Assembly (NCBI GenBank): GCA_963663865.1
Contig: OY760686.1
Span: 3,088,590 to 3,152,589, forward strand
Length of the DNA stretch: 64,000 nt
Direction: 5' to 3'
Source of the DNA: Spirochaetota bacterium
GTDB lineage: Bacteria > Spirochaetota > UBA4802 > UBA5550
Made by a program: the position numbers and the translations under genes
Part shown: piece by piece, positions 1-64,000 of the stretch
How positions within the stretch are numbered: the stretch's first letter is position 1
Layout of the letters: every line of letters begins with the position of its first letter
The notes under the pieces: model-generated
Databases searched by the model: none
Told to the model about the DNA's origin: nothing
Seen by the model: only the letters and a program-made list of their open reading frames with translations

Positions 1-160
1 ACCCCGCTTGAAAGGGCTCATTAGACAAAATAATGAATTTTTTCACCGAATTTGCTCATCCAGGGAAAATTCTCTTCGATTAATTTGATTTTCCTCCGCG
101 TTATTATTACTATCTCCCGCTGGGTTTACGGGATTAGTAATTTCCAGCGGAGGAAGAATC

Positions 161-1243
161 ATGAAGCAGATACAATCCGTAAGGGACCGCAGTTCGTTCG
201 GAAGAATATTCGACCGGGCTTTTTCCGACCGCAAGGTATTCATAAAGTGCCTGGACAGGAATGTTGAAGCAGGCTACTGCGGCTACAGTAAAGGCCTCAT
301 CTCGCTGACATCTCCGCTTGATATTCCCGTTCCGCTCAGGACAGTAATCTTCACAAGGTCCGGCGACAGCCTCATTTTTGCCCACGCGTCGCTATGTATG
401 TCAAAGGGAAACCGGCATTGCCTTAATCCCTCCCTTATTCAGATAATTACTTCGCCAAGGAGTGGCAAAAGAGAATATATCGAACATCAGAATGGGCGTA
501 CAGCCTTCGCGACAAATATACTTTCGTACAATGAGATTATCAGCAACATTGAAAACAGACGGGATATCATAGACGGCATAAGAAAACGAATATCATCAAG
601 CTCAACATGCCCGTTTAAGTACATGAAGCTTTATTTTGCAGAGCAAAATGATACTGACCCGAGGATGAACTTCTTCCAAACCGCTTCATCCCCAATCCAC
701 ATCAGAGACATTCGGACTGTCTTCAGCGACAATAATGGAAGCGACACTGCTTACTATCTCTCGCAGGTACACCCTTACGATCAGCTTCTCTCTTCTGACA
801 GGCGTTATGTATCGGAGATATCCTATCCAATAACATTCAGAGGCTTTTTCGCGTACGGCTACATTCAGGCAAACGACATTCACCCGATTGAAGCGGACAG
901 AATTAAACTCATAGCAAAACTTGCAGAATTCATCGAAAGCGCATTCCAGGAACATGGCATAGTCAAACAGCTGCCCGACATGATACCCCTGACTGACGTC
1001 TCAAAACTCGGAATCGGAATCAGCTTTCCGGAGATATCAAAGACAAACCACTGCAAAGAAAACACATCAGCGGCCCTTGAAGTGATTCTTCCAAAAAACA
1101 GACGAATTGCCCTCTCAGGCAGCATTAAGCACATTGACATTCTCGGAAACAGCCGTGTCAATGTAGGACTTCAAATAACCCGAATGAACAGATCAAGCCG
1201 GGATGTTTACGACCGGTTCCTTCGTTTTATGCGTATCGAGTAA
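161..1243 (+). CDS. hypothetical protein (360 aa), no recognisable motifs
   Basis: Longest ORF in region; only short ORFs on opposite strand; no family recognised by eye. Confidence 0.35.
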   Translation: MKQIQSVRDRSSFGRIFDRAFSDRKVFIKCLDRNVEAGYCGYSKGLISLTSPLDIPVPLRTVIFTRSGDSLIFAHASLCMSKGNRHCLNPSLIQIITSPRSGKREYIEHQNGRTAFATNILSYNEIISNIENRRDIIDGIRKRISSSSTCPFKYMKLYFAEQNDTDPRMNFFQTASSPIHIRDIRTVFSDNNGSDTAYYLSQVHPYDQLLSSDRRYVSEISYPITFRGFFAYGYIQANDIHPIEADRIKLIAKLAEFIESAFQEHGIVKQLPDMIPLTDVSKLGIGISFPEISKTNHCKENTSAALEVILPKNRRIALSGSIKHIDILGNSRVNVGLQITRMNRSSRDVYDRFLRFMRIE

Positions 1244-1359
1244 AAGCACTCTCCTTTCTTTGCTAAAGTCCGCATTAATTTGACACGACAATTAATTGAT
1301 GTGAGATGATTACAGGTCCGCAATATCGGCAGATTAATATTCCACCCCCGGAGAAAGAA

Positions 1360-2148
1360 ATGCATTCCCGTTCCATTCTATTTATATCAGCAGCGCTTAT
1401 TCTGTCGTGCTCATCCGTATCAAAACCGGTAGTGAAGGACAAACCGCTTCCTCCAAAAGCCCTTGCCGGACTCGATGCCTTTTTTGAAAGATCGCGCAAG
1501 GACCTGGCTTCCGCGATACAGGTTGTCGTTACAGAAGACATGGTCAAAAACCTGAGCCACCTGCAAAGGATGGATTCGGGAGGCAAAAAGTTCTACCTGC
1601 TTGAAAGAGAAAACATATCAAGAATGATTAAGTCTGTTACCAGGGAGATATACTCCGACTTCATATTAATCAACAAACATGGTACAATTATATACACGAG
1701 ACAAAATGACGATATTTTTTCTAAAAACGTGAGGACTTCTCTCAAGGAAACAAAGCTCAAGAACTGTTATGACGCTAAAGACCTTGATGTATATTACTCC
1801 GACATAACCGAGCTTGAAAGCTTTTCGGGGAAACCAGTACTTCTGATTTCATCAAAAGCCTCCGGCGGGCAGACTTTCCCAGGTATTTTTGCTCTTCAGA
1901 TCGATATTGACAGTATAAGGGAATACCTTAAACCCGGCGAGGAAATCGTTGGGATGGACGGGAATTACCGCCTTCCTCTTGACAGCAAGCTGAGAAACAG
2001 TCCCTATCCTCATTTCAGTCTGCTTGACATTGAAGGATGCAGAGACGGAGAAGCGCACCGCGTCTTAACCCCTGAAGACGTATCAATAGACTATCAATGC
2101 CGCAGGGACTCAAATCTTGAATGGATTGTGGTTAAGCACTCCCGATAG
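1360..2148 (+). CDS. putative lipoprotein, possibly Cache-like periplasmic domain
   Basis: ATG at 1360 preceded by GGAGA RBS; signal peptide MHSRSILFISAALILSCSS with lipobox LSC; rest unassigned. Confidence 0.5.
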   Translation: MHSRSILFISAALILSCSSVSKPVVKDKPLPPKALAGLDAFFERSRKDLASAIQVVVTEDMVKNLSHLQRMDSGGKKFYLLERENISRMIKSVTREIYSDFILINKHGTIIYTRQNDDIFSKNVRTSLKETKLKNCYDAKDLDVYYSDITELESFSGKPVLLISSKASGGQTFPGIFALQIDIDSIREYLKPGEEIVGMDGNYRLPLDSKLRNSPYPHFSLLDIEGCRDGEAHRVLTPEDVSIDYQCRRDSNLEWIVVKHSR

Positions 2149-2173
2149 TTTTCCACATAGATAAATCTCCAGA

Positions 2174-3448
2174 CTATACGATAATATTAAAATCGACCAG
2201 ATCCGCAATTATTGAATGAATATCGCTGAAAAGTCCAGGCAGTTTGTATTCATCATCCATTAAAGCCGCAACCTTCTGGCCGAGGTGCACAAGGACCTTC
2301 TCGTCAAGGGGCAAAGAGCCTCTGCTTATCATCCCGGAAAGCATGCCCGGGAATATCTGTGACAGCTCATGTCCATCGGCTATCACCGACTCTCTGACTC
2401 CTCTTGAAGCATAAACATCAGAATTGTCATCTCCTTCAGCGAAGGATATAATGTACTGGCCGGGGCGTATTCTCTCGTACTCAGAAGGATCGGACAACGG
2501 AGTTCTTATAATTACGATGTCTGAATTTGCAAGTATGTTGCCTGAGCTGGTCGCCATTCCCCCGGCGTTTTCAAAGGACAACATCTCCCTGCTGCTCTGG
2601 TCAAAGCCAAGAGTCTTTCCGAATCCCGCTTTTTCAAGGAGCGATGTCAGCTTCACCGCGGGAGTATCAAGCCCCAAAATCCCCACAGTGGCGGTTGACT
2701 GTTCAATCCTGTTTTTCTGCGACATTTTAATGACCATGGCAAGGATGTACACGGGCAGATCGTCCACATCTTTAATGAGTACAGGCTTGTTAAAATCACT
2801 CGCAAGCTGTTTAATTGTAAACAGATCGGTCTCATCAATATGAATCAGGCGTAGAGCGGAAAAATTTCCAGCCACAGCCCTGACTGAACGAACCAGATCT
2901 TCCGGATGGGTGTAGCTGAAGACAAGCGGAAAAGGCCTGAGTCCGGTAAATCGGCTTATAACAGCTGATTCTCTCTCCGCGATTGTATAATATCTGGCGA
3001 TATCATATTCAGCTTTCTCTCTGCTGGCTTCGAGAGCGGCTACTACTGCTACATTACGCGAAATTCCGGTTACTGCCGCACCGCCTGTTTTAATTTTTGA
3101 TAGCAGCAGTTCCGTTCCTCCGACCAGATTTATCTCATAATCAGATTCATGTTCTATAATGACGCCGGATTGTATTCGGAGAAGTCCTCCTTTAACTACA
3201 TCTTCAAGAACGTTGGTAATCTGAAGAGCAGTACATTCTCCTGTCTTTTCAAGATTATCAAGAAACACGTGAATATCGTCCGCGCCACTGTGAAGAAGCT
3301 CCATTTTGTAAATGAAAGCTTCGGAGTCCTCCATGACACATACAAGGTTTTTCAGACGTATATCCTTCTCCTGCATTTTCTGAATAAAACGCAGCATCGA
3401 ATTGGGGTTTCTCTTTATACTTACTTTCACATTGCTTATAAACTTCAT
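2174..3448 (-). CDS. ACT-domain protein with malic-enzyme-like Rossmann region (tentative)
   Basis: 424 aa ORF; N-terminal ACT-like segment, central Gly-rich GGTELL..GGAAVTG and VGILGLDTPAV nucleotide-binding-like motifs; assignment uncertain. Confidence 0.35.
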   Translation of the reverse strand: MKFISNVKVSIKRNPNSMLRFIQKMQEKDIRLKNLVCVMEDSEAFIYKMELLHSGADDIHVFLDNLEKTGECTALQITNVLEDVVKGGLLRIQSGVIIEHESDYEINLVGGTELLLSKIKTGGAAVTGISRNVAVVAALEASREKAEYDIARYYTIAERESAVISRFTGLRPFPLVFSYTHPEDLVRSVRAVAGNFSALRLIHIDETDLFTIKQLASDFNKPVLIKDVDDLPVYILAMVIKMSQKNRIEQSTATVGILGLDTPAVKLTSLLEKAGFGKTLGFDQSSREMLSFENAGGMATSSGNILANSDIVIIRTPLSDPSEYERIRPGQYIISFAEGDDNSDVYASRGVRESVIADGHELSQIFPGMLSGMISRGSLPLDEKVLVHLGQKVAALMDDEYKLPGLFSDIHSIIADLVDFNIIV

Positions 3449-4029
3449 AACGAACCGCCAATTAACCTTGAATAGCGGGCACCGGTATTTTCCGCTTTAC
3501 TCAATAATTCTAAAGGAACTTCGTTCAAACTGTCGGTATCAGGCAGAAGAATAAAATCTTCCAAACTGTATTCCGCATTGACGGTGTTAAAAAAATGCCT
3601 GACGGTCCGAACCGTTCCATCGAAAGCTCCACCATAAGATGAACCCGCTGTCGAGAACAAAATTCCTTTCTTTTTGGAGATAGCATTTCCATCACGCCTG
3701 GCCAGGTGCCACAACGGCTGTGTGCGGTCAATAATTGCTTTAAGGTGAGATGGGAGCCCTGAAAAATACACCGGGCTCGACAATGATATTAACTTTGACG
3801 ATTTGAGTAATGGATAAAGCTCATCCATCACGTCACTGTTTGTGCAGCCGAATTCTGTTTCACAAAAACGGCAGTCGGAACACGGCTCCGCCCGGTTGAT
3901 GTATGGATAAACTCTCGCGATAGAAATGCCGCATGATTCAAGCTTGTCCAAAAAACGGCTGTGTATTTCGGACGAAAAGCTTTCTTTAACGGGACTCCCA
4001 AACAGAGCTAAGACTTCTGGATTGGTCAT
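3445..4029 (-). CDS. iron-sulfur flavoprotein / NADPH-dependent FMN reductase family
   Basis: Flavodoxin-like LALFGSP start, Cys cluster CSDCRFCETEFGC, SLSSPVYFSGLPSHLKAIIDR motif typical of the FMN_red family. Confidence 0.6.
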   Translation of the reverse strand: MTNPEVLALFGSPVKESFSSEIHSRFLDKLESCGISIARVYPYINRAEPCSDCRFCETEFGCTNSDVMDELYPLLKSSKLISLSSPVYFSGLPSHLKAIIDRTQPLWHLARRDGNAISKKKGILFSTAGSSYGGAFDGTVRTVRHFFNTVNAEYSLEDFILLPDTDSLNEVPLELLSKAENTGARYSRLIGGSL

Positions 4030-4043
4030 TCAAGCTGAACCCG

Positions 4044-5069
4044 CTATTTAAGCCTCGTGAAAATCATCCTGCCTGCTGTGGTCTGCAGCACTGATGTCAC
4101 GACAACATCGACATCTTCATTAAGACGCCTTCTACCGTTTTCTACTACGACCATTGTCCCGTCATCAAGATAGCCGATAGCCTGATTCTGGTCCTTGCCC
4201 TCTTTTATCAGAGACACCTTCATATCTTCGCCCGGCAGTACTACCGGCTTGAGGGAGTTGGAAAGCTGATTGATATTGAGCACTTCGACTCCATGAAATT
4301 CGGCGACCTTGTTCAGGTTGAAATCGTTTGTGATAACTTTTGCGTTCATCATCTTTCCGAGGCGTACCAGCTTTGCGTCAACCTCCTGGACCTCCGGAAA
4401 ATCAATGTCGGAAATTTTCACCATTATAGATTGGTCTTTCTGCATTTTATTAAGTATGTCCAAACCCCGCCTGCCCCTGTTGCGGCGTATTGAATCGGCT
4501 GAATCGGCTATCATCTGGAGTTCATGAAGCACAAAGTTAGGTATCACAAGTATCCCTTCCAGAAATCCCGTGTCGCAGATGTCGGCAATCCTTCCATCAA
4601 TGATTACACTCGTATCAAGTATCTTATAGGAAAGCTGCCCGCTCTTTTCATCCACACGAACACCCGCGATACGGTCAAGGAAAACCAGCTCTTCTGAATT
4701 TATGAGAAAAAATAGCAGAAAAAAAGTAACGGCTGTCACGTATATTGAAAACACTGCAAGAGAAGAATACTCCGAGGCAAGCTGAGTAAATAAAGGAACA
4801 ACTGCGAGATTTGAAAGATATCCGGCTGCCAGTCCGGCTACAAGGCCGATAACGCCGGCGAGGGTTTTTCGCGCGGGGAAAGCGTGAGATATGTACTCAA
4901 AAAGTACAAGCAGCGAAAGCGATATAACCGACGCAGCCGCCGCTGCGACCACAGCTTTAATGGAACTATCTGAAAAGAACAGAGCGAATGCCGCCCCCAT
5001 GCTCAGAATAAACAGAATCCTCAGAATAATAATCATAAGTTGAATCTCCAGGATTATTTTTGAGCTCAC
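4044..5069 (-). CDS. YacL-like membrane protein with PIN and TRAM domains
   Basis: N-terminal multi-TM region, central PIN-like region, C-terminal TRAM-like beta region ([29 protein letters not shown]). Confidence 0.7.
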
Positions 5070-5142
5070 ATAATTCCAGACAAGGCCGCTCGCTTCTGCC
5101 TGGGAACAGACGATGCCCCGTCCTTCGTTCAGTACGCGGGTC

Positions 5143-5640
5143 TTATTCTGCTGTCTCTAATGTTGCGGAAAGGATTTCTGAAACGTAATTGCCGGCTTCT
5201 TCTATGTCAATGTCTTTTACAAGCGCCACCTCATGTACAATAAGCTGGTAGGCATTTTCGTAAAGCTTCCTCTCCATTATCGAGAGCTCCTTTACACAAC
5301 CTCTTCTAAAGAGATCCCTTGCAACCTCAGCCACGACAAATATCGATCCGCTTTTTACTTTATCTATGTTATTCTGATAACGAAGCTTCCAGTCATCTTC
5401 CTGAACAACGTTCTCCAGCTGCAGAATCTCGGTCACTTTCTTGAGATCACGTTTTGAGATGATGCCCCTTACTCCAATTTCATCAGCCTTTGTTACCGGG
5501 ATCATGACCTTCATTCCGCTGTTGTTTATGGTAACTACGTAATATTCAGTTCTTTTACCAAGAATAACTTTTTTCTCTATAGCTGATATTAATCCAACTC
5601 CATGCATTGGATAGACGATCTTGTCGCCAACATTGTACAT
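5143..5640 (-). CDS. carD: CarD/CdnL family RNA-polymerase-binding transcription regulator
   Basis: [19 protein letters not shown]-terminus typical of the CarD_CdnL_TRCF domain; GGAG RBS 8 nt upstream of this ATG; the longer track ORF adds an upstream extension. Confidence 0.8.
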
Positions 5641-5807
5641 TTTTTTCTCCGTTTTCTTTGTTGTTGCCATGCAAATCACCGCTATTATGTAATATTATCC
5701 GTACAGGCACATGAACACAAAATTACTAATGCTTTAGTGCATCACAGTTTTTTCAATTTTTCAAGAATAATATAAGACGTATTTAAAAACCTTGTATATA
5801 AAAGATA

Positions 5808-8189
5808 TTAGTCTGATTTAAGCCCCTCTTTTTCCAGATACCTATCCAGAACAGATTTCATTTTGAAGTGCTTGCCGTCACAGACTCCCCGGAAATATCC
5901 GCTGCTCGGCAGTGCGAGGTCGCAGTTCAGCTCCTTGCAGTCAGGTCCCGGGATTTTGCCAGTGTATTTACAGACACAGCTTGATGAAACACCTGAAGGC
6001 TTCGGGGAAAAAACAGGGTCTTTCATTGAGTTGTACACTTCTTTCATATAATCGGCCCATATCGGCGCCGCAACTCCTGCACCGGCCTGATGTCTGCCCA
6101 GCGACATAAACTGACGGTCATATCCAACCCAGACAACAGCTGCGACATCCGGGGTGAATCCGCAAAACCAGGCGTCTGTCCAGTTAGAAGTGGTCCCAGT
6201 CTTTCCAGCGGCGGGTTTAGTGAATCCGGACTTAATCCTGATCGACTCGGCAGCGGTGCCCCTGTCAACGACATCGCGCATCATCGACGTCATAATGAAG
6301 GCTACCTCCGGGGAAATAACCTGAATTGTGCCTTCGGCTTCCTTAACGGCTATGATACGCCCGACTTCTTCTTCGATGTTGGCAAGCTCATTTCCGTCCC
6401 GGTCAGTAACATACCTGACCGCGAAAGGAATAACATCACGCCCCCTGTTGGCATATACTGCGTAACCACCGGCCATCTCAAGGGGTGTAACCTCAGTGGT
6501 TCCGAGGGCAAGAGCAGGCCCCGGGCTGAAGCGCTCCGGTGGAACCTTGAGCATTTTTGCGGCAAAGTCAATTATTATGTCCGCTCCAATTATGTCGAAT
6601 ATTCGGACGGATATTATATTGATTGAAGACGCGAGGGCTCTTCTGAGAGACACCATGCCGGAGAACTCGCCTTCATAGTTTCCGGGAGCCCATGTGTCGC
6701 CCTGTGAATCAATATCGACTATCGGAGCATCCGGCAAAGTAGTAGCAACGTTTATTCTCTTTGATTCTATTCCCGCCCCGTAGACAAAGGGCTTAAATGA
6801 TGAGCCGGGCTGACGTCTCGCCTGGACTGCCCGGTTAAACTGATTTGAAACGCTGTATTCTGAACCGCCAATCATGGTGGTAATATATCCTGTGGAAGGT
6901 TCAACGGCAACCATGGCTCCCTCAACGTTCAGAGAAGTCGATATTCCCGAAACAGCAGACCTGAAGCTCTCAATTGATTCGGATGCGCCTGAATTATCCG
7001 TCAGCAGGGCCAATATATCTATGGAATCAAGGTAGCTGTCCACCATCTGCTTTTTGAAAACTGTTTCAATGTCGTTTCTGACGATGATGCCGGGCAGACT
7101 GAAAATCATTCTGAGATAGCTGTATGCAGAGAAGAGTCCCCGATTCAGCCCGCTATTATACATAGCATTCGCCTTTGAAGAAACCTCATTTTGCTTTTTT
7201 ACACCCTCGGTGAAAACCTTTTCGGCTATCTGCTGCCGTTTCAGATCAAGCGTTGTGTATACACTCAGTCCTTCATTATAGACGGTGTCATGACCAAACT
7301 GTGATATCAGTATCTGACGGACATAGTCAGTAAAGAATGGAGCCTTATCAGTTACCTGTGAGGCTGCTGTTCTGGTCGGATACTGGGTTTTCAGCGAATC
7401 AAGAAACGCGGGCCAGAACTCCTCGAAGACCTTTTCCCTCTGTTTTTCGGTGATAAATCCTGCATCAACCATTCTCGCCAGGGTGTCCTGGTTCTTATAA
7501 AATGCTTCGCGTGGATATCTGAGAGGAGAATAGCCATTGGGCTTAGAGGGCAAAGACGCCAGTATGGAACTTTCAGCAACGGTAAGATGCCTTACGTCCT
7601 TTTCGAAGAAGAACTCCGCGGCCGACGCGATACCGTGACATCCATGTCCGAGATATATCTGGTTGAAGTACATCTCAAGGATTTGTTCCTTGGAGAACCT
7701 CTTTTCTATCTGCAAAGCGAGAACAAATTCAAGTATCTTGCGGCCGATTGTCCTTTCACCGGTAGTGAAAAGCCGCTTCGCGAGCTGCTGCGTAATAGTT
7801 GATCCGCCCTGAACTACCGTTATTCTTCCAGACTTGACGCTTGCGACAAGGTTCTTCCCCATCGCTCGGATTATTGAGAGCGGCGATATACCGAAATGAT
7901 TGAAGAAATCCCTGTCTTCTGCCGCGAGAAAAGCATTTATAAGGCATTGAGGCAGGGCATCATAGGGAACAAGGTCGCGTTTTTCCTGAAAGAGTTCAGC
8001 TATTAACTCTCCGTGAACATCGTAAATTCGGGTGGGAACACTCGGCTGAAATTGTTTTAGATTGTCAATGCCGGCAAAGTTTTTTACCTGTGCGTTAATA
8101 TAGCCGGAGACAACACCGCCGGCTATTGACAGAATGATAATGGCTGCGATCATTCCTTTTTCAAGGGTGAAGTTCTTAAGTTTATTCAT
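5808..8189 (-). CDS. mrcA: class A penicillin-binding protein 1A (glycosyltransferase + transpeptidase)
   Basis: N-terminal TM; GT51 motifs EDRDFFNHFGISP and GGSTITQQLAKRLF; C-terminal transpeptidase with SSFKPF-type region. Confidence 0.9.
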   Translation of the reverse strand: MNKLKNFTLEKGMIAAIIILSIAGGVVSGYINAQVKNFAGIDNLKQFQPSVPTRIYDVHGELIAELFQEKRDLVPYDALPQCLINAFLAAEDRDFFNHFGISPLSIIRAMGKNLVASVKSGRITVVQGGSTITQQLAKRLFTTGERTIGRKILEFVLALQIEKRFSKEQILEMYFNQIYLGHGCHGIASAAEFFFEKDVRHLTVAESSILASLPSKPNGYSPLRYPREAFYKNQDTLARMVDAGFITEKQREKVFEEFWPAFLDSLKTQYPTRTAASQVTDKAPFFTDYVRQILISQFGHDTVYNEGLSVYTTLDLKRQQIAEKVFTEGVKKQNEVSSKANAMYNSGLNRGLFSAYSYLRMIFSLPGIIVRNDIETVFKKQMVDSYLDSIDILALLTDNSGASESIESFRSAVSGISTSLNVEGAMVAVEPSTGYITTMIGGSEYSVSNQFNRAVQARRQPGSSFKPFVYGAGIESKRINVATTLPDAPIVDIDSQGDTWAPGNYEGEFSGMVSLRRALASSINIISVRIFDIIGADIIIDFAAKMLKVPPERFSPGPALALGTTEVTPLEMAGGYAVYANRGRDVIPFAVRYVTDRDGNELANIEEEVGRIIAVKEAEGTIQVISPEVAFIMTSMMRDVVDRGTAAESIRIKSGFTKPAAGKTGTTSNWTDAWFCGFTPDVAAVVWVGYDRQFMSLGRHQAGAGVAAPIWADYMKEVYNSMKDPVFSPKPSGVSSSCVCKYTGKIPGPDCKELNCDLALPSSGYFRGVCDGKHFKMKSVLDRYLEKEGLKSD

Positions 8190-8314
8190 GCAGGCTTCTC
8201 TTACGCAGGGAAATATTCATGTTCAATGATGACAGAATAAAAAATGCCGTTATTAATCAACTATATTTTTCCGTTATTTCCCTCCCAGCAGCAGAGAATG
8301 GCGCTACCCTGGAA

Positions 8315-9472
8315 TTATTCTGACGGCCGGCCGGTTATTTCAACCGCAACTGTCTTTTCCGAGCCGTTTCTCCACAGAACAAGCCTGATCATGCTGCCTA
8401 TTTTCGTCTCGCCGATAACGCGTAGAAGATCCTTGTAGTTCTCAATCCTTTCGCCGCTTACTTCAAGTATCACATCGCCAACACGTATGCCGGCCTTATC
8501 CGCGGGACTCCCGGAAATCACCTCGCTAATAAAAGTACCCCTGACACTCTTCAGTCCAAGCTCTGCGGCTGTGCGCTCATTCAGCTCCATAATCCCCACT
8601 CCGAGGTATCCTCTCTTTACTTCCCTGTGGGTCTTAAGCTGGGCAAGAATTGAGCGGGCCGTGTTTACGGGAATGGCGAACCCTATCCCCATGTAACCTC
8701 CACTCTTTGAGTAAATCATCCTGTTAATACCGATCACTTCGCCATAGATGTTAATCAAGGGACCGCCTGAATTACCGGGATTTATGGACGCGTCTGTCTG
8801 GAGATGTGATGTCCCAAGCAGATCAACATCGCTGCGGCCCACCGCGCTTATAACGCCAACGGTGAAAGTCCGGTCCAGTCCGAAGGGATTTCCTATTGCT
8901 ATAGCCCAATCCCCCACATTAACCGTATCTGAGTCGCCAAAATAGACCGGTTTAAAGCTTTCATTCGAGGTAATCTTCAGCAAAGCAAGATCTGTACGCT
9001 TGTCGCCGCCTATGATTTTCGCCTCGTGATTTTTCTCATTGACCTTAACGAAAACCCTGTCAACTCCGTCTATAACGTGGTAGTTGGTACAGATATATCC
9101 ATCCCTGGATATGACAAAGCCGGTGCCAAGACCGGTTTTTTTCTGAACGCGGGATGGAGCGGAAAAATTCCCGAACCATGGATCGTTAAAAAACGGATGA
9201 GGCCTCACCCTTACAGTCTGCTCAGTCGTAATAAAGACAACACTTTCCCGGTACATCTCGAAAATCTGCCTGAATGCTGTCTGAAGTTCCACCGCCTGAG
9301 ATGTCTTCAGCTGTGACTTCATCGGAGATTCATCGGAGTTACCAAAGACACTCACTCCTCCGGAATCGTTTTTCTGGCAGGAGAACTGATTGAAAAACAG
9401 AAATCCAATAACAACTCCGGTAATCACTGGAAATATAAACCTGTATCTGTACCTGGAAAATGACATTATCAA
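8315..9472 (-). CDS. htrA: HtrA/DegP family periplasmic serine protease with PDZ domain
   Basis: Trypsin-like catalytic motifs (TNYHVI, DLALLKI, GNSGGPLIN) and C-terminal PDZ region. Confidence 0.85.
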   Translation of the reverse strand: MIMSFSRYRYRFIFPVITGVVIGFLFFNQFSCQKNDSGGVSVFGNSDESPMKSQLKTSQAVELQTAFRQIFEMYRESVVFITTEQTVRVRPHPFFNDPWFGNFSAPSRVQKKTGLGTGFVISRDGYICTNYHVIDGVDRVFVKVNEKNHEAKIIGGDKRTDLALLKITSNESFKPVYFGDSDTVNVGDWAIAIGNPFGLDRTFTVGVISAVGRSDVDLLGTSHLQTDASINPGNSGGPLINIYGEVIGINRMIYSKSGGYMGIGFAIPVNTARSILAQLKTHREVKRGYLGVGIMELNERTAAELGLKSVRGTFISEVISGSPADKAGIRVGDVILEVSGERIENYKDLLRVIGETKIGSMIRLVLWRNGSEKTVAVEITGRPSE

Positions 9473-9493
9473 CTCCGAAAAATAAGTTAAAAA

Positions 9494-9709
9494 TTATTCC
9501 TGAAAAACACTCTTCCTGTAACGCTTCTTTTCTCTGTCTTCTCCGCCGATTTTGTCCCTGAACTGCCTTCTGTCGTTGATAGAACCGTCTATCTCCACAA
9601 GGTCAATGTCAATTGACGCCGGCTCCCTCTTTTCTCCACAGGACGCTACAGGCAGAATCGCAAGAGCAATCATTATTGAGACCATTGATTGAAGATGTTG
9701 CCTCTTCAT
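9494..9709 (-). CDS. small putative lipoprotein
   Basis: 71 aa; signal peptide with lipobox VASC; ATG 2 nt after trxA stop suggests translational coupling. Confidence 0.35.
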   Translation of the reverse strand: MKRQHLQSMVSIMIALAILPVASCGEKREPASIDIDLVEIDGSINDRRQFRDKIGGEDREKKRYRKSVFQE

Positions 9710-9711
9710 GA

Positions 9712-10026
9712 TTACTGAAGCTTCTTTTTAAGAACTTCCTCAGGCTGAACACCAACCATTCGCTCAATCTCCTTTCCGTCTTTAAAAATAATCAATGTCG
9801 GAATGGAAGATATTCCCAGTTTCTGGGCGAGAGATGGAGATTCATCTGTATTGAGCTTGGCAATCTTTGCTGAAACAGCGCCGTCAGAAGCGAGTTTTTC
9901 AAGGATTGGAGTCTGCATTCGGCACGGGCCGCACCAGGGAGCCCAGAAATCGACCAATACAGTCCCGGAGTGCTTAAGCACCTCAGCTTCGTAGTTATTT
10001 TCGTTTATCTCTAGTAAAGCCATCAC
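9712..10026 (-). CDS. trxA: thioredoxin
   Basis: WAPWCGPCRM active site, 104 aa. Confidence 0.9.
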   Translation of the reverse strand: MMALLEINENNYEAEVLKHSGTVLVDFWAPWCGPCRMQTPILEKLASDGAVSAKIAKLNTDESPSLAQKLGISSIPTLIIFKDGKEIERMVGVQPEEVLKKKLQ

Positions 10027-10289
10027 ATCACCTCAGAATAATATTCCTGCCGGAAACAGTTCCCACAGTTTGCCAATCTTCACTCCTTCCGCCGGTATAT
10101 TTCAACAATTTTTTCCTATAAATGTTCTTAAAAAGCTGCATCTATCCTGCGATATCATATATAACACCCGGGTAAAAACAGCAACCCGGCAAAACGAAAC
10201 GTCATTTTATCGCTTCTTTACTCCTTTATGAATTTTAAGAATATGGACTTAATGCCGATAATAGTAACAGTTTAATCCGAGGTAACTAA

Positions 10290-10886
10290 ATGAAACTGGT
10301 CAACTCAGTATTTTTAATCTGCATAATATCAGCCGCAGCGTACGGACAGGCAACCGGCCCCCGCACACCTGCTGCTATCCCCGATGGTTACGGGAGCATA
10401 AAATGGGGCACCCCGCTCAGCAAGGCAAGGGAGGCTATTTCCGGGAAGCTGTACTACACGGACGACAAAACAGTAATCGTTTCAAAGGACGACGCGCTTG
10501 AGTACTATTACGGCTTTTTCTATACCGACCCGGCAAATACAGAAAAAGCTGTAGAAACAGCTGATGCCGGACAGGAGGCTGTCGATGAAGGCACGCTATA
10601 CTACGTTGCCCTCAAGTTCCCGTATCTTCGCCTTAATCAGGTCAGAGAAAAAATTGAGTCCAAATACGGCAAATCATCGCTCGAAAACATCAAAAAAAAC
10701 CGGGGTGCTGCAGCCTGGATGTCAGACAGTACTATTATTATCATGTGGGCAGATGAATACGAGGGAGAGCCTTTCTGCAGGCGGATCACCTATCTCTCGA
10801 GAGAAACAGCTAAAAAAGTCAACACCAACCAGGAGCGGGTATTCAACAAAACAGAAATAGATATTCTGAAAAAGCTGAATCCCTGA
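10290..10886 (+). CDS. secreted hypothetical protein
   Basis: N-terminal signal peptide MKLVNSVFLICIISAAAYGQ; no family recognised. Confidence 0.5.
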   Translation: MKLVNSVFLICIISAAAYGQATGPRTPAAIPDGYGSIKWGTPLSKAREAISGKLYYTDDKTVIVSKDDALEYYYGFFYTDPANTEKAVETADAGQEAVDEGTLYYVALKFPYLRLNQVREKIESKYGKSSLENIKKNRGAAAWMSDSTIIIMWADEYEGEPFCRRITYLSRETAKKVNTNQERVFNKTEIDILKKLNP

Positions 10887-10902
10887 CCCCCCCTTCACTT
10901 TT

Positions 10903-13900
10903 TTATAGATGTGTGATAAAAACCGGAATTAGTCCAATGCCCTCATCAATCCTGTCGAGGGCTTTTCCAATCACAGTGCCTATTTTATCAAACGAGTCAA
11001 TCTTTCCCCTGATGCCGCAGCCGGGAGTATCAGACGTCACAATGAGATCTCCTGGATTTACTGGTCCCTTCCTCGCGTCCACCTTGCACATGACCCTCCC
11101 CGCAAGAGCCACAGGATATGCCTTCTGCTCATCACCGGAGTTGTTGATTACAAGCATGGGATTTCCGGCTACAATACCGACAACAGACTGTGAGTAGGGC
11201 GCCGAAGAGCGCTTTAACGCCGATTTCCCTGAATCCGAAACGACAAGCAGGTCGCCCGGTGATATATACTCAGTTTCTTCAACAACGAACATCTCTACTA
11301 TGCTTGCCGGATATTGCCCCTTTCCGTCTCCTGTTATTTTTACCTGCCCATCGAAGACAGATCTTCCATTAACAAGAAGGGCATCGCCGTTACCCGCAAG
11401 ATTAACGCTTTTATCGTAGTCGGAAAGCCTTCCGAAGCCGTCGGCAACCAGGGAAAAACCGTGCTCACTGGAAAAAACTCCGCCCGCACCGAACCTTGAC
11501 AGACCGAGAACGCCGCAGCCGGAAACACCGTTTTCTCCACCAGCAGACTGCCCCCTTACACCAACAAAACCTCCGTGCCCCACTACACCGTAGCTCTGAA
11601 CAGTTTTCGTGCTGAGAATGCCTGCCACACCGGCTACCCCGATAGAACCTGCTTCTTTAGAGGCATTTTGCCCATATATTACGGCTGAGCCGTCAGACGG
11701 CGGCGTAATATCCGGAAATGCTTCATTCCTTTCCTGCTTGATGCTGATTGTTCCCGAATGGCTTTTAAACTCATGAAGCAGGGGAGCATAGTCATGGGTA
11801 TGTTCGAGTGGTTCCCTCCGGTCATAAAGCCTGGGGTCATTCCCCTGGACGGCGGTTCCCTCCTTGTTTTCACCCTGCTGTGCAAGCCTTACAATTCCGG
11901 GCGTTTTTTCCGTCGCGGGTTTCAGTCTTCTGTCGCTACCCTGAACAGCAACTCCTTTCTTCTCCTCGCCATCCTCGCCGAGTTCAACTATCCCCCTTGA
12001 AATAGTAGTAGCCTCTTTCAGACGGCGGTCATTTCCCTGTACGACAACACCGGCCGCGTCCTCTCCGTCCTCTGCAAGCTCAACTATTCCCGGCGACAGA
12101 GTTGAGGCTTTACGAAGCCTTTTGTCGCTTCCCTGAACAGCTGCAAATGGTGAAGAATCCCCATCAGAAGCGAATCTCATTATACCGGCAGAATCTTCTG
12201 TTGCGTCCTTAAGTCTTTTATCATTGCCCTGGACAACCACTCCCGGTCTGTCCTCTCCATCCTCTGCCAGTTCCACAATCCCTCTGGAACCAGTCGTAGC
12301 ATCCCTCAATCGGCGGTCATTGCCCTGTACAACAACACCGGCCGCGTCCTCTCCGTCCTCGGCAAGCTCGACTATTCCGGGAGATAATGTGGTTGAGGGC
12401 CTGAGTCTTTTGTCGCTTGCCTGAACTGCTGTTAAGGGCTTTTCGGTCCCGTCAGGGGCAAACTGCATAATTCCCTTAAAGGTCTCTGACGCGTCCTTTA
12501 ATCGACGATCGTTTCCCTGAACAACAACGCCGGCCGCGTCTTCACCGTCCTCAGCAAGCTCGACTATTCCCCTGGAACCCGTAGTAGCGTCCTTCAATCG
12601 GCGGTCATTGCCCTGTACAACAACGCCGGCCGCGTCCTCTCCGTCCTCAGCAAGCTCGACTATTCCCCTGGAACCCGTCGTGGCGTCTTTCAATCGGCGG
12701 TCATTGCCCTGTACAACAACGCCGGCCGCGTCCTCTCCGTCCTCAGCAAGCTCGACAATTCCCCTGGAACCCGTCGTGGCGTCTTTCAATCGGCGGTCAT
12801 TGCCCTGTATAGCTACACCTTCAGAGCTTTCTCCATCTTCAGCGAGCTCAACAATTCCCTTGAAAGCTGTTGACGCATCGCGAAGTCTCCTGTCATCGGC
12901 CTGTACAACACATCCTATTGTGTTTTCACCGTTTTTCGCGAGTTTTACAATACCGAAGCTGCTGTCCGTTGCCTTTTGAATCCTGCTGTCATTTCCGGTG
13001 ATGACAGCGCTCCCGGTATACAGGCCGTCCGGGCAGAGCTTTACGATTCCAAAAGTCGAATCGGTCGCTTCAGAAAGCCTTGAATCAGAGCCCTGTACAG
13101 CGGTTCCGGGCTGGGTCTCTCTGTCATAGGCAAGCCTTACAATGCCATTCTTTTCCTCAGTTGCGGGCTTGAGCCTTGAATCCGAACCCTGTACGGCTAT
13201 ACCGGCTGAGTTATCTCCGTCCTCTGCGAGCTGTACTATTCCCTTAAATATCGTTGTAGCATCACAAAGCCTTCTGTCGCTTCCCTGCACTGCCGTTCCC
13301 GGCGAATCTCCCCCATCGGCCGCCAGCTTAACGATGCCGGCCTGAAAGGTTGAAGCATATTGCGGCATTCCTGAAGCGTTGTGAGCGTGCGAATAGTCAA
13401 ACAAAGCAGCGAATATTTCTAAGGACGCCAGTTCAATCGAGAAACCACCAGCGGTATCCTTAGCTCCTCTTCCCTCAAACCTTATGTATCGGACAGGGCA
13501 TATTTCCATATTCCAGGAATATCTCTTCATCGGCTCCGCTTTGAATGATTTTTCCTCAAAAAGCGGAAGGAACAATTCCCCGTCTGTGCTGATATCGACG
13601 TTGAATTTTTCTGGGAAAAGCCCCGAAGAAGCCCCAATAATTATTCTGTTAACGTGATACACCGCGCCAAGATCAATGAGCAGTGTTTCCAGGCCGCTTT
13701 TACCTCTTGAGGGCGACCGCCAGACAAGGTCATGCGCTCCCCTGAACAGATTTTCAGCAGAAGTTTCGGCCGAGGCCGAATCAGCGGTCACTGCCGCAAC
13801 CCCCGATATCCCCCCCGAAAAAGATGCAATTTTACAAACAGCCTTTCCGTCTTCACGGGCATTGAGCCCCGTCACGTATAGCTTATAAAACCTGTACTGC

Positions 13901-14244
13901 ACCGGCGGAAGCGGAAGAATATAGGGACTTCCGCTGCATCTGTATGCAGACTCTGATTTAAGAACATGCCACAGACTGCCATCGGTACTCGCTTCTATTC
14001 TGAAGTCGCGCGGAAAAGACTTCTCTTCGGATGGGACCGGAGCGATCTCTATGCTGTCTATTACAGGCGAATCCTTAAGATCAATAACCACGTATTCAGG
14101 CCTGCCGTCAAAGCCCTCTGAAGTCTGCCAGAATCCGCCCTCTTTCAACAGATTGCCCGCGGAATGAGCCGCATCCGACTCGGACGAGAAGGAGTGTATT
14201 GATGACTGATACTTCTGAGCTCTGCTTATGTTTATAAATTTCAT
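10903..14244 (-). CDS. large repeat protein: two discoidin (F5/8 type C)-like domains + about 16 phage-tail-fibre-like 32-aa repeats + Gly-rich C-terminal domain; no signal peptide
   Basis: 1113 aa single ORF. Discoidin-like segments EYVVIDLKDSPVIDSIEIAPV... and LLIDLGAVYHVNRIIIG.... Repeats of form ATTGSRGIVELAEDGEDAAGVVVQGNDRRLKD resemble the ATxxxxGIVxLAT..E tail-fibre repeat. Confidence 0.8.
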   Translation of the reverse strand: MKFINISRAQKYQSSIHSFSSESDAAHSAGNLLKEGGFWQTSEGFDGRPEYVVIDLKDSPVIDSIEIAPVPSEEKSFPRDFRIEASTDGSLWHVLKSESAYRCSGSPYILPLPPVQYRFYKLYVTGLNAREDGKAVCKIASFSGGISGVAAVTADSASAETSAENLFRGAHDLVWRSPSRGKSGLETLLIDLGAVYHVNRIIIGASSGLFPEKFNVDISTDGELFLPLFEEKSFKAEPMKRYSWNMEICPVRYIRFEGRGAKDTAGGFSIELASLEIFAALFDYSHAHNASGMPQYASTFQAGIVKLAADGGDSPGTAVQGSDRRLCDATTIFKGIVQLAEDGDNSAGIAVQGSDSRLKPATEEKNGIVRLAYDRETQPGTAVQGSDSRLSEATDSTFGIVKLCPDGLYTGSAVITGNDSRIQKATDSSFGIVKLAKNGENTIGCVVQADDRRLRDASTAFKGIVELAEDGESSEGVAIQGNDRRLKDATTGSRGIVELAEDGEDAAGVVVQGNDRRLKDATTGSRGIVELAEDGEDAAGVVVQGNDRRLKDATTGSRGIVELAEDGEDAAGVVVQGNDRRLKDASETFKGIMQFAPDGTEKPLTAVQASDKRLRPSTTLSPGIVELAEDGEDAAGVVVQGNDRRLRDATTGSRGIVELAEDGEDRPGVVVQGNDKRLKDATEDSAGIMRFASDGDSSPFAAVQGSDKRLRKASTLSPGIVELAEDGEDAAGVVVQGNDRRLKEATTISRGIVELGEDGEEKKGVAVQGSDRRLKPATEKTPGIVRLAQQGENKEGTAVQGNDPRLYDRREPLEHTHDYAPLLHEFKSHSGTISIKQERNEAFPDITPPSDGSAVIYGQNASKEAGSIGVAGVAGILSTKTVQSYGVVGHGGFVGVRGQSAGGENGVSGCGVLGLSRFGAGGVFSSEHGFSLVADGFGRLSDYDKSVNLAGNGDALLVNGRSVFDGQVKITGDGKGQYPASIVEMFVVEETEYISPGDLLVVSDSGKSALKRSSAPYSQSVVGIVAGNPMLVINNSGDEQKAYPVALAGRVMCKVDARKGPVNPGDLIVTSDTPGCGIRGKIDSFDKIGTVIGKALDRIDEGIGLIPVFITHL
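11800..13360 (-). repeat. tandem array of about 16 x 96-bp coding repeats (core of near-identical units 12440-12830)
   Basis: Directly visible; consecutive 96-bp units e.g. 12596-12691 and 12692-12787 differ by only a few bases. Confidence 0.85.
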
Positions 14245-14283
14245 TTTTACTCCAGATTCTGAAAATAATTTGCGGCAGCTGTG

Positions 14284-14826
14284 CTATTGCGCCTTTAGCC
14301 GTATTCTCGGTTCAAAATAGCCGTCAGAGTTGTTTCCGTCTATTACAATCCTTGTTGGACTGACAATCAGGGTTCTTTGTCCATTTTTCTGCTTCACCAG
14401 CCTTCCCTTGAACAGAAAATAGGATGACTTTGTCTTAACGTACCCGGAAGTTATGTTTATGTATCTTGTCTGTGGAACCTTTTTCATCTCTGAAAGATTG
14501 ACCCTTATCGTCTGGTCATCTTCAAGCGTATAGATACCTCTAAAAACGAGAGCGTGAGTATTCAGCCTCAGCGTTATAACAGCCCTGTAATTTTTGTAGA
14601 ACCTGAACTCGTAGCCGTATCCGTCCGGATAAAAAAGCTGCCACACACCCCTTATTCCCTCAAAATCCAGTGGGATATTGTCTCCCTTATCCTCCGGTGC
14701 TTCTTCAACCAGAGGCTCAGTTTCAACTTCTTCAGCGGGCTTTTCCTTTATGCATGATGAAGCCGCAACAAAAATAAACAGAATTCCTGTTATTACAGCA
14801 AAGATATTCATTCGTCTTTTTAACAT
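14284..14826 (-). CDS. putative lipoprotein
   Basis: Signal peptide with lipobox (FVAASSC); 180 aa. Confidence 0.55.
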   Translation of the reverse strand: MLKRRMNIFAVITGILFIFVAASSCIKEKPAEEVETEPLVEEAPEDKGDNIPLDFEGIRGVWQLFYPDGYGYEFRFYKNYRAVITLRLNTHALVFRGIYTLEDDQTIRVNLSEMKKVPQTRYINITSGYVKTKSSYFLFKGRLVKQKNGQRTLIVSPTRIVIDGNNSDGYFEPRIRLKAQ

Positions 14827-14979
14827 GATTCCACCTTTGACAGGGCTGTTTCCAGCCGGGAAAGATTTATTTTACCGGGTAGACAGTCTGCTGCAGTTTT
14901 TTTTAATTTACTGATATGTCAATAATCATTTACAGCAGGTCATAACTTCAGGCAAATTTTCTGCCGAGACATCAATATG

Positions 14980-15008
14980 TTGACAAAATAGCGGTCTTTT
15001 ATTAAATT
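14980..15008 (+). promoter_or_regulatory. sigma70-like promoter of ssrA (TTGACA-N17-TAAATT)
   Basis: TTGACA at 14980-14985, 17-nt spacer, TAAATT at 15003-15008, 9 nt before tmRNA 5' GGGG. Confidence 0.5.
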
Positions 15009-15017
15009 GTATGTGCA

Positions 15018-15367
15018 GGGGACGATTTTGGTTTCGACTGCAATTGCTGGTCTTCAGTGGCATGCCGAGTATCCTGTCTTCTCGTAAAAAATGGCAGGAA
15101 TGATTTAACTGCAAACGACAACTTTGCACTAGCGGCTTAATCCCCGCTACGTCTCCGAAGGCTCCTGTCCTCTGGGATCTTCACGAGGCGTCATAATCAG
15201 AGGATAGCCAATGAACAGTCTCCCGGGTTCAGAGGTGAAATTTAAGGGAGAACGGCATGCAGGACGGTGCCTTTCCCGGCCCGCATACTGTAACAAAAGA
15301 ACAGGCTAAGCATGTAGAAGCTGTGGATTTGGATTGTAGGACGCGGGTTCGACTCCCGCCGTCTCCA
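15018..15367 (+). ncRNA. ssrA: tmRNA (transfer-messenger RNA), tag peptide ANDNFALAA
   Basis: 5' GGGGACGATTTTGGTTTCGAC and 3' GGACGCGGGTTCGACTCCCGCCGTCTCCA match conserved tmRNA acceptor/T-arm ends; internal reading frame GCAAACGACAACTTTGCACTAGCGGCTTAA gives ANDNFALAA then stop. Confidence 0.85.
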
Positions 15368-15379
15368 AGACTTAACTCC

Positions 15380-16021
15380 CTATTCCTCAAGAAATCCGGC
15401 TATATCCATAGTATCGGCAAACCTTCCGCCAACACGGCTAAGCAGGATTTTTTTTACTGAATCAGGAATGATTTCCTGGACATCCCTTGTTTCATTTTGT
15501 CTGTCCATGTAGATAATGTTGAGCTCAGAGTCAACTGCTACAAACATGCTGTACATATCAATGTATTGAAGTTCGGGAGAATAGAAACCGTCCACCTCAT
15601 AGATGACAAGAGCGTCGAGACCGCTGTCTGCCATGACTTTCATAAGAGCTTCGCGGTTCATTCTTAAAAAAAGATTAATAACACCTGTTGTTTTAAATTT
15701 CAAAAAGGATTTATTCTCAGAGTACTGGCAGAATTTTCCAAAAACAGCGTCGTACGAATAAACCGCTTCGGTCAGATTTTTGTCCTCAAGAAAGACAAAG
15801 GGCCTGCTCTCGCGGTATGCTCCCGCCCACTTCTGAAGCGAAAGCATTAGCTCCTCGCGCGGAAGCATTGTGCTTGCGGGGGTTCTCAATATTACACCGG
15901 CCTTGCTCACTGAAGAGAGCTTTGCCGAATCAGACAGCTCCTTCTTCACCCCGTAAGACGAACAACCGGCAGCAACCGAGAAAAGCACCGATACTATAAA
16001 TAATCGAAATAATGTTTTCAT
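15380..16021 (-). CDS. putative lipoprotein
   Basis: Signal peptide MKTLFRLFIVSVLFSVAAGCSS with lipobox. Confidence 0.5.
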   Translation of the reverse strand: MKTLFRLFIVSVLFSVAAGCSSYGVKKELSDSAKLSSVSKAGVILRTPASTMLPREELMLSLQKWAGAYRESRPFVFLEDKNLTEAVYSYDAVFGKFCQYSENKSFLKFKTTGVINLFLRMNREALMKVMADSGLDALVIYEVDGFYSPELQYIDMYSMFVAVDSELNIIYMDRQNETRDVQEIIPDSVKKILLSRVGGRFADTMDIAGFLEE

Positions 16022-16040
16022 TGTTTATTCCCTCTAATTT

Positions 16041-16841
16041 TCAATCAAGGAGGCCGAACACCTGTGGCGCTGCGTCCGTAAGGGCCCATGCGACAGGCTC
16101 ACTGGAAACACCGCCGTAATAATCGACCATGTTAAAATGCCCGAGCCAGGTTAAAAGATAAAAATCGATAAATGACGCAAAGAACAGGTCATTTTTTCTT
16201 GCAACGCCAGTCAACTCACTGAAATCGTTAGCTACCTCCTGAACCTGCGCTTTTTTTCTTCTGAGAAGCACATCCCTGAATATTGAGCGGTCCCGCTGCA
16301 GAAGTTCAGCCAGCTCATGGTCTGAAGGGAACAGCTCTTTCCATTCAACATCATTCCAGAAGGTTCTCATCAGTCTGCAATAGAGCAGACGCCGGTCGCC
16401 TTCAACACCGGAAACCTTCACTCGCCCCTTCGATTTCTCAATCAGGCCGCAGACCTTCATTATCATTGCCATCTGCCTGAGATATATATCGGCGAGGCAA
16501 TGGTCGATTTTTTCATGAGAAGAACACTGGCTGATAAAACTGTCGGCTGAAATACTGTAGTATTCATCCGGCAGAAGACATCCCCTGTCATGCGAACACT
16601 CCCTGCCGTCAGCAGTTGCCGCAATAAAACTACAGAGCCTTACGGCCAAGCAGTTCTCCGCTTCCGCCGGAGCCGAGTCCCGGTCTGAAACGATATAGGC
16701 GTGGTAGGAGGAAGCTGCGTCAAAACGCTCCATCACTGACGGCACAGCCGACTGCGACGGATAACAGGCAGAAAAATCCACTCCCGCGGTAAAAAAAGAC
16801 ATTTTTTTTCTTTTTGCTGTGATGTAGCCGTTATCTGACAT
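16041..16841 (-). CDS. hypothetical protein
   Basis: 266 aa ORF, Cys/His-rich central region, no family recognised. Confidence 0.45.
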   Translation of the reverse strand: MSDNGYITAKRKKMSFFTAGVDFSACYPSQSAVPSVMERFDAASSYHAYIVSDRDSAPAEAENCLAVRLCSFIAATADGRECSHDRGCLLPDEYYSISADSFISQCSSHEKIDHCLADIYLRQMAMIMKVCGLIEKSKGRVKVSGVEGDRRLLYCRLMRTFWNDVEWKELFPSDHELAELLQRDRSIFRDVLLRRKKAQVQEVANDFSELTGVARKNDLFFASFIDFYLLTWLGHFNMVDYYGGVSSEPVAWALTDAAPQVFGLLD

Positions 16842-17213
16842 TCAACCTTCCGCCGTTAAAAACCGAACATAATTATACAATGCGACAGGGAAGCGTCCGC
16901 CCTGCTATCGTGCAAGTCTGAAGCTTTCGCAACACTATACGAATTAATTAATTTAGTAAATTAATTTTTTATTTCTGACAAAATAATTTGCATATTTACT
17001 ATTAATCCTATTAATTCGATTACCATTAAACTTCCGGCGCTGCCTTTCCACTGCTGTGGATTAATAAAAAAAATTCAGACATCCCTAACAGCCTTGATCG
17101 CATGCGGTACAGGCTGAACGATATCTGAATCCGATTTACTTCAAACAGTACTATCACTGCACGTCTTAACTGTCTTGTTGATCAACGCCTATGAGTCAAC
17201 CAAATTTCTCCGC

Positions 17214-17921
17214 TTAACCCAACAATGCTGAAACCGCATCTCGCTGTATGTTCCCCTGCGTGGCAAGTGCGTTTGCAGGTGAACCGCCGATTGCAGCGCC
17301 TACAGCAGAAGCGGCCTCATAGGGGTTCTCAACATCTACGTTATAGGTCTCAACAGCTGAGGTCATAACAGCGGCCGCCTCTCCAGCCGCTGCCTCATAG
17401 GCGGAGTAGGTATCACCCAGACTGGACTCCAGATCAGCAAAAAACTCCGGGTTTGGCCTTTCGCCTGCCGCAAGTCCCGATGCCCCGAAACGCAGCGACA
17501 CAATGGCTGCTTCAGGTGAAGGTATATCGAAGCTCACCGATGCTGCCGCCGGCGACAAAGCAGGTATAACTATGGAGGTTCTTAACTCCGGAAGGTTCTC
17601 GGGAAGCTGGCTCGACGCCTCAGCAACCGCAGCAGAATCAAGCCTGCCCGTTCTTACAGCGTCAGCGGCTGCATTCTTCAGCTGTGAAGAAACCACTATA
17701 GCCCTCTGTACAATGCTCATGGAGGCCTGCGCGACACTGAGCGCCTCGCCTAAAGCCCTCTCAACAGAAAGCCTTGAAAGGATTGCCTGATTATAATCCC
17801 GCCCATTACCAGCCGAATCAGGCCCGACTGCAGCTGAAGCCGCGCTGGAACGTACAGGAGTTCTCGGACTGTTCAAAGCCCTCCGGGCAGAAACATCGCC
17901 AATATCCGTATTGATCTTCAT
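17214..17921 (-). CDS. Ala-rich protein with flagellin-like N- and C-termini (degenerate flagellin-like)
   Basis: N-terminus MKINTDIG resembles the flagellin MxINTN start. A.LSVAQASMSIVQRA resembles the end of the flagellin N-domain. C-terminal ...GNIQRDAVSALLG resembles the flagellin C-terminus. Only 235 aa. Confidence 0.45.
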   Translation of the reverse strand: MKINTDIGDVSARRALNSPRTPVRSSAASAAVGPDSAGNGRDYNQAILSRLSVERALGEALSVAQASMSIVQRAIVVSSQLKNAAADAVRTGRLDSAAVAEASSQLPENLPELRTSIVIPALSPAAASVSFDIPSPEAAIVSLRFGASGLAAGERPNPEFFADLESSLGDTYSAYEAAAGEAAAVMTSAVETYNVDVENPYEAASAVGAAIGGSPANALATQGNIQRDAVSALLG

Positions 17922-18001
17922 GTTACCCTCCCTGTGCCCGTAATAATAATAAGAACTGAAAATGCCAATGTCAAACTGAAATTTTCAGCTTTTTCGATTG
18001 C

Positions 18002-19582
18002 TCAGAAATTACAGCTTGCGCCGGCGTCAAAACGCCTGTCGTAAACACCTTTGCTGCTGTAAACCAGCTCTGCCCTGAGATTGCATGACAGAGAAGAATT
18101 GGCTTCGAGCACTATAAGGATTGCATTGATATTAAGAGCTTTTCTGAACATGCTTCCAGTGCTGACTGACCCGGCAAAGGGCGCCGGATTGAGAAATACA
18201 GGGTTATGGGCAGATGCTTCGACTCTGATATAGTCAAACCTCATTCGGACAAGCTCCGGTTCCGTCCACTTGAGCGCGCACCCTGCTGACCAGGCTGCCT
18301 CCGCCCCTCTCCTCTTCTGAAGGGATGAGCTCATTAACACGGACAGCCCCCGGCGGAAAAGCGCCGATCCTGAGAGCTTGAACTGATGTGAGACTGCCAG
18401 CCCATCCCCGTCAGTCACCAGGTGAACATATTTCATCTTCGCTGAAAATGATTCAGATTTGCGCTCAAGGAATGCCTCTTCCCGATGAGCAGAACGCAGA
18501 TATGCTGATTGCCCTGATGCGGAATTGTTTACTTCAGCTGAAGAACTCAGCCCGGCATTGAGTTTTCTCGAAAGCTTAAGAAGCAATGCCCCTTCATATC
18601 TCGCTGAGGGGGCGCCCGGATCGCTGCTGACGGGAGCGAAAAAGCCCTGCCTCATCCCTTCACCAGAGACGGACAACGTATAAAAGCCCGGGCTGATTAC
18701 AAGTCCCCCGGAAAACCCCAGGCTGTCCGAGCGTCCGGCGGCGCCTGACTCCTGCAGACGAAAGGCACATCCGGCCTCAAACCATGCGGTAAATGTTTTG
18801 TCGCTGTACCCGGCAAAGAGGCTTTCTCCTCCATAGCCCCAGTGAGCAGCGCTGCCGTCTCCGCTCCCGACTTGCATTTTTCTCATCGTGTAATCGAAAA
18901 CGCCTCCTCTCAGAAAGCACAGCTGAATAGAAAAGTTTTTTAAATACAACAGGGCCAGAACTATACCTGAGTCCAACAGCATGACCGGCTCAGTGTACTT
19001 TTCTGAGGGATTAAGCTTCGTATTGATACCCGATATTGATACGGTGGTACGCCCGCTGTCAAAGTCACCGCCGGGGAAATAGCGCCTCCTGCATGAAATA
19101 AATGGGTACAGGGCTATTCTGTTCTCATCTGTCCCGAACGAGATCCCGGCGGCAGCCCCGGCCATCAAATAGAGAGGATTAGCGGTGGCCGGGGCTGCGA
19201 TCACTGCAGAGCGGCCCGCCCTCCTGCGGGGCGAAAAAGCGTCAGCGCTGAAAAAGCTGCGTTTCCCGAGGATGAGCCCTGTTCCGGAGGAAACCGTGTA
19301 TCCGCCAAGAGCGATCTCAAAGCCGGGCAGCGCATCCCCCAGATAGAGGCTCCCCGCCCATGTCCTGTCAGCTTCTGAAGGGACATCGGCATAACCCGCG
19401 CTGAAATGCGAATCCTCCGATAGATTGAGCTTTACCAGAGACCTGAAATACTCCTTCTCTGACGCATCGTAATCTACATAGTCTCTCCTGAACTCCGTTT
19501 TAATGAGATACTCGGGATACCGCTCAGCCTCAGCACCTGCGGCTGCCAGAATAAGCGCTGCTGTTACAGATAGGAGGAACAC
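18002..19582 (-). CDS. putative outer-membrane beta-barrel protein
   Basis: Signal peptide, alternating amphipathic pattern, C-terminal Phe (ASCNF); 19-bp overlap with upstream gene. Confidence 0.5.
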   Translation of the reverse strand: MFLLSVTAALILAAAGAEAERYPEYLIKTEFRRDYVDYDASEKEYFRSLVKLNLSEDSHFSAGYADVPSEADRTWAGSLYLGDALPGFEIALGGYTVSSGTGLILGKRSFFSADAFSPRRRAGRSAVIAAPATANPLYLMAGAAAGISFGTDENRIALYPFISCRRRYFPGGDFDSGRTTVSISGINTKLNPSEKYTEPVMLLDSGIVLALLYLKNFSIQLCFLRGGVFDYTMRKMQVGSGDGSAAHWGYGGESLFAGYSDKTFTAWFEAGCAFRLQESGAAGRSDSLGFSGGLVISPGFYTLSVSGEGMRQGFFAPVSSDPGAPSARYEGALLLKLSRKLNAGLSSSAEVNNSASGQSAYLRSAHREEAFLERKSESFSAKMKYVHLVTDGDGLAVSHQFKLSGSALFRRGLSVLMSSSLQKRRGAEAAWSAGCALKWTEPELVRMRFDYIRVEASAHNPVFLNPAPFAGSVSTGSMFRKALNINAILIVLEANSSLSCNLRAELVYSSKGVYDRRFDAGASCNF

Positions 19583-20847
19583 AGATTTAACACCTTCTCC
19601 TTGACAGCTCCTTTGAGCCCGAGCTCATTCAGGCCGTTCCTCCTCTGCACCCGGGTTTTCCTCTGAAGTATATCAATAACCTCAAGCGCGTTGACAGGGT
19701 TAAGCCCGGCATTGAGCAGACCGGAAAAGAGCGAGCTCTTCTGATGCCCTGTCATCTCGCTTCGCCCGCTTTTTCTAAAGCTGCGACGCTTTTCACGCTC
19801 CGGCTTACGCTCCTTCTCAAAACCATAAGCATGGTTATAGAGAACGCCGATATCCCCCCCGTCCATGCCAAGCTGAATGAGAGCATCTTCACTGACAGGG
19901 CCTATCAGCCGCCTGTATTTGATTAGCCTCTCCCTGAAAAGCACCGGAACCGCTTCCATCCCCATTATCTCTTCATCGGAGCATGTCCGTATATCAACCT
20001 TCCGGGGCAGCTCTGCGTCCAGCTCTGTATTGAGCCCTGAATAGCTTAGTGAATCAAAGCTCCCGCCGCCGAAGCGGAGTGAAACACCGGCCGTATGCGT
20101 GCTTCCAAGATAGGGGTGCCTGAGCAGTGAATATGTAAAGGAAAGACTCGAGACGTTAACCTCAACTCCCAGGCCGTAGGACAATGTCTCCCTGGAATAT
20201 CCGGCCCTGAGCAGTATGTACTGCTGAATACGTACTGAGACTGTAAAGGTGTTGATATAGCCGTAAGCTGACGATGTGATGTTATACGAGGCGGCGAGGC
20301 CCTTAACCGGAACAAATGACGCGCCCGCGCTCCATTCCGGGGAGAGCAGAGAGCTTCCCTGGAAGGAACGAATGTTCTCACATGCCCCGGCAAGCACCAG
20401 CCTTCTTGACAGCGGGATATTGACGTAAGCGCTCAGGTCAGCCTCTCCCTCCAGGCCTCCATCCTCAAATTTCACCCAGGAATACCCCGCGCTTAGCCCG
20501 GCCGCCAAAAAACCGGCCGGCCGGAATCCCGCGCCGATGGAAATCTCATTTTCACGGTACCCTTCGGCTCCGAAGTTTTCCCACGAAAACAGAAAACCCG
20601 CTCCGGAAACCGGAAAGAGCGCCTGCATGTTTCCGCATAAAAGCCCTGTGCCGGTGTAAGGGCGCCCCCCTGCCATGCTGATGCGGGGCCCGGGCAGTCC
20701 CGCGCTGTACGAGGTATTGAGCACCGCTGATCCCGAGAATCCCTCTGAGGCGGCTACGGTATACGGGAACATGCCTTCAAAACAGGCAGGCCTGTACTCA
20801 AAGGCCGTCACGAGTGCGGCCGCCAGAACAAGCATGGAGACACTCAT
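19564..20847 (-). CDS. putative outer-membrane protein with C-terminal ComEA-like helix-hairpin-helix domain
   Basis: Start set at MSVSMLVLAAALVTA signal peptide; its ATG overlaps the upstream gene stop as ATGA. C-terminal VDIRTCSDEEIMGMEAVPVLFRERLIKYRRLIGPVSEDALIQLGMDGGDIG aligns by eye with the ComEA competence-protein helix-hairpin-helix domain. Confidence 0.5.
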   Translation of the reverse strand: MSVSMLVLAAALVTAFEYRPACFEGMFPYTVAASEGFSGSAVLNTSYSAGLPGPRISMAGGRPYTGTGLLCGNMQALFPVSGAGFLFSWENFGAEGYRENEISIGAGFRPAGFLAAGLSAGYSWVKFEDGGLEGEADLSAYVNIPLSRRLVLAGACENIRSFQGSSLLSPEWSAGASFVPVKGLAASYNITSSAYGYINTFTVSVRIQQYILLRAGYSRETLSYGLGVEVNVSSLSFTYSLLRHPYLGSTHTAGVSLRFGGGSFDSLSYSGLNTELDAELPRKVDIRTCSDEEIMGMEAVPVLFRERLIKYRRLIGPVSEDALIQLGMDGGDIGVLYNHAYGFEKERKPEREKRRSFRKSGRSEMTGHQKSSLFSGLLNAGLNPVNALEVIDILQRKTRVQRRNGLNELGLKGAVKEKVLNLCSSYL

Positions 20848-21857
20848 CTTTTCCGCCCGAGTACGATGAGAAACTTCTTCCTCTGGGCCCTTTTCCGCTC
20901 CCGGGATACAGCCTCTACCAGCACGGGATATATCCCGGCCGGCAGGGTCGCCACCGAAGGGCTCTCCCAGTAGAGACTGAAATATCCGGGGGCAATATCC
21001 CTGGCAAGGTCCGTGGAATAGAGCATCACTCCAGTCGATGAAAACACCCTCAATCTGAGGCTGCATTCCTCATTCACGAAGAGAGGCACCTCGACAGATG
21101 CGGTTGCCGCGTCCCTTCGCACGTTGATTCTGCCTTTTCTAAGCTTAAAAACATCTCCAGCTGGTTCTCCGGAGCTGATTATGTTTTCCCTGCCCGGTGT
21201 CTGAAACCTGGTTACGGCAAAATCAGCAGAGCTGTTGCAATCGGGAACCGGCAGGCGTGAAACAGAAAAGTGCCCCTTCAGGCCGTTAGCCCCTATATCA
21301 ATGCTGCTCTTCTGGACATCATCCGCTGCAGTCCATTGACCCGCGGCCGAGGCGCAGCGGATATAGCCTGTAACTGCTTTATTGGGAGTTCCGTCCATGT
21401 TTGAATACGCCGCAAAATCAATGATTCCGCCGTTTTCCGGATCGTCATCAGTATCTATAGAAACAACACCTTCCGAATTCCATAGAGCAGCAGAGTAGTT
21501 GGAACAGCTGACTTCCAGAATACCGTTTCCATTAATGTCGCCGCTCAGATCCGATTCAGTCGCTGAGGCGCCCTCGTGCATATAAACTACTATGAACCTG
21601 TCGTCCCAGGGTGTGTCCGGGCTGTCCTCACTGCGGATAGTGACTGGTTCCAGCGACAGCCGCATATTGCTGCCGTAGTAGCAGGTCACGAAGAGCGGAG
21701 AAACATCCATGCTCTCCCCCGGCCCGCCGGAAAAGCAAAGTTCAACCCAGTCGTTTTCCGTATTTGTTACGAACTCGTTGATTGACAGACCCGCCAGCGC
21801 TTCTTCACTGAAACAGACACACAGGACAAGGGCGATAAGGAGCAGTTTTGTTTTCAT
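20844..21857 (-). CDS. secreted lamin-tail-domain (LTD) protein with C-terminal Ig-like region
   Basis: Signal peptide; LSINEFVTNTENDWVELCFSG matches the LTD INE...DWVEL signature. Confidence 0.6.
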   Translation of the reverse strand: MKTKLLLIALVLCVCFSEEALAGLSINEFVTNTENDWVELCFSGGPGESMDVSPLFVTCYYGSNMRLSLEPVTIRSEDSPDTPWDDRFIVVYMHEGASATESDLSGDINGNGILEVSCSNYSAALWNSEGVVSIDTDDDPENGGIIDFAAYSNMDGTPNKAVTGYIRCASAAGQWTAADDVQKSSIDIGANGLKGHFSVSRLPVPDCNSSADFAVTRFQTPGRENIISSGEPAGDVFKLRKGRINVRRDAATASVEVPLFVNEECSLRLRVFSSTGVMLYSTDLARDIAPGYFSLYWESPSVATLPAGIYPVLVEAVSRERKRAQRKKFLIVLGRKR

Positions 21858-21944
21858 GACGCCTCCGTCAGTTAAACGGCCGGCGGAAGGCAGGAATAAA
21901 ATTTAAAAAAATAACTCGACATACTTCATGCCGGGTTTCTTCTG

Positions 21945-23093
21945 GTGCAAACGCCTAAAAAGTGTAATGGGATGAGCGGAAAGACAAAGACATTCATGGG
22001 TTCGAAGATTAGTCCGAGATATCTCGGCGCATTTGCTTCAGGAATCAGGGATATTATCGCGTCGTCAGACGACCGAAACCAGGCCCTGGCCCGCGTGTCC
22101 TCAGTCTCAGTTGAGGCCTTCGGACGCGAAATCAGCCCCACAGTTCTTGAAAAGCCGGACAGGCTTTCCATATCGTTCCTTGAACTGCTTGACCAGATCG
22201 TTTTTGAGATCAACGAAAATCAAAGCGATTCCGAAACAATAAAGGACTACATCGCCGAGAACCTCTTCAAAAGAGTGACTATCTTCAGCGAAGCGATGAC
22301 GGAAATCTCCGCTTACAGCAGGAGCCTGCAGTCCAGGCCGCTCAGCGTTGATGACACCCTCATAATATCACACTTCCGAATGAATGAATTTGTGCCGGAG
22401 CTGATTAACGAGTTTGCCGAAAACCCCGCGCTTCAGAAACACATTCTCAGAGCGCTGCTCCGTTTTAATCCTGATGAAACTGTATCCTTCATGTCAGAAA
22501 TAGCCTCAGGACCCTACTGCCCTGAGGCCCGGGCGACCGCGCTTGCTTCGCTGAAAAAGTCCTCCGCTGGAACGGAGATTCTCGCGTCCCTCGAAGAAAA
22601 CGGGAAGTCCTCGCTGCTCCGTTACGCTTCCCTTTTTAATGCCGCCAATATCCCCGGGAATATAAAGCCGTACACTCCTGAAACCTGCGCGTTCGCGTCA
22701 TATCTGATTGAAGCCGACAGCGCACTCATAAATGACATTCCGTCTCTCATCTGGTTTTGCGGGATTTTCGAGTCGTTCCCGGACGCGCCGGGAAACAGCG
22801 AGAACCCGAAATACTCGGGAATTTTCCGGGCCCTGACTCATGTCCTCGTTGAGCTTCCCCGAACGCTCCTCAAGGACGCAGTCAAGTCAGACATCGCGCT
22901 AACCGCGCTCACCTCCTTTATTGACTCGCTTCCGAGATCAGTATTCAGCAGAATAGCCGTAGCCCTTGACCCGCTGGGCAGCTCCTTTCATGACCCGGTA
23001 GGCGCTCTTGTCGAAAGCGGCAAAATAGTTTTGGACGGCCCGTCTTCCAACACGCTCAGCTACCTCATGCGTGACACCGCTTCCGCTTTTTAA
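21945..23093 (+). CDS. hypothetical protein (alpha-helical)
   Basis: 382 aa ORF; no family recognised. Confidence 0.45.
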   Translation: MQTPKKCNGMSGKTKTFMGSKISPRYLGAFASGIRDIIASSDDRNQALARVSSVSVEAFGREISPTVLEKPDRLSISFLELLDQIVFEINENQSDSETIKDYIAENLFKRVTIFSEAMTEISAYSRSLQSRPLSVDDTLIISHFRMNEFVPELINEFAENPALQKHILRALLRFNPDETVSFMSEIASGPYCPEARATALASLKKSSAGTEILASLEENGKSSLLRYASLFNAANIPGNIKPYTPETCAFASYLIEADSALINDIPSLIWFCGIFESFPDAPGNSENPKYSGIFRALTHVLVELPRTLLKDAVKSDIALTALTSFIDSLPRSVFSRIAVALDPLGSSFHDPVGALVESGKIVLDGPSSNTLSYLMRDTASAF

Positions 23094-23096
23094 TTC

Positions 23097-24743
23097 TTAA
23101 TCCCTTATATCAGCTTCGCCGCCGGCGCCCTCAACCTGGTCAACCCTGACCTTGACGAACCAGACCGGAGGCTTGCCCGCGCCGTGTGACATGTAGTAGC
23201 TTCTTTTCTTTACAGCCCTTGTAAAATCCGTTTTTATTATTCCGGGGATATCGGCTGCAGGAACATCAACGATCACCGGAACGGGGGCAATGCCGTACAT
23301 ACCCGCGGGATCATCTCTGAAATAGAACCCTGCGTAGATGTAGGCGCCTTCCCTTGCCCTCAGTGACGACAGCATCTTCGGTGTAGGAATCATTACCCGG
23401 AACGAAACCCTGCCGTCCGTAAGAAGCGCGCTTCCGGCTGCAGCCTGGCCCCTGCCGGCCTGTCCAAAGGCCCCGGTCACAATTTCCTTCAGATTGGTAA
23501 GCAATGGCCCCTTTTTTATAACCCGCCGGCCGGTCTGCTTCTCAAAGAGCTCCGGAAGGCTGTAAGGCCCGGCCGCCTCAGACCTCATCTCGCTCAGCGG
23601 CTCGAGCGCCTTTCCCATAGACGGATTGTATCTGTCGGGAACATATACTCCCCCTCTCCAGGAGGATGCAGGCCTTTCCGATCTGAATGCCCTGCCGTTC
23701 TGGAAGTATAGATACACCGGGCTTCCTGTTTCGGTGAAGGCCTTCTGGCTGTAGACGGCATAGATGTTTTTGCCGCGCGCTGACGCTGCAACCCTTTCGG
23801 GTATCTCGGCCCTGCTTCCAGTAAGGCTGCCCAGTGAAACTGCCCGCAGAGCGATGCCCTTCCCGGCGGCGCGGGCGGCCTCCTGTTCCGGGAAGCGGGC
23901 AGAGGGCATCTCCGAGTTTGTTATCAGAACAATGTGCTTAGCTGAACCTTTCCGCCATCGTACATTTCCGACCGCGTACCTGAGAGCAGAGACAAACGAA
24001 GAGGCGTCTGGCTTTCCGGATGGCTTCATGCCGGCAAGGGCCTGTCTGAGGGCGTGAAGAGTCGTATATGTCTTCACACCCGTGATATTTATGTTTTTCC
24101 CGGAAAAGGGAATCAACGTTACGCGGCAATCCATTCTGCGGGCATCTATTAAATCCGAAGCTGACGCAATCACAGCGGCCCTGACATCGCCCCACTCGCA
24201 GGAGATGTTCCATGAAAGATCAAGCAGAAAGGCAACGTCCGCGCTTCCGGCGTCATACCCTCGTTTTACAGCTGGATATGCCGTGAAGGCTTCGCGCACC
24301 TCGTTTTCGGCCAGCTCGAAGATATCTGAACCCGCTGAACTGATTCTGCTGAGCACACGCTTTTCTGGCACCGAATAGAGCACGCTCACAGACTCATATC
24401 CGCCGCGGGTTTTGTAGAGAGTTCCTGCGAGAACTGTGTCGATATATTTCCCCGCTGTCAATGCCTGAAGGTCATCAGAGGACAGCTTCTTTGCCGGATC
24501 AATCTTCAGTCTCTCCATGTCGAGTTCAATATCGCGTGAGGAGGTTACTCTGACATCGCGTGAAAGTAAAGCAGTAAGAGCAACCAGCCTTGCGAAATCC
24601 CGGGCTGTTTCTGCCGTAAGCTTTTCTGACGGATTCCCCGCCCTGTAGGGCAGCACAGCAGTCTCGGCAAAAAGGGCATGTGAGCCTAACACAAGAATCA
24701 AAGCTAATAAAACTGTTAGTCTCTTCATATTACTTAACATCAC
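23097..24743 (-). CDS. secreted von Willebrand factor A (vWA)-like domain protein
   Basis: Signal peptide; central VAFLLDLSWNIS...HIVLITNSE resembles vWA MIDAS/beta-strand pattern. Confidence 0.5.
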   Translation of the reverse strand: MMLSNMKRLTVLLALILVLGSHALFAETAVLPYRAGNPSEKLTAETARDFARLVALTALLSRDVRVTSSRDIELDMERLKIDPAKKLSSDDLQALTAGKYIDTVLAGTLYKTRGGYESVSVLYSVPEKRVLSRISSAGSDIFELAENEVREAFTAYPAVKRGYDAGSADVAFLLDLSWNISCEWGDVRAAVIASASDLIDARRMDCRVTLIPFSGKNINITGVKTYTTLHALRQALAGMKPSGKPDASSFVSALRYAVGNVRWRKGSAKHIVLITNSEMPSARFPEQEAARAAGKGIALRAVSLGSLTGSRAEIPERVAASARGKNIYAVYSQKAFTETGSPVYLYFQNGRAFRSERPASSWRGGVYVPDRYNPSMGKALEPLSEMRSEAAGPYSLPELFEKQTGRRVIKKGPLLTNLKEIVTGAFGQAGRGQAAAGSALLTDGRVSFRVMIPTPKMLSSLRAREGAYIYAGFYFRDDPAGMYGIAPVPVIVDVPAADIPGIIKTDFTRAVKKRSYYMSHGAGKPPVWFVKVRVDQVEGAGGEADIRD

Positions 24744-24950
24744 CTGGTTTTATTGGATAAATTTTTAATAGGCTATTATGCAGCAAATATCCCTGTCAAA
24801 CACCTTTCAGGCGGTTTCCATAGACGGCCGAAAAATGGAATCAATCCATTGCAAATGCCCGGGGCGGCTAAATATCCTCAATAAATTTTCTTGACACCCG
24901 GCCTAAAAGCACTATTCTGCTGGAATAAAACTCTTCAAAGGAGATATGAT

Positions 24951-25226
24951 ATGAGACGCATTCTCGCAATAATGACAGCCTGCGCGCTTGCCTTTGCAGT
25001 TGCAGCGTGCACAAAAAAACAAAAGGACATGACAATTGAAGATTTCGCTAAAATCGATCTCGAAGTAGCTGTTTCCGACCAGAAACCTGAAACAATCGAG
25101 ACAATTGCGAAAAAACACGGATACACAGCAGAACAGTACGAAGAATTCTCAAAGATAATCGAAAAGAGCTCTACTCTCCAGGAAAAGCTTGGAGATATTC
25201 GTCTCGGAGAGCAAAAGTCCGAGTAA
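24951..25226 (+). CDS. small lipoprotein
   Basis: AAGGAG RBS; MRRILAIMTACALAFAVAAC lipobox; upstream TTGACA-N17-TATTCT promoter at about 24886-24914. Confidence 0.45.
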   Translation: MRRILAIMTACALAFAVAACTKKQKDMTIEDFAKIDLEVAVSDQKPETIETIAKKHGYTAEQYEEFSKIIEKSSTLQEKLGDIRLGEQKSE

Positions 25227-25245
25227 CCTTGAGCGGCTGCAGCCG

Positions 25246-26085
25246 CTACACAGTTTCAATATCCATGAAAGCCGCGGCGTTTTTTCCGAAAATCATCGCG
25301 GCTGTCTCTTTTCCACACTGCTCAATTCCCTGTACATATCGTCCGGCGCGCAGAAGCGGGAAGTCGCTTCCGAAAAGCACCCTGTCAGAACCAGCCGTCT
25401 CAGCGGCCAGCATATAAATATTTTCGCTGTAAATATATGGGGTCGCGGCCGTATCGTAGACGCATGACTGAAGCGCCTCTTTCACCTCGGGCATCAGCTC
25501 GTAGAACACAAGCCCTCCGCCCCAGTGCGAAAGCATTATTCTGACGCCGGGGTATTTCCCGATTATCCTTATCGTTTCATTAAGGGCCGGATAATACTTT
25601 CCCGGATAGCTGTGGCCCACCGGTTCGTTGACATGGAGACACAGAGGAATATCAGCCTCGCCTGCTGACTCAATAAGCGTTTCCAGGCATTTCAGCACCT
25701 TCTCATCCATTCCAGCAGAGTACCAGGCTGCTTCTCCTACACCTGAAAGCCCCAGGTCTTTTGCCGCCCTTACGGCCTTTCTGACCACGCCCGAATCACT
25801 GGAAGACGGAACAGCTCCAAAAGGAATAAGGCGCCCGTCTTTATCCGCCATGGCGGCAAAGAACTCGTTCTGCTCCATACATACATTTAAGTCTGCCCAG
25901 GGGAAGCCCATCACGAAAGCCCTGCTTATTCCCGAATCGTTCAGATAACCTGATGCCTCATCGGCTGACGCCGTCTTTGCTGCCGGGTTTGAGTACAAAA
26001 TTGAGAAACCCGGATCGGACAGGTAATTATCCCGCCGCTCAATAACACCGCTTTGAAAAACATGAATGTGAGAATCAATTACCAT
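25246..26085 (-). CDS. amidohydrolase-2 family metal-dependent hydrolase (TIM barrel)
   Basis: Start MVIDSHIHVF (HxH metal motif) with GGAAG RBS; the 15-aa N-terminal extension in the track ORF is likely not translated. Confidence 0.65.
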   Translation of the reverse strand: MVIDSHIHVFQSGVIERRDNYLSDPGFSILYSNPAAKTASADEASGYLNDSGISRAFVMGFPWADLNVCMEQNEFFAAMADKDGRLIPFGAVPSSSDSGVVRKAVRAAKDLGLSGVGEAAWYSAGMDEKVLKCLETLIESAGEADIPLCLHVNEPVGHSYPGKYYPALNETIRIIGKYPGVRIMLSHWGGGLVFYELMPEVKEALQSCVYDTAATPYIYSENIYMLAAETAGSDRVLFGSDFPLLRAGRYVQGIEQCGKETAAMIFGKNAAAFMDIETV

Positions 26086-26244
26086 ATGTTCACTTCCCGA
26101 ATTTTTCATAAACCGTAATACATAGTACACTCTCTACAGCCTCACGGCAACACGATTTCCAGACCAGACAGCCTTTTTCGTTGACAACGCGCCGGGAAAC
26201 AGCTAAGATCTGCCTGTGTGACAGCATGAGTCAGGAGGCTGAAG

Positions 26245-27249
26245 GTGAATCCTATATTTCGAATTGAATGGCCCAGGGCGACACCTAAAGAGGTGATATT
26301 TATCGCGGTGCTGCTTCTGCTGCTCGTAATCATCTACTTCTTTGTTAAATACCTTCAGCTGCAGAACCGGAAGAAAGCAAGGGAAGACTCGCTTTTCCTG
26401 ATAAAGACGCGTCAGTTGGGGCTTTCAAGCTTTCAGATAAAGCTGCTTAACAACATGATTGAGATGCTTCAGCTTACCAGGCCTGACCGCATTCTCGCGG
26501 AGCCAGCTCTCTTCGAAAATTCGGCAGGCAAACTGCTAAGCTTTCTCAAGCAAAAACAGGAAGGGAGCTTTTCAATATCTTCGGTGTGCCGCGACCTGAC
26601 CATCGCCTACGAGAAGCTTTATCATCCGTCAAGCGCCAAAAAACCTCTGGAAAGGATACAGGACATTGAAGCTGATCGCCTTCTCTACTTTGTCGCCGAT
26701 GACAACAATGTCTACTTCGGCAAGATCATTGACACCGCCGAAGACAGCATCGTAGTAAGGATGTTCAGGTCCGCGAAGGAGCTTCAATTCCTTGAAACGG
26801 AATCCACAATGAAGGTTACAATCTGGCGGCTCGGCGACGCTGAATACTACTTCACCACAACAGGCATTCTCCGGGGTGACAGGCTTATAATGAAGGCCCC
26901 CGATGAGTTCACACGCGAGCAGGAATTCCGATATCCATATGTCGACACTATTCTGCTCTGCGAAATCAGCACGGAAGCCGACGACGGAGAAACACCTGAG
27001 AAGATCAGGGCAACCATTTTCAAGATCAACGAAAAGGAGTCTGTTATCAGGCTTAAGCAGACACTTGATTACAGCAGCGAATACATTCTTGAGTTTGAGC
27101 TCAGCGACTTTAAATTCACTATAAAGTCAAAAATCATCGCCAACCGATCAATATCGGAAGCGCATATTAATTACTACACTTTGAAGTTCGGTGAGATATC
27201 GCCGGCTGCGGTAAACGTTCTCAAAAACTATCTGATTGAGCACCTCTGA
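26245..27249 (+). CDS. membrane-anchored hypothetical protein
   Basis: N-terminal TM helix (VIFIAVLLLLLVIIYFFV) then soluble domain; PilZ-like features not convincing. Confidence 0.5.
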   Translation: MNPIFRIEWPRATPKEVIFIAVLLLLLVIIYFFVKYLQLQNRKKAREDSLFLIKTRQLGLSSFQIKLLNNMIEMLQLTRPDRILAEPALFENSAGKLLSFLKQKQEGSFSISSVCRDLTIAYEKLYHPSSAKKPLERIQDIEADRLLYFVADDNNVYFGKIIDTAEDSIVVRMFRSAKELQFLETESTMKVTIWRLGDAEYYFTTTGILRGDRLIMKAPDEFTREQEFRYPYVDTILLCEISTEADDGETPEKIRATIFKINEKESVIRLKQTLDYSSEYILEFELSDFKFTIKSKIIANRSISEAHINYYTLKFGEISPAAVNVLKNYLIEHL

Positions 27250-27269
27250 AACAACGCCGGCAACCGCGT

Positions 27270-28661
27270 TCAATCAGGCAGAATTTTCCCCGGATTCAAG
27301 ATTCCGTTCGGGTCAAAGGCGAGCTTGATCCGCCTCTGCAGCTCAATCTCGGCTTCAGTCATCATTATTGCCAGGTACTCCCTGCGGAGAGCCCCGATTC
27401 CGTGTTCACCGGTAATGCTTCCGCCAAGTTCAACAGCCCTTCTGTATATCTCCCGCTTGAGCTCTGGAATCATTAAGCTCCATTCGCTGTCGCCGATTGT
27501 ATCCTTCAGGATATCGATGTGCACATTGCCGTCGCCCGCGTGTCCGAACATTATTGAGCTGAGCCCTCTTGAAACAAGGTGCCTTTTCAGAGACTTCAAA
27601 AATACCGCTATTGACGCCCTCGGAACAGAACAGTCCTCGGCAAGGAATATGGGACTCCTGCTTTCAATCGCGTCCCTCGTGGAGCGCCTCGCCTTCCAGA
27701 GCCGGGCCTTATCCTCCTCTGTGCGGGCAATAAAGACGCTGTCCGGCTCGGCGCCGGCCGCCCTGACTATGCGGGCAATGTCGCTGTCAACTGCATCCTC
27801 TGTCGCGCCGTCCGCCTGAATCAACAGATGAGCCCCCGCGTCAGGGAAAAGGATATTCCCCCCGAGATACGAAGAAACCAGCCTGATGGCGTCATGTTCC
27901 ATAAACTCGACGGCGCATGGAACCACCCTGCTCCGGAGGATTGAGGTAACAGCGTCAACAGCCAGATCAAGCGATTGGAATGGAATAAGGACGTCATACA
28001 CAACAAGAGGCGCCGGAATCAGCCTCAGGTATATCTTTGTGACAACACCGAGCACACCTTCAGAGCCGACCAGCATGGCGGTCAGATTAAGGCCTGCCGC
28101 GTTTTTGACAATCTTGCCTCCTGTCCTTATTATATCCCCGCCCGGCAGAACAAATTCATGCCCGAGGATATAGGCTCCCGTAATACCGTACTTGACGGCG
28201 CGCGGCCCGCCGGCGTTCTCAGCCAGGTTGCCTCCAATGGAACACTTGTCAAGGCTAGCCGGATCAGGCGGATACATGAGCCCGTGCTTTAGCGCCTCTT
28301 TCTGAATATCGCCTGTTATCGCCCCGGGCTCAACCACAGCGACCATGTTCTCGCCGTCAATCTCGAGAATACGGCTCATTCTCTCAAGAGAAAGCACTAT
28401 CCCGCCATTAACCGCCACGGCCCCGCCCGTGACTCCGCTGCCGCCGCCTCTCGGAATGACCGGCACTTTGAAATCATTGCATATCTTCATCACAAGCGAA
28501 ACATCATCTGAATTGCGAGCAGCGACAACGGCATCGGGGGCCGAACTCAGGTTTGACGTCTTATCAGTACAGTAAGGCTCAATACCCGCCTCATCCGTAA
28601 ACAGGACATCTGCGTGAAGGGATTTCCTGAGCAGCTCTATGGCTTCTTTGACTCTATTCAT
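27270..28661 (-). CDS. FAD-linked oxidase (GlcD / D-lactate dehydrogenase family)
   Basis: FAD_binding_4 motifs (VIPRGGGSGVTGGAV) and C-terminal FAD-oxidase_C region ending KLAFDPNGILNPGK. Confidence 0.8.
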   Translation of the reverse strand: MNRVKEAIELLRKSLHADVLFTDEAGIEPYCTDKTSNLSSAPDAVVAARNSDDVSLVMKICNDFKVPVIPRGGGSGVTGGAVAVNGGIVLSLERMSRILEIDGENMVAVVEPGAITGDIQKEALKHGLMYPPDPASLDKCSIGGNLAENAGGPRAVKYGITGAYILGHEFVLPGGDIIRTGGKIVKNAAGLNLTAMLVGSEGVLGVVTKIYLRLIPAPLVVYDVLIPFQSLDLAVDAVTSILRSRVVPCAVEFMEHDAIRLVSSYLGGNILFPDAGAHLLIQADGATEDAVDSDIARIVRAAGAEPDSVFIARTEEDKARLWKARRSTRDAIESRSPIFLAEDCSVPRASIAVFLKSLKRHLVSRGLSSIMFGHAGDGNVHIDILKDTIGDSEWSLMIPELKREIYRRAVELGGSITGEHGIGALRREYLAIMMTEAEIELQRRIKLAFDPNGILNPGKILPD

Positions 28662-28995
28662 TTATATCATCTCCGTAACAGGGACATGAAGCGCTATCGG
28701 GTTTATTTTTCAAGGGGAAAACATGGGAGCCCACTCGATCTTCCGCAATGATATTACGTGATTTATAATTCAGATTGTCAGATTTTATAACATCAATTGC
28801 GAATAATATTTGATATTTTTTGCTTTTACTGCTGGAATGTTAGATGTATTTACTTCTTCGATTTATTGTTTACCTCGTTATACATATTACCGGCTTTAAA
28901 TTTAAACGAGTGTCCGGTTTTCTGAGCTATGCTCAGTTCACATCGTTAGACGAACTTAAAACATCCATAGTCAAAAAAACACTTGAGGGGGAGTT

Positions 28996-29628
28996 GTGAA
29001 CCTGTACAAAAACAAATACCGAGCAGAATCAGCGCGCCTGAAGGCATGGGACTATTCATCTAACGGTAGATATTATATTACGATTTGCGTGAATAATCAC
29101 GAATGTGTCTTCGGATATATTACAGCCAGAAAAATGGTCCTCTCGAATCTCGGAAAAAATGCAGAATCTTGTTGGCGTGAGATTCCTCATCATTTCCCAT
29201 TTGTGAAATTGGATGAATATGTTGTCATGCCAAATCATATACACGGCATCATCGTTATTGAAAAAACCGTGAAACACCGGAAACACGGGGAATCCGCGAA
29301 ACACGGGGAATCCGTAGAGACGCAAAATCTTGCGTCTCTACAATCGAACGTGTCGGAATCAAACGTGCCACCGTCGAACGTGTCGGTATCGAACATGCCA
29401 CCGTCGAATTTCGGCCCCCAATCAAAAAATATTGCATCGATCATACGCGGTTTTAAAATCGGTGTTACAAAATATGCGGTGAATAACAACATTCCATTTA
29501 AATGGCAACCCCGGTTTCATGATCACATCATACGCGATGAAAATGATTTAAACCGCATCCGCAAGTATATAATGAATAATCCATTAAATTGGGGACCACC
29601 CTCACGGCAGGGGAATATTTTCTCTTGA
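28996..29628 (+). CDS. IS200/IS605-type Y1 (HuH) transposase, REP-associated tyrosine transposase-like, with internal low-complexity repeat insertion
   Basis: HuH motif MPNHIHGIIVI, catalytic Tyr motif RKYIMNNPLNW, WQPRFHDHIIRDE signature; the segment between these motifs is encoded by direct repeats plus a palindrome. Confidence 0.7.
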   Translation: MNLYKNKYRAESARLKAWDYSSNGRYYITICVNNHECVFGYITARKMVLSNLGKNAESCWREIPHHFPFVKLDEYVVMPNHIHGIIVIEKTVKHRKHGESAKHGESVETQNLASLQSNVSESNVPPSNVSVSNMPPSNFGPQSKNIASIIRGFKIGVTKYAVNNNIPFKWQPRFHDHIIRDENDLNRIRKYIMNNPLNWGPPSRQGNIFS

Positions 29629-29672
29629 CTTTACACATAGCATTGTGTAATCTTATTGCAGAGGTAAATTAT

Positions 29673-29870
29673 ATGGCAACTAATTTAAATATCGATATGA
29701 AACTGTTAGATGAAGTTTATGAAATGGGAAATTTCAAAACTAAAAAGGAAGCAGTAAACGTTGCGCTTAAGGAGTATATCCAGAAGCATCGACAAAAAGA
29801 ATTGTTGAAATTTCTAAACAAAGTTGATTTTGATAAAGCCTATGATTACAAAAAAGCACGAAATAGATGA
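29673..29870 (+). CDS. vapB: type II antitoxin (VapB-like)
   Basis: 66 aa MATNLNIDMKLLDEVYEMGNFKTKKEAVNVALKEY...; stop overlaps PIN toxin start (ATGA). Confidence 0.65.
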   Translation: MATNLNIDMKLLDEVYEMGNFKTKKEAVNVALKEYIQKHRQKELLKFLNKVDFDKAYDYKKARNR

Positions 29871-30292
29871 CAAAATTCATCATAGACACCTCGGTATGGT
29901 CTGAAGCGCTCCGCCGAAAAAAGAATACTGTAAATTCTTCTGAAACTGTTGTCAGAAAGATTATAGAAAATGATGATGAGATTGTTATTTTAGGTATAAT
30001 TCTTCAGGAAATTCTAACCGGCATCTCAAATGAAAAATTATATAGAGAGATAAAAAACATTTTGGATGATTTTGTGTACTTAGATATTACAAAAAGTGAC
30101 TACATTTACGCCTCTGAGTTAAGCAATAAATGCAGATCAAAAGGTATTATTGCTGGATCAATTGATTTTTTAATTGCAAGCGCTGCAATCAGAAACGAAA
30201 TACAACTGGTAACTTTCGACAAAGACTTTTTCAACATAGGTAAACATTCCGATTTAAAAATTGTAGACTTAGATCGTTTTCTTGAAAATTAA
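29867..30292 (+). CDS. vapC: PIN-domain toxin VapC
   Basis: FIIDTSVW...D...TFDKDF acidic PIN signature, 141 aa. Confidence 0.85.
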   Translation: MTKFIIDTSVWSEALRRKKNTVNSSETVVRKIIENDDEIVILGIILQEILTGISNEKLYREIKNILDDFVYLDITKSDYIYASELSNKCRSKGIIAGSIDFLIASAAIRNEIQLVTFDKDFFNIGKHSDLKIVDLDRFLEN

Positions 30293-30666
30293 GGTAATTT
30301 ACAAGGCTTACCCGCGTCGTTCGGAGAACATCGCCTGGGACTTCGTCGATGTTGCGGCACCAGGCCGCCGCAACTTAAAAGAGCGCTATTGTCACAACCT
30401 CAGAAGGAGTATTTAACAAAACTTCAATACAATCAGGCGATGACAATACCGCTTCACGGATAACATCCCCCCGCCGCAAACGAAGAACAGTATATTTTGG
30501 AGACAGAGTACAATTATAACCCAAAGCTATTTACACAAAAGATCTGATACTCTCAAGTATTTCTTGACATGGGCGATTCTACATATAAATAAAATCTTAT
30601 AAATCAATTGTAATTTTCAACTTTCGTTCTGCGGGTCGACATTAAAAACAAACATTGGAGTTTTTT

Positions 30667-30930
30667 ATGAAAATACTTAATTTTATTTCTTTAACATTAT
30701 TACTTTTTTCATTATCTCATTGTGATATTAATGACGATGCAAACGATGTATGTTTTTCTCCAACACAAAATATTGATATTGCATATAAAGAGGGTTCAAT
30801 TGGATGTTCGTGTGATAAAAATGTTGATGAGGACATTTGTGTCGATGGAGCAGCATTAATGTGTAAAGTGGATAGATGGGTTGCAGTTGAAGATGGACCT
30901 TGCATGCCCTTACCTCCACAGCTTGAATAA
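30667..30930 (+). CDS. small secreted cysteine-rich protein
   Basis: GGAG RBS before ATG at 30667; signal peptide MKILNFISLTLLLFSLSHC; 8 Cys in mature part. Confidence 0.4.
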   Translation: MKILNFISLTLLLFSLSHCDINDDANDVCFSPTQNIDIAYKEGSIGCSCDKNVDEDICVDGAALMCKVDRWVAVEDGPCMPLPPQLE

Positions 30931-31222
30931 CAATATCATAAAACTTTTTATAATAGCTTTAATATAATTGCCTCAGTCCGTATTATCGAGGAGCCCCAAC
31001 CGCTTAACTGGAAGTGCCCCTCCGCCGACGAAGAACAGCTCTTCCGAGCAAAAGGACATTACCACCTCCCCGCCCATACAATTTCTTGAAACTTTTAAAA
31101 ATCTTTATATACATATTAAGTAATTTAAGATATAATAAACCTTAAATACCAAATCAGTCATATCTGCTTCTGTACAAAAAGCAAACAGCTGATTTTTAAC
31201 AAAAACCAATATGGAGGAAACT

Positions 31223-31582
31223 ATGCCTGAATTTGCCAATCCTTTCAGTGTAAAAAAAAGCGACAGAAAGCTGACTGACCAGGAACTGGTGAGGTCAATC
31301 AGACTCATGATAGCAGCAGAATACGAGGCCATTCAGCTCTATCAGCAGCTTGCCGAATCTACGGACAACAAGCTCGCTCAGCAGGTACTCATTGACATCG
31401 CCGACGAAGAGAAGGTGCACGCTGGAGAGTTCCTGCGTCTGCTTAAAGAATTAGACCCTCAGGAAGAGGAATTCTATAGGGAAGGCGCGCAGGAAGTCGA
31501 AGAGGAATTCCTCTCCGGCGGTGGACAATCCGGACAGAGCGGAACAGAGGACCTGGGAATAGGAAGCCTTAAAAACACATGA
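31223..31582 (+). CDS. ferritin-like protein (Flp), encapsulin cargo with C-terminal targeting peptide
   Basis: Rubrerythrin/ferritin-like ExxH motifs (EYEAIQLY, EEKVHAGEF); Gly-rich linker GGGQSGQSG; C-terminal DLGIGSLK matches the family-1 encapsulin cargo-loading peptide. Confidence 0.75.
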   Translation: MPEFANPFSVKKSDRKLTDQELVRSIRLMIAAEYEAIQLYQQLAESTDNKLAQQVLIDIADEEKVHAGEFLRLLKELDPQEEEFYREGAQEVEEEFLSGGGQSGQSGTEDLGIGSLKNT

Positions 31583-31598
31583 CATTGAGGAGGAAAAG

Positions 31599-32402
31599 AT
31601 GAATCTGCTAAGACAAAGCTTTGCCCCCATCAGTGAAAGCGGATGGGATGAAATAAACGGTCTCGCAAAAGAGACGCTGACTGCCAACCTTTCAGCGAGA
31701 AGATTCTGCGATGTTGAAGGCCCGTTTGGAATCAACTATACCGGCGTCAACCTCGGAAGGCTTGAAGTCCCTCAGGGCCAGAAGAAGGACGCTGTCCAGT
31801 ATGGAATCAACAGGGTGCTTCCTCTTGTAGAAGCCAGGGTGAGCTTCTCAGTAAATATCTGGGAACTCGACAATGTGGAACGCGGAGCGAAGGACATTGA
31901 ACTTGATGCCGTAGTTGAAGCGGCAAAGAAGATGGCCGCCTTTGAGGAAAGCGCCGTATACAACGGCCTTCCTGAAGCCGGCATTGAAGGACTTAACGGC
32001 TCAGCTGACGCTTCAAGGACAGTTGAGATGTCCCTCGAGAAGGACAGCGTCATTGACTCCATCAGCGAAGGACTCAGAATTATGCGAAGCAGCGGAATTG
32101 ACTCCGAGGCTAACCTTATTGTTAACCCGGAACTGTGGAAGTTTCAGGCGCGGATGTTCCCAGGCGGGAACCTCGGTGCTTCAATTAAAAAGCAAATTGG
32201 CGGTTCGATAATCTATTCCGATACTGTTAAGGGCGCGCTGCTTGTTTCAAACCGCGATGGCGACTTTGAACTCACAATCGGACAGGACTTTTCAGTAGGC
32301 TACCACAGCCACGATTCAGAGAAGGTCAACCTCTTCCTGAGCGAATCCTTCACTTTCAGAATAATAACGCCCGAAGCGCTTGTGGCATTTAAAATCAAGT
32401 AA
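31599..32402 (+). CDS. family 1 encapsulin shell protein (HK97 fold, linocin/CFP29-like)
   Basis: Strong similarity, aligned from memory, to Thermotoga maritima encapsulin (RSFAPLTE..W.EID, VDVEGP, LDNLERG, VSERGGDF.L..GQD..IGY, PEAL); 16 bp after cargo gene. Confidence 0.85.
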   Translation: MNLLRQSFAPISESGWDEINGLAKETLTANLSARRFCDVEGPFGINYTGVNLGRLEVPQGQKKDAVQYGINRVLPLVEARVSFSVNIWELDNVERGAKDIELDAVVEAAKKMAAFEESAVYNGLPEAGIEGLNGSADASRTVEMSLEKDSVIDSISEGLRIMRSSGIDSEANLIVNPELWKFQARMFPGGNLGASIKKQIGGSIIYSDTVKGALLVSNRDGDFELTIGQDFSVGYHSHDSEKVNLFLSESFTFRIITPEALVAFKIK

Positions 32403-32430
32403 GACTCGCCAAAGACTAAATATAAGAAAA

Positions 32431-32462
32431 AGCCCACGGTCTGAAAACCGCGGGCTTTTTTA
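32431..32462 (+). terminator. rho-independent terminator after encapsulin operon
   Basis: AGCCCACGG/CCGCGGGCT stem (8/9 bp), 8-nt loop, followed by TTTTTTT. Confidence 0.6.
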
Positions 32463-32505
32463 ATCGGATGTAAGCCGTCAGGCCGTAACCCCGGCATCCG
32501 TGTAA

Positions 32506-32823
32506 TTACTCTTTGTCCATGTGAGGGCACTTCTTATGTCCCTTTCCGTCACGGGCAGGCATTTTGTCTCCCATTCTCTCATTCCAGCAGAAAAGGGCTT
32601 CGCTCTTTTCGCCGCGCCCCTCATGCTTCTTGCAGACTCCCTCTACGGTCTCTCCGTCTCTGTCCTTAAAAGAGCAGGCATCTCCCGCTTTTTTTGACTC
32701 GCACGCCACAAAGGGATTGCCGTCAGAGCTCATTCCCTTCCCTTTCTTCGCTTCAGCGGGTGACCCGGTCAAATAGACAGCGGCAGCCGAAAACACGAAA
32801 GCCAGTACCAACAGCTTTTTCAT
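32506..32823 (-). CDS. small secreted Cys/Lys/His-rich protein (possible metal-binding)
   Basis: AAGGAG RBS, signal peptide MKKLLVLAFVFSAAAVYL, mature part rich in C, H, K, D/E. Confidence 0.45.
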   Translation of the reverse strand: MKKLLVLAFVFSAAAVYLTGSPAEAKKGKGMSSDGNPFVACESKKAGDACSFKDRDGETVEGVCKKHEGRGEKSEALFCWNERMGDKMPARDGKGHKKCPHMDKE

Positions 32824-33023
32824 AAAGCACACTCCTTGTTTTTATCCCAAACAGCCGTACAGCTGAATTCGGTCCGGCATATGACCTCGCGAACAGAAAA
32901 AGGTTCCATTTTTTGCTCTGTTTAAAGTATAAAACATTCAGCTGTATTTTTCCATTTTTTTAGGCATGATGGAGCCGCGGCTGCGACAATGTTTAACCGT
33001 GAACACAAAGAAAAGGGCCGGGA

Positions 33024-34199
33024 TTACCCTTTAACAGACATTCCGTCATAGAGGTACTTTTTCGTGGAAAAATACTCTTCTCCCTTGCCCGGGGCGACAT
33101 AGCATGCGCCTCCGATATTCGACCTTTCGGGAATGCGGCTGTCCCTCCCGACAAGGGTAATCCCTGAGAAAAGCGCTTTGGGATAATCGCTGTTTTTCAG
33201 AGAAACCACATCTGACCCTATATTCGCGTAGCTCCCGACATTGAAGTAGTCTTCCACATCCCCGTTTTCGTCGGGAACAGGAAAATTAGTCTTCTCATCA
33301 ACAATGGCCCTTGTAATTCTGGCTCCGGGGGCTATACGGGCAAAAGGCAATACTATTGAATCCTTTATAACGGACCTGGCGCCTATTTCAGCTCCCGGAT
33401 AGATGATTGAATTCTCAATCCGTCCGTCAATATGGCAGTTATCGGTTATGAAAGAGCTCGCTATCTCTGCATTCTCGCCAATAAAAGAGAAACCCTCTCT
33501 GTGAATCTTGCCTTCAAGCAGGTTCTGTTCAAACAGAAGCGAGGCAATCTCTCTGTTGTATATCACTTCACGGCTTGCTTCGTAGTACTCGGGAATATTT
33601 CTAAGTGGCCAGTACAGCGCGTCAAACTTTTCCTTCTTTATACCGCTATTAATAATAACATTGATAACCATCTCAAATATGTTTGGAGAATGGAGCTTAT
33701 CGTCTATGGCTTTTTTGATAACTTTCAATAAGGTCTTCTGTTTTGTCACAAGCATCTTGTAGGCCATTGACGCCTTTCCGTCAACGTTCAGAAGAAAGAG
33801 CGCAGAGTCGGCCTTTTTCTTCTTGAAACGTTCAATGATTCTTGAGAAGTCGATAACCGAAGGGCTGTCGCCATTGTAGATTATATAATATGGCGTATTG
33901 GTATCCATTATAAGGCGGTAGCAGAAATTAATGTCGGAAAACTTCTGGGCAACAACCCTGATTGAGGGAAAGCGTCCGCCCCCCGCGGTATACCTTTTGG
34001 TGTAGTCTGACAGTCCGTCCACAACATTACTGTAGATAATTGTACTCTGAGCATGGGACGCCGCCGAATTTCTGACGGTAAAATCTACAACCCGAAACCT
34101 TCCGCCAAACGGAATCATATAGCGGGACCTGCCCTCGGTCAGGGAGAGAAGAGAATCGTCCCGGGCCCCCGGGTAGGAAATAATGGTAAAGTAATCCAT
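33024..34199 (-). CDS. GlgC/GlgD-family nucleotidyltransferase-like protein with C-terminal left-handed beta-helix (GlgD-like, probably non-catalytic)
   Basis: MIPFGGRFRVVDFTVRNS matches ADP-glucose pyrophosphorylase core but Gly-rich GGxGxRL loop is absent; hexapeptide repeats at C-terminus. Confidence 0.5.
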   Translation of the reverse strand: MDYFTIISYPGARDDSLLSLTEGRSRYMIPFGGRFRVVDFTVRNSAASHAQSTIIYSNVVDGLSDYTKRYTAGGGRFPSIRVVAQKFSDINFCYRLIMDTNTPYYIIYNGDSPSVIDFSRIIERFKKKKADSALFLLNVDGKASMAYKMLVTKQKTLLKVIKKAIDDKLHSPNIFEMVINVIINSGIKKEKFDALYWPLRNIPEYYEASREVIYNREIASLLFEQNLLEGKIHREGFSFIGENAEIASSFITDNCHIDGRIENSIIYPGAEIGARSVIKDSIVLPFARIAPGARITRAIVDEKTNFPVPDENGDVEDYFNVGSYANIGSDVVSLKNSDYPKALFSGITLVGRDSRIPERSNIGGACYVAPGKGEEYFSTKKYLYDGMSVKG

Positions 34200-34306
34200 G
34201 AACCAGTCCTGTCAGCAAGAAATTTGCCCCCCATTGGTACAGCGGGCAGACCTGTACGAATTAAAATTATTCTTGCAGTAAAAATGCAATTAAAAAACAA
34301 TACAGC

Positions 34307-35833
34307 ATGAACAATAGAGTATTAACCATCATGCCCGCCTCTATCAGGGTGGAATTCGCGAAAGGTTCAATCCTTTCAGAAGTGATGAATGACGCCGGTT
34401 TTCCGGTCAACACGCCGTGCGGCGGGCGTGGAACCTGCGGAAAATGCGGAGTTCTTCTGAGCGGAACATTCGCGGACGTCTCCAGCCCGAACAATATTAT
34501 GACAACTACTGATGCCGAAACGCGGCTCTCCTGCAGAACCATTCTGCTGGGAGACTCCACGGTAACCGTAAAGACACCGTCAGCGCTTACGACAGGCCCG
34601 TCAAGCCGCACCGCAATTTCACACGCAGGCATTGCCGCAGATATAGGCACAACCGGCATACAGATTTCTTTTGTTGACCTCGATACCGGACAAATCCTTC
34701 AAACCCATTCATTTCTCAATCCCCAGCGCCGCTATGGGCACGATGTCATATCAAGGGCAGCGGCTTCACAAGATCCCGAGGTATCATCAAGGCTGTCCAC
34801 ACTGCTTCTTGATTCGTTAAAAAACACTCTTAACATGTTCGAACGCGGAAATTTTTTTTCAGGGGAGGATATAGCCGCAGCCGTGTTTTCAGGCAACACG
34901 TCCATGACAGCTTCGCTTGCAGGAATCAGCTTTTCAGGTATTGGGACATATCCCTACCACGCTCCGGCGCTTGACTTCCAGCTGCTGTCAAAGAGCTCAG
35001 CAGGGCTGCCGGAATCCTGCGAAGTCAGCTTACACCCCGCAGCTTCCGCGTTCATTGGCGGCGACATAACAGGCGGCATCGCATATCTCGAGAAGATTGG
35101 GCTGCCGGACAAATCATTCTTCTTCGACATCGGCACCAATGGAGAGATGGTGCTCTTCAGCAGCGGTGAATTCTACGCTGCCTCATGCGCCATGGGGCCC
35201 GCCCTCGAGGGAATGAACATATCATCGGGAATGACAGCCTCCGATGGAGCAATAACCAGAGTCACCCTCGCCGACGGCAAACTCAACTTCAGCGTAATCG
35301 GCGGCGGGGCGGCCTCGGGCATCGCAGGGAGCGGAATAATAGACCTTATGGCCATACTGCTGCAAGCCGGCATCATCAGCCGGGACGGGGCCTTTGCCCG
35401 ACAGGCACCGGCCGGGGCCGAAGAGATGTTCAGCAGGCTTAACGCGGGGAAATTCACTCTGACAGAGAATACAGGGCTTACACAGAAAGACATCCGCGCT
35501 GTTCAGCTTGCTAAAGGCGCAAGCCTTGCTTCGGCGGAAATGCTCCTTGCTGAATGCGGTATCTCCGCCGAAGAAATCAGTTCTGTATTCGTTGCCGGGG
35601 CATTCGGGGAGAACATCGACATGGAAAGCTTCCGGACCCTCAAGCTGCTGCCGGATTTCAGAAATGCAGAATACATTACCGCAGGAAACACCAGCCTAAA
35701 ATCCGCGGTGGAGTCACTGAAAGACAGAGCATTCCGGCACAGGGTTAAAGACATAGCTTCGCGCATGACGGTGATCGAGCTTTCTGCAAAGGCAGAATTC
35801 AACGACCTTTTCCTCAAATCTCTGAGCTTCTGA
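34307..35833 (+). CDS. 2Fe-2S ferredoxin + ASKHA ATPase fusion (RACo-like / DUF4445 family)
   Basis: N-terminal plant-type ferredoxin CGGRGTCGKCGV; C-terminal actin-like ATPase with Gly-rich phosphate loops (DIGTTGIQ, DIGTNGEM). Confidence 0.6.
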   Translation: MNNRVLTIMPASIRVEFAKGSILSEVMNDAGFPVNTPCGGRGTCGKCGVLLSGTFADVSSPNNIMTTTDAETRLSCRTILLGDSTVTVKTPSALTTGPSSRTAISHAGIAADIGTTGIQISFVDLDTGQILQTHSFLNPQRRYGHDVISRAAASQDPEVSSRLSTLLLDSLKNTLNMFERGNFFSGEDIAAAVFSGNTSMTASLAGISFSGIGTYPYHAPALDFQLLSKSSAGLPESCEVSLHPAASAFIGGDITGGIAYLEKIGLPDKSFFFDIGTNGEMVLFSSGEFYAASCAMGPALEGMNISSGMTASDGAITRVTLADGKLNFSVIGGGAASGIAGSGIIDLMAILLQAGIISRDGAFARQAPAGAEEMFSRLNAGKFTLTENTGLTQKDIRAVQLAKGASLASAEMLLAECGISAEEISSVFVAGAFGENIDMESFRTLKLLPDFRNAEYITAGNTSLKSAVESLKDRAFRHRVKDIASRMTVIELSAKAEFNDLFLKSLSF

Positions 35834-36061
35834 CGCAGTTCCCCCTCAAAACACAGCAGAATGAAACACGGCCCTTCACTTCCTTTGATTTGCCTGAGCC
35901 AATGGCACTAATTATTTACCAGATAATTAATATTTAATTGACATTAACAATATATGAGTGCATTGTTTCAGGCCGCAAACCTGTTAAACAGTTTCACGAT
36001 TCATTGATGACAGCCGCTCAGCCGGACTAAAGACTCTGCTCTTCTCAACTGGAGTATAACG

Positions 36062-38200
36062 ATGAAGCCTCTCGAAAAATTAACGCAGGTTGTAACCCCC
36101 CTCCCAAGAGGAGGGTTCCTTGTAGACACCCCGCGTGGATATATTCAGTTTGGGATTCCGCCAGAAACCATTAAAGACACAATGATGCTGCCGCAGGGAA
36201 CCCCGGGTGTTTTTGTCCTTCCTGTACACTTCTTCAACTGGATGAAGGGAATAAGCGTAGCTGAGCTTGAATTTCCGATATATTACAACTTTTTCATCCG
36301 AAAGAAAAAAACAGTGATAATCTGCCTGAAAAAAGAGACAGACAGGCTTATAAGCGTCCTGTCAGAGGCCCTCTTCGGACCCGACGAACCCGAGCTCAAA
36401 GATGATTACATTCCAGATTACACAGAAGTCCCTGACATAAAGCCGGAGATGGATTATTTCCGCACAATGGAGCTGAATGACGTGGTCGAATTTCGTCATT
36501 TCACCGACGGAAAATGCGATATTGACAATGTGAGTATCAGTATCGACAGCGCGGACAACTTCACTGTATCTATTGACGGTAATGTTATAGCCTTTGTGCC
36601 AGGAATTATCGAGTACAAACCAAGATATCTCATTGGAGAAAGGCTTGCCGAGCCATTCAAGCCGCCCCTGTTCGCGGTAACCTGTCTCGGTTCCAGCTCC
36701 GGATTCGATCCGTCGGCAAACACTTCCGGTTTTATTATATGGCTGAATCACCGTGGAATAATGATCGATCCTCCTGTTAATTCAACTGAATGGCTTCTTG
36801 ATTCTAACGTCAGCCCGAAACACATTGATTCAATTATTCTCACACACTGCCACGCCGATCACGACGCCGGCACATTCCAGAAGATACTTCAGGAAGAAAA
36901 GGTGACGGTGTATACGACAAAGACAATATTGAACAGCTTTCTCAGAAAGTACTCGGCGCTGACAGGAGTGGACAGTTCATTCCTCCTTAGACTTTTTACA
37001 TTCGTCCCTCTTGAACTGGGTAAGCCTTTTTTCATCAATGACGGATGTTTCGACTTTTTTTACACGCTTCACTCAATCCCGACCATCGGTTTCCGGCTGT
37101 CGTTTCAAAAAGACTCGCTCACCTACTCCTCCGATCACAATGCCGACCCCGAGCTTCACAAAAAGCTCCTCGATGAAGGCCGCATTTCGCGCAAGCGCTA
37201 TGACGAGCTTCAGGCTTTCCCCTGGGATTCAACTATCGTCTATCACGAATCAGGGGTTGCCCCCCTTCATACGCCTGTTGAGTACCTCAGTTCGCTCTCC
37301 GATGAAAAGAAAAAGAAAATCACTGTTTACCATATACCCGAGTCTTCTATTCCTGAAAAAGCAAAGTTGACTCCCGCCCGATTCGGAATTGAAAACACCT
37401 ACTATTTTAAAACAGAGACCTCTGACTTTGACGGAGCGTACCAGCTGCTGAACATTCTCAGGCATATTGACTTTGCCGAAGACATGCCTATCAGCAAGGC
37501 GCAGGACTTCCTTAATCTCGGGTTTACTGAGAATTTCAGCAAAGGGGCAAAGATCATTGAGAGCGGCACCGTAGGATCACGCTTTTTTATCATCCATTCG
37601 GGCAATGTCCTTATAAAAAGCAAAGACGGCAAATACACAAAGGTGTTGGGACCCTATGACTATTTTGGCGAAACTGCCCTTCTCATCAACGAGGAGAGAA
37701 CAGCTGACGTAACAGCGCTAACCGAGGTGGCCACCTATTCCATCAGAAAAGATAAATTTCTGTCCTTCATCAAAGGCACTGACTTTGAAAAGACATTGAG
37801 AAACCTTGCCAGAATACGAGACCTTGAAGCCTGGGAGACATTATCCTCAAGCCGCGCAATAACCTACTGCACCCCCACGCAGAGGAACCACCTTGAATCC
37901 ATTCTTGAACCGGCAGCCTTTCAGGCAGGACACTGCCTTATTGCAGAGGGTACTCTTATTGATTCAATCTACATTATCAGAGAGGGCCGAATAGCCATGC
38001 TCGAACAGGGAACACTTTCGCTGATGCTGCGCAAAGGCGACCTTGCTGGCTCCACGGCGGATTTCTACGAGCGCCGTCCGTCAAATGCAAGCTTCTACTG
38101 TGAAGACGATGTCAAACTCTACAGGATTCAGAGCGAGCACCTGTTTCCGTTTCTTGAAAAAAATCCGGGCCTCTATATGAAATTCAGATATTACTCTTAA
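36062..38200 (+). CDS. multidomain protein: N-terminal unknown domain + metallo-beta-lactamase-fold hydrolase + two cyclic-nucleotide-binding domains
   Basis: MBL motif ILTHCHADHDAG; two cNMP-binding-like modules (FGETALL...RTADV and RKGDLAGSTADFY). Confidence 0.65.
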   Translation: MKPLEKLTQVVTPLPRGGFLVDTPRGYIQFGIPPETIKDTMMLPQGTPGVFVLPVHFFNWMKGISVAELEFPIYYNFFIRKKKTVIICLKKETDRLISVLSEALFGPDEPELKDDYIPDYTEVPDIKPEMDYFRTMELNDVVEFRHFTDGKCDIDNVSISIDSADNFTVSIDGNVIAFVPGIIEYKPRYLIGERLAEPFKPPLFAVTCLGSSSGFDPSANTSGFIIWLNHRGIMIDPPVNSTEWLLDSNVSPKHIDSIILTHCHADHDAGTFQKILQEEKVTVYTTKTILNSFLRKYSALTGVDSSFLLRLFTFVPLELGKPFFINDGCFDFFYTLHSIPTIGFRLSFQKDSLTYSSDHNADPELHKKLLDEGRISRKRYDELQAFPWDSTIVYHESGVAPLHTPVEYLSSLSDEKKKKITVYHIPESSIPEKAKLTPARFGIENTYYFKTETSDFDGAYQLLNILRHIDFAEDMPISKAQDFLNLGFTENFSKGAKIIESGTVGSRFFIIHSGNVLIKSKDGKYTKVLGPYDYFGETALLINEERTADVTALTEVATYSIRKDKFLSFIKGTDFEKTLRNLARIRDLEAWETLSSSRAITYCTPTQRNHLESILEPAAFQAGHCLIAEGTLIDSIYIIREGRIAMLEQGTLSLMLRKGDLAGSTADFYERRPSNASFYCEDDVKLYRIQSEHLFPFLEKNPGLYMKFRYYS

Positions 38201-38212
38201 TCGGGGACCTTT

Positions 38213-39130
38213 TCAGGAAAGCAGACCATCCTCTACTACAACGAGGACGCCCCGTTCCATCAAACGCCGTACCGGCCCGTAGTCGGTCACTGGATTTCCT
38301 ATTATGCTGACGTACTCCAGAAACGGCATGTTTTCCAGAACAGAAATATCTTCTATCATATTAAAACTGATATCAAGCTCCTTGAGATTCTTTAACCCGC
38401 CGAGCGGATCAATATTTTCAATCCTGTTATCTGAAATATACAGAGACTCGAGTTCAATCAATTCCGCGATTGGACCTGTTCGTATGATCCCGTTGCCGGA
38501 TAAATTCAGGGCCGAAATATACGGGCACTTTTCCAAACCCTCCAGAGAGTTTATTCCATAATCAGACAGGTCGATTTCGCCGTCAAGGTTCAGCAAGTCC
38601 GCATCAGAGAGATCAATATCCAATCCGCCTACAAAGTACCTGTGCAGGGCCTCAAAAAAGCTGATTCCGTCATCTTCTTCATCCTCTTCAAAATACAAAT
38701 CGTCATCTTTAATATCTGAAGCTGCCTGCTCTGCATAGCCGAAGTCAGAGGCGGAATAGCTGAACGATTCCTCAAAAACTACCGGCTCGGCCTGGCTTTC
38801 ACCTGGCGAACCGGAAGGCAGATATAACGCTGCAAGCCTCGCCAGACCCTCCGAATCCGATTTTTCCATCAGCTCATCAGCTTTTTTATGAATAAATACA
38901 TATCTGTCAGGATGGAAACGCCTTACAGCGAGGCTGAAGAGCTTTTGAGCGCTGATATCATGACTGCTTTCATCCCCGGGAAGATAATATCGAAGCCTTC
39001 TAAAATCTTTTCGCTTGTAAGAAGCAATAATATCTATCGTGGTTTTCTTAAGGTATTCCGGTGTTACTCTGTTTTTAAGCTCTTTATAATAAAAATCGCC
39101 TGATTCTGAGAATTCAGCCATTAAGGACAT
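38213..39130 (-). CDS. cytoplasmic leucine-rich-repeat protein with degenerate N-terminal J-domain
   Basis: LRR units LxxLxLSxNxI x5-6 at C-terminus; AQKLFSLAVRRFHPDR resembles J-domain helix II + HPD; acidic linker; no signal peptide. Confidence 0.55.
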   Translation of the reverse strand: MSLMAEFSESGDFYYKELKNRVTPEYLKKTTIDIIASYKRKDFRRLRYYLPGDESSHDISAQKLFSLAVRRFHPDRYVFIHKKADELMEKSDSEGLARLAALYLPSGSPGESQAEPVVFEESFSYSASDFGYAEQAASDIKDDDLYFEEDEEDDGISFFEALHRYFVGGLDIDLSDADLLNLDGEIDLSDYGINSLEGLEKCPYISALNLSGNGIIRTGPIAELIELESLYISDNRIENIDPLGGLKNLKELDISFNMIEDISVLENMPFLEYVSIIGNPVTDYGPVRRLMERGVLVVVEDGLLS

Positions 39131-39165
39131 CCTCCATAAAAAAAACAGTAAAACCGGGAAGCCGG

Positions 39166-40149
39166 TTACTTTCGGGATTTTTTAAAAAAATCTTCGAACA
39201 GGTTCCTGTCAATTTTAATGAGCCTTGTCCGTATTTCAGTAAGATTTTCAAAGGAGTAGCTCTGAAACTCGAAGTAGTCAATGAGCCACAGGTACTTGTT
39301 TATAAGGCGGGGCACAACATTTGATTCCTCAATCTGGTCTCTGTTCATTCGCTGATAGTTCATTTCCAGCCTGTAAATATCGTCCTTAATGGATTCGACC
39401 TGCCTCTCCTGAAGGTTTTTTCTCACATAGAACACATCCTCAATAAATCCGTAGACAGGAATCCATTCCCTGACATCTCCCTGACCGGGACAACGGGCGA
39501 GGACAATCTCCTTAAGGCGGACTACCGGCTCGGCGGTTATCATGCTTAAATCAATATCAGAAGGATTTACAAAGAATGCTTCCTTAAAAAGCCACAGACT
39601 TTTGGGGATATCGCCTGTATGGAAAAAAGCTTCGCCAAGAATTGAAAGAAGCCTGGCATTGCTGTTATACGACCTGCCGGCATATTCGAGGGTCTCTATT
39701 GCCTTCTCATAATCGCCCAGCTTAAGAAAGCACTCGCCCAGGTTGAGAAGTAAATCAAAGTTGTCTGCGGTCTCTTCCTGATTCAGAAAAGCCTTTCGGT
39801 AATTTTCAGAGGCTCTGTAAAAAACATGTTTCATCGCGGCCCGATAGGCTGAAGAGTTATACATGCGGGATTCGGCCGCGTACTCTTCAAAAGCCTTCCA
39901 CTCCGCCATCAGGAAGTCAGCTGTTTTTTTTCCCTCAGGTAATGACTCAAACTCCGGCACCCGGTTCTGCCAGAAGCGGGACGTCCTGTAAGACTCTATC
40001 AGGCCCGGATAGTCAGGATTGGCGGACATCAGCCTGTCCAGCAGAAGCACGGCCTGCCCGAATCTGCCTTCCTCAATAAGCGAATAGACCTCTCCGGCTG
40101 AATTCAGCACCGGATCATCCGAAAATGTCATCTGACCATTATTATCCAT
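39166..40149 (-). CDS. TPR-repeat protein
   Basis: Multiple 34-aa helical repeats with W/L/G/Y/A/F/A/P pattern. Confidence 0.6.
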   Translation of the reverse strand: MDNNGQMTFSDDPVLNSAGEVYSLIEEGRFGQAVLLLDRLMSANPDYPGLIESYRTSRFWQNRVPEFESLPEGKKTADFLMAEWKAFEEYAAESRMYNSSAYRAAMKHVFYRASENYRKAFLNQEETADNFDLLLNLGECFLKLGDYEKAIETLEYAGRSYNSNARLLSILGEAFFHTGDIPKSLWLFKEAFFVNPSDIDLSMITAEPVVRLKEIVLARCPGQGDVREWIPVYGFIEDVFYVRKNLQERQVESIKDDIYRLEMNYQRMNRDQIEESNVVPRLINKYLWLIDYFEFQSYSFENLTEIRTRLIKIDRNLFEDFFKKSRK

Positions 40150-40150
40150 A

Positions 40151-42214
40151 TTACGATTTAAGCCTGATTAAGTTTCCCCAGCCTTCATTCACTTCCTGAT
40201 GTGTAAATACTATAACCTGTCTTTCGCCGGACACCCTTGCAATTTCCTCCCTGAGGCGCTCCGCCCTTTCTCCATCCATATACAGAAAAGGTTCATCCAG
40301 AATCAGAGGAAGGGGACATCCCGAGGAAGAGAGAAATTCCGTAAGTGCAATTTTCACAGAAAGCACCAGATTGTATGTCGCTGCAGGGTTTAACCTGTTA
40401 ATAAAACCGCTGCTTGCAAGCAGAGCGTCAACTGTTTTTTCATCTATTGAATCTTCGAGCGAACGCCCTGTTAACCCGTTATATATTTTGAAAGCACTCC
40501 CGACAAGACGGTCCAGATTCATCTTTTCCCTTGCATGAACCGTCTCAGCAAGACTGTCCAGAACAACCCTGAAAGCCCGTCGTCTCCTTATTGAGCTTTC
40601 AAGCCGATTCTCCAGGTATTCTTTTCTTTCTGTCAGAATACCCAGTTCGTCCGTCTTTTCATCTTCCGAGGCAATTTCCGCATCAATGCTGTCAACCAGT
40701 TTGCCCTTTTCGCGAACTGACCTTTCGGCTTCCGCAAGTTCTGACCGGACATCCCTTATACGCTGCTCAATCGCCGACGAATCAACTTCAGCGGACATAC
40801 CCTCGTTGACAGCAGAAAGGCCAGCCCGGATGTCAGCTGACAGCTTCCTGATTGAAGAGGTCAGCTTCCTGATTTCATTTACCATGCCATCCGCTTTCTC
40901 TTCAGCATCCAGAGCCTTCCTTGCCTTTTCAAGCTCGTTCATTCTTTCAGAATACTCTATAAAGTCTTCAAAATAGTGAACCAGAACTTCATAGAGCCCT
41001 CCCGGCCCGATATTATCTGAAGGCATGTCCTTTTTATCCAGCAGTTGACTGGCAAATTCAGCTTCAATCTCCCTGCCTCTTCTGCGAAGCCCCTCAATCC
41101 CCGGAGGCCCCGAACCGTTTTTCCACAGAAACCAGATAGCCGGGAAGAGCAAGACCGGAACCGCACCCATGACGGCTGTATGAAGTACATCAATTTTACC
41201 GAGAAGAAAACCCGAAAGAGCAAATCCCCCGGCTGCGAGAAAGATGAATGCTAAAAGTCCCGAAAAAAGACGTTTCTTAAGTAAGGCTCTTGAAGTCATT
41301 TCCTCAACGAGCTCATTATTTTCCCTGTATTCGTTAAACAGACCCTGCAGGTTATCAAGGCCTGTAACATCCCTGCCGCGGAACTGGCTGAAATTTTCAT
41401 CAATATCTTTTTCAATTTTTTTTGCAGTCGCCGCCCTGTCTTTCACAACCGCCAGCCTTTCCTCAACCGCCTTTAACTCTTTTTTCTGGTTTTCAACTTT
41501 TACCGCTTCATTATGAAAAGCTCGCAGCCGATCAATCACCTCATTAAGCCTTGAGATATCATCGTTGAGTCCGGCAATCTCCTGTTGAAGGACAGCCTTT
41601 TCTTTTTCAAGCTTTGTTGTTTTAAGCTGTTTGATACGAATGAGCTCACAATCTCTCTGAACGAGCTTGAGTTCCGACGCAAGCTCATCGTTAGCCTTAT
41701 CAATTCTTTTTTCACCTTTACCGCCAGAGGTAAACGAATCTAACAGCTTCTGATACAGCGATGAATAGCCATGATACTCCCCGGAGACGAGCGACCGGAC
41801 AGCATTGTAGTCAAGAATACCGGGCATGTTGAGTTCGGAAGCCGAAGGCATGAAACATGCGGTTGTATAGCTCCACCTGTCAATGCCGGCATCAAAAACA
41901 GCGCCATAGGCAGTGCACTCTGAAGGCAATGAAGCTTCAGACAAACAATCACCATCCTTCCAGCGCATCTTGAGGGCTGCCCCGTTCTCCTCTTTTTCAT
42001 GCATAAGTTCGATGTCCAGGCCAAGTGACTTCCAAACAGCTTCATCAAGCAGCCCGTCCCGGTCACGCCGCCAGATTGAGTCAATTAAGGACATTGCAAT
42101 GAGCGTCTTGCCGGAGCCGTTCCCGCCCTTTATTACGGAAAGCCCCCTGTCAGGTTCAAGTACGGCGTCTTCCGAAAGAAATTTACTTTTTATCACGCAT
42201 CTGCCGTACCGCAA
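40151..42214 (-). CDS. SMC/Rad50(SbcC)-like ABC ATPase with central transmembrane hairpin (SbcE/YhaN-like)
   Basis: Walker A GGNGSGKT at N-terminus, long coiled-coil, central hydrophobic hairpin LFSGLLAFIFLAAGGFALSGFLLG...AVMGAVPVLLFPAIWFLW, C-terminal signature/Walker B/D-loop LPLILDEPFLYMD...VIVFTHQ. Confidence 0.7.
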   Translation of the reverse strand: MRYGRCVIKSKFLSEDAVLEPDRGLSVIKGGNGSGKTLIAMSLIDSIWRRDRDGLLDEAVWKSLGLDIELMHEKEENGAALKMRWKDGDCLSEASLPSECTAYGAVFDAGIDRWSYTTACFMPSASELNMPGILDYNAVRSLVSGEYHGYSSLYQKLLDSFTSGGKGEKRIDKANDELASELKLVQRDCELIRIKQLKTTKLEKEKAVLQQEIAGLNDDISRLNEVIDRLRAFHNEAVKVENQKKELKAVEERLAVVKDRAATAKKIEKDIDENFSQFRGRDVTGLDNLQGLFNEYRENNELVEEMTSRALLKKRLFSGLLAFIFLAAGGFALSGFLLGKIDVLHTAVMGAVPVLLFPAIWFLWKNGSGPPGIEGLRRRGREIEAEFASQLLDKKDMPSDNIGPGGLYEVLVHYFEDFIEYSERMNELEKARKALDAEEKADGMVNEIRKLTSSIRKLSADIRAGLSAVNEGMSAEVDSSAIEQRIRDVRSELAEAERSVREKGKLVDSIDAEIASEDEKTDELGILTERKEYLENRLESSIRRRRAFRVVLDSLAETVHAREKMNLDRLVGSAFKIYNGLTGRSLEDSIDEKTVDALLASSGFINRLNPAATYNLVLSVKIALTEFLSSSGCPLPLILDEPFLYMDGERAERLREEIARVSGERQVIVFTHQEVNEGWGNLIRLKS

Positions 42215-43314
42215 AGCCAGTCCTCCAAATATATTTCATCGGATTTGATCAGTTTTAACGCTGAACAAACCTCTTCTTCCAGATTTACGTCCTCAGCAAG
42301 CCTTCTATCAACTGCAGCATAGAGGTCTCTTTCAATACAGTCCCGGCTGCCTGTTTCAGCAAGAAGAGCTCCAATCATCGGGATAGTCCTGTCTTCAAGC
42401 CTGAAGCCGCGGCAGAACTCCCCGATTTTTTTAAAAGTTTCTTCGCTTATCGGAAACTGCCTCACGCCTTCCAATATCACTGTGATTAAATCTTTTTCCG
42501 AGGATGAAGCCGCAAGTGACTCAATGATCTCCGTCGCGTTAAAAAGCCCGCTGCAGTTAAAAACCTCCTCCCTCAGCCTGACGCTGTTTACCGGCAGCCT
42601 CTTGAGCGCGGTCACTCCGCGCTCAGCGTTTATACAAAACGATACGACATATCTGTCGCCTCTTTCATCAGGCTTAACCGCCTCAGGACTCCCGGGATAT
42701 ACAGCCACTATTGAGTCAAACACCTTGAACATTTTAAAACTGTGATTCGACCCGAGGGCGTAAAATTCCATATCTGAAAGTCTGAACCCTGCCCGGGTTC
42801 TCTCCCTCTGGAAGTCGAAATTAAACAAACCCAGATGAAACCCGTCTGCCCCATTATCCCTCGGGGCGCACGCCGGGTTGTACTCGTCTGCCGAAGGAAC
42901 GCCGTAAATATTCAGAATCTGCCCCTGCTTCTCAAATCTGAACGGCCTTGGACAGACAGAATTTGCAAAGACGCATCCAGCGTTAAGGCTGTAAACAAAG
43001 GGTGCCGGCCGGCCGTCCGCCCCCTTCTCTCTTTTTCCCGGACAGTACGCGACAAGGACACCTTCTCCTGCAAGTTTTCCGAAAGCGGCCCTTACCTCAT
43101 CCTGCAGAGAACCGGCCGGGTCAGCGCTGTCAAACAGATCTCCAGCAAGGAGTAACACGTCATATTCTTCAGCAAGATGAGCGATGCGTTGAAAGGTTTC
43201 CATTCTCACTTCAGCGCTTATACCCGTCTGAGTGCAGTCAAGCCCCAGATGAAGGTCTGACGCAAGCATAATCCTGATATCTTCGGACTGTCCGTTCAAT
43301 ACGGGAACCTCCAT
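42193..43314 (-). CDS. calcineurin-like metallophosphoesterase, SbcD/Mre11-like nuclease (SbcF/YhaO-like)
   Basis: Start set at MEVPV; phosphoesterase motifs IMLASDLHLG and LLLAGDLFDS; 22-bp overlap with downstream ATPase gene. Confidence 0.7.
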   Translation of the reverse strand: MEVPVLNGQSEDIRIMLASDLHLGLDCTQTGISAEVRMETFQRIAHLAEEYDVLLLAGDLFDSADPAGSLQDEVRAAFGKLAGEGVLVAYCPGKREKGADGRPAPFVYSLNAGCVFANSVCPRPFRFEKQGQILNIYGVPSADEYNPACAPRDNGADGFHLGLFNFDFQRERTRAGFRLSDMEFYALGSNHSFKMFKVFDSIVAVYPGSPEAVKPDERGDRYVVSFCINAERGVTALKRLPVNSVRLREEVFNCSGLFNATEIIESLAASSSEKDLITVILEGVRQFPISEETFKKIGEFCRGFRLEDRTIPMIGALLAETGSRDCIERDLYAAVDRRLAEDVNLEEEVCSALKLIKSDEIYLEDWLCGTADA

Positions 43315-43437
43315 ATATATATTTATATTAACAGGGGCATTCACAGCTCCGGCAATATTTTTATTGACAAATACCCCTGAAAACAGGCCTCTACTCAAAG
43401 AGCAGATAATACACACAAAAACCGAGATATTAACAAC

Positions 43438-44463
43438 ATGGAACAAAATAGCAGAAACAAAAATAGATATCAATTCAAATACTTTAATACAGCCGGCAGA
43501 ATAGCACTTATTTTTTTAGCCGGCTTCTCTCTTTACCTTTTCATATCAACCGCAATGATAATATTCCTGACCAGACCCGCGAAGGAAGTGAAAATACCTG
43601 ATATAATCGGAGAACAGTTCACTGATATTTACAACAGCCTCCAGAGAAAAGGGCTTAAAGCCGATGTCAGCTTTTCAGATGTACATGATATTGACAACGG
43701 AATAATTCTCAATCAAAATCCGCAGGCCGGCAAAATAGTTCCAGAAGGCTCATCAATAAATCTGCTCGTCAGCAGAAGCTCTTTCCGGATTGACGTGCCC
43801 AACCTGGTCGGCGCTGAACTGCCGGTTGCTGTCAACAGGCTTCAGAACCTTCACTATCACGACAAGAGCATATCAATCTGTACGGGCGCCGTTTCGTATA
43901 TACCCAGCGATAAAAGCGCTGAAAATATCGTAATTGCTCAAAGTCCGGCTGCTGGAGAGAAAATAACGCCGGACAGAAAGGTAAACCTTCTTGTTTCAGC
44001 CGGCAAAACAGGTAACGATATGACCATGCCGGAAGTAACAGGCCAGTCGATTCACCTGTGTTACAATTTGCTCGCGGCAAAGGGCGTTTCAGTGCTTCAG
44101 GAAATAGTTCCCGTCTACAACATCGCCCAAAGCGGACAGGTTGCCTACCAGAAACCCGCTGCGGGAGCCCGGCTTACTGAAGGATACAATGTTGTCCTGG
44201 GAGTCAGCCTTTACGCATTAAAGGGGCACCCCTATACCGCTTATGAGAACTTCACATTTACACTGCCGGCCAATTCAGGCGAAGGAACATATCAGGTTGT
44301 CGTTGAAGACAACAGTTCGACAAGGACTATTTATTCCGCAAAGTTGACGTCAGGCGGCAAAATATCTGCTGTGTTCAAAAGGACAGGCAACGCAAAAATC
44401 ACAGTAATGAAAGACAAAAAGAGCATACAGGTAATCGGAATCAATGTTGATGAATACAAATAA
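43438..44463 (+). CDS. membrane-anchored PASTA-domain protein (3 PASTA repeats, no kinase domain)
   Basis: N-terminal TM helix then three about 65-aa repeats with P(D/N)(I/L)(I/V)G...A...L..G PASTA pattern. Confidence 0.6.
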   Translation: MEQNSRNKNRYQFKYFNTAGRIALIFLAGFSLYLFISTAMIIFLTRPAKEVKIPDIIGEQFTDIYNSLQRKGLKADVSFSDVHDIDNGIILNQNPQAGKIVPEGSSINLLVSRSSFRIDVPNLVGAELPVAVNRLQNLHYHDKSISICTGAVSYIPSDKSAENIVIAQSPAAGEKITPDRKVNLLVSAGKTGNDMTMPEVTGQSIHLCYNLLAAKGVSVLQEIVPVYNIAQSGQVAYQKPAAGARLTEGYNVVLGVSLYALKGHPYTAYENFTFTLPANSGEGTYQVVVEDNSSTRTIYSAKLTSGGKISAVFKRTGNAKITVMKDKKSIQVIGINVDEYK

Positions 44464-45127
44464 ACAGAATCCAGTAAAGATATCTCCTTCCATAATCGCG
44501 TCTGATCTAACCGTAATGGGAGAAACAGTCCGAAGCATGGATCCGGGAATAATTGACCTGCTTCACATGGATGTCATGGATGGAGTTTTTGTTCCGAACC
44601 TGACTTTCGGTCCGTCATATATCCATTCGCTTTCCGGTAAAACATCTATTCCTCTGGATGTGCATCTTATGATAGAAAAGCCCGAAAACAGCATTGATGA
44701 ATATATCGCCCTCAGCCCCTGGTGCATAACGATACACTACGAAAGCACGAGATTTCCGGCCAGAATTATGCAGAAAGTACGCGAAAATGGTATAAAGAGC
44801 GCTGTATCAATCAACCCGGCTACCCCTGTAGAAGCTATTTTTGATATCATTCCATTTGCAGACATGGTCCTCATAATGTCAGTCGATCCTGGGTTTTATG
44901 GACAGAAGTTCATGCTTCCGGCTCTTAAGCGTATCAAAACCCTTAAAGCTCACATCGCGGCCAACAAACCGGAAACACTCATCCAGGTAGACGGCGGTAT
45001 AAACCTTGATAATATCAAAAAAGTAACAGAAGCCGGCGCTGATATAGTTGTTGCCGGTGGTTCAGCCTTTTCCGGCGGTGATGTAAATACTAACGTCAGG
45101 GCCCTCAAGGAAGCAGCGCAATCTTAA
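44444..45127 (+). CDS. rpe: ribulose-phosphate 3-epimerase
   Basis: [29 protein letters not shown] motifs; exact start uncertain (overlaps upstream gene by 20 nt). Confidence 0.85.
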
Positions 45128-45212
45128 TAATTTGAGCAACACTCACATTAATGTTGACAAAATAAACACCTTAAAAATACTTTACTCCCTAAATATACTT
45201 GGAGGTACAGAC

Positions 45213-45476
45213 GTGGCGGTTAAAATACGCTTGCAGCGATTTGGAACAAAGAAAAGACCGTTCTACCGCGTAGTTGCAGTAGACAGCAGACAGAAGCGGG
45301 ACGGCGGAGTAATAGAGTACATCGGAAAGTATCAGCCGATTGTCAGCGGACAGCAGTTTGATATAGATGAAGAAAAAGTGCTGAAATGGCTCGGCGTCGG
45401 AGCTCAGCCAACAGATACAATGCTCGACCTTCTGAAAAAAAACGGGATCTGGAAAAAGCACACGGCTTCTAACTAA
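45213..45476 (+). CDS. rpsP: 30S ribosomal protein S16
   Basis: GTG start 8 nt after GGAGG; [26 protein letters not shown] canonical S16 N-terminus; promoter-like TTGACA at 45161. Confidence 0.9.
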
Positions 45477-45493
45477 TCTATCAGGGGGCGGTA

Positions 45494-45730
45494 ATGGACT
45501 GCAAAGAGCTTGTTTTATTCATGGTTAAGTCTCTTGTTGACAACCCGGATCAGGTTGAAATTAATGAAATAGAGGGCGAAAAGTCCACTATTCTTGAATT
45601 GAAAGTCACCCGGGAAGATATAGGAAAGGTTATTGGAAAGCACGGGCGGATTGCCAGAGCAATTAGAACGATAATTAATGCCTCGGCCACTAAAACAGGT
45701 AAAAGGGTAGTTTTGGAAATCCTGGATTGA
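45494..45730 (+). CDS. KH-domain RNA-binding protein (YlqC/UPF0109 family)
   Basis: VIGKHGRIARAIRTI KH GxxG motif; conserved position after rpsP. Confidence 0.8.
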   Translation: MDCKELVLFMVKSLVDNPDQVEINEIEGEKSTILELKVTREDIGKVIGKHGRIARAIRTIINASATKTGKRVVLEILD

Positions 45731-46260
45731 ACGGTAATAACGAATATCTCAGAATAGCGAGAATCACAGGCGCCCATTCCCTGAAGGGTGCACTTAAGAT
45801 TCAGTTACATACTGACAATCCGGAAAGATTCAGTCCTGGTGAAGTTATTTTTCTTGAAATAGGCGGCAGCTTTACCAGGTATCAGATTGAGGGTTTCAAC
45901 CTTAATCCCGGCAGCAATTCAATTTTGAAGCTTGAAGGATTGAATAACCGGACAGATGCCGAACAGCTGAAGGGAATTGAGATTTTTATCACCAGAGAGC
46001 AGGCTGAAGCGACAAGAAACCTGCTGGGTGATGATTCATTCTACTATTACGACCTCATTGATTGCGAGGTCATGATCAACGGAAAGCTTTTCGGCAGGGT
46101 ACTCGACCTGATGGAAGCTGGATCCGGACAGATACTGATTGTCAAGGGTATTCAGGGAAGACGCTTTATGATTCCCTTTGTTAAAGAGATTGTAAATACA
46201 GACCTGATTAACAGCAGGAGGCTGATTGTAACACCTCCAGAGGGACTGCTTGAAGTTTAA
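45727..46260 (+). CDS. rimM: ribosome maturation factor RimM
   Basis: RIARITGAHSLKGALKIQ N-terminal RimM motif plus PRC barrel; conserved synteny. Confidence 0.85.
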   Translation: MNGNNEYLRIARITGAHSLKGALKIQLHTDNPERFSPGEVIFLEIGGSFTRYQIEGFNLNPGSNSILKLEGLNNRTDAEQLKGIEIFITREQAEATRNLLGDDSFYYYDLIDCEVMINGKLFGRVLDLMEAGSGQILIVKGIQGRRFMIPFVKEIVNTDLINSRRLIVTPPEGLLEV

Positions 46261-46945
46261 CATTTTGACCCTGTTCCCGGATTTTTTTGATTCGCCGTTA
46301 AAGTCCAGTCTTATCGGGAAGGCGGCAGAGTCCGGCATAATTGAGTTCAATATTGTTGATATCCGAAACTATTCGGAAGATAAACACCGCAGATGTGATG
46401 ATTATCCCTACGGGGGCGGTTGCGGAATGGTAATGACACCCGGGCCTGTATTCGGTGCAATGGAAGCGCTGAGTGGGCCTTCGAGGGTGATACTGGCTTC
46501 AGCAAGCGGGAAGCCTTTGAACCAGTCTCTTGTAAGAGAGCTCTGTACAGAAGAGGCGATCACGGTTATATGCGGGCATTACGAGGGTATTGATCAGCGT
46601 GTAATCGAAAAATATGTGGACGACGAGATATCCATAGGCGATTATGTACTGTCGGGCGGTGAATATGCTGCTCTTGTAATAGCGGATTCTGTGAGCAGGT
46701 TTGTACCGGGATTTATGTCCAACACCGCCTCTCTCGAAGATGAAAGCTATGAGAATGGCCTTCTCGAGTACCCGCAGTACACAAGGCCGGAGGAAATTAA
46801 CGGCCTCAAAGTGCCCGAAGTGCTGCTTAGCGGGCATCACGAGAAGATTGAGAAGTGGCGAAGCACTAAGAGACTTGATAAAACAAGGGATGTTAGGCCC
46901 GATTTATATAAAAATTTCATACTGAAACAAATAACAGGAGATTAA
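46250..46945 (+). CDS. trmD: tRNA (guanine37-N1)-methyltransferase
   Basis: [13 protein letters not shown] start, SPOUT fold motifs, synteny. Confidence 0.9.
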
Positions 46946-46950
46946 AGAAA

Positions 46951-47376
46951 ATGGACATCATCCAGGCAATAGAAAAGGAACTGACCATCAATGACAGGCA
47001 GGTAAATTTTGAAATTGGCGATACCGTTAAGGTTCACTACAAAATCATTGAGGGAAACCGTGAGCGTATTCAGATATTCGAAGGAATAGTAATAGCTATT
47101 GATGGGAAAGGAACAAACAAGACCTTTACCGTCAGAAAGATTTCCTTTGATGTAGGTGTTGAAAGAATTTTCCCGCTCAATTCCACCAAGATTGCCGATC
47201 TTGAAGTTGTCCGAAAAGGCAAAGTCAGGCGAGCTAAGCTTTATTTCCTCCGTGAAAGAACCGGTAAATCTGCCAAGCTCAAGGAAAGAAGAATGGCTTC
47301 TCCGGCGAAAAAAAGCGTCGAGAAAGCTGAGCCTGTACAATCTGAAGCGGCTGAGGCTTCAACGGATCAGGCATAA
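46951..47376 (+). CDS. rplS: 50S ribosomal protein L19 (with short C-terminal extension)
   Basis: [30 protein letters not shown] canonical L19. Confidence 0.9.
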
Positions 47377-47383
47377 TTAACGG

Positions 47384-48079
47384 GTGATGTCTTCATCATC
47401 GAGTCTACTAAAAAAGGCGGTAACCGAAGGTTCCGCCTTTTCTCTTATTCCTGATTTCTCTATTGAGTTAGAACTCGCTAATGCCGGATATTCGCGGATT
47501 GCGGGCATAGACGAAGCAGGCAGAGGGGCGCTTGCCGGCCCTCTCGCGGTAGGAATATGCATGTTCCCGGCAGAAATGTTTATATCCCCCCCCCATGAAT
47601 TAAATCAGGTAGACGACTCAAAAAAGCTTACTCCAACGCAGAGAGAGTTTTGTTTCAAAACTGTCGCTAATATGGCTGAATACTACAGGACTGAATTCAT
47701 TTGCCATGGAGAGGTTGACCGCTTTAATGTTAACGGCGCTACAGGTGAAGCGATCAGGCGTATAGTTGATTCGATGAAGATTAAACCCGACATTTTGTTA
47801 ATTGACGGAAATATGAAATTTGACCTGCCCGTCCATTCTATCTCTATTAAGTCAGGAGATAAAAAATCACTGTCTATTGCAGCCGCTTCGATTGCCGCAA
47901 AATTCCAGAGAGATCTGACAATGGAAAGGCTTGATACACTTTTCCCATGCTATGGATTTTCAAAACACAAGGGTTACGGAACCTCCAGTCATTTCAAAGC
48001 GATTTGCGAAATGGGCGCTTCGGCGATTCACCGCAGGTCATATGAACCAATAAAAAGCATGAATACGCGGGGTGAATAG
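47384..48079 (+). CDS. rnhB: ribonuclease HII
   Basis: IAGIDEAGRGALAGPLAVG catalytic motif. Confidence 0.85.
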   Translation: MMSSSSSLLKKAVTEGSAFSLIPDFSIELELANAGYSRIAGIDEAGRGALAGPLAVGICMFPAEMFISPPHELNQVDDSKKLTPTQREFCFKTVANMAEYYRTEFICHGEVDRFNVNGATGEAIRRIVDSMKIKPDILLIDGNMKFDLPVHSISIKSGDKKSLSIAAASIAAKFQRDLTMERLDTLFPCYGFSKHKGYGTSSHFKAICEMGASAIHRRSYEPIKSMNTRGE

Positions 48080-48085
48080 TCTGCA

Positions 48086-49084
48086 ATGGATTTAACCGGG
48101 CGAATCAGCGCTTCTTCCAGTGACATAACTTTCAGCCGCCTTAACACAGGTGACATTCTGAGTGCAAAAATTATCGCCAGGAATTCGTCCACTGACGTTA
48201 CTCTTGAGATCGGAGGTCAGCGCATAAGGGCAAACTTTCCGGAAGGCGTGCCGTCAGGAAACAGCTTAACACTGATACTAAAGGAAAAAACTTCCGGCTA
48301 TTACCATTTCGGCGTTTACAGGCAAAACATATCTTCAGCTTTCTCAGAAGCATTTGGGATTAATGGCGGGAACCCACTTTTTTCAGCGCCCTACTCCTCA
48401 ATCCAGCAGCTTGCACAATACGTTTCCAGTGGAGCAATATCACCCTTTTATGTTTTTTCAATTCTTTCGGGTAAGAAACCAAACCACTCGGCCTGCAGAG
48501 AGATTGCTAAACTGTTAAATGTCCTGCTTAATGCCGGTTTTCCGTCTAAAAGCCTGGCACCACTTGCCGGAGCTGTCAATACCCGGACATTGACAGCTTT
48601 AAAAAACCGGACCGGTTTCCCCGATTTTTCTCATTCGGTGACTGATAATATCTTCGATATCGATGATATTATCAGTGATATCGAGTCCATTGAGAGCGAG
48701 AAGCACAGAAAACGTCTTATTTCCCTTTTTCTTCAACTTACACAAGAAAACAGCGAAGATGCCCTGTTGATCCGGAACGCCGATGAGTTTATCCCGGTCA
48801 AACTGTTGAGTAACAATGCTGAGTCCATATTACTGTCTGTCGAGTTCAGCGCTATTGGAGAAATAGACATACTTGCGGTCAAAACCTCGACAGGTATTTC
48901 CGCATCAATTATTTGCGACTGCGGAGAAGATATACTTTCAGATCTAAAAAAAATTGCTGTTGCTTTTCCTTTTAAGAATTGCAAAATAGACACTAAAATA
49001 GTTAATAGACAGCTATTTAAGGATAAATTGATTGAAATTATTTCTGATATAAGAACAAATAGCCTTGTTAACATAAAGGTCTGA
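48086..49084 (+). CDS. hypothetical protein (YlqG-position)
   Basis: 332 aa; occupies position of ylqG in Firmicutes-like rnhB-ylqG-ylqH arrangement. Confidence 0.5.
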   Translation: MDLTGRISASSSDITFSRLNTGDILSAKIIARNSSTDVTLEIGGQRIRANFPEGVPSGNSLTLILKEKTSGYYHFGVYRQNISSAFSEAFGINGGNPLFSAPYSSIQQLAQYVSSGAISPFYVFSILSGKKPNHSACREIAKLLNVLLNAGFPSKSLAPLAGAVNTRTLTALKNRTGFPDFSHSVTDNIFDIDDIISDIESIESEKHRKRLISLFLQLTQENSEDALLIRNADEFIPVKLLSNNAESILLSVEFSAIGEIDILAVKTSTGISASIICDCGEDILSDLKKIAVAFPFKNCKIDTKIVNRQLFKDKLIEIISDIRTNSLVNIKV

Positions 49085-49100
49085 TAGCGGAGATTATTTC

Positions 49101-49382
49101 TTGAAAACAGGTTTTGCCTTAACGTATGACGGGATCGTACCGCGGATAGCCGCATCAGCTGAGGGTGAGCTTGTTTCGCGCATGCTTGAGCTCGCTCGAA
49201 CCCATGACATCCCTGTATTAGAAGATCCGGATCTGGCTGAGTCGCTTTCAGTGCTCAACACAGGCGAAAGCATTCCTGAGGAGCTTTATATAGCTGTATC
49301 AGAGATACTCGCACAGTGCTATCAGATAAACAAAAAATTCAGAGACAAAATGAACCTCATAGGACTGCATAATAATGCCTGA
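49101..49382 (+). CDS. FlhB C-terminal domain paralogue (EscU/YscU/HrcU family, YlqH-like)
   Basis: 93 aa; ...THDIPVLEDPDLAESL...IPEELYIAVSEILAQCY resembles FlhB C-terminal autocleavage-domain fold. Confidence 0.6.
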   Translation: MKTGFALTYDGIVPRIAASAEGELVSRMLELARTHDIPVLEDPDLAESLSVLNTGESIPEELYIAVSEILAQCYQINKKFRDKMNLIGLHNNA

Positions 49383-50538
49383 GTTTAGAAAAATTCCAGT
49401 TGAAGAGCTTAAACCCGGTATGATCTACGATCAGCCGCTTTATGTCGACAAAAGCAATGTTCTTGTCGCCGCCAACGTGGCTGTCCGCGAAAGCGATATA
49501 AAAAAGCTGATGACCTGGGGTGTCTCTGAGATTGAGACAGAAGGTTCACTCATCACCAACACGTCAGGACAGTCATCATCTGACAGAGAAAGACGTATTA
49601 TTCAGGATTACAACGAATTAATCAAAAAACGCAAACAGCTTATAAGCGTCCATCTTAAGGCCAGAAAGGCGGTTGAGGATGCCCATAGTGCCATCAGAAA
49701 ACAGTCGCGCATCTCACTTACCGATATTGAGTCAGCCGTTGAAGATATTATTGCCCTTCTCAAGGAAAACAGCAACGTTTTCCTTTTTCTGTACGGCCTT
49801 GATGAAGGAAAGGATTATATCATTACACACTCGGTAAACGTAACCTTTTACTCCCTGATAATGGGAATCGCGCTTAAATACTCCGATTCCTCGCTAAAAA
49901 CACTCGGGATTGGAACTATGCTTATTGATGCCGGCATGATAAAGATGCCGGTCTATATTACTCACAAGCAGTCCAATCTCTCAGAGCAGGAATACAAACA
50001 GATAAAAACACATCCTCTTCACGGCTACAAGTCCATAAGGGACCTCGGAGACATACCTGAAAAAGCAGCGGAGATATCTCTTCAGCACCATGAGCAATTT
50101 GACGGCAAGGGTTATCCCCGTGGCCTTAAGGGAAATGAAATAAGCGAATATGCTCGCATAGCCGCGATAGCAGACAGCTACGAAGCACAGATTTCCAAAA
50201 GAAGCTACCGACAGAAGGTCTATTTTTACCAGGCTATGCGCAATCTCCTTTCAAGCGGAGTGAACAAGTTTGACCCGGTCATTCTAAGAATCTTCCTTTC
50301 ATGCCTGTCTGTGTATCCTATCGGATCGCTTGTAGAGCTCAGTGATTCTACAATTGGAATAGTTATCGGTTCAGCTCCGGAGAAACCGCTTCGTCCAATT
50401 ATTAAGCTGGTCTTTGACGCTCAGCGGGACAGGGTCTCCGGCACACTCATTGTCAACCTTATTGACAACACTTCACTCTATATCGTCCGTGCTCTTGACG
50501 AGACAGAAGCTGGAATAAACATCTTCGACGTACTTTAA
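49375..50538 (+). CDS. HD-GYP domain protein (putative c-di-GMP phosphodiesterase)
   Basis: HD motif and HHEQFDGKGYPRGL signature. Confidence 0.8.
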   Translation: MPEFRKIPVEELKPGMIYDQPLYVDKSNVLVAANVAVRESDIKKLMTWGVSEIETEGSLITNTSGQSSSDRERRIIQDYNELIKKRKQLISVHLKARKAVEDAHSAIRKQSRISLTDIESAVEDIIALLKENSNVFLFLYGLDEGKDYIITHSVNVTFYSLIMGIALKYSDSSLKTLGIGTMLIDAGMIKMPVYITHKQSNLSEQEYKQIKTHPLHGYKSIRDLGDIPEKAAEISLQHHEQFDGKGYPRGLKGNEISEYARIAAIADSYEAQISKRSYRQKVYFYQAMRNLLSSGVNKFDPVILRIFLSCLSVYPIGSLVELSDSTIGIVIGSAPEKPLRPIIKLVFDAQRDRVSGTLIVNLIDNTSLYIVRALDETEAGINIFDVL

Positions 50539-50595
50539 TTTTAACCAGAATCAGCCCCCGTTCGTTTAACTTCTATACTTTTTTAGCGGGGGATA

Positions 50596-50964
50596 ATGGT
50601 GCGTAGCAATTCAAGAGCCGCAGGCGCCGCAGGCGAAAATGCCGCGGCAGATTTCCTTAGAACAGCCGGCTGCATAATTCTTGAGCAGAATTTCCGCAAT
50701 GGGAAACACGGAGAGATTGATATTATTGCTTCACTGGGCAATCTGATTATCTTCGTAGAGGTAAAGTCAAGAAACAGCGGACACTACGGCGGCGCTCTCT
50801 ATTCTATAGGAGCCGGCAAACGCCGCTCTCTGGTCAAAACCGCGACAGCCTATCTTGTCAACAAACGCCCGTCCCTGCCGCCCGATATTGTATTCAGATT
50901 TGATCTGATATCAGTAAACGGCAACGAAATTCTTTGGATAGAAGATATTATCAGAAACAGGTAG
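50596..50964 (+). CDS. YraN family endonuclease (UPF0102)
   Basis: GAAGENAAADFL...GEIDIIA...LIFVEVK pattern of YraN. Confidence 0.75.
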   Translation: MVRSNSRAAGAAGENAAADFLRTAGCIILEQNFRNGKHGEIDIIASLGNLIIFVEVKSRNSGHYGGALYSIGAGKRRSLVKTATAYLVNKRPSLPPDIVFRFDLISVNGNEILWIEDIIRNR

Positions 50965-50971
50965 GCGTTGT

Positions 50972-52354
50972 TTAATTATCGTCTGAGCTGTATTCACGAA
51001 TAATTCGGGAAGCCTCTGAAATCAGAGTCTCATTTACATTTACAGACGGGTCGTCAAGAACAAGCTCCAGAAGTTCATGCAGAACTTTACCGATAACAGG
51101 GCCGGGCTTCAAGCCGAAAAGCTCCATGATTTCATTGCCATTGATATTAAGATCACGGACAGTTATTGCGTTTGCCTCATCTATGGCCCTTCCGATACGC
51201 TGTTGCAGCTTTAGAATAGGGAAAGGCATACCCTCTCTTGAGCCGTTTCCTTTCCTGTCAGCAAGCCTTAGTTGAAAAAGTTCGTCAAGATTCTCCACTC
51301 CGACTTTGCGCATAAATCGCCTGACGGCGCCATCAGTCCATTCGTCAGTATAATGGAACATGTGATTAAACACGAGATTTACGACTTTTTCTACCTCGTC
51401 ATTGGAATACTTAAGACACCTCATAATCTTCTTAACCATTTTGGCTCCTACAACCTCATGGTTATAGAAAGTTGCCTCACCGTCCGGGCCCTGTCTTCTT
51501 GTAGGGACCTTTCCTATATCGTGCAGAAGTGCAGCCAGCCTGATCAACGGATTGTCCTTTGGCGCTGCATCGCACGAATATACGCTGTGATGGTATATAT
51601 CATATATATGAAAGCGGTTCTGTCCAACTTCATAAGCATGATATAGCTCCGGCAGGAATATCTCCATGAGTCCGGAACGCCTCATGTACTCAAGCCCTCT
51701 TGAGGGCTTTTCAGTCGTTAAAAGCTTATTAAGTTCATCACGTACACGCTCTGCTGAAACCCTTCGTGATACATCAAGGGCACCGGAGATAGCCTTGAAA
51801 GTCTCATCCTCAATTTTGAAATTAAGCTTTGAAGCAAACCTGCAGGCTCTGTAAGGCCTTAGGCCGTCTTCATTAAAGCGCTCAGCCGGATTTCCGATTG
51901 TCCTGATAATTCCGCTTCTCAGGTCATCCATCCCTCCGACATGGTCGATAATCTCCGATTTTAGAACATCATACGCGAGCCCATTAATGGTGAAATCTCT
52001 TCGTGAAACATCGACCTCAAGAGAGTCCGAGAAAGAAACGGTATCAGGCCTTCTGCCGTCGGCATAATTCCCGTCCGACCTGTATGTTGTCACTTCGTAT
52101 GAGCTTCCATCCTGGAGTATTGAAACCGTTCCGTGTTTAATGCCTGTCGGTGCAACACGCTTGAAAAGCCTTGTAATCTGCTCAGGCCTTGCGTTGGTTG
52201 CGAAATCGTAGTCGTAGCATTCGATTCCAAGCAGCAGATCCCTGACAGAGCCTCCGACAAGGTAACACTGAAATCCTGCACCACTGAAACGGTCCGCAAT
52301 CGATACGACTGTATTTCTGATGGAGTCCGGTATATTTGAAATTATATCATTCAT
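50972..52354 (-). CDS. cca: CCA tRNA nucleotidyltransferase / poly(A) polymerase family with HD domain
   Basis: N-terminal Pol-beta nucleotidyltransferase GGSVRDLLLG, D.D motif, C-terminal HD (LLHDIGK). Confidence 0.8.
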   Translation of the reverse strand: MNDIISNIPDSIRNTVVSIADRFSGAGFQCYLVGGSVRDLLLGIECYDYDFATNARPEQITRLFKRVAPTGIKHGTVSILQDGSSYEVTTYRSDGNYADGRRPDTVSFSDSLEVDVSRRDFTINGLAYDVLKSEIIDHVGGMDDLRSGIIRTIGNPAERFNEDGLRPYRACRFASKLNFKIEDETFKAISGALDVSRRVSAERVRDELNKLLTTEKPSRGLEYMRRSGLMEIFLPELYHAYEVGQNRFHIYDIYHHSVYSCDAAPKDNPLIRLAALLHDIGKVPTRRQGPDGEATFYNHEVVGAKMVKKIMRCLKYSNDEVEKVVNLVFNHMFHYTDEWTDGAVRRFMRKVGVENLDELFQLRLADRKGNGSREGMPFPILKLQQRIGRAIDEANAITVRDLNINGNEIMELFGLKPGPVIGKVLHELLELVLDDPSVNVNETLISEASRIIREYSSDDN

Positions 52355-52527
52355 TTGTTCTGGTCCCTTAATGCCTTCTCCGAAGATTCAGCCTCATCGT
52401 GATTAGCAAGCGCTGTTATAAGAGTCTGCTGAGCAGAGGCTGCCGGAAAAGTCCTGAAGCGCGGTCATGTCCATACGGCATTTTCGTTTTTCAGATAATA
52501 GACTTTCCCCGAAGGAGCAGCCTGGCG

Positions 52528-54240
52528 TCAAGGAGCTTTTGCACTATTTTCTGATATGATTTCAGTGCCAGCATATGGCCTTGCTGATTTCCTGTCAGAG
52601 AGTTTTGACTCGTGATTATACGGTGTTCCGGGTCGATATGTGTCGTAGGCGCTGACAGCAAAATAATAAAGCACTGTGTTCCTGAGCAATGGATAGGCCA
52701 GTAAACCCCGACTGTCTGCCCTTAGATTCTCTTCAATAACACGGTTGTCAAGCGACAGGTAGATATAATCTCCCTTTTGATAGGTATTATCAATCTTCTT
52801 TCCGTTTGCGAATGTGATAATCCCCTCATATCTGTCCGTTGATGTGCTGTAGTAAAGCCTGTAGCCCCCGATATCATAGTCAGTATTCTTTTTCCAGCGC
52901 AGTAAAACATTTTCATCACCGGCGGAAACAACCTCAAAAAACATCGGCGCCCCCGGCGGTAAATCCGGCTGGTACTTAAGCCTTATGTTTGACAGCTCGG
53001 GCGCACTTTTTCCGTCGGGTGAAACAGCAAGATTTGCTCTCCACTGATAATATCGTCCCCTCAGAGGTTTTTTATCCTCCCCAACCGTTTTAAAAATCTC
53101 TTTCTGACTGTTGGAGATACGGTACCACCTGGGTTGATTGTCTTTCTCAGCGAACAGGCTGTCTGATGTGCGAAATTCCATCCAGATAAAGGTTCCATCC
53201 GGTAATTTCTCATCCCAATCAAAAGAGACGACCCTGGTTCCAAAGTCATTAAATGAATATACCGGGCTTGTTACGGTTCCGCCGGCATTTTTGGGCTCCC
53301 TGCCATTTAGTTTCCGTGGAGCAAAAGCTGTTGTTTTTATCTGATATCTTTCTGCTGAAACAGCAAGAGGCTGAAGGCTTATTTTCAACTCATCAATAAG
53401 ACCGCAAAACCCCCTGCCGATTATAGCCGGAGGAAAATCTCTGTTGATAACAGCCTGATCTGATACAACTCCAAATCTCGGCGTGTAAGGCGCGGTGTCA
53501 GGTGTGCCGTCCGCAGTTAAATATTGAGTTTCCTGTTCTTTCCCGTCAAGGTACGAAGACAGCCTTCCGTCAGACCGGTCAAAACTCAAAACATAATGGT
53601 ACCATTTATCCGCATGAATCGAAGTGACTCCGTGATGCTCTACATTCTTTTTAAATCCGCTTTTATCCTCAAATATACCATAAAAACCGCTAAATACTCT
53701 ACCTCTGTGGAGCTTAATTTCTATCCCCTGAATACTTCCGTTTAGTGATCCAAGACGTGAAAAGATAACCGCGCCATCCCGGATAGTACTCGGATTAATT
53801 CTAAATTCTACAGTGAAAGACCCAAGATCGCCTGAATTGCCAAGCCACAGGCTTGCCTCGGGCTTTAGTACAACTTCATGATCGTCTCTATAGAAAAGTG
53901 CACATCCGCTGCCATGGGCCCCCTTTGCCTTCGTAAAACTGTATTCCGCCGATAGTACCTGATATCGTGATGTATCATCATGATGCAACGTGACAGGCTC
54001 CCCGTCAAAGGACAGTGACATATCAAGAACGCCCGATTCATACTGCTTTCCATAAGATATATCAGAAACAGTATATCGGACAGAATCGCTTTGGCCTCCT
54101 GCAGCCTGAATCCCGTTGAGACCGCTCTGAGGGACCCGGGCGAAGTGAACTGTGCAGGCTTTCCCATCCTCCGCAGCAGGATAAAGGGGAGACGCGAAAG
54201 GCATACCCCATAGTATAATAAGTATTAAAACCCTGCGCAT
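52528..54240 (-). CDS. secreted protein with concanavalin/LamG-like jelly-roll and FN3-like regions
   Basis: Start set at MRRVLILIILWGMPFASPL (signal peptide) to avoid overlap with rpiB; beta-rich, weak LamG-like pattern. Confidence 0.45.
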   Translation of the reverse strand: MRRVLILIILWGMPFASPLYPAAEDGKACTVHFARVPQSGLNGIQAAGGQSDSVRYTVSDISYGKQYESGVLDMSLSFDGEPVTLHHDDTSRYQVLSAEYSFTKAKGAHGSGCALFYRDDHEVVLKPEASLWLGNSGDLGSFTVEFRINPSTIRDGAVIFSRLGSLNGSIQGIEIKLHRGRVFSGFYGIFEDKSGFKKNVEHHGVTSIHADKWYHYVLSFDRSDGRLSSYLDGKEQETQYLTADGTPDTAPYTPRFGVVSDQAVINRDFPPAIIGRGFCGLIDELKISLQPLAVSAERYQIKTTAFAPRKLNGREPKNAGGTVTSPVYSFNDFGTRVVSFDWDEKLPDGTFIWMEFRTSDSLFAEKDNQPRWYRISNSQKEIFKTVGEDKKPLRGRYYQWRANLAVSPDGKSAPELSNIRLKYQPDLPPGAPMFFEVVSAGDENVLLRWKKNTDYDIGGYRLYYSTSTDRYEGIITFANGKKIDNTYQKGDYIYLSLDNRVIEENLRADSRGLLAYPLLRNTVLYYFAVSAYDTYRPGTPYNHESKLSDRKSARPYAGTEIISENSAKAP

Positions 54241-54253
54241 TTTATCTCCTGAA

Positions 54254-54682
54254 TCATTCGAGTTCCATAATTTTGTTAACTCTTTTCTCGTGCCTGCCTC
54301 CATCAAAGGGAGTATCAAGCCACCTTCTGACTATGCTGAAAGCGAGATCTTCTCCGATAACCCTTGCTCCCAGGGCAAGAACGTTTGAATTGTTATGCCG
54401 TTTAGCCATTTCAGCCATAAACTCATTAAAGCACAGGGCAGCCCTGATGCCCTTTACCTTGTTGGCAGCTATTGATATTCCTATTCCCGTACCGCAGATT
54501 ACAATTCCACAATCCGCCTTGCCTTCCGTTACAAGCCTCCCAACCTCGGCTGCATAATCTGGATAATCACATGATTCATTTGAATATGTACCGGCATCAA
54601 GAAACTCACATTCATCAAAGTTCTCCACAATCCTGGTTTTTAAATGGATACCGGCATGATCTGATCCGATGGCTATCTTCAT
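54254..54682 (-). CDS. rpiB: ribose-5-phosphate isomerase B
   Basis: MKIAIGSDHAG...CGTGIGISIAANK motifs. Confidence 0.85.
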   Translation of the reverse strand: MKIAIGSDHAGIHLKTRIVENFDECEFLDAGTYSNESCDYPDYAAEVGRLVTEGKADCGIVICGTGIGISIAANKVKGIRAALCFNEFMAEMAKRHNNSNVLALGARVIGEDLAFSIVRRWLDTPFDGGRHEKRVNKIMELE

Positions 54683-55159
54683 TTTTAACTCCTATACTTG
54701 AAATCAGACTACTTAAGCACCAGATTTTCATTTTCATATCTATTATTCAAACAGTTTATACGCCATATAATCATAATCCCGGAATTTTGCTATTTATAAA
54801 TGATTTCCGCATCTCATATTTGATTTTTTAAATGACCTGATGTGGAAAGTATAAACAAAAACCTACGATATAATTCGATATTTTTTTTGTTTTTTTATAA
54901 CCTGCGCTATAAAGTTATCAACAGATTACCAAAGTGAACATATTTAGTTTTTTGCACTGTATTTTCAACTTAGGTATCGATAGCATTATTAGAAACAGTA
55001 TCGGCACTATTCACAAATATTCCAACGACTTATCTTCTGATTGGATGAGCAGTTAAATGCTTATGTCTCATTCGTTTTCTTTCTGGATTCATCTTCAAAT
55101 CAGTCTGATTCAAATGAAATGAAATTAATTAACTCAATTAATTAACTGAAAATTTTTGA

Positions 55160-55200
55160 TTGTTGATAATGTTGATAACTTTGTTGATAAGTTGATAAGT
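55160..55200. repeat. four tandem TTGATAA / TTATCAAC(A/T) repeats (DnaA-box-like), a fifth copy at 54915-54923
   Basis: gattgttgataatgttgataactttgttgataagttgataag read directly; reverse complement gives TTATCAACA x3 and TTATCAACT, one mismatch from TTATCCACA. Confidence 0.6.
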
Positions 55201-55252
55201 AGGTATTGACAAATATTGCGATGAACTTACGTGGTCAAATTTCTATTACATT

Positions 55253-56017
55253 TTATCTGTTATTGAATATCCGCAAAGATCCCTTTAAAACGAGATCCGG
55301 CTCATTGATTACTTTAAAGGACATTGACGCAGCCAAAAAAAGGCCGTATCCACCTGTGACTACAATTTTCATTTCACTTCCGTATAAAAGCCTTATTTTC
55401 GAACAAACCCCCTCCATCATAGCGCCCCATCCATAAAAAATTCCTGCTCTAATCCCACTATAAGTGTTTTTTCCGATCAAATCAACAACCTCGGTGAGTT
55501 CTATGTCAGTGGGTAGATTTGCATCTATACAAAGGACCTTTAATGATGTACCTATTCCGGGTATTATCAGGCCCCCCGGGTAAAAACCGCTCTTTTCAAC
55601 AACATCCACCGTAATGGCTGTTCCAGCATCAATTATTATTGCAGAACCATGAGTACTATAGCATTCTTCAACAGCAGCAAGACGGTCATTCCCCAGTTTT
55701 TCCGGATTATCGTAACCATTTATTATGCTTGTTTTGCTGTCATGTGTGATTTCATATATAAGACCGCGATTCAGTCCAAGTTCGTTTTTGACATATTGCA
55801 AGAAATTCTTTTTTACGCTGCAAACAACAATACCGTGGATTCCACTTAGATCTGATCCATAATTTAATTTAAGCTCATTAACAAAAAGGGAAACAGCTTT
55901 CCCAGGACTGTCATTGAAGTAATATACATTTTTCCTGGAGATGGTTCCGTCTACAGTAAATTCCCCTGCTTTTAAAGAGGTATTCCCGGCATCAAGGACT
56001 ACAATCATATTACCCAC
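55253..56017 (-). CDS. coaX: type III pantothenate kinase
   Basis: MIVVLDAGNTSLK start and ASKHA motifs typical of CoaX. Confidence 0.85.
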   Translation of the reverse strand: MGNMIVVLDAGNTSLKAGEFTVDGTISRKNVYYFNDSPGKAVSLFVNELKLNYGSDLSGIHGIVVCSVKKNFLQYVKNELGLNRGLIYEITHDSKTSIINGYDNPEKLGNDRLAAVEECYSTHGSAIIIDAGTAITVDVVEKSGFYPGGLIIPGIGTSLKVLCIDANLPTDIELTEVVDLIGKNTYSGIRAGIFYGWGAMMEGVCSKIRLLYGSEMKIVVTGGYGLFLAASMSFKVINEPDLVLKGSLRIFNNR

Positions 56018-56261
56018 CTCGATATTTTTGCAACTTTCTGATTCATCCCTGTGTCGTTAATAGTGACATTACAGTTAGGGATATTTATATGTTAATTACT
56101 TCAATCGTTCTTTTATCAATTGTTTTGTGCGGCATTTTTGGATTCATGTTGCTAAGGTCGATCGCGGCCTGTAAATAATTATTTGCGTTTATTTGAAAAC
56201 ACTGATTGACTCATTTAATATTTTATTTTACTTTAAGCTATTATTTTTACTGGTGAATTAA

Positions 56262-56612
56262 ATGCAAAATGTTACCACTATAGCCTCAGCCGCTGCTCAA
56301 GTTCTTATGACTGTAATCCCTATTGTTGGGATTGTAATGGGATCACTCGTTGTTTTTTTCTATTTGCTCTGGCATCACAGGCAAAAGATGTTCATGATTG
56401 AAAAGGGAATATACAGAAAAATCGAGTTTGACATATCGACCTTCAGCCTTTTCACAGGGCTGCTGCTCATGAGTATTGGCGGCAGTCTGGTTGTATTTTT
56501 TATAATTAAATCTGGTTTTTCATATGGAGTTTTAAGCGGATTGATTCCATTTGCGATCGGATTAAGTCAGATAGTTTTTTTTGTGGTCAGATTAAGGGTA
56601 CATCATAAATAA
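56262..56612 (+). CDS. small membrane protein (2-3 TM helices)
   Basis: Hydrophobic segments; immediately upstream of ECF sigma gene. Confidence 0.45.
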   Translation: MQNVTTIASAAAQVLMTVIPIVGIVMGSLVVFFYLLWHHRQKMFMIEKGIYRKIEFDISTFSLFTGLLLMSIGGSLVVFFIIKSGFSYGVLSGLIPFAIGLSQIVFFVVRLRVHHK

Positions 56613-56616
56613 AACA

Positions 56617-57186
56617 ATGATTGTTGACAGCCTTTCTGATGAAAGCATTATCCGAAAAATATTACTGGGAGAGACAGCCCTTTTTAAGCTGATTGTAGAA
56701 AGATATCAGCAGAGAATCTTCCGGATGGGTATGAGGTTTTTTAAAAATCAGGATGAAGCCATGGATTTTACCCAGGACACCCTGATTCTCTGTTACAGGA
56801 AACTTGATACTTACAGGGGGCTTTCACCGTTCAAATACTGGATTTTGAAGGTTGCCTACAATGCAGGAATTAACAAGTTGAAATCAACAGTGATTGACAC
56901 CAGCCTGCCAGAGCAAAACGAACCTGTTGACATTTCAATGAAAGATCCTCAAAAGGAATACGCTGCCTCTGAATCGAGACGTATTATCCACGAGGCTATT
57001 AACACATTGCCGGAAAAATACCGTTTGTGTATAACCATGTTCTTCTTTGACGGCTTGAAGTTCAGGGAGATCAGTAAAATTACAGGCTATCCGGTAAATA
57101 CGATCAAATCGCATGTTTCAAGAGCCAAGCAACAGTTAAGAGCTTATCTGAAGGGTGCTGACATGGAGGAAACAGATGAGATGTAG
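56617..57186 (+). CDS. ECF-type RNA polymerase sigma-70 family factor
   Basis: Region 2 and region 4 helix-turn-helix motifs (F...D..QDT, GL.F.EISKITGYPVNTIKSHVSRA). Confidence 0.8.
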   Translation: MIVDSLSDESIIRKILLGETALFKLIVERYQQRIFRMGMRFFKNQDEAMDFTQDTLILCYRKLDTYRGLSPFKYWILKVAYNAGINKLKSTVIDTSLPEQNEPVDISMKDPQKEYAASESRRIIHEAINTLPEKYRLCITMFFFDGLKFREISKITGYPVNTIKSHVSRAKQQLRAYLKGADMEETDEM

Positions 57187-57634
57187 AACGGCAATGACTA
57201 TTTATGACAATCTCGACAATCACCGGGAGATACCCTTATCACTGAGCCATCATTTAAAAAATTGCCTGAACTGTAGTCAGGAAATATACTTAACTCAGAC
57301 AGTGATTGAGGACGGTGTACGGGAAGAGTCAATCGCATGCGAAGTTGATGTAACACGATCTGTCATGAATATAATTGAATTGAGTGAAAATCATGCAAAA
57401 TGCGGAATCTCCGGTTTAAAATGGATGTCTACGGGCATTCTGATACTGGGAAGCATCGTTTTCATTTCTTTTTCCAAGAACTTCACAATTTTACAGGATA
57501 TTTTCAGCTTCAACATTGAATTACCGCTATACATCGTGCTTGGCGTGGCGATTTCTCTCTATACTTCCTTTTTCGCCGGAACACATTTAAACTACATCAA
57601 TACCGACAAAATATCAAAATTTATAGAACGATGA
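57176..57634 (+). CDS. putative zinc-binding (ZAS-type) anti-sigma factor with C-terminal TM helices
   Basis: GGAGG RBS before ATG 57176; HLKNCLNC = HxxxCxxC ZAS motif; overlaps sigma gene end. Confidence 0.55.
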   Translation: MRCRTAMTIYDNLDNHREIPLSLSHHLKNCLNCSQEIYLTQTVIEDGVREESIACEVDVTRSVMNIIELSENHAKCGISGLKWMSTGILILGSIVFISFSKNFTILQDIFSFNIELPLYIVLGVAISLYTSFFAGTHLNYINTDKISKFIER

Positions 57635-57662
57635 GGACGGCCTTTGCCGTCCCCACTATACT
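57635..57662 (+). terminator. possible bidirectional terminator hairpin between anti-sigma gene and pckG
   Basis: GGACGG-cctttg-CCGTCC hairpin at 57635-57652 followed by moderately T-rich tract. Confidence 0.35.
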
Positions 57663-57665
57663 TTA

Positions 57666-59576
57666 TTATTCAAAATATTCAGGCTTGATTACGCCCATTC
57701 CAAAATGAAGTTTCGCTGAAATAAGACGATCCTTAACTTCTTTTAGAATTATATAAAACTTATCCGGTATAGATTTTTCAATAATGTACGCAGCTTCAAT
57801 TCTATCCATCTTTGCGATATAACTGTCTGCTCTTATAGAGAACTGTCTGTCATATTCCTCTCTTGAGTATTTTTTCCCGAGAAGAACATCGAATAATGTC
57901 TCCACATCGTCGTATTTGGGTATATACCCAAGGGGTGTCTCAAGTGCAGTATACTCCCCATGTACACGTCCTTCCATCCACATGAGCCATACCTTTTTGT
58001 CCAGCTTGCCGTTTAAAAACTTTCCTGATTCCTGAAGAAAATAGTTCGTTGCGAATATAAGAGGGCGACTTGAGAGCATCTGGCCGAATTTGAAATGGCT
58101 ATTAATATACTGGCCAAGAGGCACTGAAAGAAAATCCAGGTTGGCCATTGGCGACAGCTCCCTTACTCCAGCCTTTCCAATTGTCGCTGCGGTTGTCTCA
58201 GATTCAATGGTAGCTCCAATAAAGACACCATGATCCCAATCAAAACTCTGACAAACTGGAACTGATGTATCGGAATCTCTACCGCCATAGATTATTGCCT
58301 GAAGCGGCACACCCTGCGGATTATTGAGCATTGAATCACAATTTTCGAGTTCCTCTATCCTGACAGTATATCTGGCATTTTTATGGGCTGGTGGAATTTC
58401 AGCACCCGCGTGATTTTTCTTCCCTTTTTCCCAGATACCGCTAAAATTTACGCCTTTGTCCGGGATGTCCTTCCCCATTCCGAGCCAGTAAGGACTTCCG
58501 TCGTTTACAAGGATGTTGGAAAAAATCAACTCTCTCGGTGAAGTTAATGTTTTATAGATTACCGGATCATCCTGTGGATTAACATCCTCAATAATTCCAA
58601 AAATTCCGTGCTCGACATTTGCGGCAAATGCATTTCCATCAGCGCCTTTTCTTATGTACGCAATATCATCACCAACAATAAGCTGACCGGGAATCATCGC
58701 GGTAGAAGTTTTTCCGCAGGCACTTGGGTAGGCACCGGCAAAATATGTTGTTCGGTCTTTCCCTTCCGGTCTTGCACCCATTATAAACATGTGTTCAGCA
58801 AGCCAGTCTTCATGGTTTGATTTGTATATTGCCAGTCTAAGTGCAAGTTTTTTCAGCCCGAGACTGTTTCCTGCATATTGATTGTTTATTGTATATACAA
58901 TACCGCCTTCTGTATCAATATAAATCCGCCGCTTGTCCAGATTAGCTGAATTGCCATTTTCATCAAGCTTCCCCGAGGAATGAACAAAGGTGAAAAAAGA
59001 GTTGGAACCGTTAAGGTTTTTGAACTGTTGATATCCGGTTCTATAAAGCAAATCTTCACTATGAGCCACATAAAAAGAATCAGTCAGCTGAAGAGCACAT
59101 AAGGAAAAGGGAGAATTAACAGGACCAAGGCAAAAAAATCTGATTATGCACTCTTTTCCTTCCATCATGCCGTCCATTATATCATGGACCTCTTTGTTGC
59201 CAGTTTCAACATCAACGGTTTTAATTCCGCTGGCAAGAATTGTACCAGGCTTTACCATAATACAGGTATTGTTTTTATCACGTCCTTGATCGTTAATTCC
59301 GTCAAAGTGGACAGTATGCCCCTCAATATTGAGATTCTTTTCCTCTCCTGCTCTAATTGCCCCATCTCTCACATACGCAATATCTTCAGCACTATCCGAA
59401 ATCACAGTAACCTTGTCAGGCCTTAAAAGTCTGACATACTTATCGATGATCCTTTCAATCTCCGGATTTTTCAGATACTTAATCTTTTGTAAATCTCCGT
59501 CCCAAATAAACCCCTTGCCTATATTCAACGCAGTTACCCCCTGTATTTTGTATTCAAGCAAAGACTGACGGTACAA
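57666..59576 (-). CDS. pckG: phosphoenolpyruvate carboxykinase (GTP)
   Basis: GTP-PEPCK P-loop/kinase-1a AYPSACGKT motif, 636 aa. Confidence 0.9.
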   Translation of the reverse strand: MYRQSLLEYKIQGVTALNIGKGFIWDGDLQKIKYLKNPEIERIIDKYVRLLRPDKVTVISDSAEDIAYVRDGAIRAGEEKNLNIEGHTVHFDGINDQGRDKNNTCIMVKPGTILASGIKTVDVETGNKEVHDIMDGMMEGKECIIRFFCLGPVNSPFSLCALQLTDSFYVAHSEDLLYRTGYQQFKNLNGSNSFFTFVHSSGKLDENGNSANLDKRRIYIDTEGGIVYTINNQYAGNSLGLKKLALRLAIYKSNHEDWLAEHMFIMGARPEGKDRTTYFAGAYPSACGKTSTAMIPGQLIVGDDIAYIRKGADGNAFAANVEHGIFGIIEDVNPQDDPVIYKTLTSPRELIFSNILVNDGSPYWLGMGKDIPDKGVNFSGIWEKGKKNHAGAEIPPAHKNARYTVRIEELENCDSMLNNPQGVPLQAIIYGGRDSDTSVPVCQSFDWDHGVFIGATIESETTAATIGKAGVRELSPMANLDFLSVPLGQYINSHFKFGQMLSSRPLIFATNYFLQESGKFLNGKLDKKVWLMWMEGRVHGEYTALETPLGYIPKYDDVETLFDVLLGKKYSREEYDRQFSIRADSYIAKMDRIEAAYIIEKSIPDKFYIILKEVKDRLISAKLHFGMGVIKPEYFE

Positions 59577-59839
59577 CCGTATTTAGTATTTTCTGGAATG
59601 AACAAAGCGCACGAGAAAAAAAGATGTAAAGAGCAGGAATTATTTAATAACTTTTACTTCATGATTTTTTATTATCAAGCATAAAATAAATTTTAAACCT
59701 TTTTATTGAGCTTGTGTGATTTTGTTATTTCAATTCTATATATTATTTTTATGACTTTACACATCAATTGTATTTATGAACTTATGAATATTAAGTATAT
59801 TACAGATTAAAACTTATTCATTCTACTACAGGTGCTGCC

Positions 59840-60490
59840 ATGGAAGAATTGTTAGATTATATAATTGAAATACTGATGCCTCAAAGTGATTTTGTTCTTT
59901 ATATGTTTCTGCTTGTTTCAGCAATTCTTGAAAACATTATACCTCCAATCCCGGGTGATACGATTACGGCATTCGGCGCATTTCTTGCCGGTTCAGGGCG
60001 CCTGGGTTATGTTCAGGTTTTTTTAATTACAACTGCCGGAAGTGTTATCGGTTTTATGACGCTATTCTACTTTGGTAGAAAGCTCGAAAGACAGCATTTT
60101 ATTGAACGTGACTACCGTTTTTTTTCAGCGGCAAGTATAGTCAAGGCTGAGAATTGGTTCAGACGATACGGATACTTTGTTGTACTGATAAATAGATTCA
60201 TTCCTGGCATTAGATCCGTTGTTTCTCTCGTCTCTGGAATTTCCGGCTTAAAACCCGCTTATGTCCTTATCGTAAGTACAATCAGCGCTTCTATATGGAA
60301 TCTGATATGGATACAGGGTGGTTTTTTAATTGGAAGCGAGTGGAAATTGATCAAACAGAAAGTTAATAGCGTGCTTGAAAGCTACAGTTATTTTTTTATT
60401 ATTTTCGCGGCCTCTTTGTTTGCACTATTCGTTGTCTACAGAATGATAAGATTTTTTCTAAATAGAAATTTTTCCAGGAAGAACAAATAG
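59840..60490 (+). CDS. DedA/TVP38 family membrane protein
   Basis: IPPIPGDTITAFGAFLAGSG core motif, multiple TM. Confidence 0.7.
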   Translation: MEELLDYIIEILMPQSDFVLYMFLLVSAILENIIPPIPGDTITAFGAFLAGSGRLGYVQVFLITTAGSVIGFMTLFYFGRKLERQHFIERDYRFFSAASIVKAENWFRRYGYFVVLINRFIPGIRSVVSLVSGISGLKPAYVLIVSTISASIWNLIWIQGGFLIGSEWKLIKQKVNSVLESYSYFFIIFAASLFALFVVYRMIRFFLNRNFSRKNK

Positions 60491-60529
60491 AGCATTAACT
60501 ACAATTTTATACATTAGAACAAATCTCAT

Positions 60530-62017
60530 TTACCCCTTCTGGAGATTATCCCATTTTTCCCGAAGAGAAGTAGATATTTTTTTAAATTCTTCCCTGTTAT
60601 TGATTCCGAATGAAGCCAGTATGTCTTCATCCAGATAGTCATAATGATACTTTCTTGTTTCAATTCCGCAAATCATATTTGCCAGATAAACGGCATTGAC
60701 AACATCGCGATAATCCGGTCTACTTCTAAGCGGATCGTGATGACATTTAATTACCTCAACAAGGTATTCAGGGAAATTCCATCTTGACGCTATAAGTTCG
60801 CCTATTGCGCTATGGCTTATACCAATGGAAATTTCCTCCATAACCGTAGATGTAACGATTTTTCTATTTTTTACGGTTTCAGCTATTCTCTCAACCAGTT
60901 TAATATCTGTAGAAAGCAGCACTATCTTACCAAGATCATGAAGCAATCCGCCTATATAGGCGTTATCGCTTAGGCTGCTCTTTTTTTTAATCGAAGCTAT
61001 TATTCGTGCATAGAAGGCTGTTTTATTGCAATGTCCCCAGATCTCTTCGAAATTATCGTACCTCTGAGATAGTATCCTGCGGGAATTGCTTGCGAGGAGT
61101 ATAGAATACAGATTTTTCAAACCTATCGTCTTTACAGCATCAATCACCGTTTCCATTCGCCTTGATGAAACGAAACCGGCTGTATTTGAAAGCTTTATCA
61201 CATCAGCAACCAGAGCCGGATCCATCATAACCTTCTCGCAGATAATTTCAATGCTCGAATCAGGATCAAAACACATTTCCATTAAATCCAGTATATGTTC
61301 CGGAAATGTCGGAATTCCCTCAATACTGCTAATTATATCATTCTTAATTTGGCCAGTCCATTCTGGCGGTCTTAGATTTGAGGGAATTGTTAAAGCCGTC
61401 ACGGTGATTTTACCATCTGATGATATTGAGAAAAGGTCGGGATGAATACCCATATTCTTCAGGAACAGGATCGTGAGAACAATTCCAAGCCCGGCCCCCT
61501 CGCTGTCATCCTCTATCTCATCATAAGCCTCTGTAAAATCACTGAATTGTTTAGCCTTTTGTATTCTAAAGTTAATCCTGTTGAGTTCTTCAGGAATTAT
61601 CGGGCAATTGTTTTCTATATGAACTTTGAGGTCATTGTTATTAAACTCAAAAAAGACTTTAACATAATAGTCGCTGTTAGTTAAATCATCCTTTAATAAC
61701 TCAAACTCTCCTATAACTTCTTTTTTAAATCGCGCCATCCCGTTGAAGTAATCTTCCGGATTTCTTATATCAAGAGAATTTCTTGCAAAGAACACCCTCT
61801 TGCCATTTGCTTTGATTGCGTTTACTACCAATTCACGCAATATAGTCACAACTGAATTCAGAAGGAAAATATGATCCATTCTGGACAAACATTTAGCCAC
61901 AATACTGCCAATCGCCATTAAAATAGATGCGTCAGCGAACCTGAAGGACAGTGTCACTGGAATAGCTGCATCGATACGGCTAAATATTTCTCGTTTCTTT
62001 TCTTTATCCATAGTCAC
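60530..62017 (-). CDS. GHKL ATPase (SpoIIAB/RsbW-like) fused to HDOD domain signalling protein
   Basis: N-terminal ELVVNAIKA ... DSEGAGLGIVL (GHKL N and G boxes); C-terminal HDOD with GLLHDLGKIVL and HH motif; 17 bp downstream of lexA. Confidence 0.55.
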   Translation of the reverse strand: MTMDKEKKREIFSRIDAAIPVTLSFRFADASILMAIGSIVAKCLSRMDHIFLLNSVVTILRELVVNAIKANGKRVFFARNSLDIRNPEDYFNGMARFKKEVIGEFELLKDDLTNSDYYVKVFFEFNNNDLKVHIENNCPIIPEELNRINFRIQKAKQFSDFTEAYDEIEDDSEGAGLGIVLTILFLKNMGIHPDLFSISSDGKITVTALTIPSNLRPPEWTGQIKNDIISSIEGIPTFPEHILDLMEMCFDPDSSIEIICEKVMMDPALVADVIKLSNTAGFVSSRRMETVIDAVKTIGLKNLYSILLASNSRRILSQRYDNFEEIWGHCNKTAFYARIIASIKKKSSLSDNAYIGGLLHDLGKIVLLSTDIKLVERIAETVKNRKIVTSTVMEEISIGISHSAIGELIASRWNFPEYLVEVIKCHHDPLRSRPDYRDVVNAVYLANMICGIETRKYHYDYLDEDILASFGINNREEFKKISTSLREKWDNLQKG

Positions 62018-62034
62018 ACTATCACAAATAAGTC

Positions 62035-62679
62035 TTAATATGAGCGTATTACCGCAGCGAGTTTACCCAGAATTATGAGGTTTTCGACTATAATCGGGCT
62101 ATAATATCGGTTCATGGGCAGCAGAACAGGTTTTTCACCGCTCAAATCAATCTCTTTTAGCGTGGCCTCTTCATCAATCAAAGCAGCAACAATTTCCCCA
62201 TCGTCAGCAGTATTCTGTTTCCTTATCACTGCGATATCACCATCAAGGATTCCGCCTTCAATCATGGAATCTCCCCTGACATGAAGGGCAAACAAATCTC
62301 CGCCAGGCAAAAACGACCGGGAAAGTTTTATATAATCCTCAATATTTTCGTCTGCAATAACAGGCGCACCTGCTGCAATCCTACCCAGAAGCGGTATATT
62401 AACAATCGAATCCTCACCGGCGTCAGAATCAGAGCTTCCGTTCTCAACTATCACAATAGCCCTGGACTTCCCCTGCTCTGTCTTAATACAACCTTTCTTT
62501 TCAATCGCTTTAATATGATCATAAGCGCCTTTAACAGTTATGCCAAAATGATCACCGATCTCTCTAACAGTTGGCGGGAATCCGCAGTCTTTAATTGACT
62601 GCCTGATATAGTCAAATATGGCTTCCTGTTTTGCAGTTAACGCTCGAGCTTTTAACCTGCACTCTGTGGCTTTATTCAT
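62035..62679 (-). CDS. lexA: LexA repressor (S24 peptidase)
   Basis: N-terminal winged helix-turn-helix (LTAKQEAIFDYI...TVREIGDHFGI), cleavage site region, catalytic GDSM ... K; start at MNKATE with GGAG RBS. Confidence 0.8.
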   Translation of the reverse strand: MNKATECRLKARALTAKQEAIFDYIRQSIKDCGFPPTVREIGDHFGITVKGAYDHIKAIEKKGCIKTEQGKSRAIVIVENGSSDSDAGEDSIVNIPLLGRIAAGAPVIADENIEDYIKLSRSFLPGGDLFALHVRGDSMIEGGILDGDIAVIRKQNTADDGEIVAALIDEEATLKEIDLSGEKPVLLPMNRYYSPIIVENLIILGKLAAVIRSY

Positions 62680-62710
62680 TTGTTCACTCCTGAATATAAA
62701 TACTCCTCCT

Positions 62711-62739
62711 ATAATACCCAACGCATTAGTAGATGTCAA
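62711..62739 (-). promoter_or_regulatory. near-consensus sigma70 promoter of lexA (TTGACA-N17-TATTAT)
   Basis: Minus-strand TTGACA (62739-62734), 17-nt spacer, TATTAT (62716-62711), about 30 nt upstream of lexA ATG. Confidence 0.45.
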
Positions 62740-63068
62740 CATATATTAAGTACTCATTAAAGCTCAGGAGATATATTTAGAAATTATTATTTGAATAAAA
62801 TCATTATCGATGTTTATTCAGAAATTGGCCTGCGGGTTAAGTAAAGCATTAATTGCTCTATTTTTTTATCCTGTTATTTTTTTTCAATATTTTCTGTTTT
62901 GTATTCTTTATATAGAATATGTAATTTTGTTTATTTTCAACTTTTTTAACTGTAATTTTTTTTTATATAAATTCAAAGTGACATTTCTTTAATATTATTT
63001 ATTTTAAGTCAATGCCCTTGAGTCGTTGAGGTATCACACATTTTTTGGAGACCAATTTTTTTTACACC

Positions 63069-63908
63069 ATGACCAATGAACAAATAATTGCCAGTTATTA
63101 CAGATTTCTGAGTGTATCTCCCGACTCTACTGACAGGGCAATAACTGTTGCATACAAGAAACTTGCTTTAAAATATCACCCAGACAAGAATCCCGAAAGG
63201 GTCGACTGGGCTAACAAGGTTATGTCAGAATTAAACACGGCATACTCTGCAATAATGACACATAGATTTACATCCGAATCCGGGAAAACTGACCTCCCAA
63301 AAAAGGAAAGCGCTCAGACTGTAAAGAAAGAATCAGTTAAAAAACAAATGCTTCATCCAGATGAAGCGCTCAGGCTCTTCGTTAAGTACAGAGAGTCAGT
63401 TAACGAATCTCTTTACAGATATTTTCAATATAGCCTTTACAATCTACCAAGAAGAGAATCAATATCTAATCAGGCTATTTTCTCACGGATTGTTTTTAAC
63501 CTCAGGAAATGCTATCATAACGTAAAGCGCCTTATAGAGTTAACCACAGATCAGGAGATATCCGATCACTGTCATGTTTTTATTAAAATGATATTTCTTT
63601 TTTATAAAGCCTCAGAATGTCTCAATATCAACGATTCATACAGAAATATTCTTGATGTAAAGGCTTTCAGGGAATACCGATCAGCAGATGAATTTTTACA
63701 TCACGCACAGAAGGAGTTGTTCTATGACCGCCACAATCGCGGGGTTCTCAAAAGACAGAATGTAGCAACTAATCTGACAAAGGCACTAACTGGATTTAAC
63801 TCTGTTCTGACAGGGCATCCTCAGTCTAGCTGGACAGTGGAAGCAGATATCAAATTCGAATATACTAAAACTTTGACCGCATACTACGATCTGTTCTTCC
63901 CCATATAA
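63069..63908 (+). CDS. J-domain (DnaJ-like) protein with unrelated C-terminal domain
   Basis: AYKKLALKYHPDKNPER J-domain HPD motif; track ORF begins at an upstream TTG, ATG at 63069 preferred. Confidence 0.6.
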   Translation: MTNEQIIASYYRFLSVSPDSTDRAITVAYKKLALKYHPDKNPERVDWANKVMSELNTAYSAIMTHRFTSESGKTDLPKKESAQTVKKESVKKQMLHPDEALRLFVKYRESVNESLYRYFQYSLYNLPRRESISNQAIFSRIVFNLRKCYHNVKRLIELTTDQEISDHCHVFIKMIFLFYKASECLNINDSYRNILDVKAFREYRSADEFLHHAQKELFYDRHNRGVLKRQNVATNLTKALTGFNSVLTGHPQSSWTVEADIKFEYTKTLTAYYDLFFPI

Positions 63909-64000
63909 TTTGTTTACTAACCGACTAATTTAACCGAAAATGAAATTATTATGAAATACAAATATAAATTTACAGCACTCTGCACATTAATCCTGGTAAC

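Follow-up and report, generated by a model that had tools for sequence, protein, structure and literature searches.

The stretch of Spirochaetota DNA that we analysed (the window, 64,000 nucleotides) carries a three-gene operon on the minus strand, running from 43314 to 39166 and encoding a nuclease-like protein, an ATPase and a TPR protein. We consider it probable, with moderate confidence, that these genes encode a membrane-anchored YhaO/YhaN-type complex resembling Mre11-Rad50, together with a TPR partner, and that this is a housekeeping module of Spirochaetota. The ATPase and nuclease-like pair belong to the YhaN/YhaO superfamily (SbcE/SbcF, Pfam AAA_27). The kind of system is already known from Bacillus YhaO/YhaN (SbcF/SbcE), which is little studied, and the hydrophobic hairpin is common to the superfamily. 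What is new here is a compact subfamily, the coupled, highly conserved TPR gene, the loss of phosphoesterase motif III (in the window copy with two more metal-ligand histidines) and an N-P-[S/A] sequence in place of the ABC signature.

Operon structure

A reading of the sequence alone had described an SbcD-like gene overlapping the gene of a 687-aa ATPase, and we found exactly this, with an overlap of 22 nt (Table 1). The ATPase starts at a TTG codon with a GGAGGA ribosome-binding site before it, and its N-terminus aligns with those of its homologues. The nuclease-like ORF, read from the ATG at 43314 to its end at 42193, has 373 aa, and its start is uncertain by about 10–15 codons (gene callers on near-identical contigs give 368–401 aa). 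The start codon of the TPR gene lies 1 nt past the ATPase stop codon, and the two are translationally coupled. The sequence-only reading passed over this coupled gene, and also over the deviant ABC signature described below. A terminator-like hairpin at the end of the TPR gene likely marks the end of the operon, and there are promoter-like hexamers (consensus matches only) near the divergent intergenic region. The order nuclease-ATPase-TPR is fixed across loci.

Table 1. Features of the operon, in window coordinates.
Feature	Position	Strand	Basis or detail
Mre11/SbcD-fold (YhaO/SbcF-like) subunit, 373 aa	42193..43314	-	ORF; family profile, hhalign, Foldseek
Rad50/SbcC-like (YhaN/SbcE-type) ABC ATPase, 687 aa	40151..42214	-	ORF, homology, AF2 model
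Third operon gene, 327-aa TPR-containing protein	39166..40149	-	ORF
Terminator-like hairpin and T-run at TPR gene end	39152..39167	-	Consensus scan only
AT-rich divergent intergenic region, shared with PASTA gene (43438-44463, +)	43315..43437	.	
Walker A GGNGSGKT, residues 30-37	42104..42127	-	N-terminal
Walker B and D-loop P-L-I-L-D-E-P-F-L-Y-M-D, residues 636-647	40274..40309	-	C-terminal
H-loop region R-Q-x-x-x-F-T-H, residues 665-672	40199..40222	-	
Deviant ABC signature L-N-P-A-A-T-Y (Rad50: L-S-G-G-E)	40373..40393	-	phmmer alignment to Rad50 3aux
Hydrophobic helix 1 of apical hairpin, ~residues 316-338, basic stretch before	41201..41269	-	
Hydrophobic helix 2 of apical hairpin, ~residues 343-365, basic stretch after	41120..41188	-	
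Conserved membrane-proximal motif YEVLVHYFEDF, residues 411-421	40952..40984	-	Family consensus YEFLLQYFEEY
Phosphoesterase motif I S-D-L-H-L-G (D20, H22), retained	43243..43260	-	
Phosphoesterase motif II G-D-L (D59), retained	43135..43143	-	
Degenerate motif III P-G-K-R-E (Mre11, SbcD, YhaO: G-N-H-D)	43027..43041	-	
Motif IV region H-L-G-L-F-N, canonical His is Asn (N165)	42820..42837	-	hhalign to YhaO 'FHIALLHG'
Motif V G-S-N-H, first His lost (S189), second kept (H191)	42742..42753	-	

ATPase head

The head is split as had been proposed: Walker A is N-terminal, and Walker B (LILDEP, residues 637–642) and the D-loop (D647) are C-terminal. In the 66 aligned family members G30, G35 and K36 of Walker A are invariant and position 37 is T or S. 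P636 and D640 are likewise invariant, position 641 is E in 35/66 and D in 31/66, and D647 is kept in 64/66. The H-loop FTHQ spans residues 670–673; R665 and Q666 never vary in the region, while 62 of the 66 members have T671 and 49 have H672. Where the ABC signature would be, the family has N-P-[S/A] (N in 41/66, P in 34/66, S/A in 43/66, followed by H/Y in 57/66). The AF2 model of the ATPase has a pLDDT of 81, and its top Foldseek match is Rad50 (7zr1, E 5e-12).

Hydrophobic hairpin

We searched the whole 687-aa ATPase and found no CxxC hook anywhere in it. At the sequence midpoint there is instead a pair of hydrophobic helices, whose hydropathy peaks map to nt 41120–41269, so the proposed architecture, Rad50-like but with a hydrophobic hairpin where the zinc hook would be, stands, down to the predicted location (about 41120–41270). 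The Kyte-Doolittle mean over 19 residues (KD19) is 2.30 for the window that begins at residue 320 and 1.86 for the one that begins at residue 346, and no window in the rest of the protein exceeds 1.15. Two such midpoint windows are present in all 66 family members, which are 17–27% identical to the query, with medians of 2.0 and 2.3 and both windows at 1.6 or above in 58/66. The 15 residues on each side are rich in K/R (medians 5 and 3.5, against 1 for D/E), with K/R-rich columns directly before helix 1.

In the AF2 model a helix from residue 284 to 338 runs continuously into the first hydrophobic segment and is followed by a 4-residue turn and a helix from 343 to 367; matched long helices (166–274 and 479–582, about 105 residues) return to the heads. 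These two long helices would pair antiparallel, as in all Rad50/SMC proteins, and such pairing would put the hairpin at the tip of the coiled coil. From hydropathy, flank charge, secondary structure and analogy we infer that it is inserted in the membrane there. The membrane-proximal motif, in AF2 helix 404–433, is the most conserved stretch of the protein (L411, Y414 and F415 at least 90% conserved), and it served as the search pattern for a genome scan.

The hairpin could also be soluble, a greasy "hinge" through which two ATPase protomers dimerise as a four-helix bundle. In B. subtilis, SbcE-YFP forms discrete foci at the poles and on nucleoids and gives no uniform membrane signal, and the central domain of SbcE, which is hydrophobic and has no CxxC, is described as insoluble when isolated (PMC2811018); AF2 confidence in the hairpin region is also only moderate (pLDDT 66–78). 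However, each helix is about 23 residues long and strongly hydrophobic throughout the family, the turn is short, the flanks are strongly basic, and the same pattern recurs across phyla. Moreover, the columns conserve hydrophobicity and not residue identity, which is typical of lipid-facing anchors rather than of specific protein-protein cores. We therefore think a soluble hinge improbable.

Family and distribution

An exhaustive search with the ATPase gave 100 representatives at E<1e-30. A central hydrophobic segment is present in 105 of 107 full-length relatives, the syntenic Bacillaceae yhaO-yhaN-yhaM locus included, so the hairpin is a hallmark of the superfamily and not peculiar to the spirochaete gene. 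Among these 105 are all 12 relatives that have at least 800 aa and pass or match Pfam AAA_27. The kinship with YhaO/YhaN that had been proposed is supported: the ATPase family profile matches a Bacillaceae protein in a yhaO-yhaN-yhaM-yhaL-prsA-type locus, hhalign of the nuclease-like profile with Bacillaceae YhaO gives 98.4% probability, IMG labels two relatives "YhaN", and about half of the ATPase family matches AAA_27, with the window protein falling below it. The spirochaete pair belongs to a compact (~700 aa) subfamily, and the 65 loci returned by the motif-seeded scan of genomes are all from Spirochaetota.

Mre11-like subunit

The partner of the ATPase has the Mre11/SbcD fold with an incomplete set of catalytic motifs. 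Its family profile matches T. maritima Mre11/SbcD in the PDB (E 2e-12), and the top 35 Foldseek matches of its low-confidence model (pLDDT 62.6) are all Mre11/SbcD. Among 63 family members, motif I is retained (D20 in 61, H22 in 58), as is motif II (G58 in 62, D59 in 58). At motif III the family sequence "PGegEl" aligns with "PGNHDW" of TmMre11 and "YGNHDY" of YhaO; the Asn is absent from its column in all 63 and the His at the next position is present in 8, while E96 is found in 60 and E94 is frequent. H165 of motif IV is kept in 49/63 and replaced by N in 5/63, the window copy included. Motif V aligns with "GHIH" of TmMre11 and YhaO, with the first His in 29/63 and H191 in 59/63. The window copy is thus more degenerate than is typical. 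D20, H22, D59 and H191 we take to be the ligands of one metal site, following the assignment in the P. furiosus Mre11 structure.

This bears on the suggestion that the complex processes DNA ends, which is doubtful: the fold is SbcD-like, but no family member has the motif III Asn-His pair, and the window copy is also without the His of motif IV and the first His of motif V. In its strongest form the complex would be a fully active, membrane-tethered SbcEF-type nuclease for DNA ends or hairpins in repair or recombination, with the deviant motif III compensated by other residues such as E96 or E94. Homology to Mre11/SbcD and YhaO favours this, and the ATPase retains its Walker A, Walker B, D-loop and H-loop. 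Conservation of D20, H22, D59, H191 and E96 above 90% shows that selection still acts on the active-site region, and the protein may therefore have kept some hydrolytic activity. In B. subtilis, SbcE affects double-strand-break repair and transformation, and mutation of sbcE makes cells sensitive to double-strand breaks (PMC2811018). Against it, the motif III losses are family-wide and the window copy has lost more; YhaO-like partners in two other lineages retain GNHD and GHxH, so the loss is specific to this lineage; and the nuclease-like gene diverges far more quickly than the TPR gene beside it in the operon. We judge a fully active nuclease unlikely.

TPR gene and genomic context

No part of the operon is better conserved than the TPR gene, which had been overlooked. 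It lies directly downstream of the ATPase in every locus with the flank available, and its product is 46–62% identical across the family, compared with 17–27% for the ATPase. Identity to the window proteins is 65% for S16, 63.5% for Rpe, 55% for TPR, 50.5% for PASTA, 32.6% for the nuclease-like protein and 24.4% for the ATPase. The only recognisable domains in the TPR protein are two generic TPRs (residues ~135–198). From synteny, the protein is likely an adaptor that links the complex to another cellular machine.

Vps29 and the B subunits of replicative DNA polymerases are calcineurin-fold proteins that act as inactive scaffolds. By the same token the operon could have a role away from DNA, in the envelope or in cell architecture, as an ATP-driven coiled-coil clamp, pseudo-nuclease scaffold and TPR adaptor acting on membrane or cell-wall machinery. 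Degeneracy affects the catalytic site as well as the ABC signature, the strongest constraint falls on the TPR protein, and a divergent gene for a PASTA-domain membrane protein is a conserved neighbour. However, every detectable homologue of known function (Rad50, SbcC, SMC, SbcE) acts on DNA, and the PASTA-rpe-rpsP synteny may reflect mere vertical inheritance. We give this role a low probability.

The neighbourhood is core genome (PASTA, rpe and rpsP-rimM-trmD-rplS). The three genes keep the same position in it across the 65 Spirochaetota loci, and most of the related loci also have the divergent PASTA-rpe-rpsP arrangement. This does not fit the earlier idea of an anti-phage complex or a defence island. 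A defence module of this kind would combine an SMC-like sensor with a nuclease effector, like Lamassu or Wadjet, and intercept incoming phage or plasmid DNA at the membrane. The ATPase has partial PADLOC matches to LmuB (E 2.7e-13), PbeC and JetC models, and LmuB and JetC structures are among its Foldseek matches, but any SMC-like head with a coiled coil gives such matches. Both the ATPase and the nuclease-like protein have diverged quickly compared with the neighbouring proteins, and placement at the membrane would be suited to detecting DNA as it enters. On the other hand, the nuclease-like and TPR proteins had no PADLOC match and the neighbours domain-level matches only, the locus has neither an LmuA-type effector nor any other known one, and we found no relatives in the collections of phages, plasmids and viral contigs searched. 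GC at the locus (0.47) is within the range of the surrounding sequence (0.45–0.51). A defence role is very improbable; the operon is more probably a housekeeping module, inherited vertically within a group of Spirochaetota.

Proposed mechanism

In the membrane-anchored complex that we favour, the hairpin would insert in the cytoplasmic membrane with its two ends on the inner side, as the positive-inside rule predicts, and the ATP-gated head would hang about 15–20 nm below it. The hairpin and the membrane-proximal helices (284–315 and 372–469, with YEFLLQYFEEY) may replace the zinc hook in apical dimerisation. The Mre11-like subunit would dock on the head and the coiled-coil base through its C-terminal helices. 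Its partial metal site makes it most likely, judging from the motifs, that the complex clamps or tethers DNA at the membrane in an ATP-dependent manner, with weak, altered or no nuclease activity, and is no canonical SbcCD-type end-resecting nuclease.

Comparison with known systems

With Vps29 and the polymerase B subunits the Mre11-like subunit shares, as a functional analogy, a metallophosphoesterase fold that is kept after part of the metal ligands is lost, in a subunit of a larger complex; it differs in that four ligands of one metal site are more than 90% conserved. The likeness to Lamassu LmuB and Wadjet JetC is limited to the generic SMC-like head and coiled coil. Neither LmuA/LmuC nor JetA/B/D partners are present at the locus, its core-genome position is fixed, and we know of no membrane hairpin in the LmuB or JetC families.

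SbcCD and Mre11-Rad50 are closer. They share the set of head motifs, the antiparallel coiled-coil architecture and an Mre11-fold partner whose gene lies upstream in the operon, and Rad50 is the best structural match. However, a hydrophobic hairpin replaces the zinc hook, the Ser-Gly-Gly of the signature and nuclease motif III are lost, and the proteins score far below the family cut-offs (38 bits against 700 for Rad50 model NF003034, and 33 bits against 77.65 for sbcd TIGR00619).

Our reference system is SbcE/SbcF of B. subtilis (YhaN/YhaO; COG4717, Pfam AAA_27 PF13514), described by Krishnamurthy et al. 2010 (PMC2811018). There are several differences. The window ATPase, at 687 aa, is much shorter than the Bacillaceae orthologue, which has 997 aa, and its helical arms are about 105–150 residues long against the ~300 reported (PMC2811018). 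The signature is N-P-[S/A] where Bacillaceae YhaN has S-Q-G (LSQGT), the partner is without the motif III Asn-His that YhaO retains, the third gene encodes a TPR protein and not the YhaM exoribonuclease, and the YEFLLQYFEEY motif is specific to the spirochaete subfamily. What the two systems share is an ABC head of the Rad50/SbcC kind that is split and has a deviant signature, a Walker B followed by D or E and then P-F, a hydrophobic domain at the coiled-coil midpoint without a CxxC hook, an ATPase gene directly downstream of, and overlapping, that of an SbcD-like metallophosphoesterase, and profile-level homology to the syntenic Bacillaceae orthologue pair.

Operon structure and gene starts

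The three genes of the operon lie on the minus strand in the order nuclease-like, ATPase, TPR (see the table of features). The upstream operon partner of the ATPase is an Mre11-fold gene, and this arrangement is kept in the related loci. We placed the start of the nuclease-like gene at ATG 43314. A longer ORF from TTG 43473 encodes 426 aa with a hydrophobic N-terminus that could be a membrane anchor. We rejected this start because it would run 36 nt into the divergent PASTA gene, because the extension is AT-rich intergenic DNA, and because homologues begin within a few residues of ATG 43314.

Coordinates of the operon and of other features in the window (residue numbers are those of the window's proteins)
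Feature	Position	Strand	Remarks
Nuclease-like (metallophosphoesterase) gene	42193-43314 if ATG 43314	-	3' end overlaps ATPase gene by 22 nt
Nuclease-like C254	about 42553-42555		
Nuclease-like C368	about 42211-42213		within C-terminal W-L-C motif
ATPase gene	40151-42214	-	687-aa ORF; TTG start with GGAGGA in front; N-terminus in register with homologues
ATPase hydrophobic helices	41120-41270		
TPR gene	39166-40149	-	327 aa; begins one nucleotide past ATPase stop codon
Terminator-like hairpin			directly 3' of TPR gene; LRR protein gene next
LRR protein	38213-39130	-	305 aa; directly past terminator-like site
Metallo-beta-lactamase (MBL) fold with two cyclic-nucleotide-binding (cNMP) domains	36062-38200	+	712 aa; convergent to operon
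PASTA protein	43438-44463	+	341-aa membrane protein, three PASTA domains, no kinase or transpeptidase domain; divergent from operon; overlaps rpe by 20 nt
Divergent upstream neighbours			PASTA-domain membrane protein, rpe, rpsP, KH protein, rimM, trmD, rplS, rnhB
Encapsulin shell protein	31599-32402	+	Linocin_M18, E 2.7e-77; 19807-20985 in L002, a contig 97% identical to the window
tmRNA gene, full-length	15018-15368	+	Rfam RF00023, 201 bits
Two overlapping ORFs	18002-19582 and 19564-21066	-	about 500 aa each; no Pfam match
VWA-domain protein	23097-24743		
Highest-GC part of window	18002-24743		GC 0.53-0.55
Low-GC region	54001-64000		GC down to 0.37-0.40, against 0.41-0.55 in the rest of the window
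GTP-dependent PEP carboxykinase	57666-59576		inside the low-GC region

The LRR protein is shared with the 97%-identical contig alone and has no counterpart in the 65 related loci. Pfam matches nothing in its N-terminal half, where an FHPDRY stretch recalls the HPD motif of J domains; no J domain was detected. The 712-aa MBL/cNMP protein lies convergent and downstream in seven related loci, in six of them (the near-identical contig and five others) directly past the TPR gene. The Pfam list for its near-identical copy includes Anti-Pycsar_Apyc1, a cyclic-nucleotide phosphodiesterase fold, and its PADLOC matches are to the cNMP-binding domain only. Farther away, the encapsulin gene of the near-identical contig adjoins a gene for a 119-aa rubrerythrin-like protein, which suggests a nanocompartment with ferritin-like cargo. 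RF00023 is the sole Rfam family to reach its gathering score in the window.

A fixed position with fast-evolving genes

Word-indexed homologue searches were nearly blind to the ATPase family, returning 2, 3 and 7 matches. An exhaustive HMMER search widened this to 2671 proteins with E<1e-3; at E<1e-30 there were 100 cluster representatives, mostly 690-730 aa long. The 66 members that we aligned are 17-27% identical to the window's ATPase. Related loci were found with a genome scan seeded with YEFLLQYFEEY, which is the best-conserved element outside the head and lies about 45 residues past the second hydrophobic helix. This gave at least 65 loci, a lower bound because the window's own variant, YEVLVHYFEDF, falls outside the search pattern. 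All come from MAGs or single-cell genomes of Spirochaetota, many of which carry the label Leptospirales.

The order nuclease-like, ATPase, TPR is present in every related locus with enough flanking sequence, and PASTA, rpe and rpsP are divergently upstream in most. Since this divergence is so widely kept, the two units could be co-regulated. Median identity to the window's protein across the related loci is 65% for S16, 63.5% for Rpe, 55% for the TPR protein and 50.5% for the PASTA protein, and falls to 32.6% for the nuclease-like protein and 24.4% for the ATPase, so the Rad50/Mre11-like genes evolve much faster than their neighbours.

The window's TPR protein is 46-62% identical to its homologues in Spirochaetota MAGs, and 33 columns are invariant among 41 sequences. 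The recognisable part is two generic TPR repeats at about residues 135-198, and a profile search of the PDB likewise returned generic TPR repeats only. From its place and strong conservation, we conclude that the operon has a third, strongly constrained component, which the sequence-only reading had left out of its account.

An ATPase with a hydrophobic hairpin at the zinc-hook position

Rad50/SbcC proteins are usually pictured as soluble machines, with a zinc hook joining their arms. The window's ATPase has their split ABC head of Rad50/SMC type, with an N-terminal Walker A (GGNGSGKT, residues 30-37), a C-terminal Walker B (LILDEP, 637-642), a D-loop at D647, an FTHQ H-loop and a deviant C motif: the LSGGE signature has become [N]-P-[S/A]-x-x-[H/Y] in the subfamily. 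Positions G30, G35, K36, P636, D640, D647, R665, Q666 and T671 are invariant or nearly so among the 66 members, and the Walker B Asp is followed by E in 35 of them and by D in 31. Curated models barely see the protein. The best NCBIfam Rad50 model gives E 5.5e-10 and 37.9 bits against a cut-off of 700, and the Pfam SMC_N, AAA_23 and Metallophos matches of the ATPase and its nuclease-like partner are all under the gathering threshold.

We built an AlphaFold2 model of the ATPase on the 66-sequence family alignment (mean pLDDT 81, heads above 90). A long helix (166-274) ends in a short break at a conserved FPQF motif, and the next helix (284-338) carries on without interruption into the first hydrophobic segment. 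Four residues form the turn to helix 343-367, which is followed by three shorter helices (372-395, 404-433 and 438-469) and a second long helix (479-582) that leads into the C-terminal half of the head. With 109 and 104 residues, the two long helices match in length. When this model was compared with the PDB using Foldseek, the best match was Chaetomium Rad50 (E 5e-12), followed by Smc5/6, MukB, LmuB and JetC. The architecture first proposed holds: a Rad50-like ATPase with an SbcD-like partner and a hydrophobic hairpin instead of the zinc hook.

The hydrophobic helices are where the sequence-only reading had placed them. Two 19-residue windows, from residues 320 and 346, have Kyte-Doolittle means of 2.30 and 1.86, and no window in the rest of the protein exceeds 1.15. 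We looked for a CxxC hook throughout the ATPase and none is present. All 66 aligned members have two hydrophobic windows at the midpoint of the sequence (median relative position 0.48), and in 58 both reach at least 1.6. The 15 residues flanking the hairpin on each side hold a median of 5 and 3.5 K/R against 1 D/E. What is conserved in the hairpin is its hydrophobic character only, with residue identities varying across the 66 members. Judging from hydropathy, flank charge and the AlphaFold2 secondary structure, this combination is what would be expected of an anchor embedded in lipid whose two ends face the cytoplasm. We consider a soluble hydrophobic hinge, in place of a membrane anchor, improbable.

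The hairpin is also found well outside the spirochaetes. Of the top 150 matches, 107 are full-length proteins, and 105 of these have a central hydrophobic segment; CxxC is absent from the full-length relatives apart from a single sequence with CLLC. The YhaN/SbcE-like sister group thus almost always has a hydrophobic helical hairpin at the position of the zinc hook, making it a hallmark of the whole YhaN-like superfamily. For YhaN itself, we take it that UniProt predicts transmembrane helices.

A nuclease-like subunit with an incomplete active site

The fold of the partner is that of Mre11. A 43-sequence profile matched the Mre11/SbcD structures of T. maritima, M. jannaschii, E. coli and P. 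furiosus in the PDB at E 2e-12 to 1e-9. An AlphaFold2 model from three sequences had low confidence (pLDDT 62.6) and was used for fold-level matching only; its top 35 Foldseek matches were Mre11/SbcD only. The TIGR sbcd model (TIGR00619) gave 33 bits against a cut-off of 77.65. We mapped the phosphoesterase motifs with independent profile alignments to T. maritima Mre11 and to a Bacillaceae YhaO, and the two agree.

Phosphoesterase motifs in 63 aligned nuclease-like proteins
Motif	Canonical	Family	Window copy
I	D-x-H	D20 61/63, H22 58/63	retained
II	G-D	D59 58/63	retained
III	G-N-H-D/E	P-G-x-x-E: Asn none in 63, His 8/63, E96 60/63	K94, R95, E96
IV	H	H165 49/63	N165
V, first His	G-H-x-H	29/63	S189
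V, second His	G-H-x-H	H191 59/63	retained

We also looked for a hidden GNH elsewhere in the window's protein; the only candidate, a G-x-N-H at residues 188-191, aligns to motif V.

For P. furiosus Mre11 we assume two Mn sites. One takes its ligands from motif I (Asp and His), motif II (Asp) and motif V (second His); the other shares the Asp of motif II and adds the Asn of motif III, the His of motif IV and the first His of motif V. The His of motif III presumably has a catalytic role. On this assignment the nuclease-like protein would keep one metal site and be without both the specific ligands of the other and the catalytic His. Canonical two-metal SbcD-type chemistry is therefore unlikely, as far as the aligned motifs can tell. 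The sequence-only reading had called the protein an SbcD-like nuclease: the likeness in fold holds, and its activity as a nuclease is doubtful. That the remaining ligands are so strongly conserved speaks against a wholly inert scaffold and, with the Mre11 fold, also counts in favour of an active nuclease complex, a reading we regard as rather doubtful given the gaps in motifs III to V. The YhaO-like partners of two long YhaN-like proteins (loci L068 and L069) have both GNHD and GHxH, so the loss of these motifs is specific to the lineage of the nuclease-like family.

Outside the phosphoesterase motifs the family has two near-invariant cysteines, C254 (62/63) and C368 (60/63).

Genomic context and the defence hypothesis

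An anti-phage function had been suggested for the pair. In PADLOC the ATPase gives partial matches to LmuB, PbeC and JetC, as any SMC-like head with a coiled coil would; for the nuclease-like, TPR and LRR proteins there are no matches. Genes within about 12 kb match through shared domains only (cNMP-binding with Pycsar effectors, PASTA with PD-T4-6, and the HD domain in a CCA-adding enzyme with Cas HD), and the remaining neighbours are ordinary genes. Searches of IMG/VR contigs, PLSDB plasmids and GenBank phages yielded no relatives. Operon GC (0.47) is inside the surrounding range of 0.45-0.51. Where a defence island might have been seen in the relatives, the 65 loci have the same core-genome position instead. 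The fixed position, the neighbours, the GC and the lack of mobile relatives together argue for a vertically inherited housekeeping operon, and we consider a defence system highly improbable.

Kinship with YhaN and YhaO

A relation to the B. subtilis YhaO/YhaN pair had been proposed, and profile comparisons now back it. The tie to YhaN is drawn through P0139, a syntenic Bacillaceae orthologue of 997 aa. In its contig P0139 is flanked by a 407-aa metallophosphoesterase and an OB-fold plus HD protein, past which lie Spore_YhaL and a PrsA-like rotamase, giving the arrangement yhaO-yhaN-yhaM-yhaL-prsA. The spirochaete ATPase profile matches P0139 at E 3.8e-15. With hhalign, the C-terminal head aligns at 98.1% probability and the N-terminal head match is weak; the nuclease-like profile aligns to the YhaO next to P0139 over 274 columns at 98.4% probability and E 7.6e-15. 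P0139 has its own central hydrophobic segment (473-518, KD 2.69) and no CxxC.

The more distant relatives, of 805-1295 aa, all have the same central hydrophobic pair and none has CxxC. Pfam AAA_27 (PF13514), the YhaN-type N-terminal domain with a 22-bit cut-off, is passed by all nine long relatives tested. It matches 35 of the 66 subfamily members at E<0.01 and does not match the window's ATPase at E<=0.1. Two relatives are named 'uncharacterized protein YhaN' in IMG.

B. subtilis SbcE (YhaN) is an SMC-like protein closest to SbcC, and its partner is SbcF (YhaO); SbcE has a role in double-strand-break repair and transformation (Krishnamurthy et al., PMC2811018). Its 'unique central domain' is hydrophobic, insoluble and without CxxC, and is never termed transmembrane there (PMC2811018). 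This 2010 paper was the sole functional study that we found; we found no mechanistic study of the YhaN/SbcE-like group and nothing relevant on membrane-anchored Rad50/SbcC-like proteins, COG4717 or AAA_27.

Proposed mechanism

The two long helices probably pair antiparallel, as in all Rad50/SMC proteins, which would put the hairpin at the tip of the arms. There it would insert into the inner membrane, exposing a very short turn to the periplasm, and, with the conserved membrane-proximal helices, take the place of the zinc hook in both apical dimerisation and anchoring. The ATP-gated head and an Mre11-like dimer would then hang about 15-20 nm under the membrane and clamp DNA, with nuclease chemistry weakened or altered and the TPR protein as a putative adaptor.

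Least certain is what the complex does in the cell. By analogy with the SbcE phenotypes, we favour a role in maintaining the chromosome or in tethering DNA at the membrane. An envelope role that does not involve DNA is an alternative; the homologues of known function (Rad50, SbcC, SMC and SbcE) act on DNA, and we give this alternative little credence. Returning to the tethering reading, we tentatively put forward, as a possibility more than an expectation, that a large Spirochaetota group has turned the Mre11-Rad50 scaffold into a vertically inherited three-protein membrane machine, with an apex-anchored ATPase, a pseudo-nuclease with one metal site and a TPR functional core, that serves as a non-nucleolytic, ATP-gated tether of the inner membrane to DNA or another polymer. 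Extended to other phyla, this view would make all of the YhaN/SbcE superfamily a class of membrane-anchored Rad50 relatives with an apex hairpin for a zinc hook.

That the hairpin runs through the widespread YhaN/SbcE-like group suggests a class of Rad50 relatives tethered to the membrane. The spirochaete subfamily is a natural experiment within it, combining a compact form, a degenerate nuclease site, a deviant ATP-sandwich signature and an obligate TPR partner. Should this be borne out, the subfamily would offer a way to ask how anchoring in the membrane serves a DNA-end or DNA-clamp machine, and whether Mre11-like subunits can persist as non-catalytic scaffolds.

Comparison with known systems

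Lamassu and Wadjet also have SMC-like ATPases, but their cognate partners (the LmuA effector and JetA/B/D) and their variable, island-like context were not found at this locus. Canonical SbcC/Rad50 has a CxxC zinc hook at the coiled-coil apex, which the window's ATPase does not, and the window's pair falls far under the curated cut-offs for SbcCD (NCBIfam Rad50 and TIGR sbcd). The nuclease-like protein shares the calcineurin-like phosphoesterase/Mre11 fold with YhaO/SbcF and Mre11/SbcD but, unlike them, is without the complete set of motifs I-V.

The likeness is closest to YhaN/SbcE: a split ABC head with a deviant signature, a central hydrophobic domain between the arms with no CxxC hook, and an SbcD-like metallophosphoesterase gene (YhaO/SbcF-like) directly upstream. 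There are also differences, besides the AAA_27 match that the window's ATPase does not give. YhaN/SbcE has heptad arms of about 300 residues and a length of about 960-1000 aa, whereas the window's ATPase has 687 aa, with long helices at 166-274 and 479-582 plus shorter membrane-proximal ones. Downstream, Bacillus has yhaM, an OB-fold plus HD exoribonuclease seen only in the Bacillaceae locus, whereas every related locus has the TPR gene. The pair is a variant of the known, poorly studied YhaN/YhaO kind and no new kind of system.

Follow-up and report, generated by a model that had tools for sequence, protein, structure and literature searches.

The 570-bp spacer between coaX and rpiB appears to carry a conserved DnaA-box cluster distinct from the chromosomal origin, a reading that we favor with guarded confidence. 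This spacer is the longest gap without a gene or known RNA in the window, the whole 64-kb stretch of DNA that was analyzed, in agreement with the initial annotation, which had singled out an unusually long AT-rich non-coding region at this place. Located 3′ of coaX and 5′ of rpiB, both encoded on the minus strand, it adjoins an operon composed of rpiB, a LamG-like gene and cca, and the window profile displays a G+C shift from ~0.45 to ~0.37 at this position. A contig from a second sample (L133) harbors a 100% identical spacer sequence. The features of the spacer are collected in Table 1.

Table 1. Features of the coaX-rpiB spacer and its two flanking genes, in window coordinates.
Feature	Coordinates	Strand	Details
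coaX-rpiB spacer	54683..55252	.	570 bp, 28% GC
Conserved core within the spacer	55028-55198		
coaX	55253-56008	minus	Pfam
rpiB	54254-54682	minus	Pfam
Array of four tandem DnaA-box-like 9-mers	55161..55198	minus	TTATCAAC(A/T)
TTATCAACA boxes	55161-55169, 55170-55178, 55182-55190	minus	
TTATCAACT box	55190-55198	minus	
Inverted DnaA-box-like site	54911..54926	+	TTATCAACA at 54915-54923, ~240 bp from the array
AT-rich duplicated, palindromic motif	55123..55148	.	AATTAATTAACTC / AATTAATTAACTG
Conserved block E	55061..55071	.	Minus strand reads ATGAGACATAA; alignments A1, A3
Conserved block F	55028..55042	+	ACTTATCTTCTGATT; alignments A1, A3
Two adjacent hairpins and T-run	54804..54892 (54804-54848, 54853-54892)	+	

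All five DnaA-box-like 9-mers of the initial annotation were confirmed, four of them in tandem on the minus strand and the fifth inverted relative to this array. On the plus strand, the tandem copies read GTTGATAA, with starts at 55162, 55171, 55183 and 55191 and thus start-to-start spacings of 9, 12 and 8 bp; on the minus strand, the TTATCAACT box comes before the three TTATCAACA boxes. Tandem Repeats Finder describes the array as a 21-bp unit repeated 1.9 times with a 94% match, and its density amounts to four boxes per 38 bp. The spacer contains five of the seven TTATCAAC copies present in the 64-kb window, for an expectation of 2.5 copies in the window as a whole. Together with its flank, the inverted copy forms a perfect 13-bp inverted repeat with positions 55170-55182. 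Every box in this genome carries an A instead of a C at position 6 of TTATCCACA, and none is canonical; this C is a conserved position in the high-affinity boxes of Escherichia coli. At the 9-bp and 8-bp spacings, neighboring 9-mers are without a gap, so simultaneous occupancy of all boxes may fail.

The array is followed, 12 bp after its last box, by an AT-rich palindrome made of two copies of AATTAATTAACT(C/G) (55123-55135 and 55136-55148). This duplication had been recognized from the start, although it was placed at 55126-55150 rather than at its correct position. A second, dimeric DNA-binding protein probably binds at the palindrome. On reading the sequence, no clear match to WATCAANNNNTTR was seen, nor was a clear IHF or Fis consensus found at the element. 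Further on, block F is box-like too, as an inverted and degenerate site (TTATCTNCTGAT). The previously reported poly-T/A tracts (~54876-54900) were confirmed as a T-run at 54880-54898, and the double hairpin found in this part of the spacer is of uncertain membership in the element.

The element formed by the boxes, the palindrome and the conserved blocks is present in four Spirochaetota genomes, namely the window and the relatives L129, L263 and L137 (four-way alignment A6). These four are the only known instances, all from metagenome assemblies. The initial annotation had listed absence of the repeats from relatives among the grounds for its refutation; the repeats are conserved. The relatives are deep-branching uncultured Spirochaetota in which CoaX, where present (L129, L263), is ~31-33% identical and the LamG-like protein, where present (L129, L137), ~39-43% identical to that of the window. 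They were reached via this clade-specific LamG-like protein encoded downstream of rpiB, and then via a CoaX profile; a GTDB peptide scan with CoaX found nothing, and the closest CoaX, 37% identical, is not syntenic. In L129, the order is coaX, element, aaRS, rpiB, LamG3 and cca, with CoaX 31% and RpiB 68% identical to the window proteins; its spacer aligns to that of the window by blastn over 175 nt with 69% identity (E = 1.3e-11), the alignment ending at block F. In L263, whose spacer was matched by nhmmer (E = 7e-11), coaX and the element are followed by convergent genes, with no co-oriented gene downstream. In L137, the order is LamG3, rpiB (RpiB 65% identical), element and an ORF that we take, from its sequence, to be acylphosphatase-like. 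In three of the four genomes, the element precedes the rpiB operon and shares its orientation. The retention of the element through rearrangements that removed either neighbor suggests that the element is selected for itself.

Alignments A1, A3 and A6 revealed an invariant core, GTTATC[AC]ACAAAGTTAT[CT]AAC.[TC]T[AG]T[TC][AC]ACAA, which comprises three boxes at 12-bp and then 9-bp spacing, followed by the AT-rich palindrome. The window boxes 55190-55182, 55178-55170 and 55169-55161 are orthologous to this three-box core, while the TTATCAACT box (55198-55190) is an additional copy unique to this genome, so that the number of boxes is 3 or 4 across genomes. At the position orthologous to 55190-55182, both L129 and L263 carry the canonical TTATCCACA; the boxes of L263 read TTATCCACA, TTATTAACA, CTATCCACA and TTATTCACC. 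The palindrome is kept as ATTAATT-N6-7-AATTAAT in the three relatives and forms in L137 a perfect 9-bp inverted repeat, GCAATTAAT..ATTAATTGC. Block E appears as the palindrome ATGTGACAT in L129 and L263, where the site at 54915-54923 is also kept, as TGTT[GA]ATAA; L137 has only weak counterparts of blocks E and F (A6). The general anatomy of the element is therefore that of 3-4 tandem boxes of the same orientation, an AT-rich palindrome 12-20 bp on, and two or three further box-like sites of opposite orientation within the next ~250 bp.

Comparison with other loci supports, at the level of sequence, the interpretation of the 9-mers as putative DnaA boxes, as their likeness had led the initial annotation to propose and as the canonical orthologous boxes of two relatives also indicate. 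Of the 120 metagenome loci in which the 21-nt pair TTATCNACAAAGTTATCAACA occurs, 39 also have dnaA: in 32 the pair precedes dnaA (with a shared orientation in 29), and in the other 7 it separates dnaA from dnaN. This pair is typical of real origins. An annotated DnaA box in the linear-chromosome origin of Cyanothece reads TTATCAACA (PMC4674748). At GTDB loci with at least three TTATCAAC copies, the proportion found at dnaA, dnaN or recF was 7 of 119, and 7 of 96 other box clusters show the three-box layout with its 12-bp and 9-bp spacing. Pfam scans of the neighborhoods of other TTATCAAC arrays revealed a MurC-type ligase, PBP5, T2SSE, NusA, Rex and a coding repeat in MutL, with no gene common to all.

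A cluster of this kind could mark an origin of replication, as first suggested, and the idea that the spacer is the active oriC of the lineage, positioned away from dnaA, was weighed against the surrounding sequence. Its resemblance to an origin is real: boxes occur in both orientations (four in tandem and one to two inverted) next to an AT-rich segment, the array contains the very box pair found at dnaA-linked origins, its position is kept in four genomes, and rRNA operons are close by. Moreover, the AT-rich part lies 3′ of the boxes when these are read as TTATCCACA, as is likewise the case for R1 and the DUE in E. coli. However, the gene-orientation-corrected GC skew keeps its sign and size across the element in a 74-kb composite with flanks of 55 kb and 19 kb (left, -0.069 ± 0.010; right, -0.105 ± 0.019), and the GC3 skew behaves similarly (-0.099 left, -0.088 right). 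The sign is also equal on both sides in L129 and L137, and the polarity in L263 is opposite to that expected of an origin. Signature searches and tblastn detected no dnaA, dnaN or recF in the window plus 10 kb (74 kb); the adjacency of dnaA and dnaN to oriC is usual, though not obligatory. Operon orientation argues in the same direction. Highly expressed operons and most genes typically point away from an oriC, but the rRNA operons on the right (minus strand) and the rpsP-rplS operon on the left (plus strand) both face the element and would be head-on to forks leaving the spacer; wherever coaX and its upstream genes are seen (three genomes), they too are directed into the element. Finally, the four genomes share no DnaA-trio run, defined as at least three NAN repeats no farther than 16 bp from the boxes, that keeps to one side and one strand. 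Given the skew profile of the window, the constant corrected skew, the absence of these genes from the 74 kb, the head-on operons and the lack of conserved trios, a chromosomal origin at the spacer was rejected and its activity as oriC is highly improbable.

A relic or dormant origin, either a former oriC or that of an integrated replicon that no longer fires, is only slightly easier to accept and still quite improbable. It might have been kept as a DnaA-dependent transcription element comparable to oriCII of Pseudomonas aeruginosa. The origin-like architecture, the deep conservation and the G+C step at the spacer would agree with such a history, for which origin-like box clusters that regulate neighboring genes provide a precedent (PMC13438810). 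Nothing specific speaks for it, however, and it is disfavored by the lack of trios, by the absence of replication or partition genes nearby, and by a window without mobile-element signatures or repeats elsewhere.

The other functions that a long spacer might fulfill were also considered. A small protein was ruled out, no conserved ORF being available for it: no minus-strand ORF of at least 30 aa lies wholly inside the spacer, the sole one to overlap the spacer (54615-54737) extends into rpiB, and the short ORFs listed (at least 20 aa) lack conservation when checked against L129. An aaRS pseudogene was conceivable, as an aaRS stands at this place in L129, and was dismissed because tblastn detected no relic of it in the spacer. 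An imperfect inverted repeat in the spacer spans 29 nt at 76% complementarity and includes a perfect 13-bp core; no target-site duplication was seen on reading the sequence. A mobile element (MITE) or a simple repeat was rejected, since no second copy of the spacer exists within the 64-kb window, where the longest matches are a few overlapping 11-mers, and since syntenic conservation argues against it.

Regarding RNA, no Rfam match to the spacer was obtained at the gathering threshold or at E ≤ 5 (Rfam 15), and none to the three relatives at E ≤ 1; the only known RNA found by ARAGORN and Rfam is a tmRNA located 40 kb away. Consensus folding with RNAalifold detected neither conserved secondary structure nor covariation on either strand, with energies of -5.1, -5.3 and -1.3 kcal/mol and positive covariation terms in the three runs. 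A structured form of the sRNA raised initially is not supported on these grounds. A broader version, in which the spacer encodes an unannotated sRNA or a long 5′ leader whose seed or regulatory sequence is formed by the blocks at 55028-55071 and whose promoter is controlled by the boxes and the palindrome, is improbable without being negligible. The sequences of blocks E and F are conserved and not obviously box-like, and a -10-like hexamer follows the palindrome at a roughly constant position (TATAAT in L129, TTGAAT in the window, TATAAC in L263), with terminator-like hairpins further on in L263 and L129. The double hairpin is the only local feature to stand out in single-sequence folds (z-scores of -3.4 on the plus strand and -2.3 on the minus strand), its G-U pairs favor the plus strand, and L129 has an A-run/T-run hairpin at the aligned place; it is nevertheless not demonstrably conserved. 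In addition to the folding and Rfam results, the sRNA or leader is opposed by the weakness of both blocks in L137, by sigma-70 promoter-like and intrinsic terminator-like matches that do not exceed background frequency, and by promoter-like hexamer pairs, none of which recurs at the same place in the window, L129 and L263.

The array could alternatively be composed of operators for a regulator other than DnaA, such as a response regulator binding direct repeats or a palindrome-binding protein, controlling rpiB, the LamG-like gene and cca, with a merely coincidental likeness to DnaA boxes. We consider this unlikely, though a little less so than an sRNA. Irregularly spaced direct repeats adjoining a palindrome are typical of transcription-factor sites, the element precedes the rpiB operon in most of the genomes, and no canonical box exists in this genome. 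Against this stand the orthologous boxes of L129 and L263, which are canonical TTATCCACA or TATCCACA, and the exact 21-nt pair, which is enriched at dnaA loci of unrelated bacteria. The binding array for a regulator of rpiB envisaged by the initial annotation is possible, but it is weakened by L263, in which the element is retained beside coaX alone, and by the rpiB loci of relatives without the element, where no boxes precede rpiB. As for a neutral tandem duplication, arising by replication slippage in AT-rich spacer DNA and devoid of function, it would be suggested by the 21-bp repeat unit, by the variable number of boxes and by the existence of TTATCAAC-based microsatellites of many periods in many phyla. 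It is contradicted by the box core and the 12-bp and 9-bp spacings, invariant in four genomes with distant proteins, since neutral DNA would be randomised at that protein divergence, and we regard it as highly doubtful.

A DnaA-box cluster outside the origin, serving as a DnaA-titration or regulatory site, is the preferred reading; titration had been coupled with the origin in a single proposal of the initial annotation, of which it is the best remaining part. A high density of boxes is indeed found here in an intergenic region free of origin signatures and conserved in four genomes. We infer that DnaA would sit on the dense array, as it does at the stable non-origin sites of Bacillus subtilis, while a second, dimeric protein would probably occupy the palindrome, in a complex that would leave the DNA unopened for replication. 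This complex may couple the level or activity of DnaA to transcription of the operon of rpiB, the LamG-like gene and cca; it may also, alone or together with this coupling, buffer or modulate the free DnaA pool in the manner of datA, DARS and the DnaA-box clusters (DBCs) of B. subtilis. Some points count against this reading: the A at position 6 of every box in this genome, the tight spacing within the array, and the lack of boxes in front of rpiB in relatives without the element. Nor is a simple repressor geometry for rpiB evident, since 215-530 bp separate the boxes from the next start codon and no convincing sigma-70 promoter overlaps them. A bolder proposal, which we consider rather unlikely, would make the element a replication-control locus in its own right in a deep uncultured Spirochaetota clade; it would act as a sink or re-activator of DnaA in the manner of datA or DARS, or be a second origin that has been silenced, with its three-box array and its palindrome-bound partner kept for itself.

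Among the known systems, the B. subtilis DBCs (DBC[ywlC-ywlB] and DBC[yydA-yycS]) resemble the element in being intergenic, located outside the origin, packed with boxes within tens of bp and conserved among related species (PMC2533591, PMC3245932). The stable DnaA sites of this bacterium contain 4-8 boxes in 44-96 bp (PMC2533591), a packing comparable to that of the array, and its non-origin clusters repress neighboring genes and restrain initiation (PMC3245932, PMC2533591). The DBCs are stably bound by DnaA, some of them repressing a neighbor, whereas DnaA would be expected at the element from its boxes; they are mostly origin-proximal and belong to another phylum, and the element has in addition an AT-rich palindrome and conserved blocks over ~170-280 bp. 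The ywlC operon of B. subtilis also contains ywlF, a homologue of rpiB. In E. coli, datA, DARS1 and DARS2 are comparable in lying on the chromosome outside the origin and in their few essential DnaA boxes, whose orientation and spacing are defined; their 250-450 bp of non-coding DNA also accommodate accessory proteins that bend DNA, and they modulate the amount of active DnaA. The accessory sites are those of IHF or Fis in datA and DARS2, while the element displays its conserved AT-rich palindrome next to the boxes. It shares no sequence homology with these loci, known only in Enterobacteria and relatives, and differs by its layout of three tandem boxes at 12-bp and 9-bp spacing.

The basal unwinding system of oriC (PMC8287927) is also similar, with a tandem pair of boxes 3 bp apart, a more consensus-like box upstream and AT-rich DNA beyond, and the TTATCNACAAAGTTATCAACA pair between dnaA and dnaN in several metagenome loci is reminiscent of it; the element differs by the lack of a conserved run of at least three DnaA-trios, of a skew switch and of dnaA/dnaN. 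In oriCII of P. aeruginosa, an origin-like DnaA-box cluster upstream of gidA, DnaA-dependent control of the adjacent operon is documented (PMC13438810); its genes, phylum and box arrangement are different.

These observations call for caution in origin prediction, as a perfect origin-type box pair with an AT-rich flank can occur off-origin. Some bacteria use off-origin DnaA-box clusters to time replication or to signal replication status to gene expression. To our knowledge, the characterized examples are limited to E. coli, B. subtilis and a few further model species, and those of dedicated datA- or DARS-like loci or silenced second origins to a few model Proteobacteria and Firmicutes. The element provides a compact, conserved case with a defined layout (a three-box core at 12-bp and 9-bp spacing and a palindrome) in an uncultured, deep-branching spirochaete lineage, and thus a cheap and concrete object on which the spread of such control sites and of their partner proteins may be tested.

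The 570-bp spacer (54683-55252), the longest interval of the window without a gene or known RNA, has a G+C content of 28%. As coaX and rpiB both lie on the minus strand, it follows coaX and precedes rpiB. It carries a tandem array of boxes, with start-to-start distances of 8, 12 and 9 bp in minus-strand order, which Tandem Repeats Finder reported as a 21-bp unit present 1.9 times. Five of the seven TTATCAAC copies of the window fall inside the spacer, for an expectation of 2.5 over the whole 64 kb. The initial annotation had described these repeats correctly, apart from strand details and the coordinates of AATTAATT, which were off by 3 bp. Roughly at the spacer, the G+C content steps from about 0.45-0.55 (window positions 1-54000) to about 0.36-0.39 (about 54000-64000) and stays low to the window end; this low-G+C side carries what look to be ordinary core genes, namely coaX, an ECF sigma/anti-sigma pair, PEPCK and lexA.

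Features of the spacer, its flanking genes and the wider window
Feature	Position	Strand	Remarks
tmRNA gene	15018-15368	+	tag peptide ANDNFALAA; only Rfam/ARAGORN match of the window
LamG-like protein gene	52528-54240	minus	570 aa; weak Laminin_G_3 match
rpiB	54254-54682	minus	ribose-5-phosphate isomerase B
Double hairpin then T-run	54804-54892	+	strand better by G-U pairs, antisense to flanking genes; z = -3.4
Fifth TTATCAACA	54915-54923	opposite to array
Inverted TGTTGATAA	54915-54923		block common to three of four genomes
AATCAGNAGATAAGT, an inverted TTATCTNCTGAT	55028-55042		block common to three of four genomes
ATG(T/A)GACATAA	55061-55071		block common to three of four genomes
Duplicated AATTAATTAACT(C/G)	55123-55148		12 bp off the array
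Tandem box array CTTATCAAC-TTATCAACAAAG-TTATCAACA-TTATCAACAAT	55198-55161	minus
coaX	55253-56008	minus	type III pantothenate kinase

Proteins identical to those flanking the spacer are encoded on ENA and NCBI metagenome contigs of 1.39 Mb and 3.16 Mb. The spacer is identical in L133, a contig from a second sample. The lineage of the window is isolated: a peptide scan of the GTDB species representatives returned no relative, and the closest CoaX relative was 37% identical and non-syntenic. About 9 of 30 scanned window ORFs, among them 161-1243, 1306-2148, 18002-21066, 21945-23093, 26245-27249 and 40151-43473, had no Pfam match, a share that fits a poorly sampled lineage. Comparative analysis was possible because 15 full-length homologues (39-46% identity) exist for the LamG-like protein encoded downstream of rpiB, those named being from Spirochaetes/Spirochaetota MAGs; the family is clade-specific. 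The LamG-like gene lies directly downstream of rpiB in all but one relative with a visible upstream side, and cca follows it in every relative fetched, directly or with one gene between.

In the relative L129 (GCA_964512685.1), the order is selA, selB, coaX, spacer, a class II aminoacyl-tRNA synthetase gene, rpiB, the LamG-like gene and cca, then UPF0102, HD, an flhB-like gene, rnhB, rplS and trmD, which is the order of the window with the synthetase as sole exception. The post-coaX spacer of L129 aligned with that of the window by blastn over 175 nt (69% identity, E = 1.3e-11), despite a CoaX identity of 31%; no relic of the synthetase was left in the window's spacer. A second relative reached through a CoaX profile search, L263 (GCA_024224995.1), harbors AGTTATCCACAAAGTTATTAACACTATCCACAAAATTATTCACC and further blocks about 100 bp past coaX (nhmmer E = 7e-11). 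The third, L137, emerged when metagenomes were scanned for the box pair (RpiB 65% and LamG-like protein 39% identical) and displays the element directly upstream of rpiB, without coaX. Alignment of the four loci revealed an invariant core, GTTATC[AC]ACAAAGTTAT[CT]AAC.[TC]T[AG]T[TC][AC]ACAA, made of three boxes spaced by 12 then 9 bp, and, about 12-20 bp past it, an invariant AT-rich inverted repeat, ATTAATT-N6-7-AATTAAT. The repeats singled out in the initial annotation are thus kept in relatives. A fourth box is a lineage-specific addition in the window (55190-55198), L263 and L137. L263 retains the element beside coaX, and L137 beside rpiB, so the ancestral arrangement was probably coaX, element, (aaRS), rpiB. 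The element has outlasted breaks on either side, and a neutral repeat appears extremely unlikely. Among the remaining sampled relatives, neither the element nor a box cluster was found, and the neighbours of their rpiB or coaX differ on the visible side.

Two lines of sequence evidence support the earlier reading of the 9-mers as DnaA boxes: a canonical TTATCCACA at orthologous positions in L129 and L263, the third box of the latter being TATCCACA, and the dnaA linkage of the 21-nt pair TTATCNACAAAGTTATCAACA. This pair marks dnaA-linked origins: dnaA was present in the fetched DNA of 39 of 120 metagenome loci with the pair. Of these 39, 32 have it upstream of dnaA (29 with matching orientation) and 7 have it between dnaA and dnaN; many of the loci beyond the 39 had extra TTATCCACA or TGTGGATAA close by. 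The three-box 12+9 layout was found again in 7 of 96 other contexts. Of the 119 GTDB loci in which at least three TTATCAAC copies stand close together, seven map to dnaA, dnaN or recF, for a chance expectation well under one; Poribacteria are represented among them, as is a gammaproteobacterium with three TTATCAACA abutting TTATCCACA upstream of dnaA. In a Cyanothece origin, TTATCAACA is annotated as a DnaA box (PMC4674748).

The other GTDB matches were microsatellites, Saprospiraceae REP-like inverted arrays, a MutL coding repeat and box clusters beside assorted genes. Saprospiraceae and Lewinellaceae, the main part of GTDB loci L009-L124, carry inverted arrays GGTTGATAAGG...CCTTATCAACC in many copies per genome; resembling REP-type hairpin elements and unrelated to the spacer element, they dominate genome-wide motif matches. 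Arrays of 11-bp period, (TTATCAACAAG)n, are found near dnaA and recF in Poribacteria (L012, L096, L125) and beside nusA in L082 and L086 (Babeliales and another MAG), and probably represent origin or DnaA-box arrays specific to their lineages.

A replication origin was among the initial proposals. The raw GC skew is negative across the entire window. Because skew tracks gene orientation here, a per-gene model that adds a side term to a coding-strand term was fitted to the 74-kb composite formed by the window and L133. To the left of the element, the side term was -0.069 +/- 0.010; to the right, it was -0.105 +/- 0.019 (GC3: -0.099 and -0.088; AT3: +0.077 and +0.052). An origin demands opposite skew signs on its two sides, and the common sign argues against an active one; the signs were also equal in L129 and L137, and the polarity of L263 is the reverse of an origin's. 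Also against it, dnaA, dnaN and recF were undetectable in the window and the next 10 kb. A tandem pair of minus-strand rRNA operons, 12-18 kb right of the element and just past the right end of the window (L133:14658-20840), and the plus-strand rpsP-rimM-trmD-rplS operon to its left would meet the forks of such an origin head-on, and coaX, together with selA and selB in relatives, points into the element. The orientation of the rRNA operons shows the direction of fork travel in the region. Bacterial-origin unwinding modules comprise at least three DnaA-trios, no more than 16 bp away from the boxes (PMC8287927); no run of at least three was conserved on one side and strand across the four genomes. 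On skew, replication genes, head-on operons and trios, the origin was rejected, an active one being exceedingly improbable. A relic or dormant origin is very unlikely.

The rRNA region of L133 consists of a 16S gene, two tRNAs, a 23S gene and the start of a second 23S, and the tandem operons probably explain assembly breaks nearby. The L134 contig (a co-occurring strain, second contig of the same sample) stops just short of the ECF sigma gene, near the spacer; its GTP-dependent PEPCK gene (L134:1138-3034) is broken into one ORF of 105 aa and another of 540 aa by a frameshift or assembly error.

An unannotated small RNA had also been suggested. Rfam gave no match for the spacer at E <= 5 or for the three relatives at E <= 1, and RNAalifold, run on each strand of the conserved core and on the downstream region, gave weak energies (-5.1, -5.3 and -1.3 kcal/mol) and covariation terms that were positive, which argues against a structured RNA. 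The whole-spacer fold did not surpass shuffles for the minus strand (z = +0.3); for the plus strand it did so modestly (z = -2.4), owing to the double hairpin. L129 has an A-run/T-run hairpin at the aligned place. Short invariant blocks, direct repeats, palindromes and variable spacers look like a pattern of protein-binding DNA, unlike folded RNA. No short ORF of the spacer is conserved. Promoter-like and terminator-like matches in the spacer are at background level, and none of the promoter-like pairs is found at a matching place in all three of the window, L129 and L263. Since a -10-like hexamer occupies a roughly conserved position past the palindrome, an unstructured transcript or a long leader retains some plausibility; overall, a small RNA or long leader is quite improbable.

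We cautiously favor the spacer element being a non-origin DnaA-box cluster, whose sequence-level features it displays: a dense, conserved, fixed-spacing DnaA-type array, a conserved palindrome beside it and inverted box-like sites, with origin signatures absent. The array would be stably bound by DnaA. In B. subtilis, stable binding is set by local box density and box affinity (PMC2533591). The palindrome would be bound by a second, dimeric protein, and the DnaA/partner complex would constitute a non-origin DnaA site. The closest known systems are the non-oriC DnaA-box clusters of B. subtilis and datA and DARS of E. coli; the oriCII of P. aeruginosa, an origin-like cluster serving transcription control, is also close (PMC13438810).

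The initial proposal of an array for an rpiB regulator holds less well in its simple form. Between the boxes and the next start codon lie 215-530 bp, and L263 keeps the boxes without a co-oriented downstream gene. These points speak mildly against a simple rpiB operator and, again mildly, in favor of the site having a role of its own; an operator array for a regulator other than DnaA is unlikely. Non-origin DnaA sites are usually origin-proximal, and the nearby rRNA operons hint that this region may be so. To our knowledge, no non-origin DnaA-box cluster has been described from this phylum and lineage, and the conserved architecture of this element is unusually clear. The roles known for non-origin DnaA sites are to repress or activate adjacent genes and to hold back initiation through sequestration or modulation of DnaA (PMC3245932).
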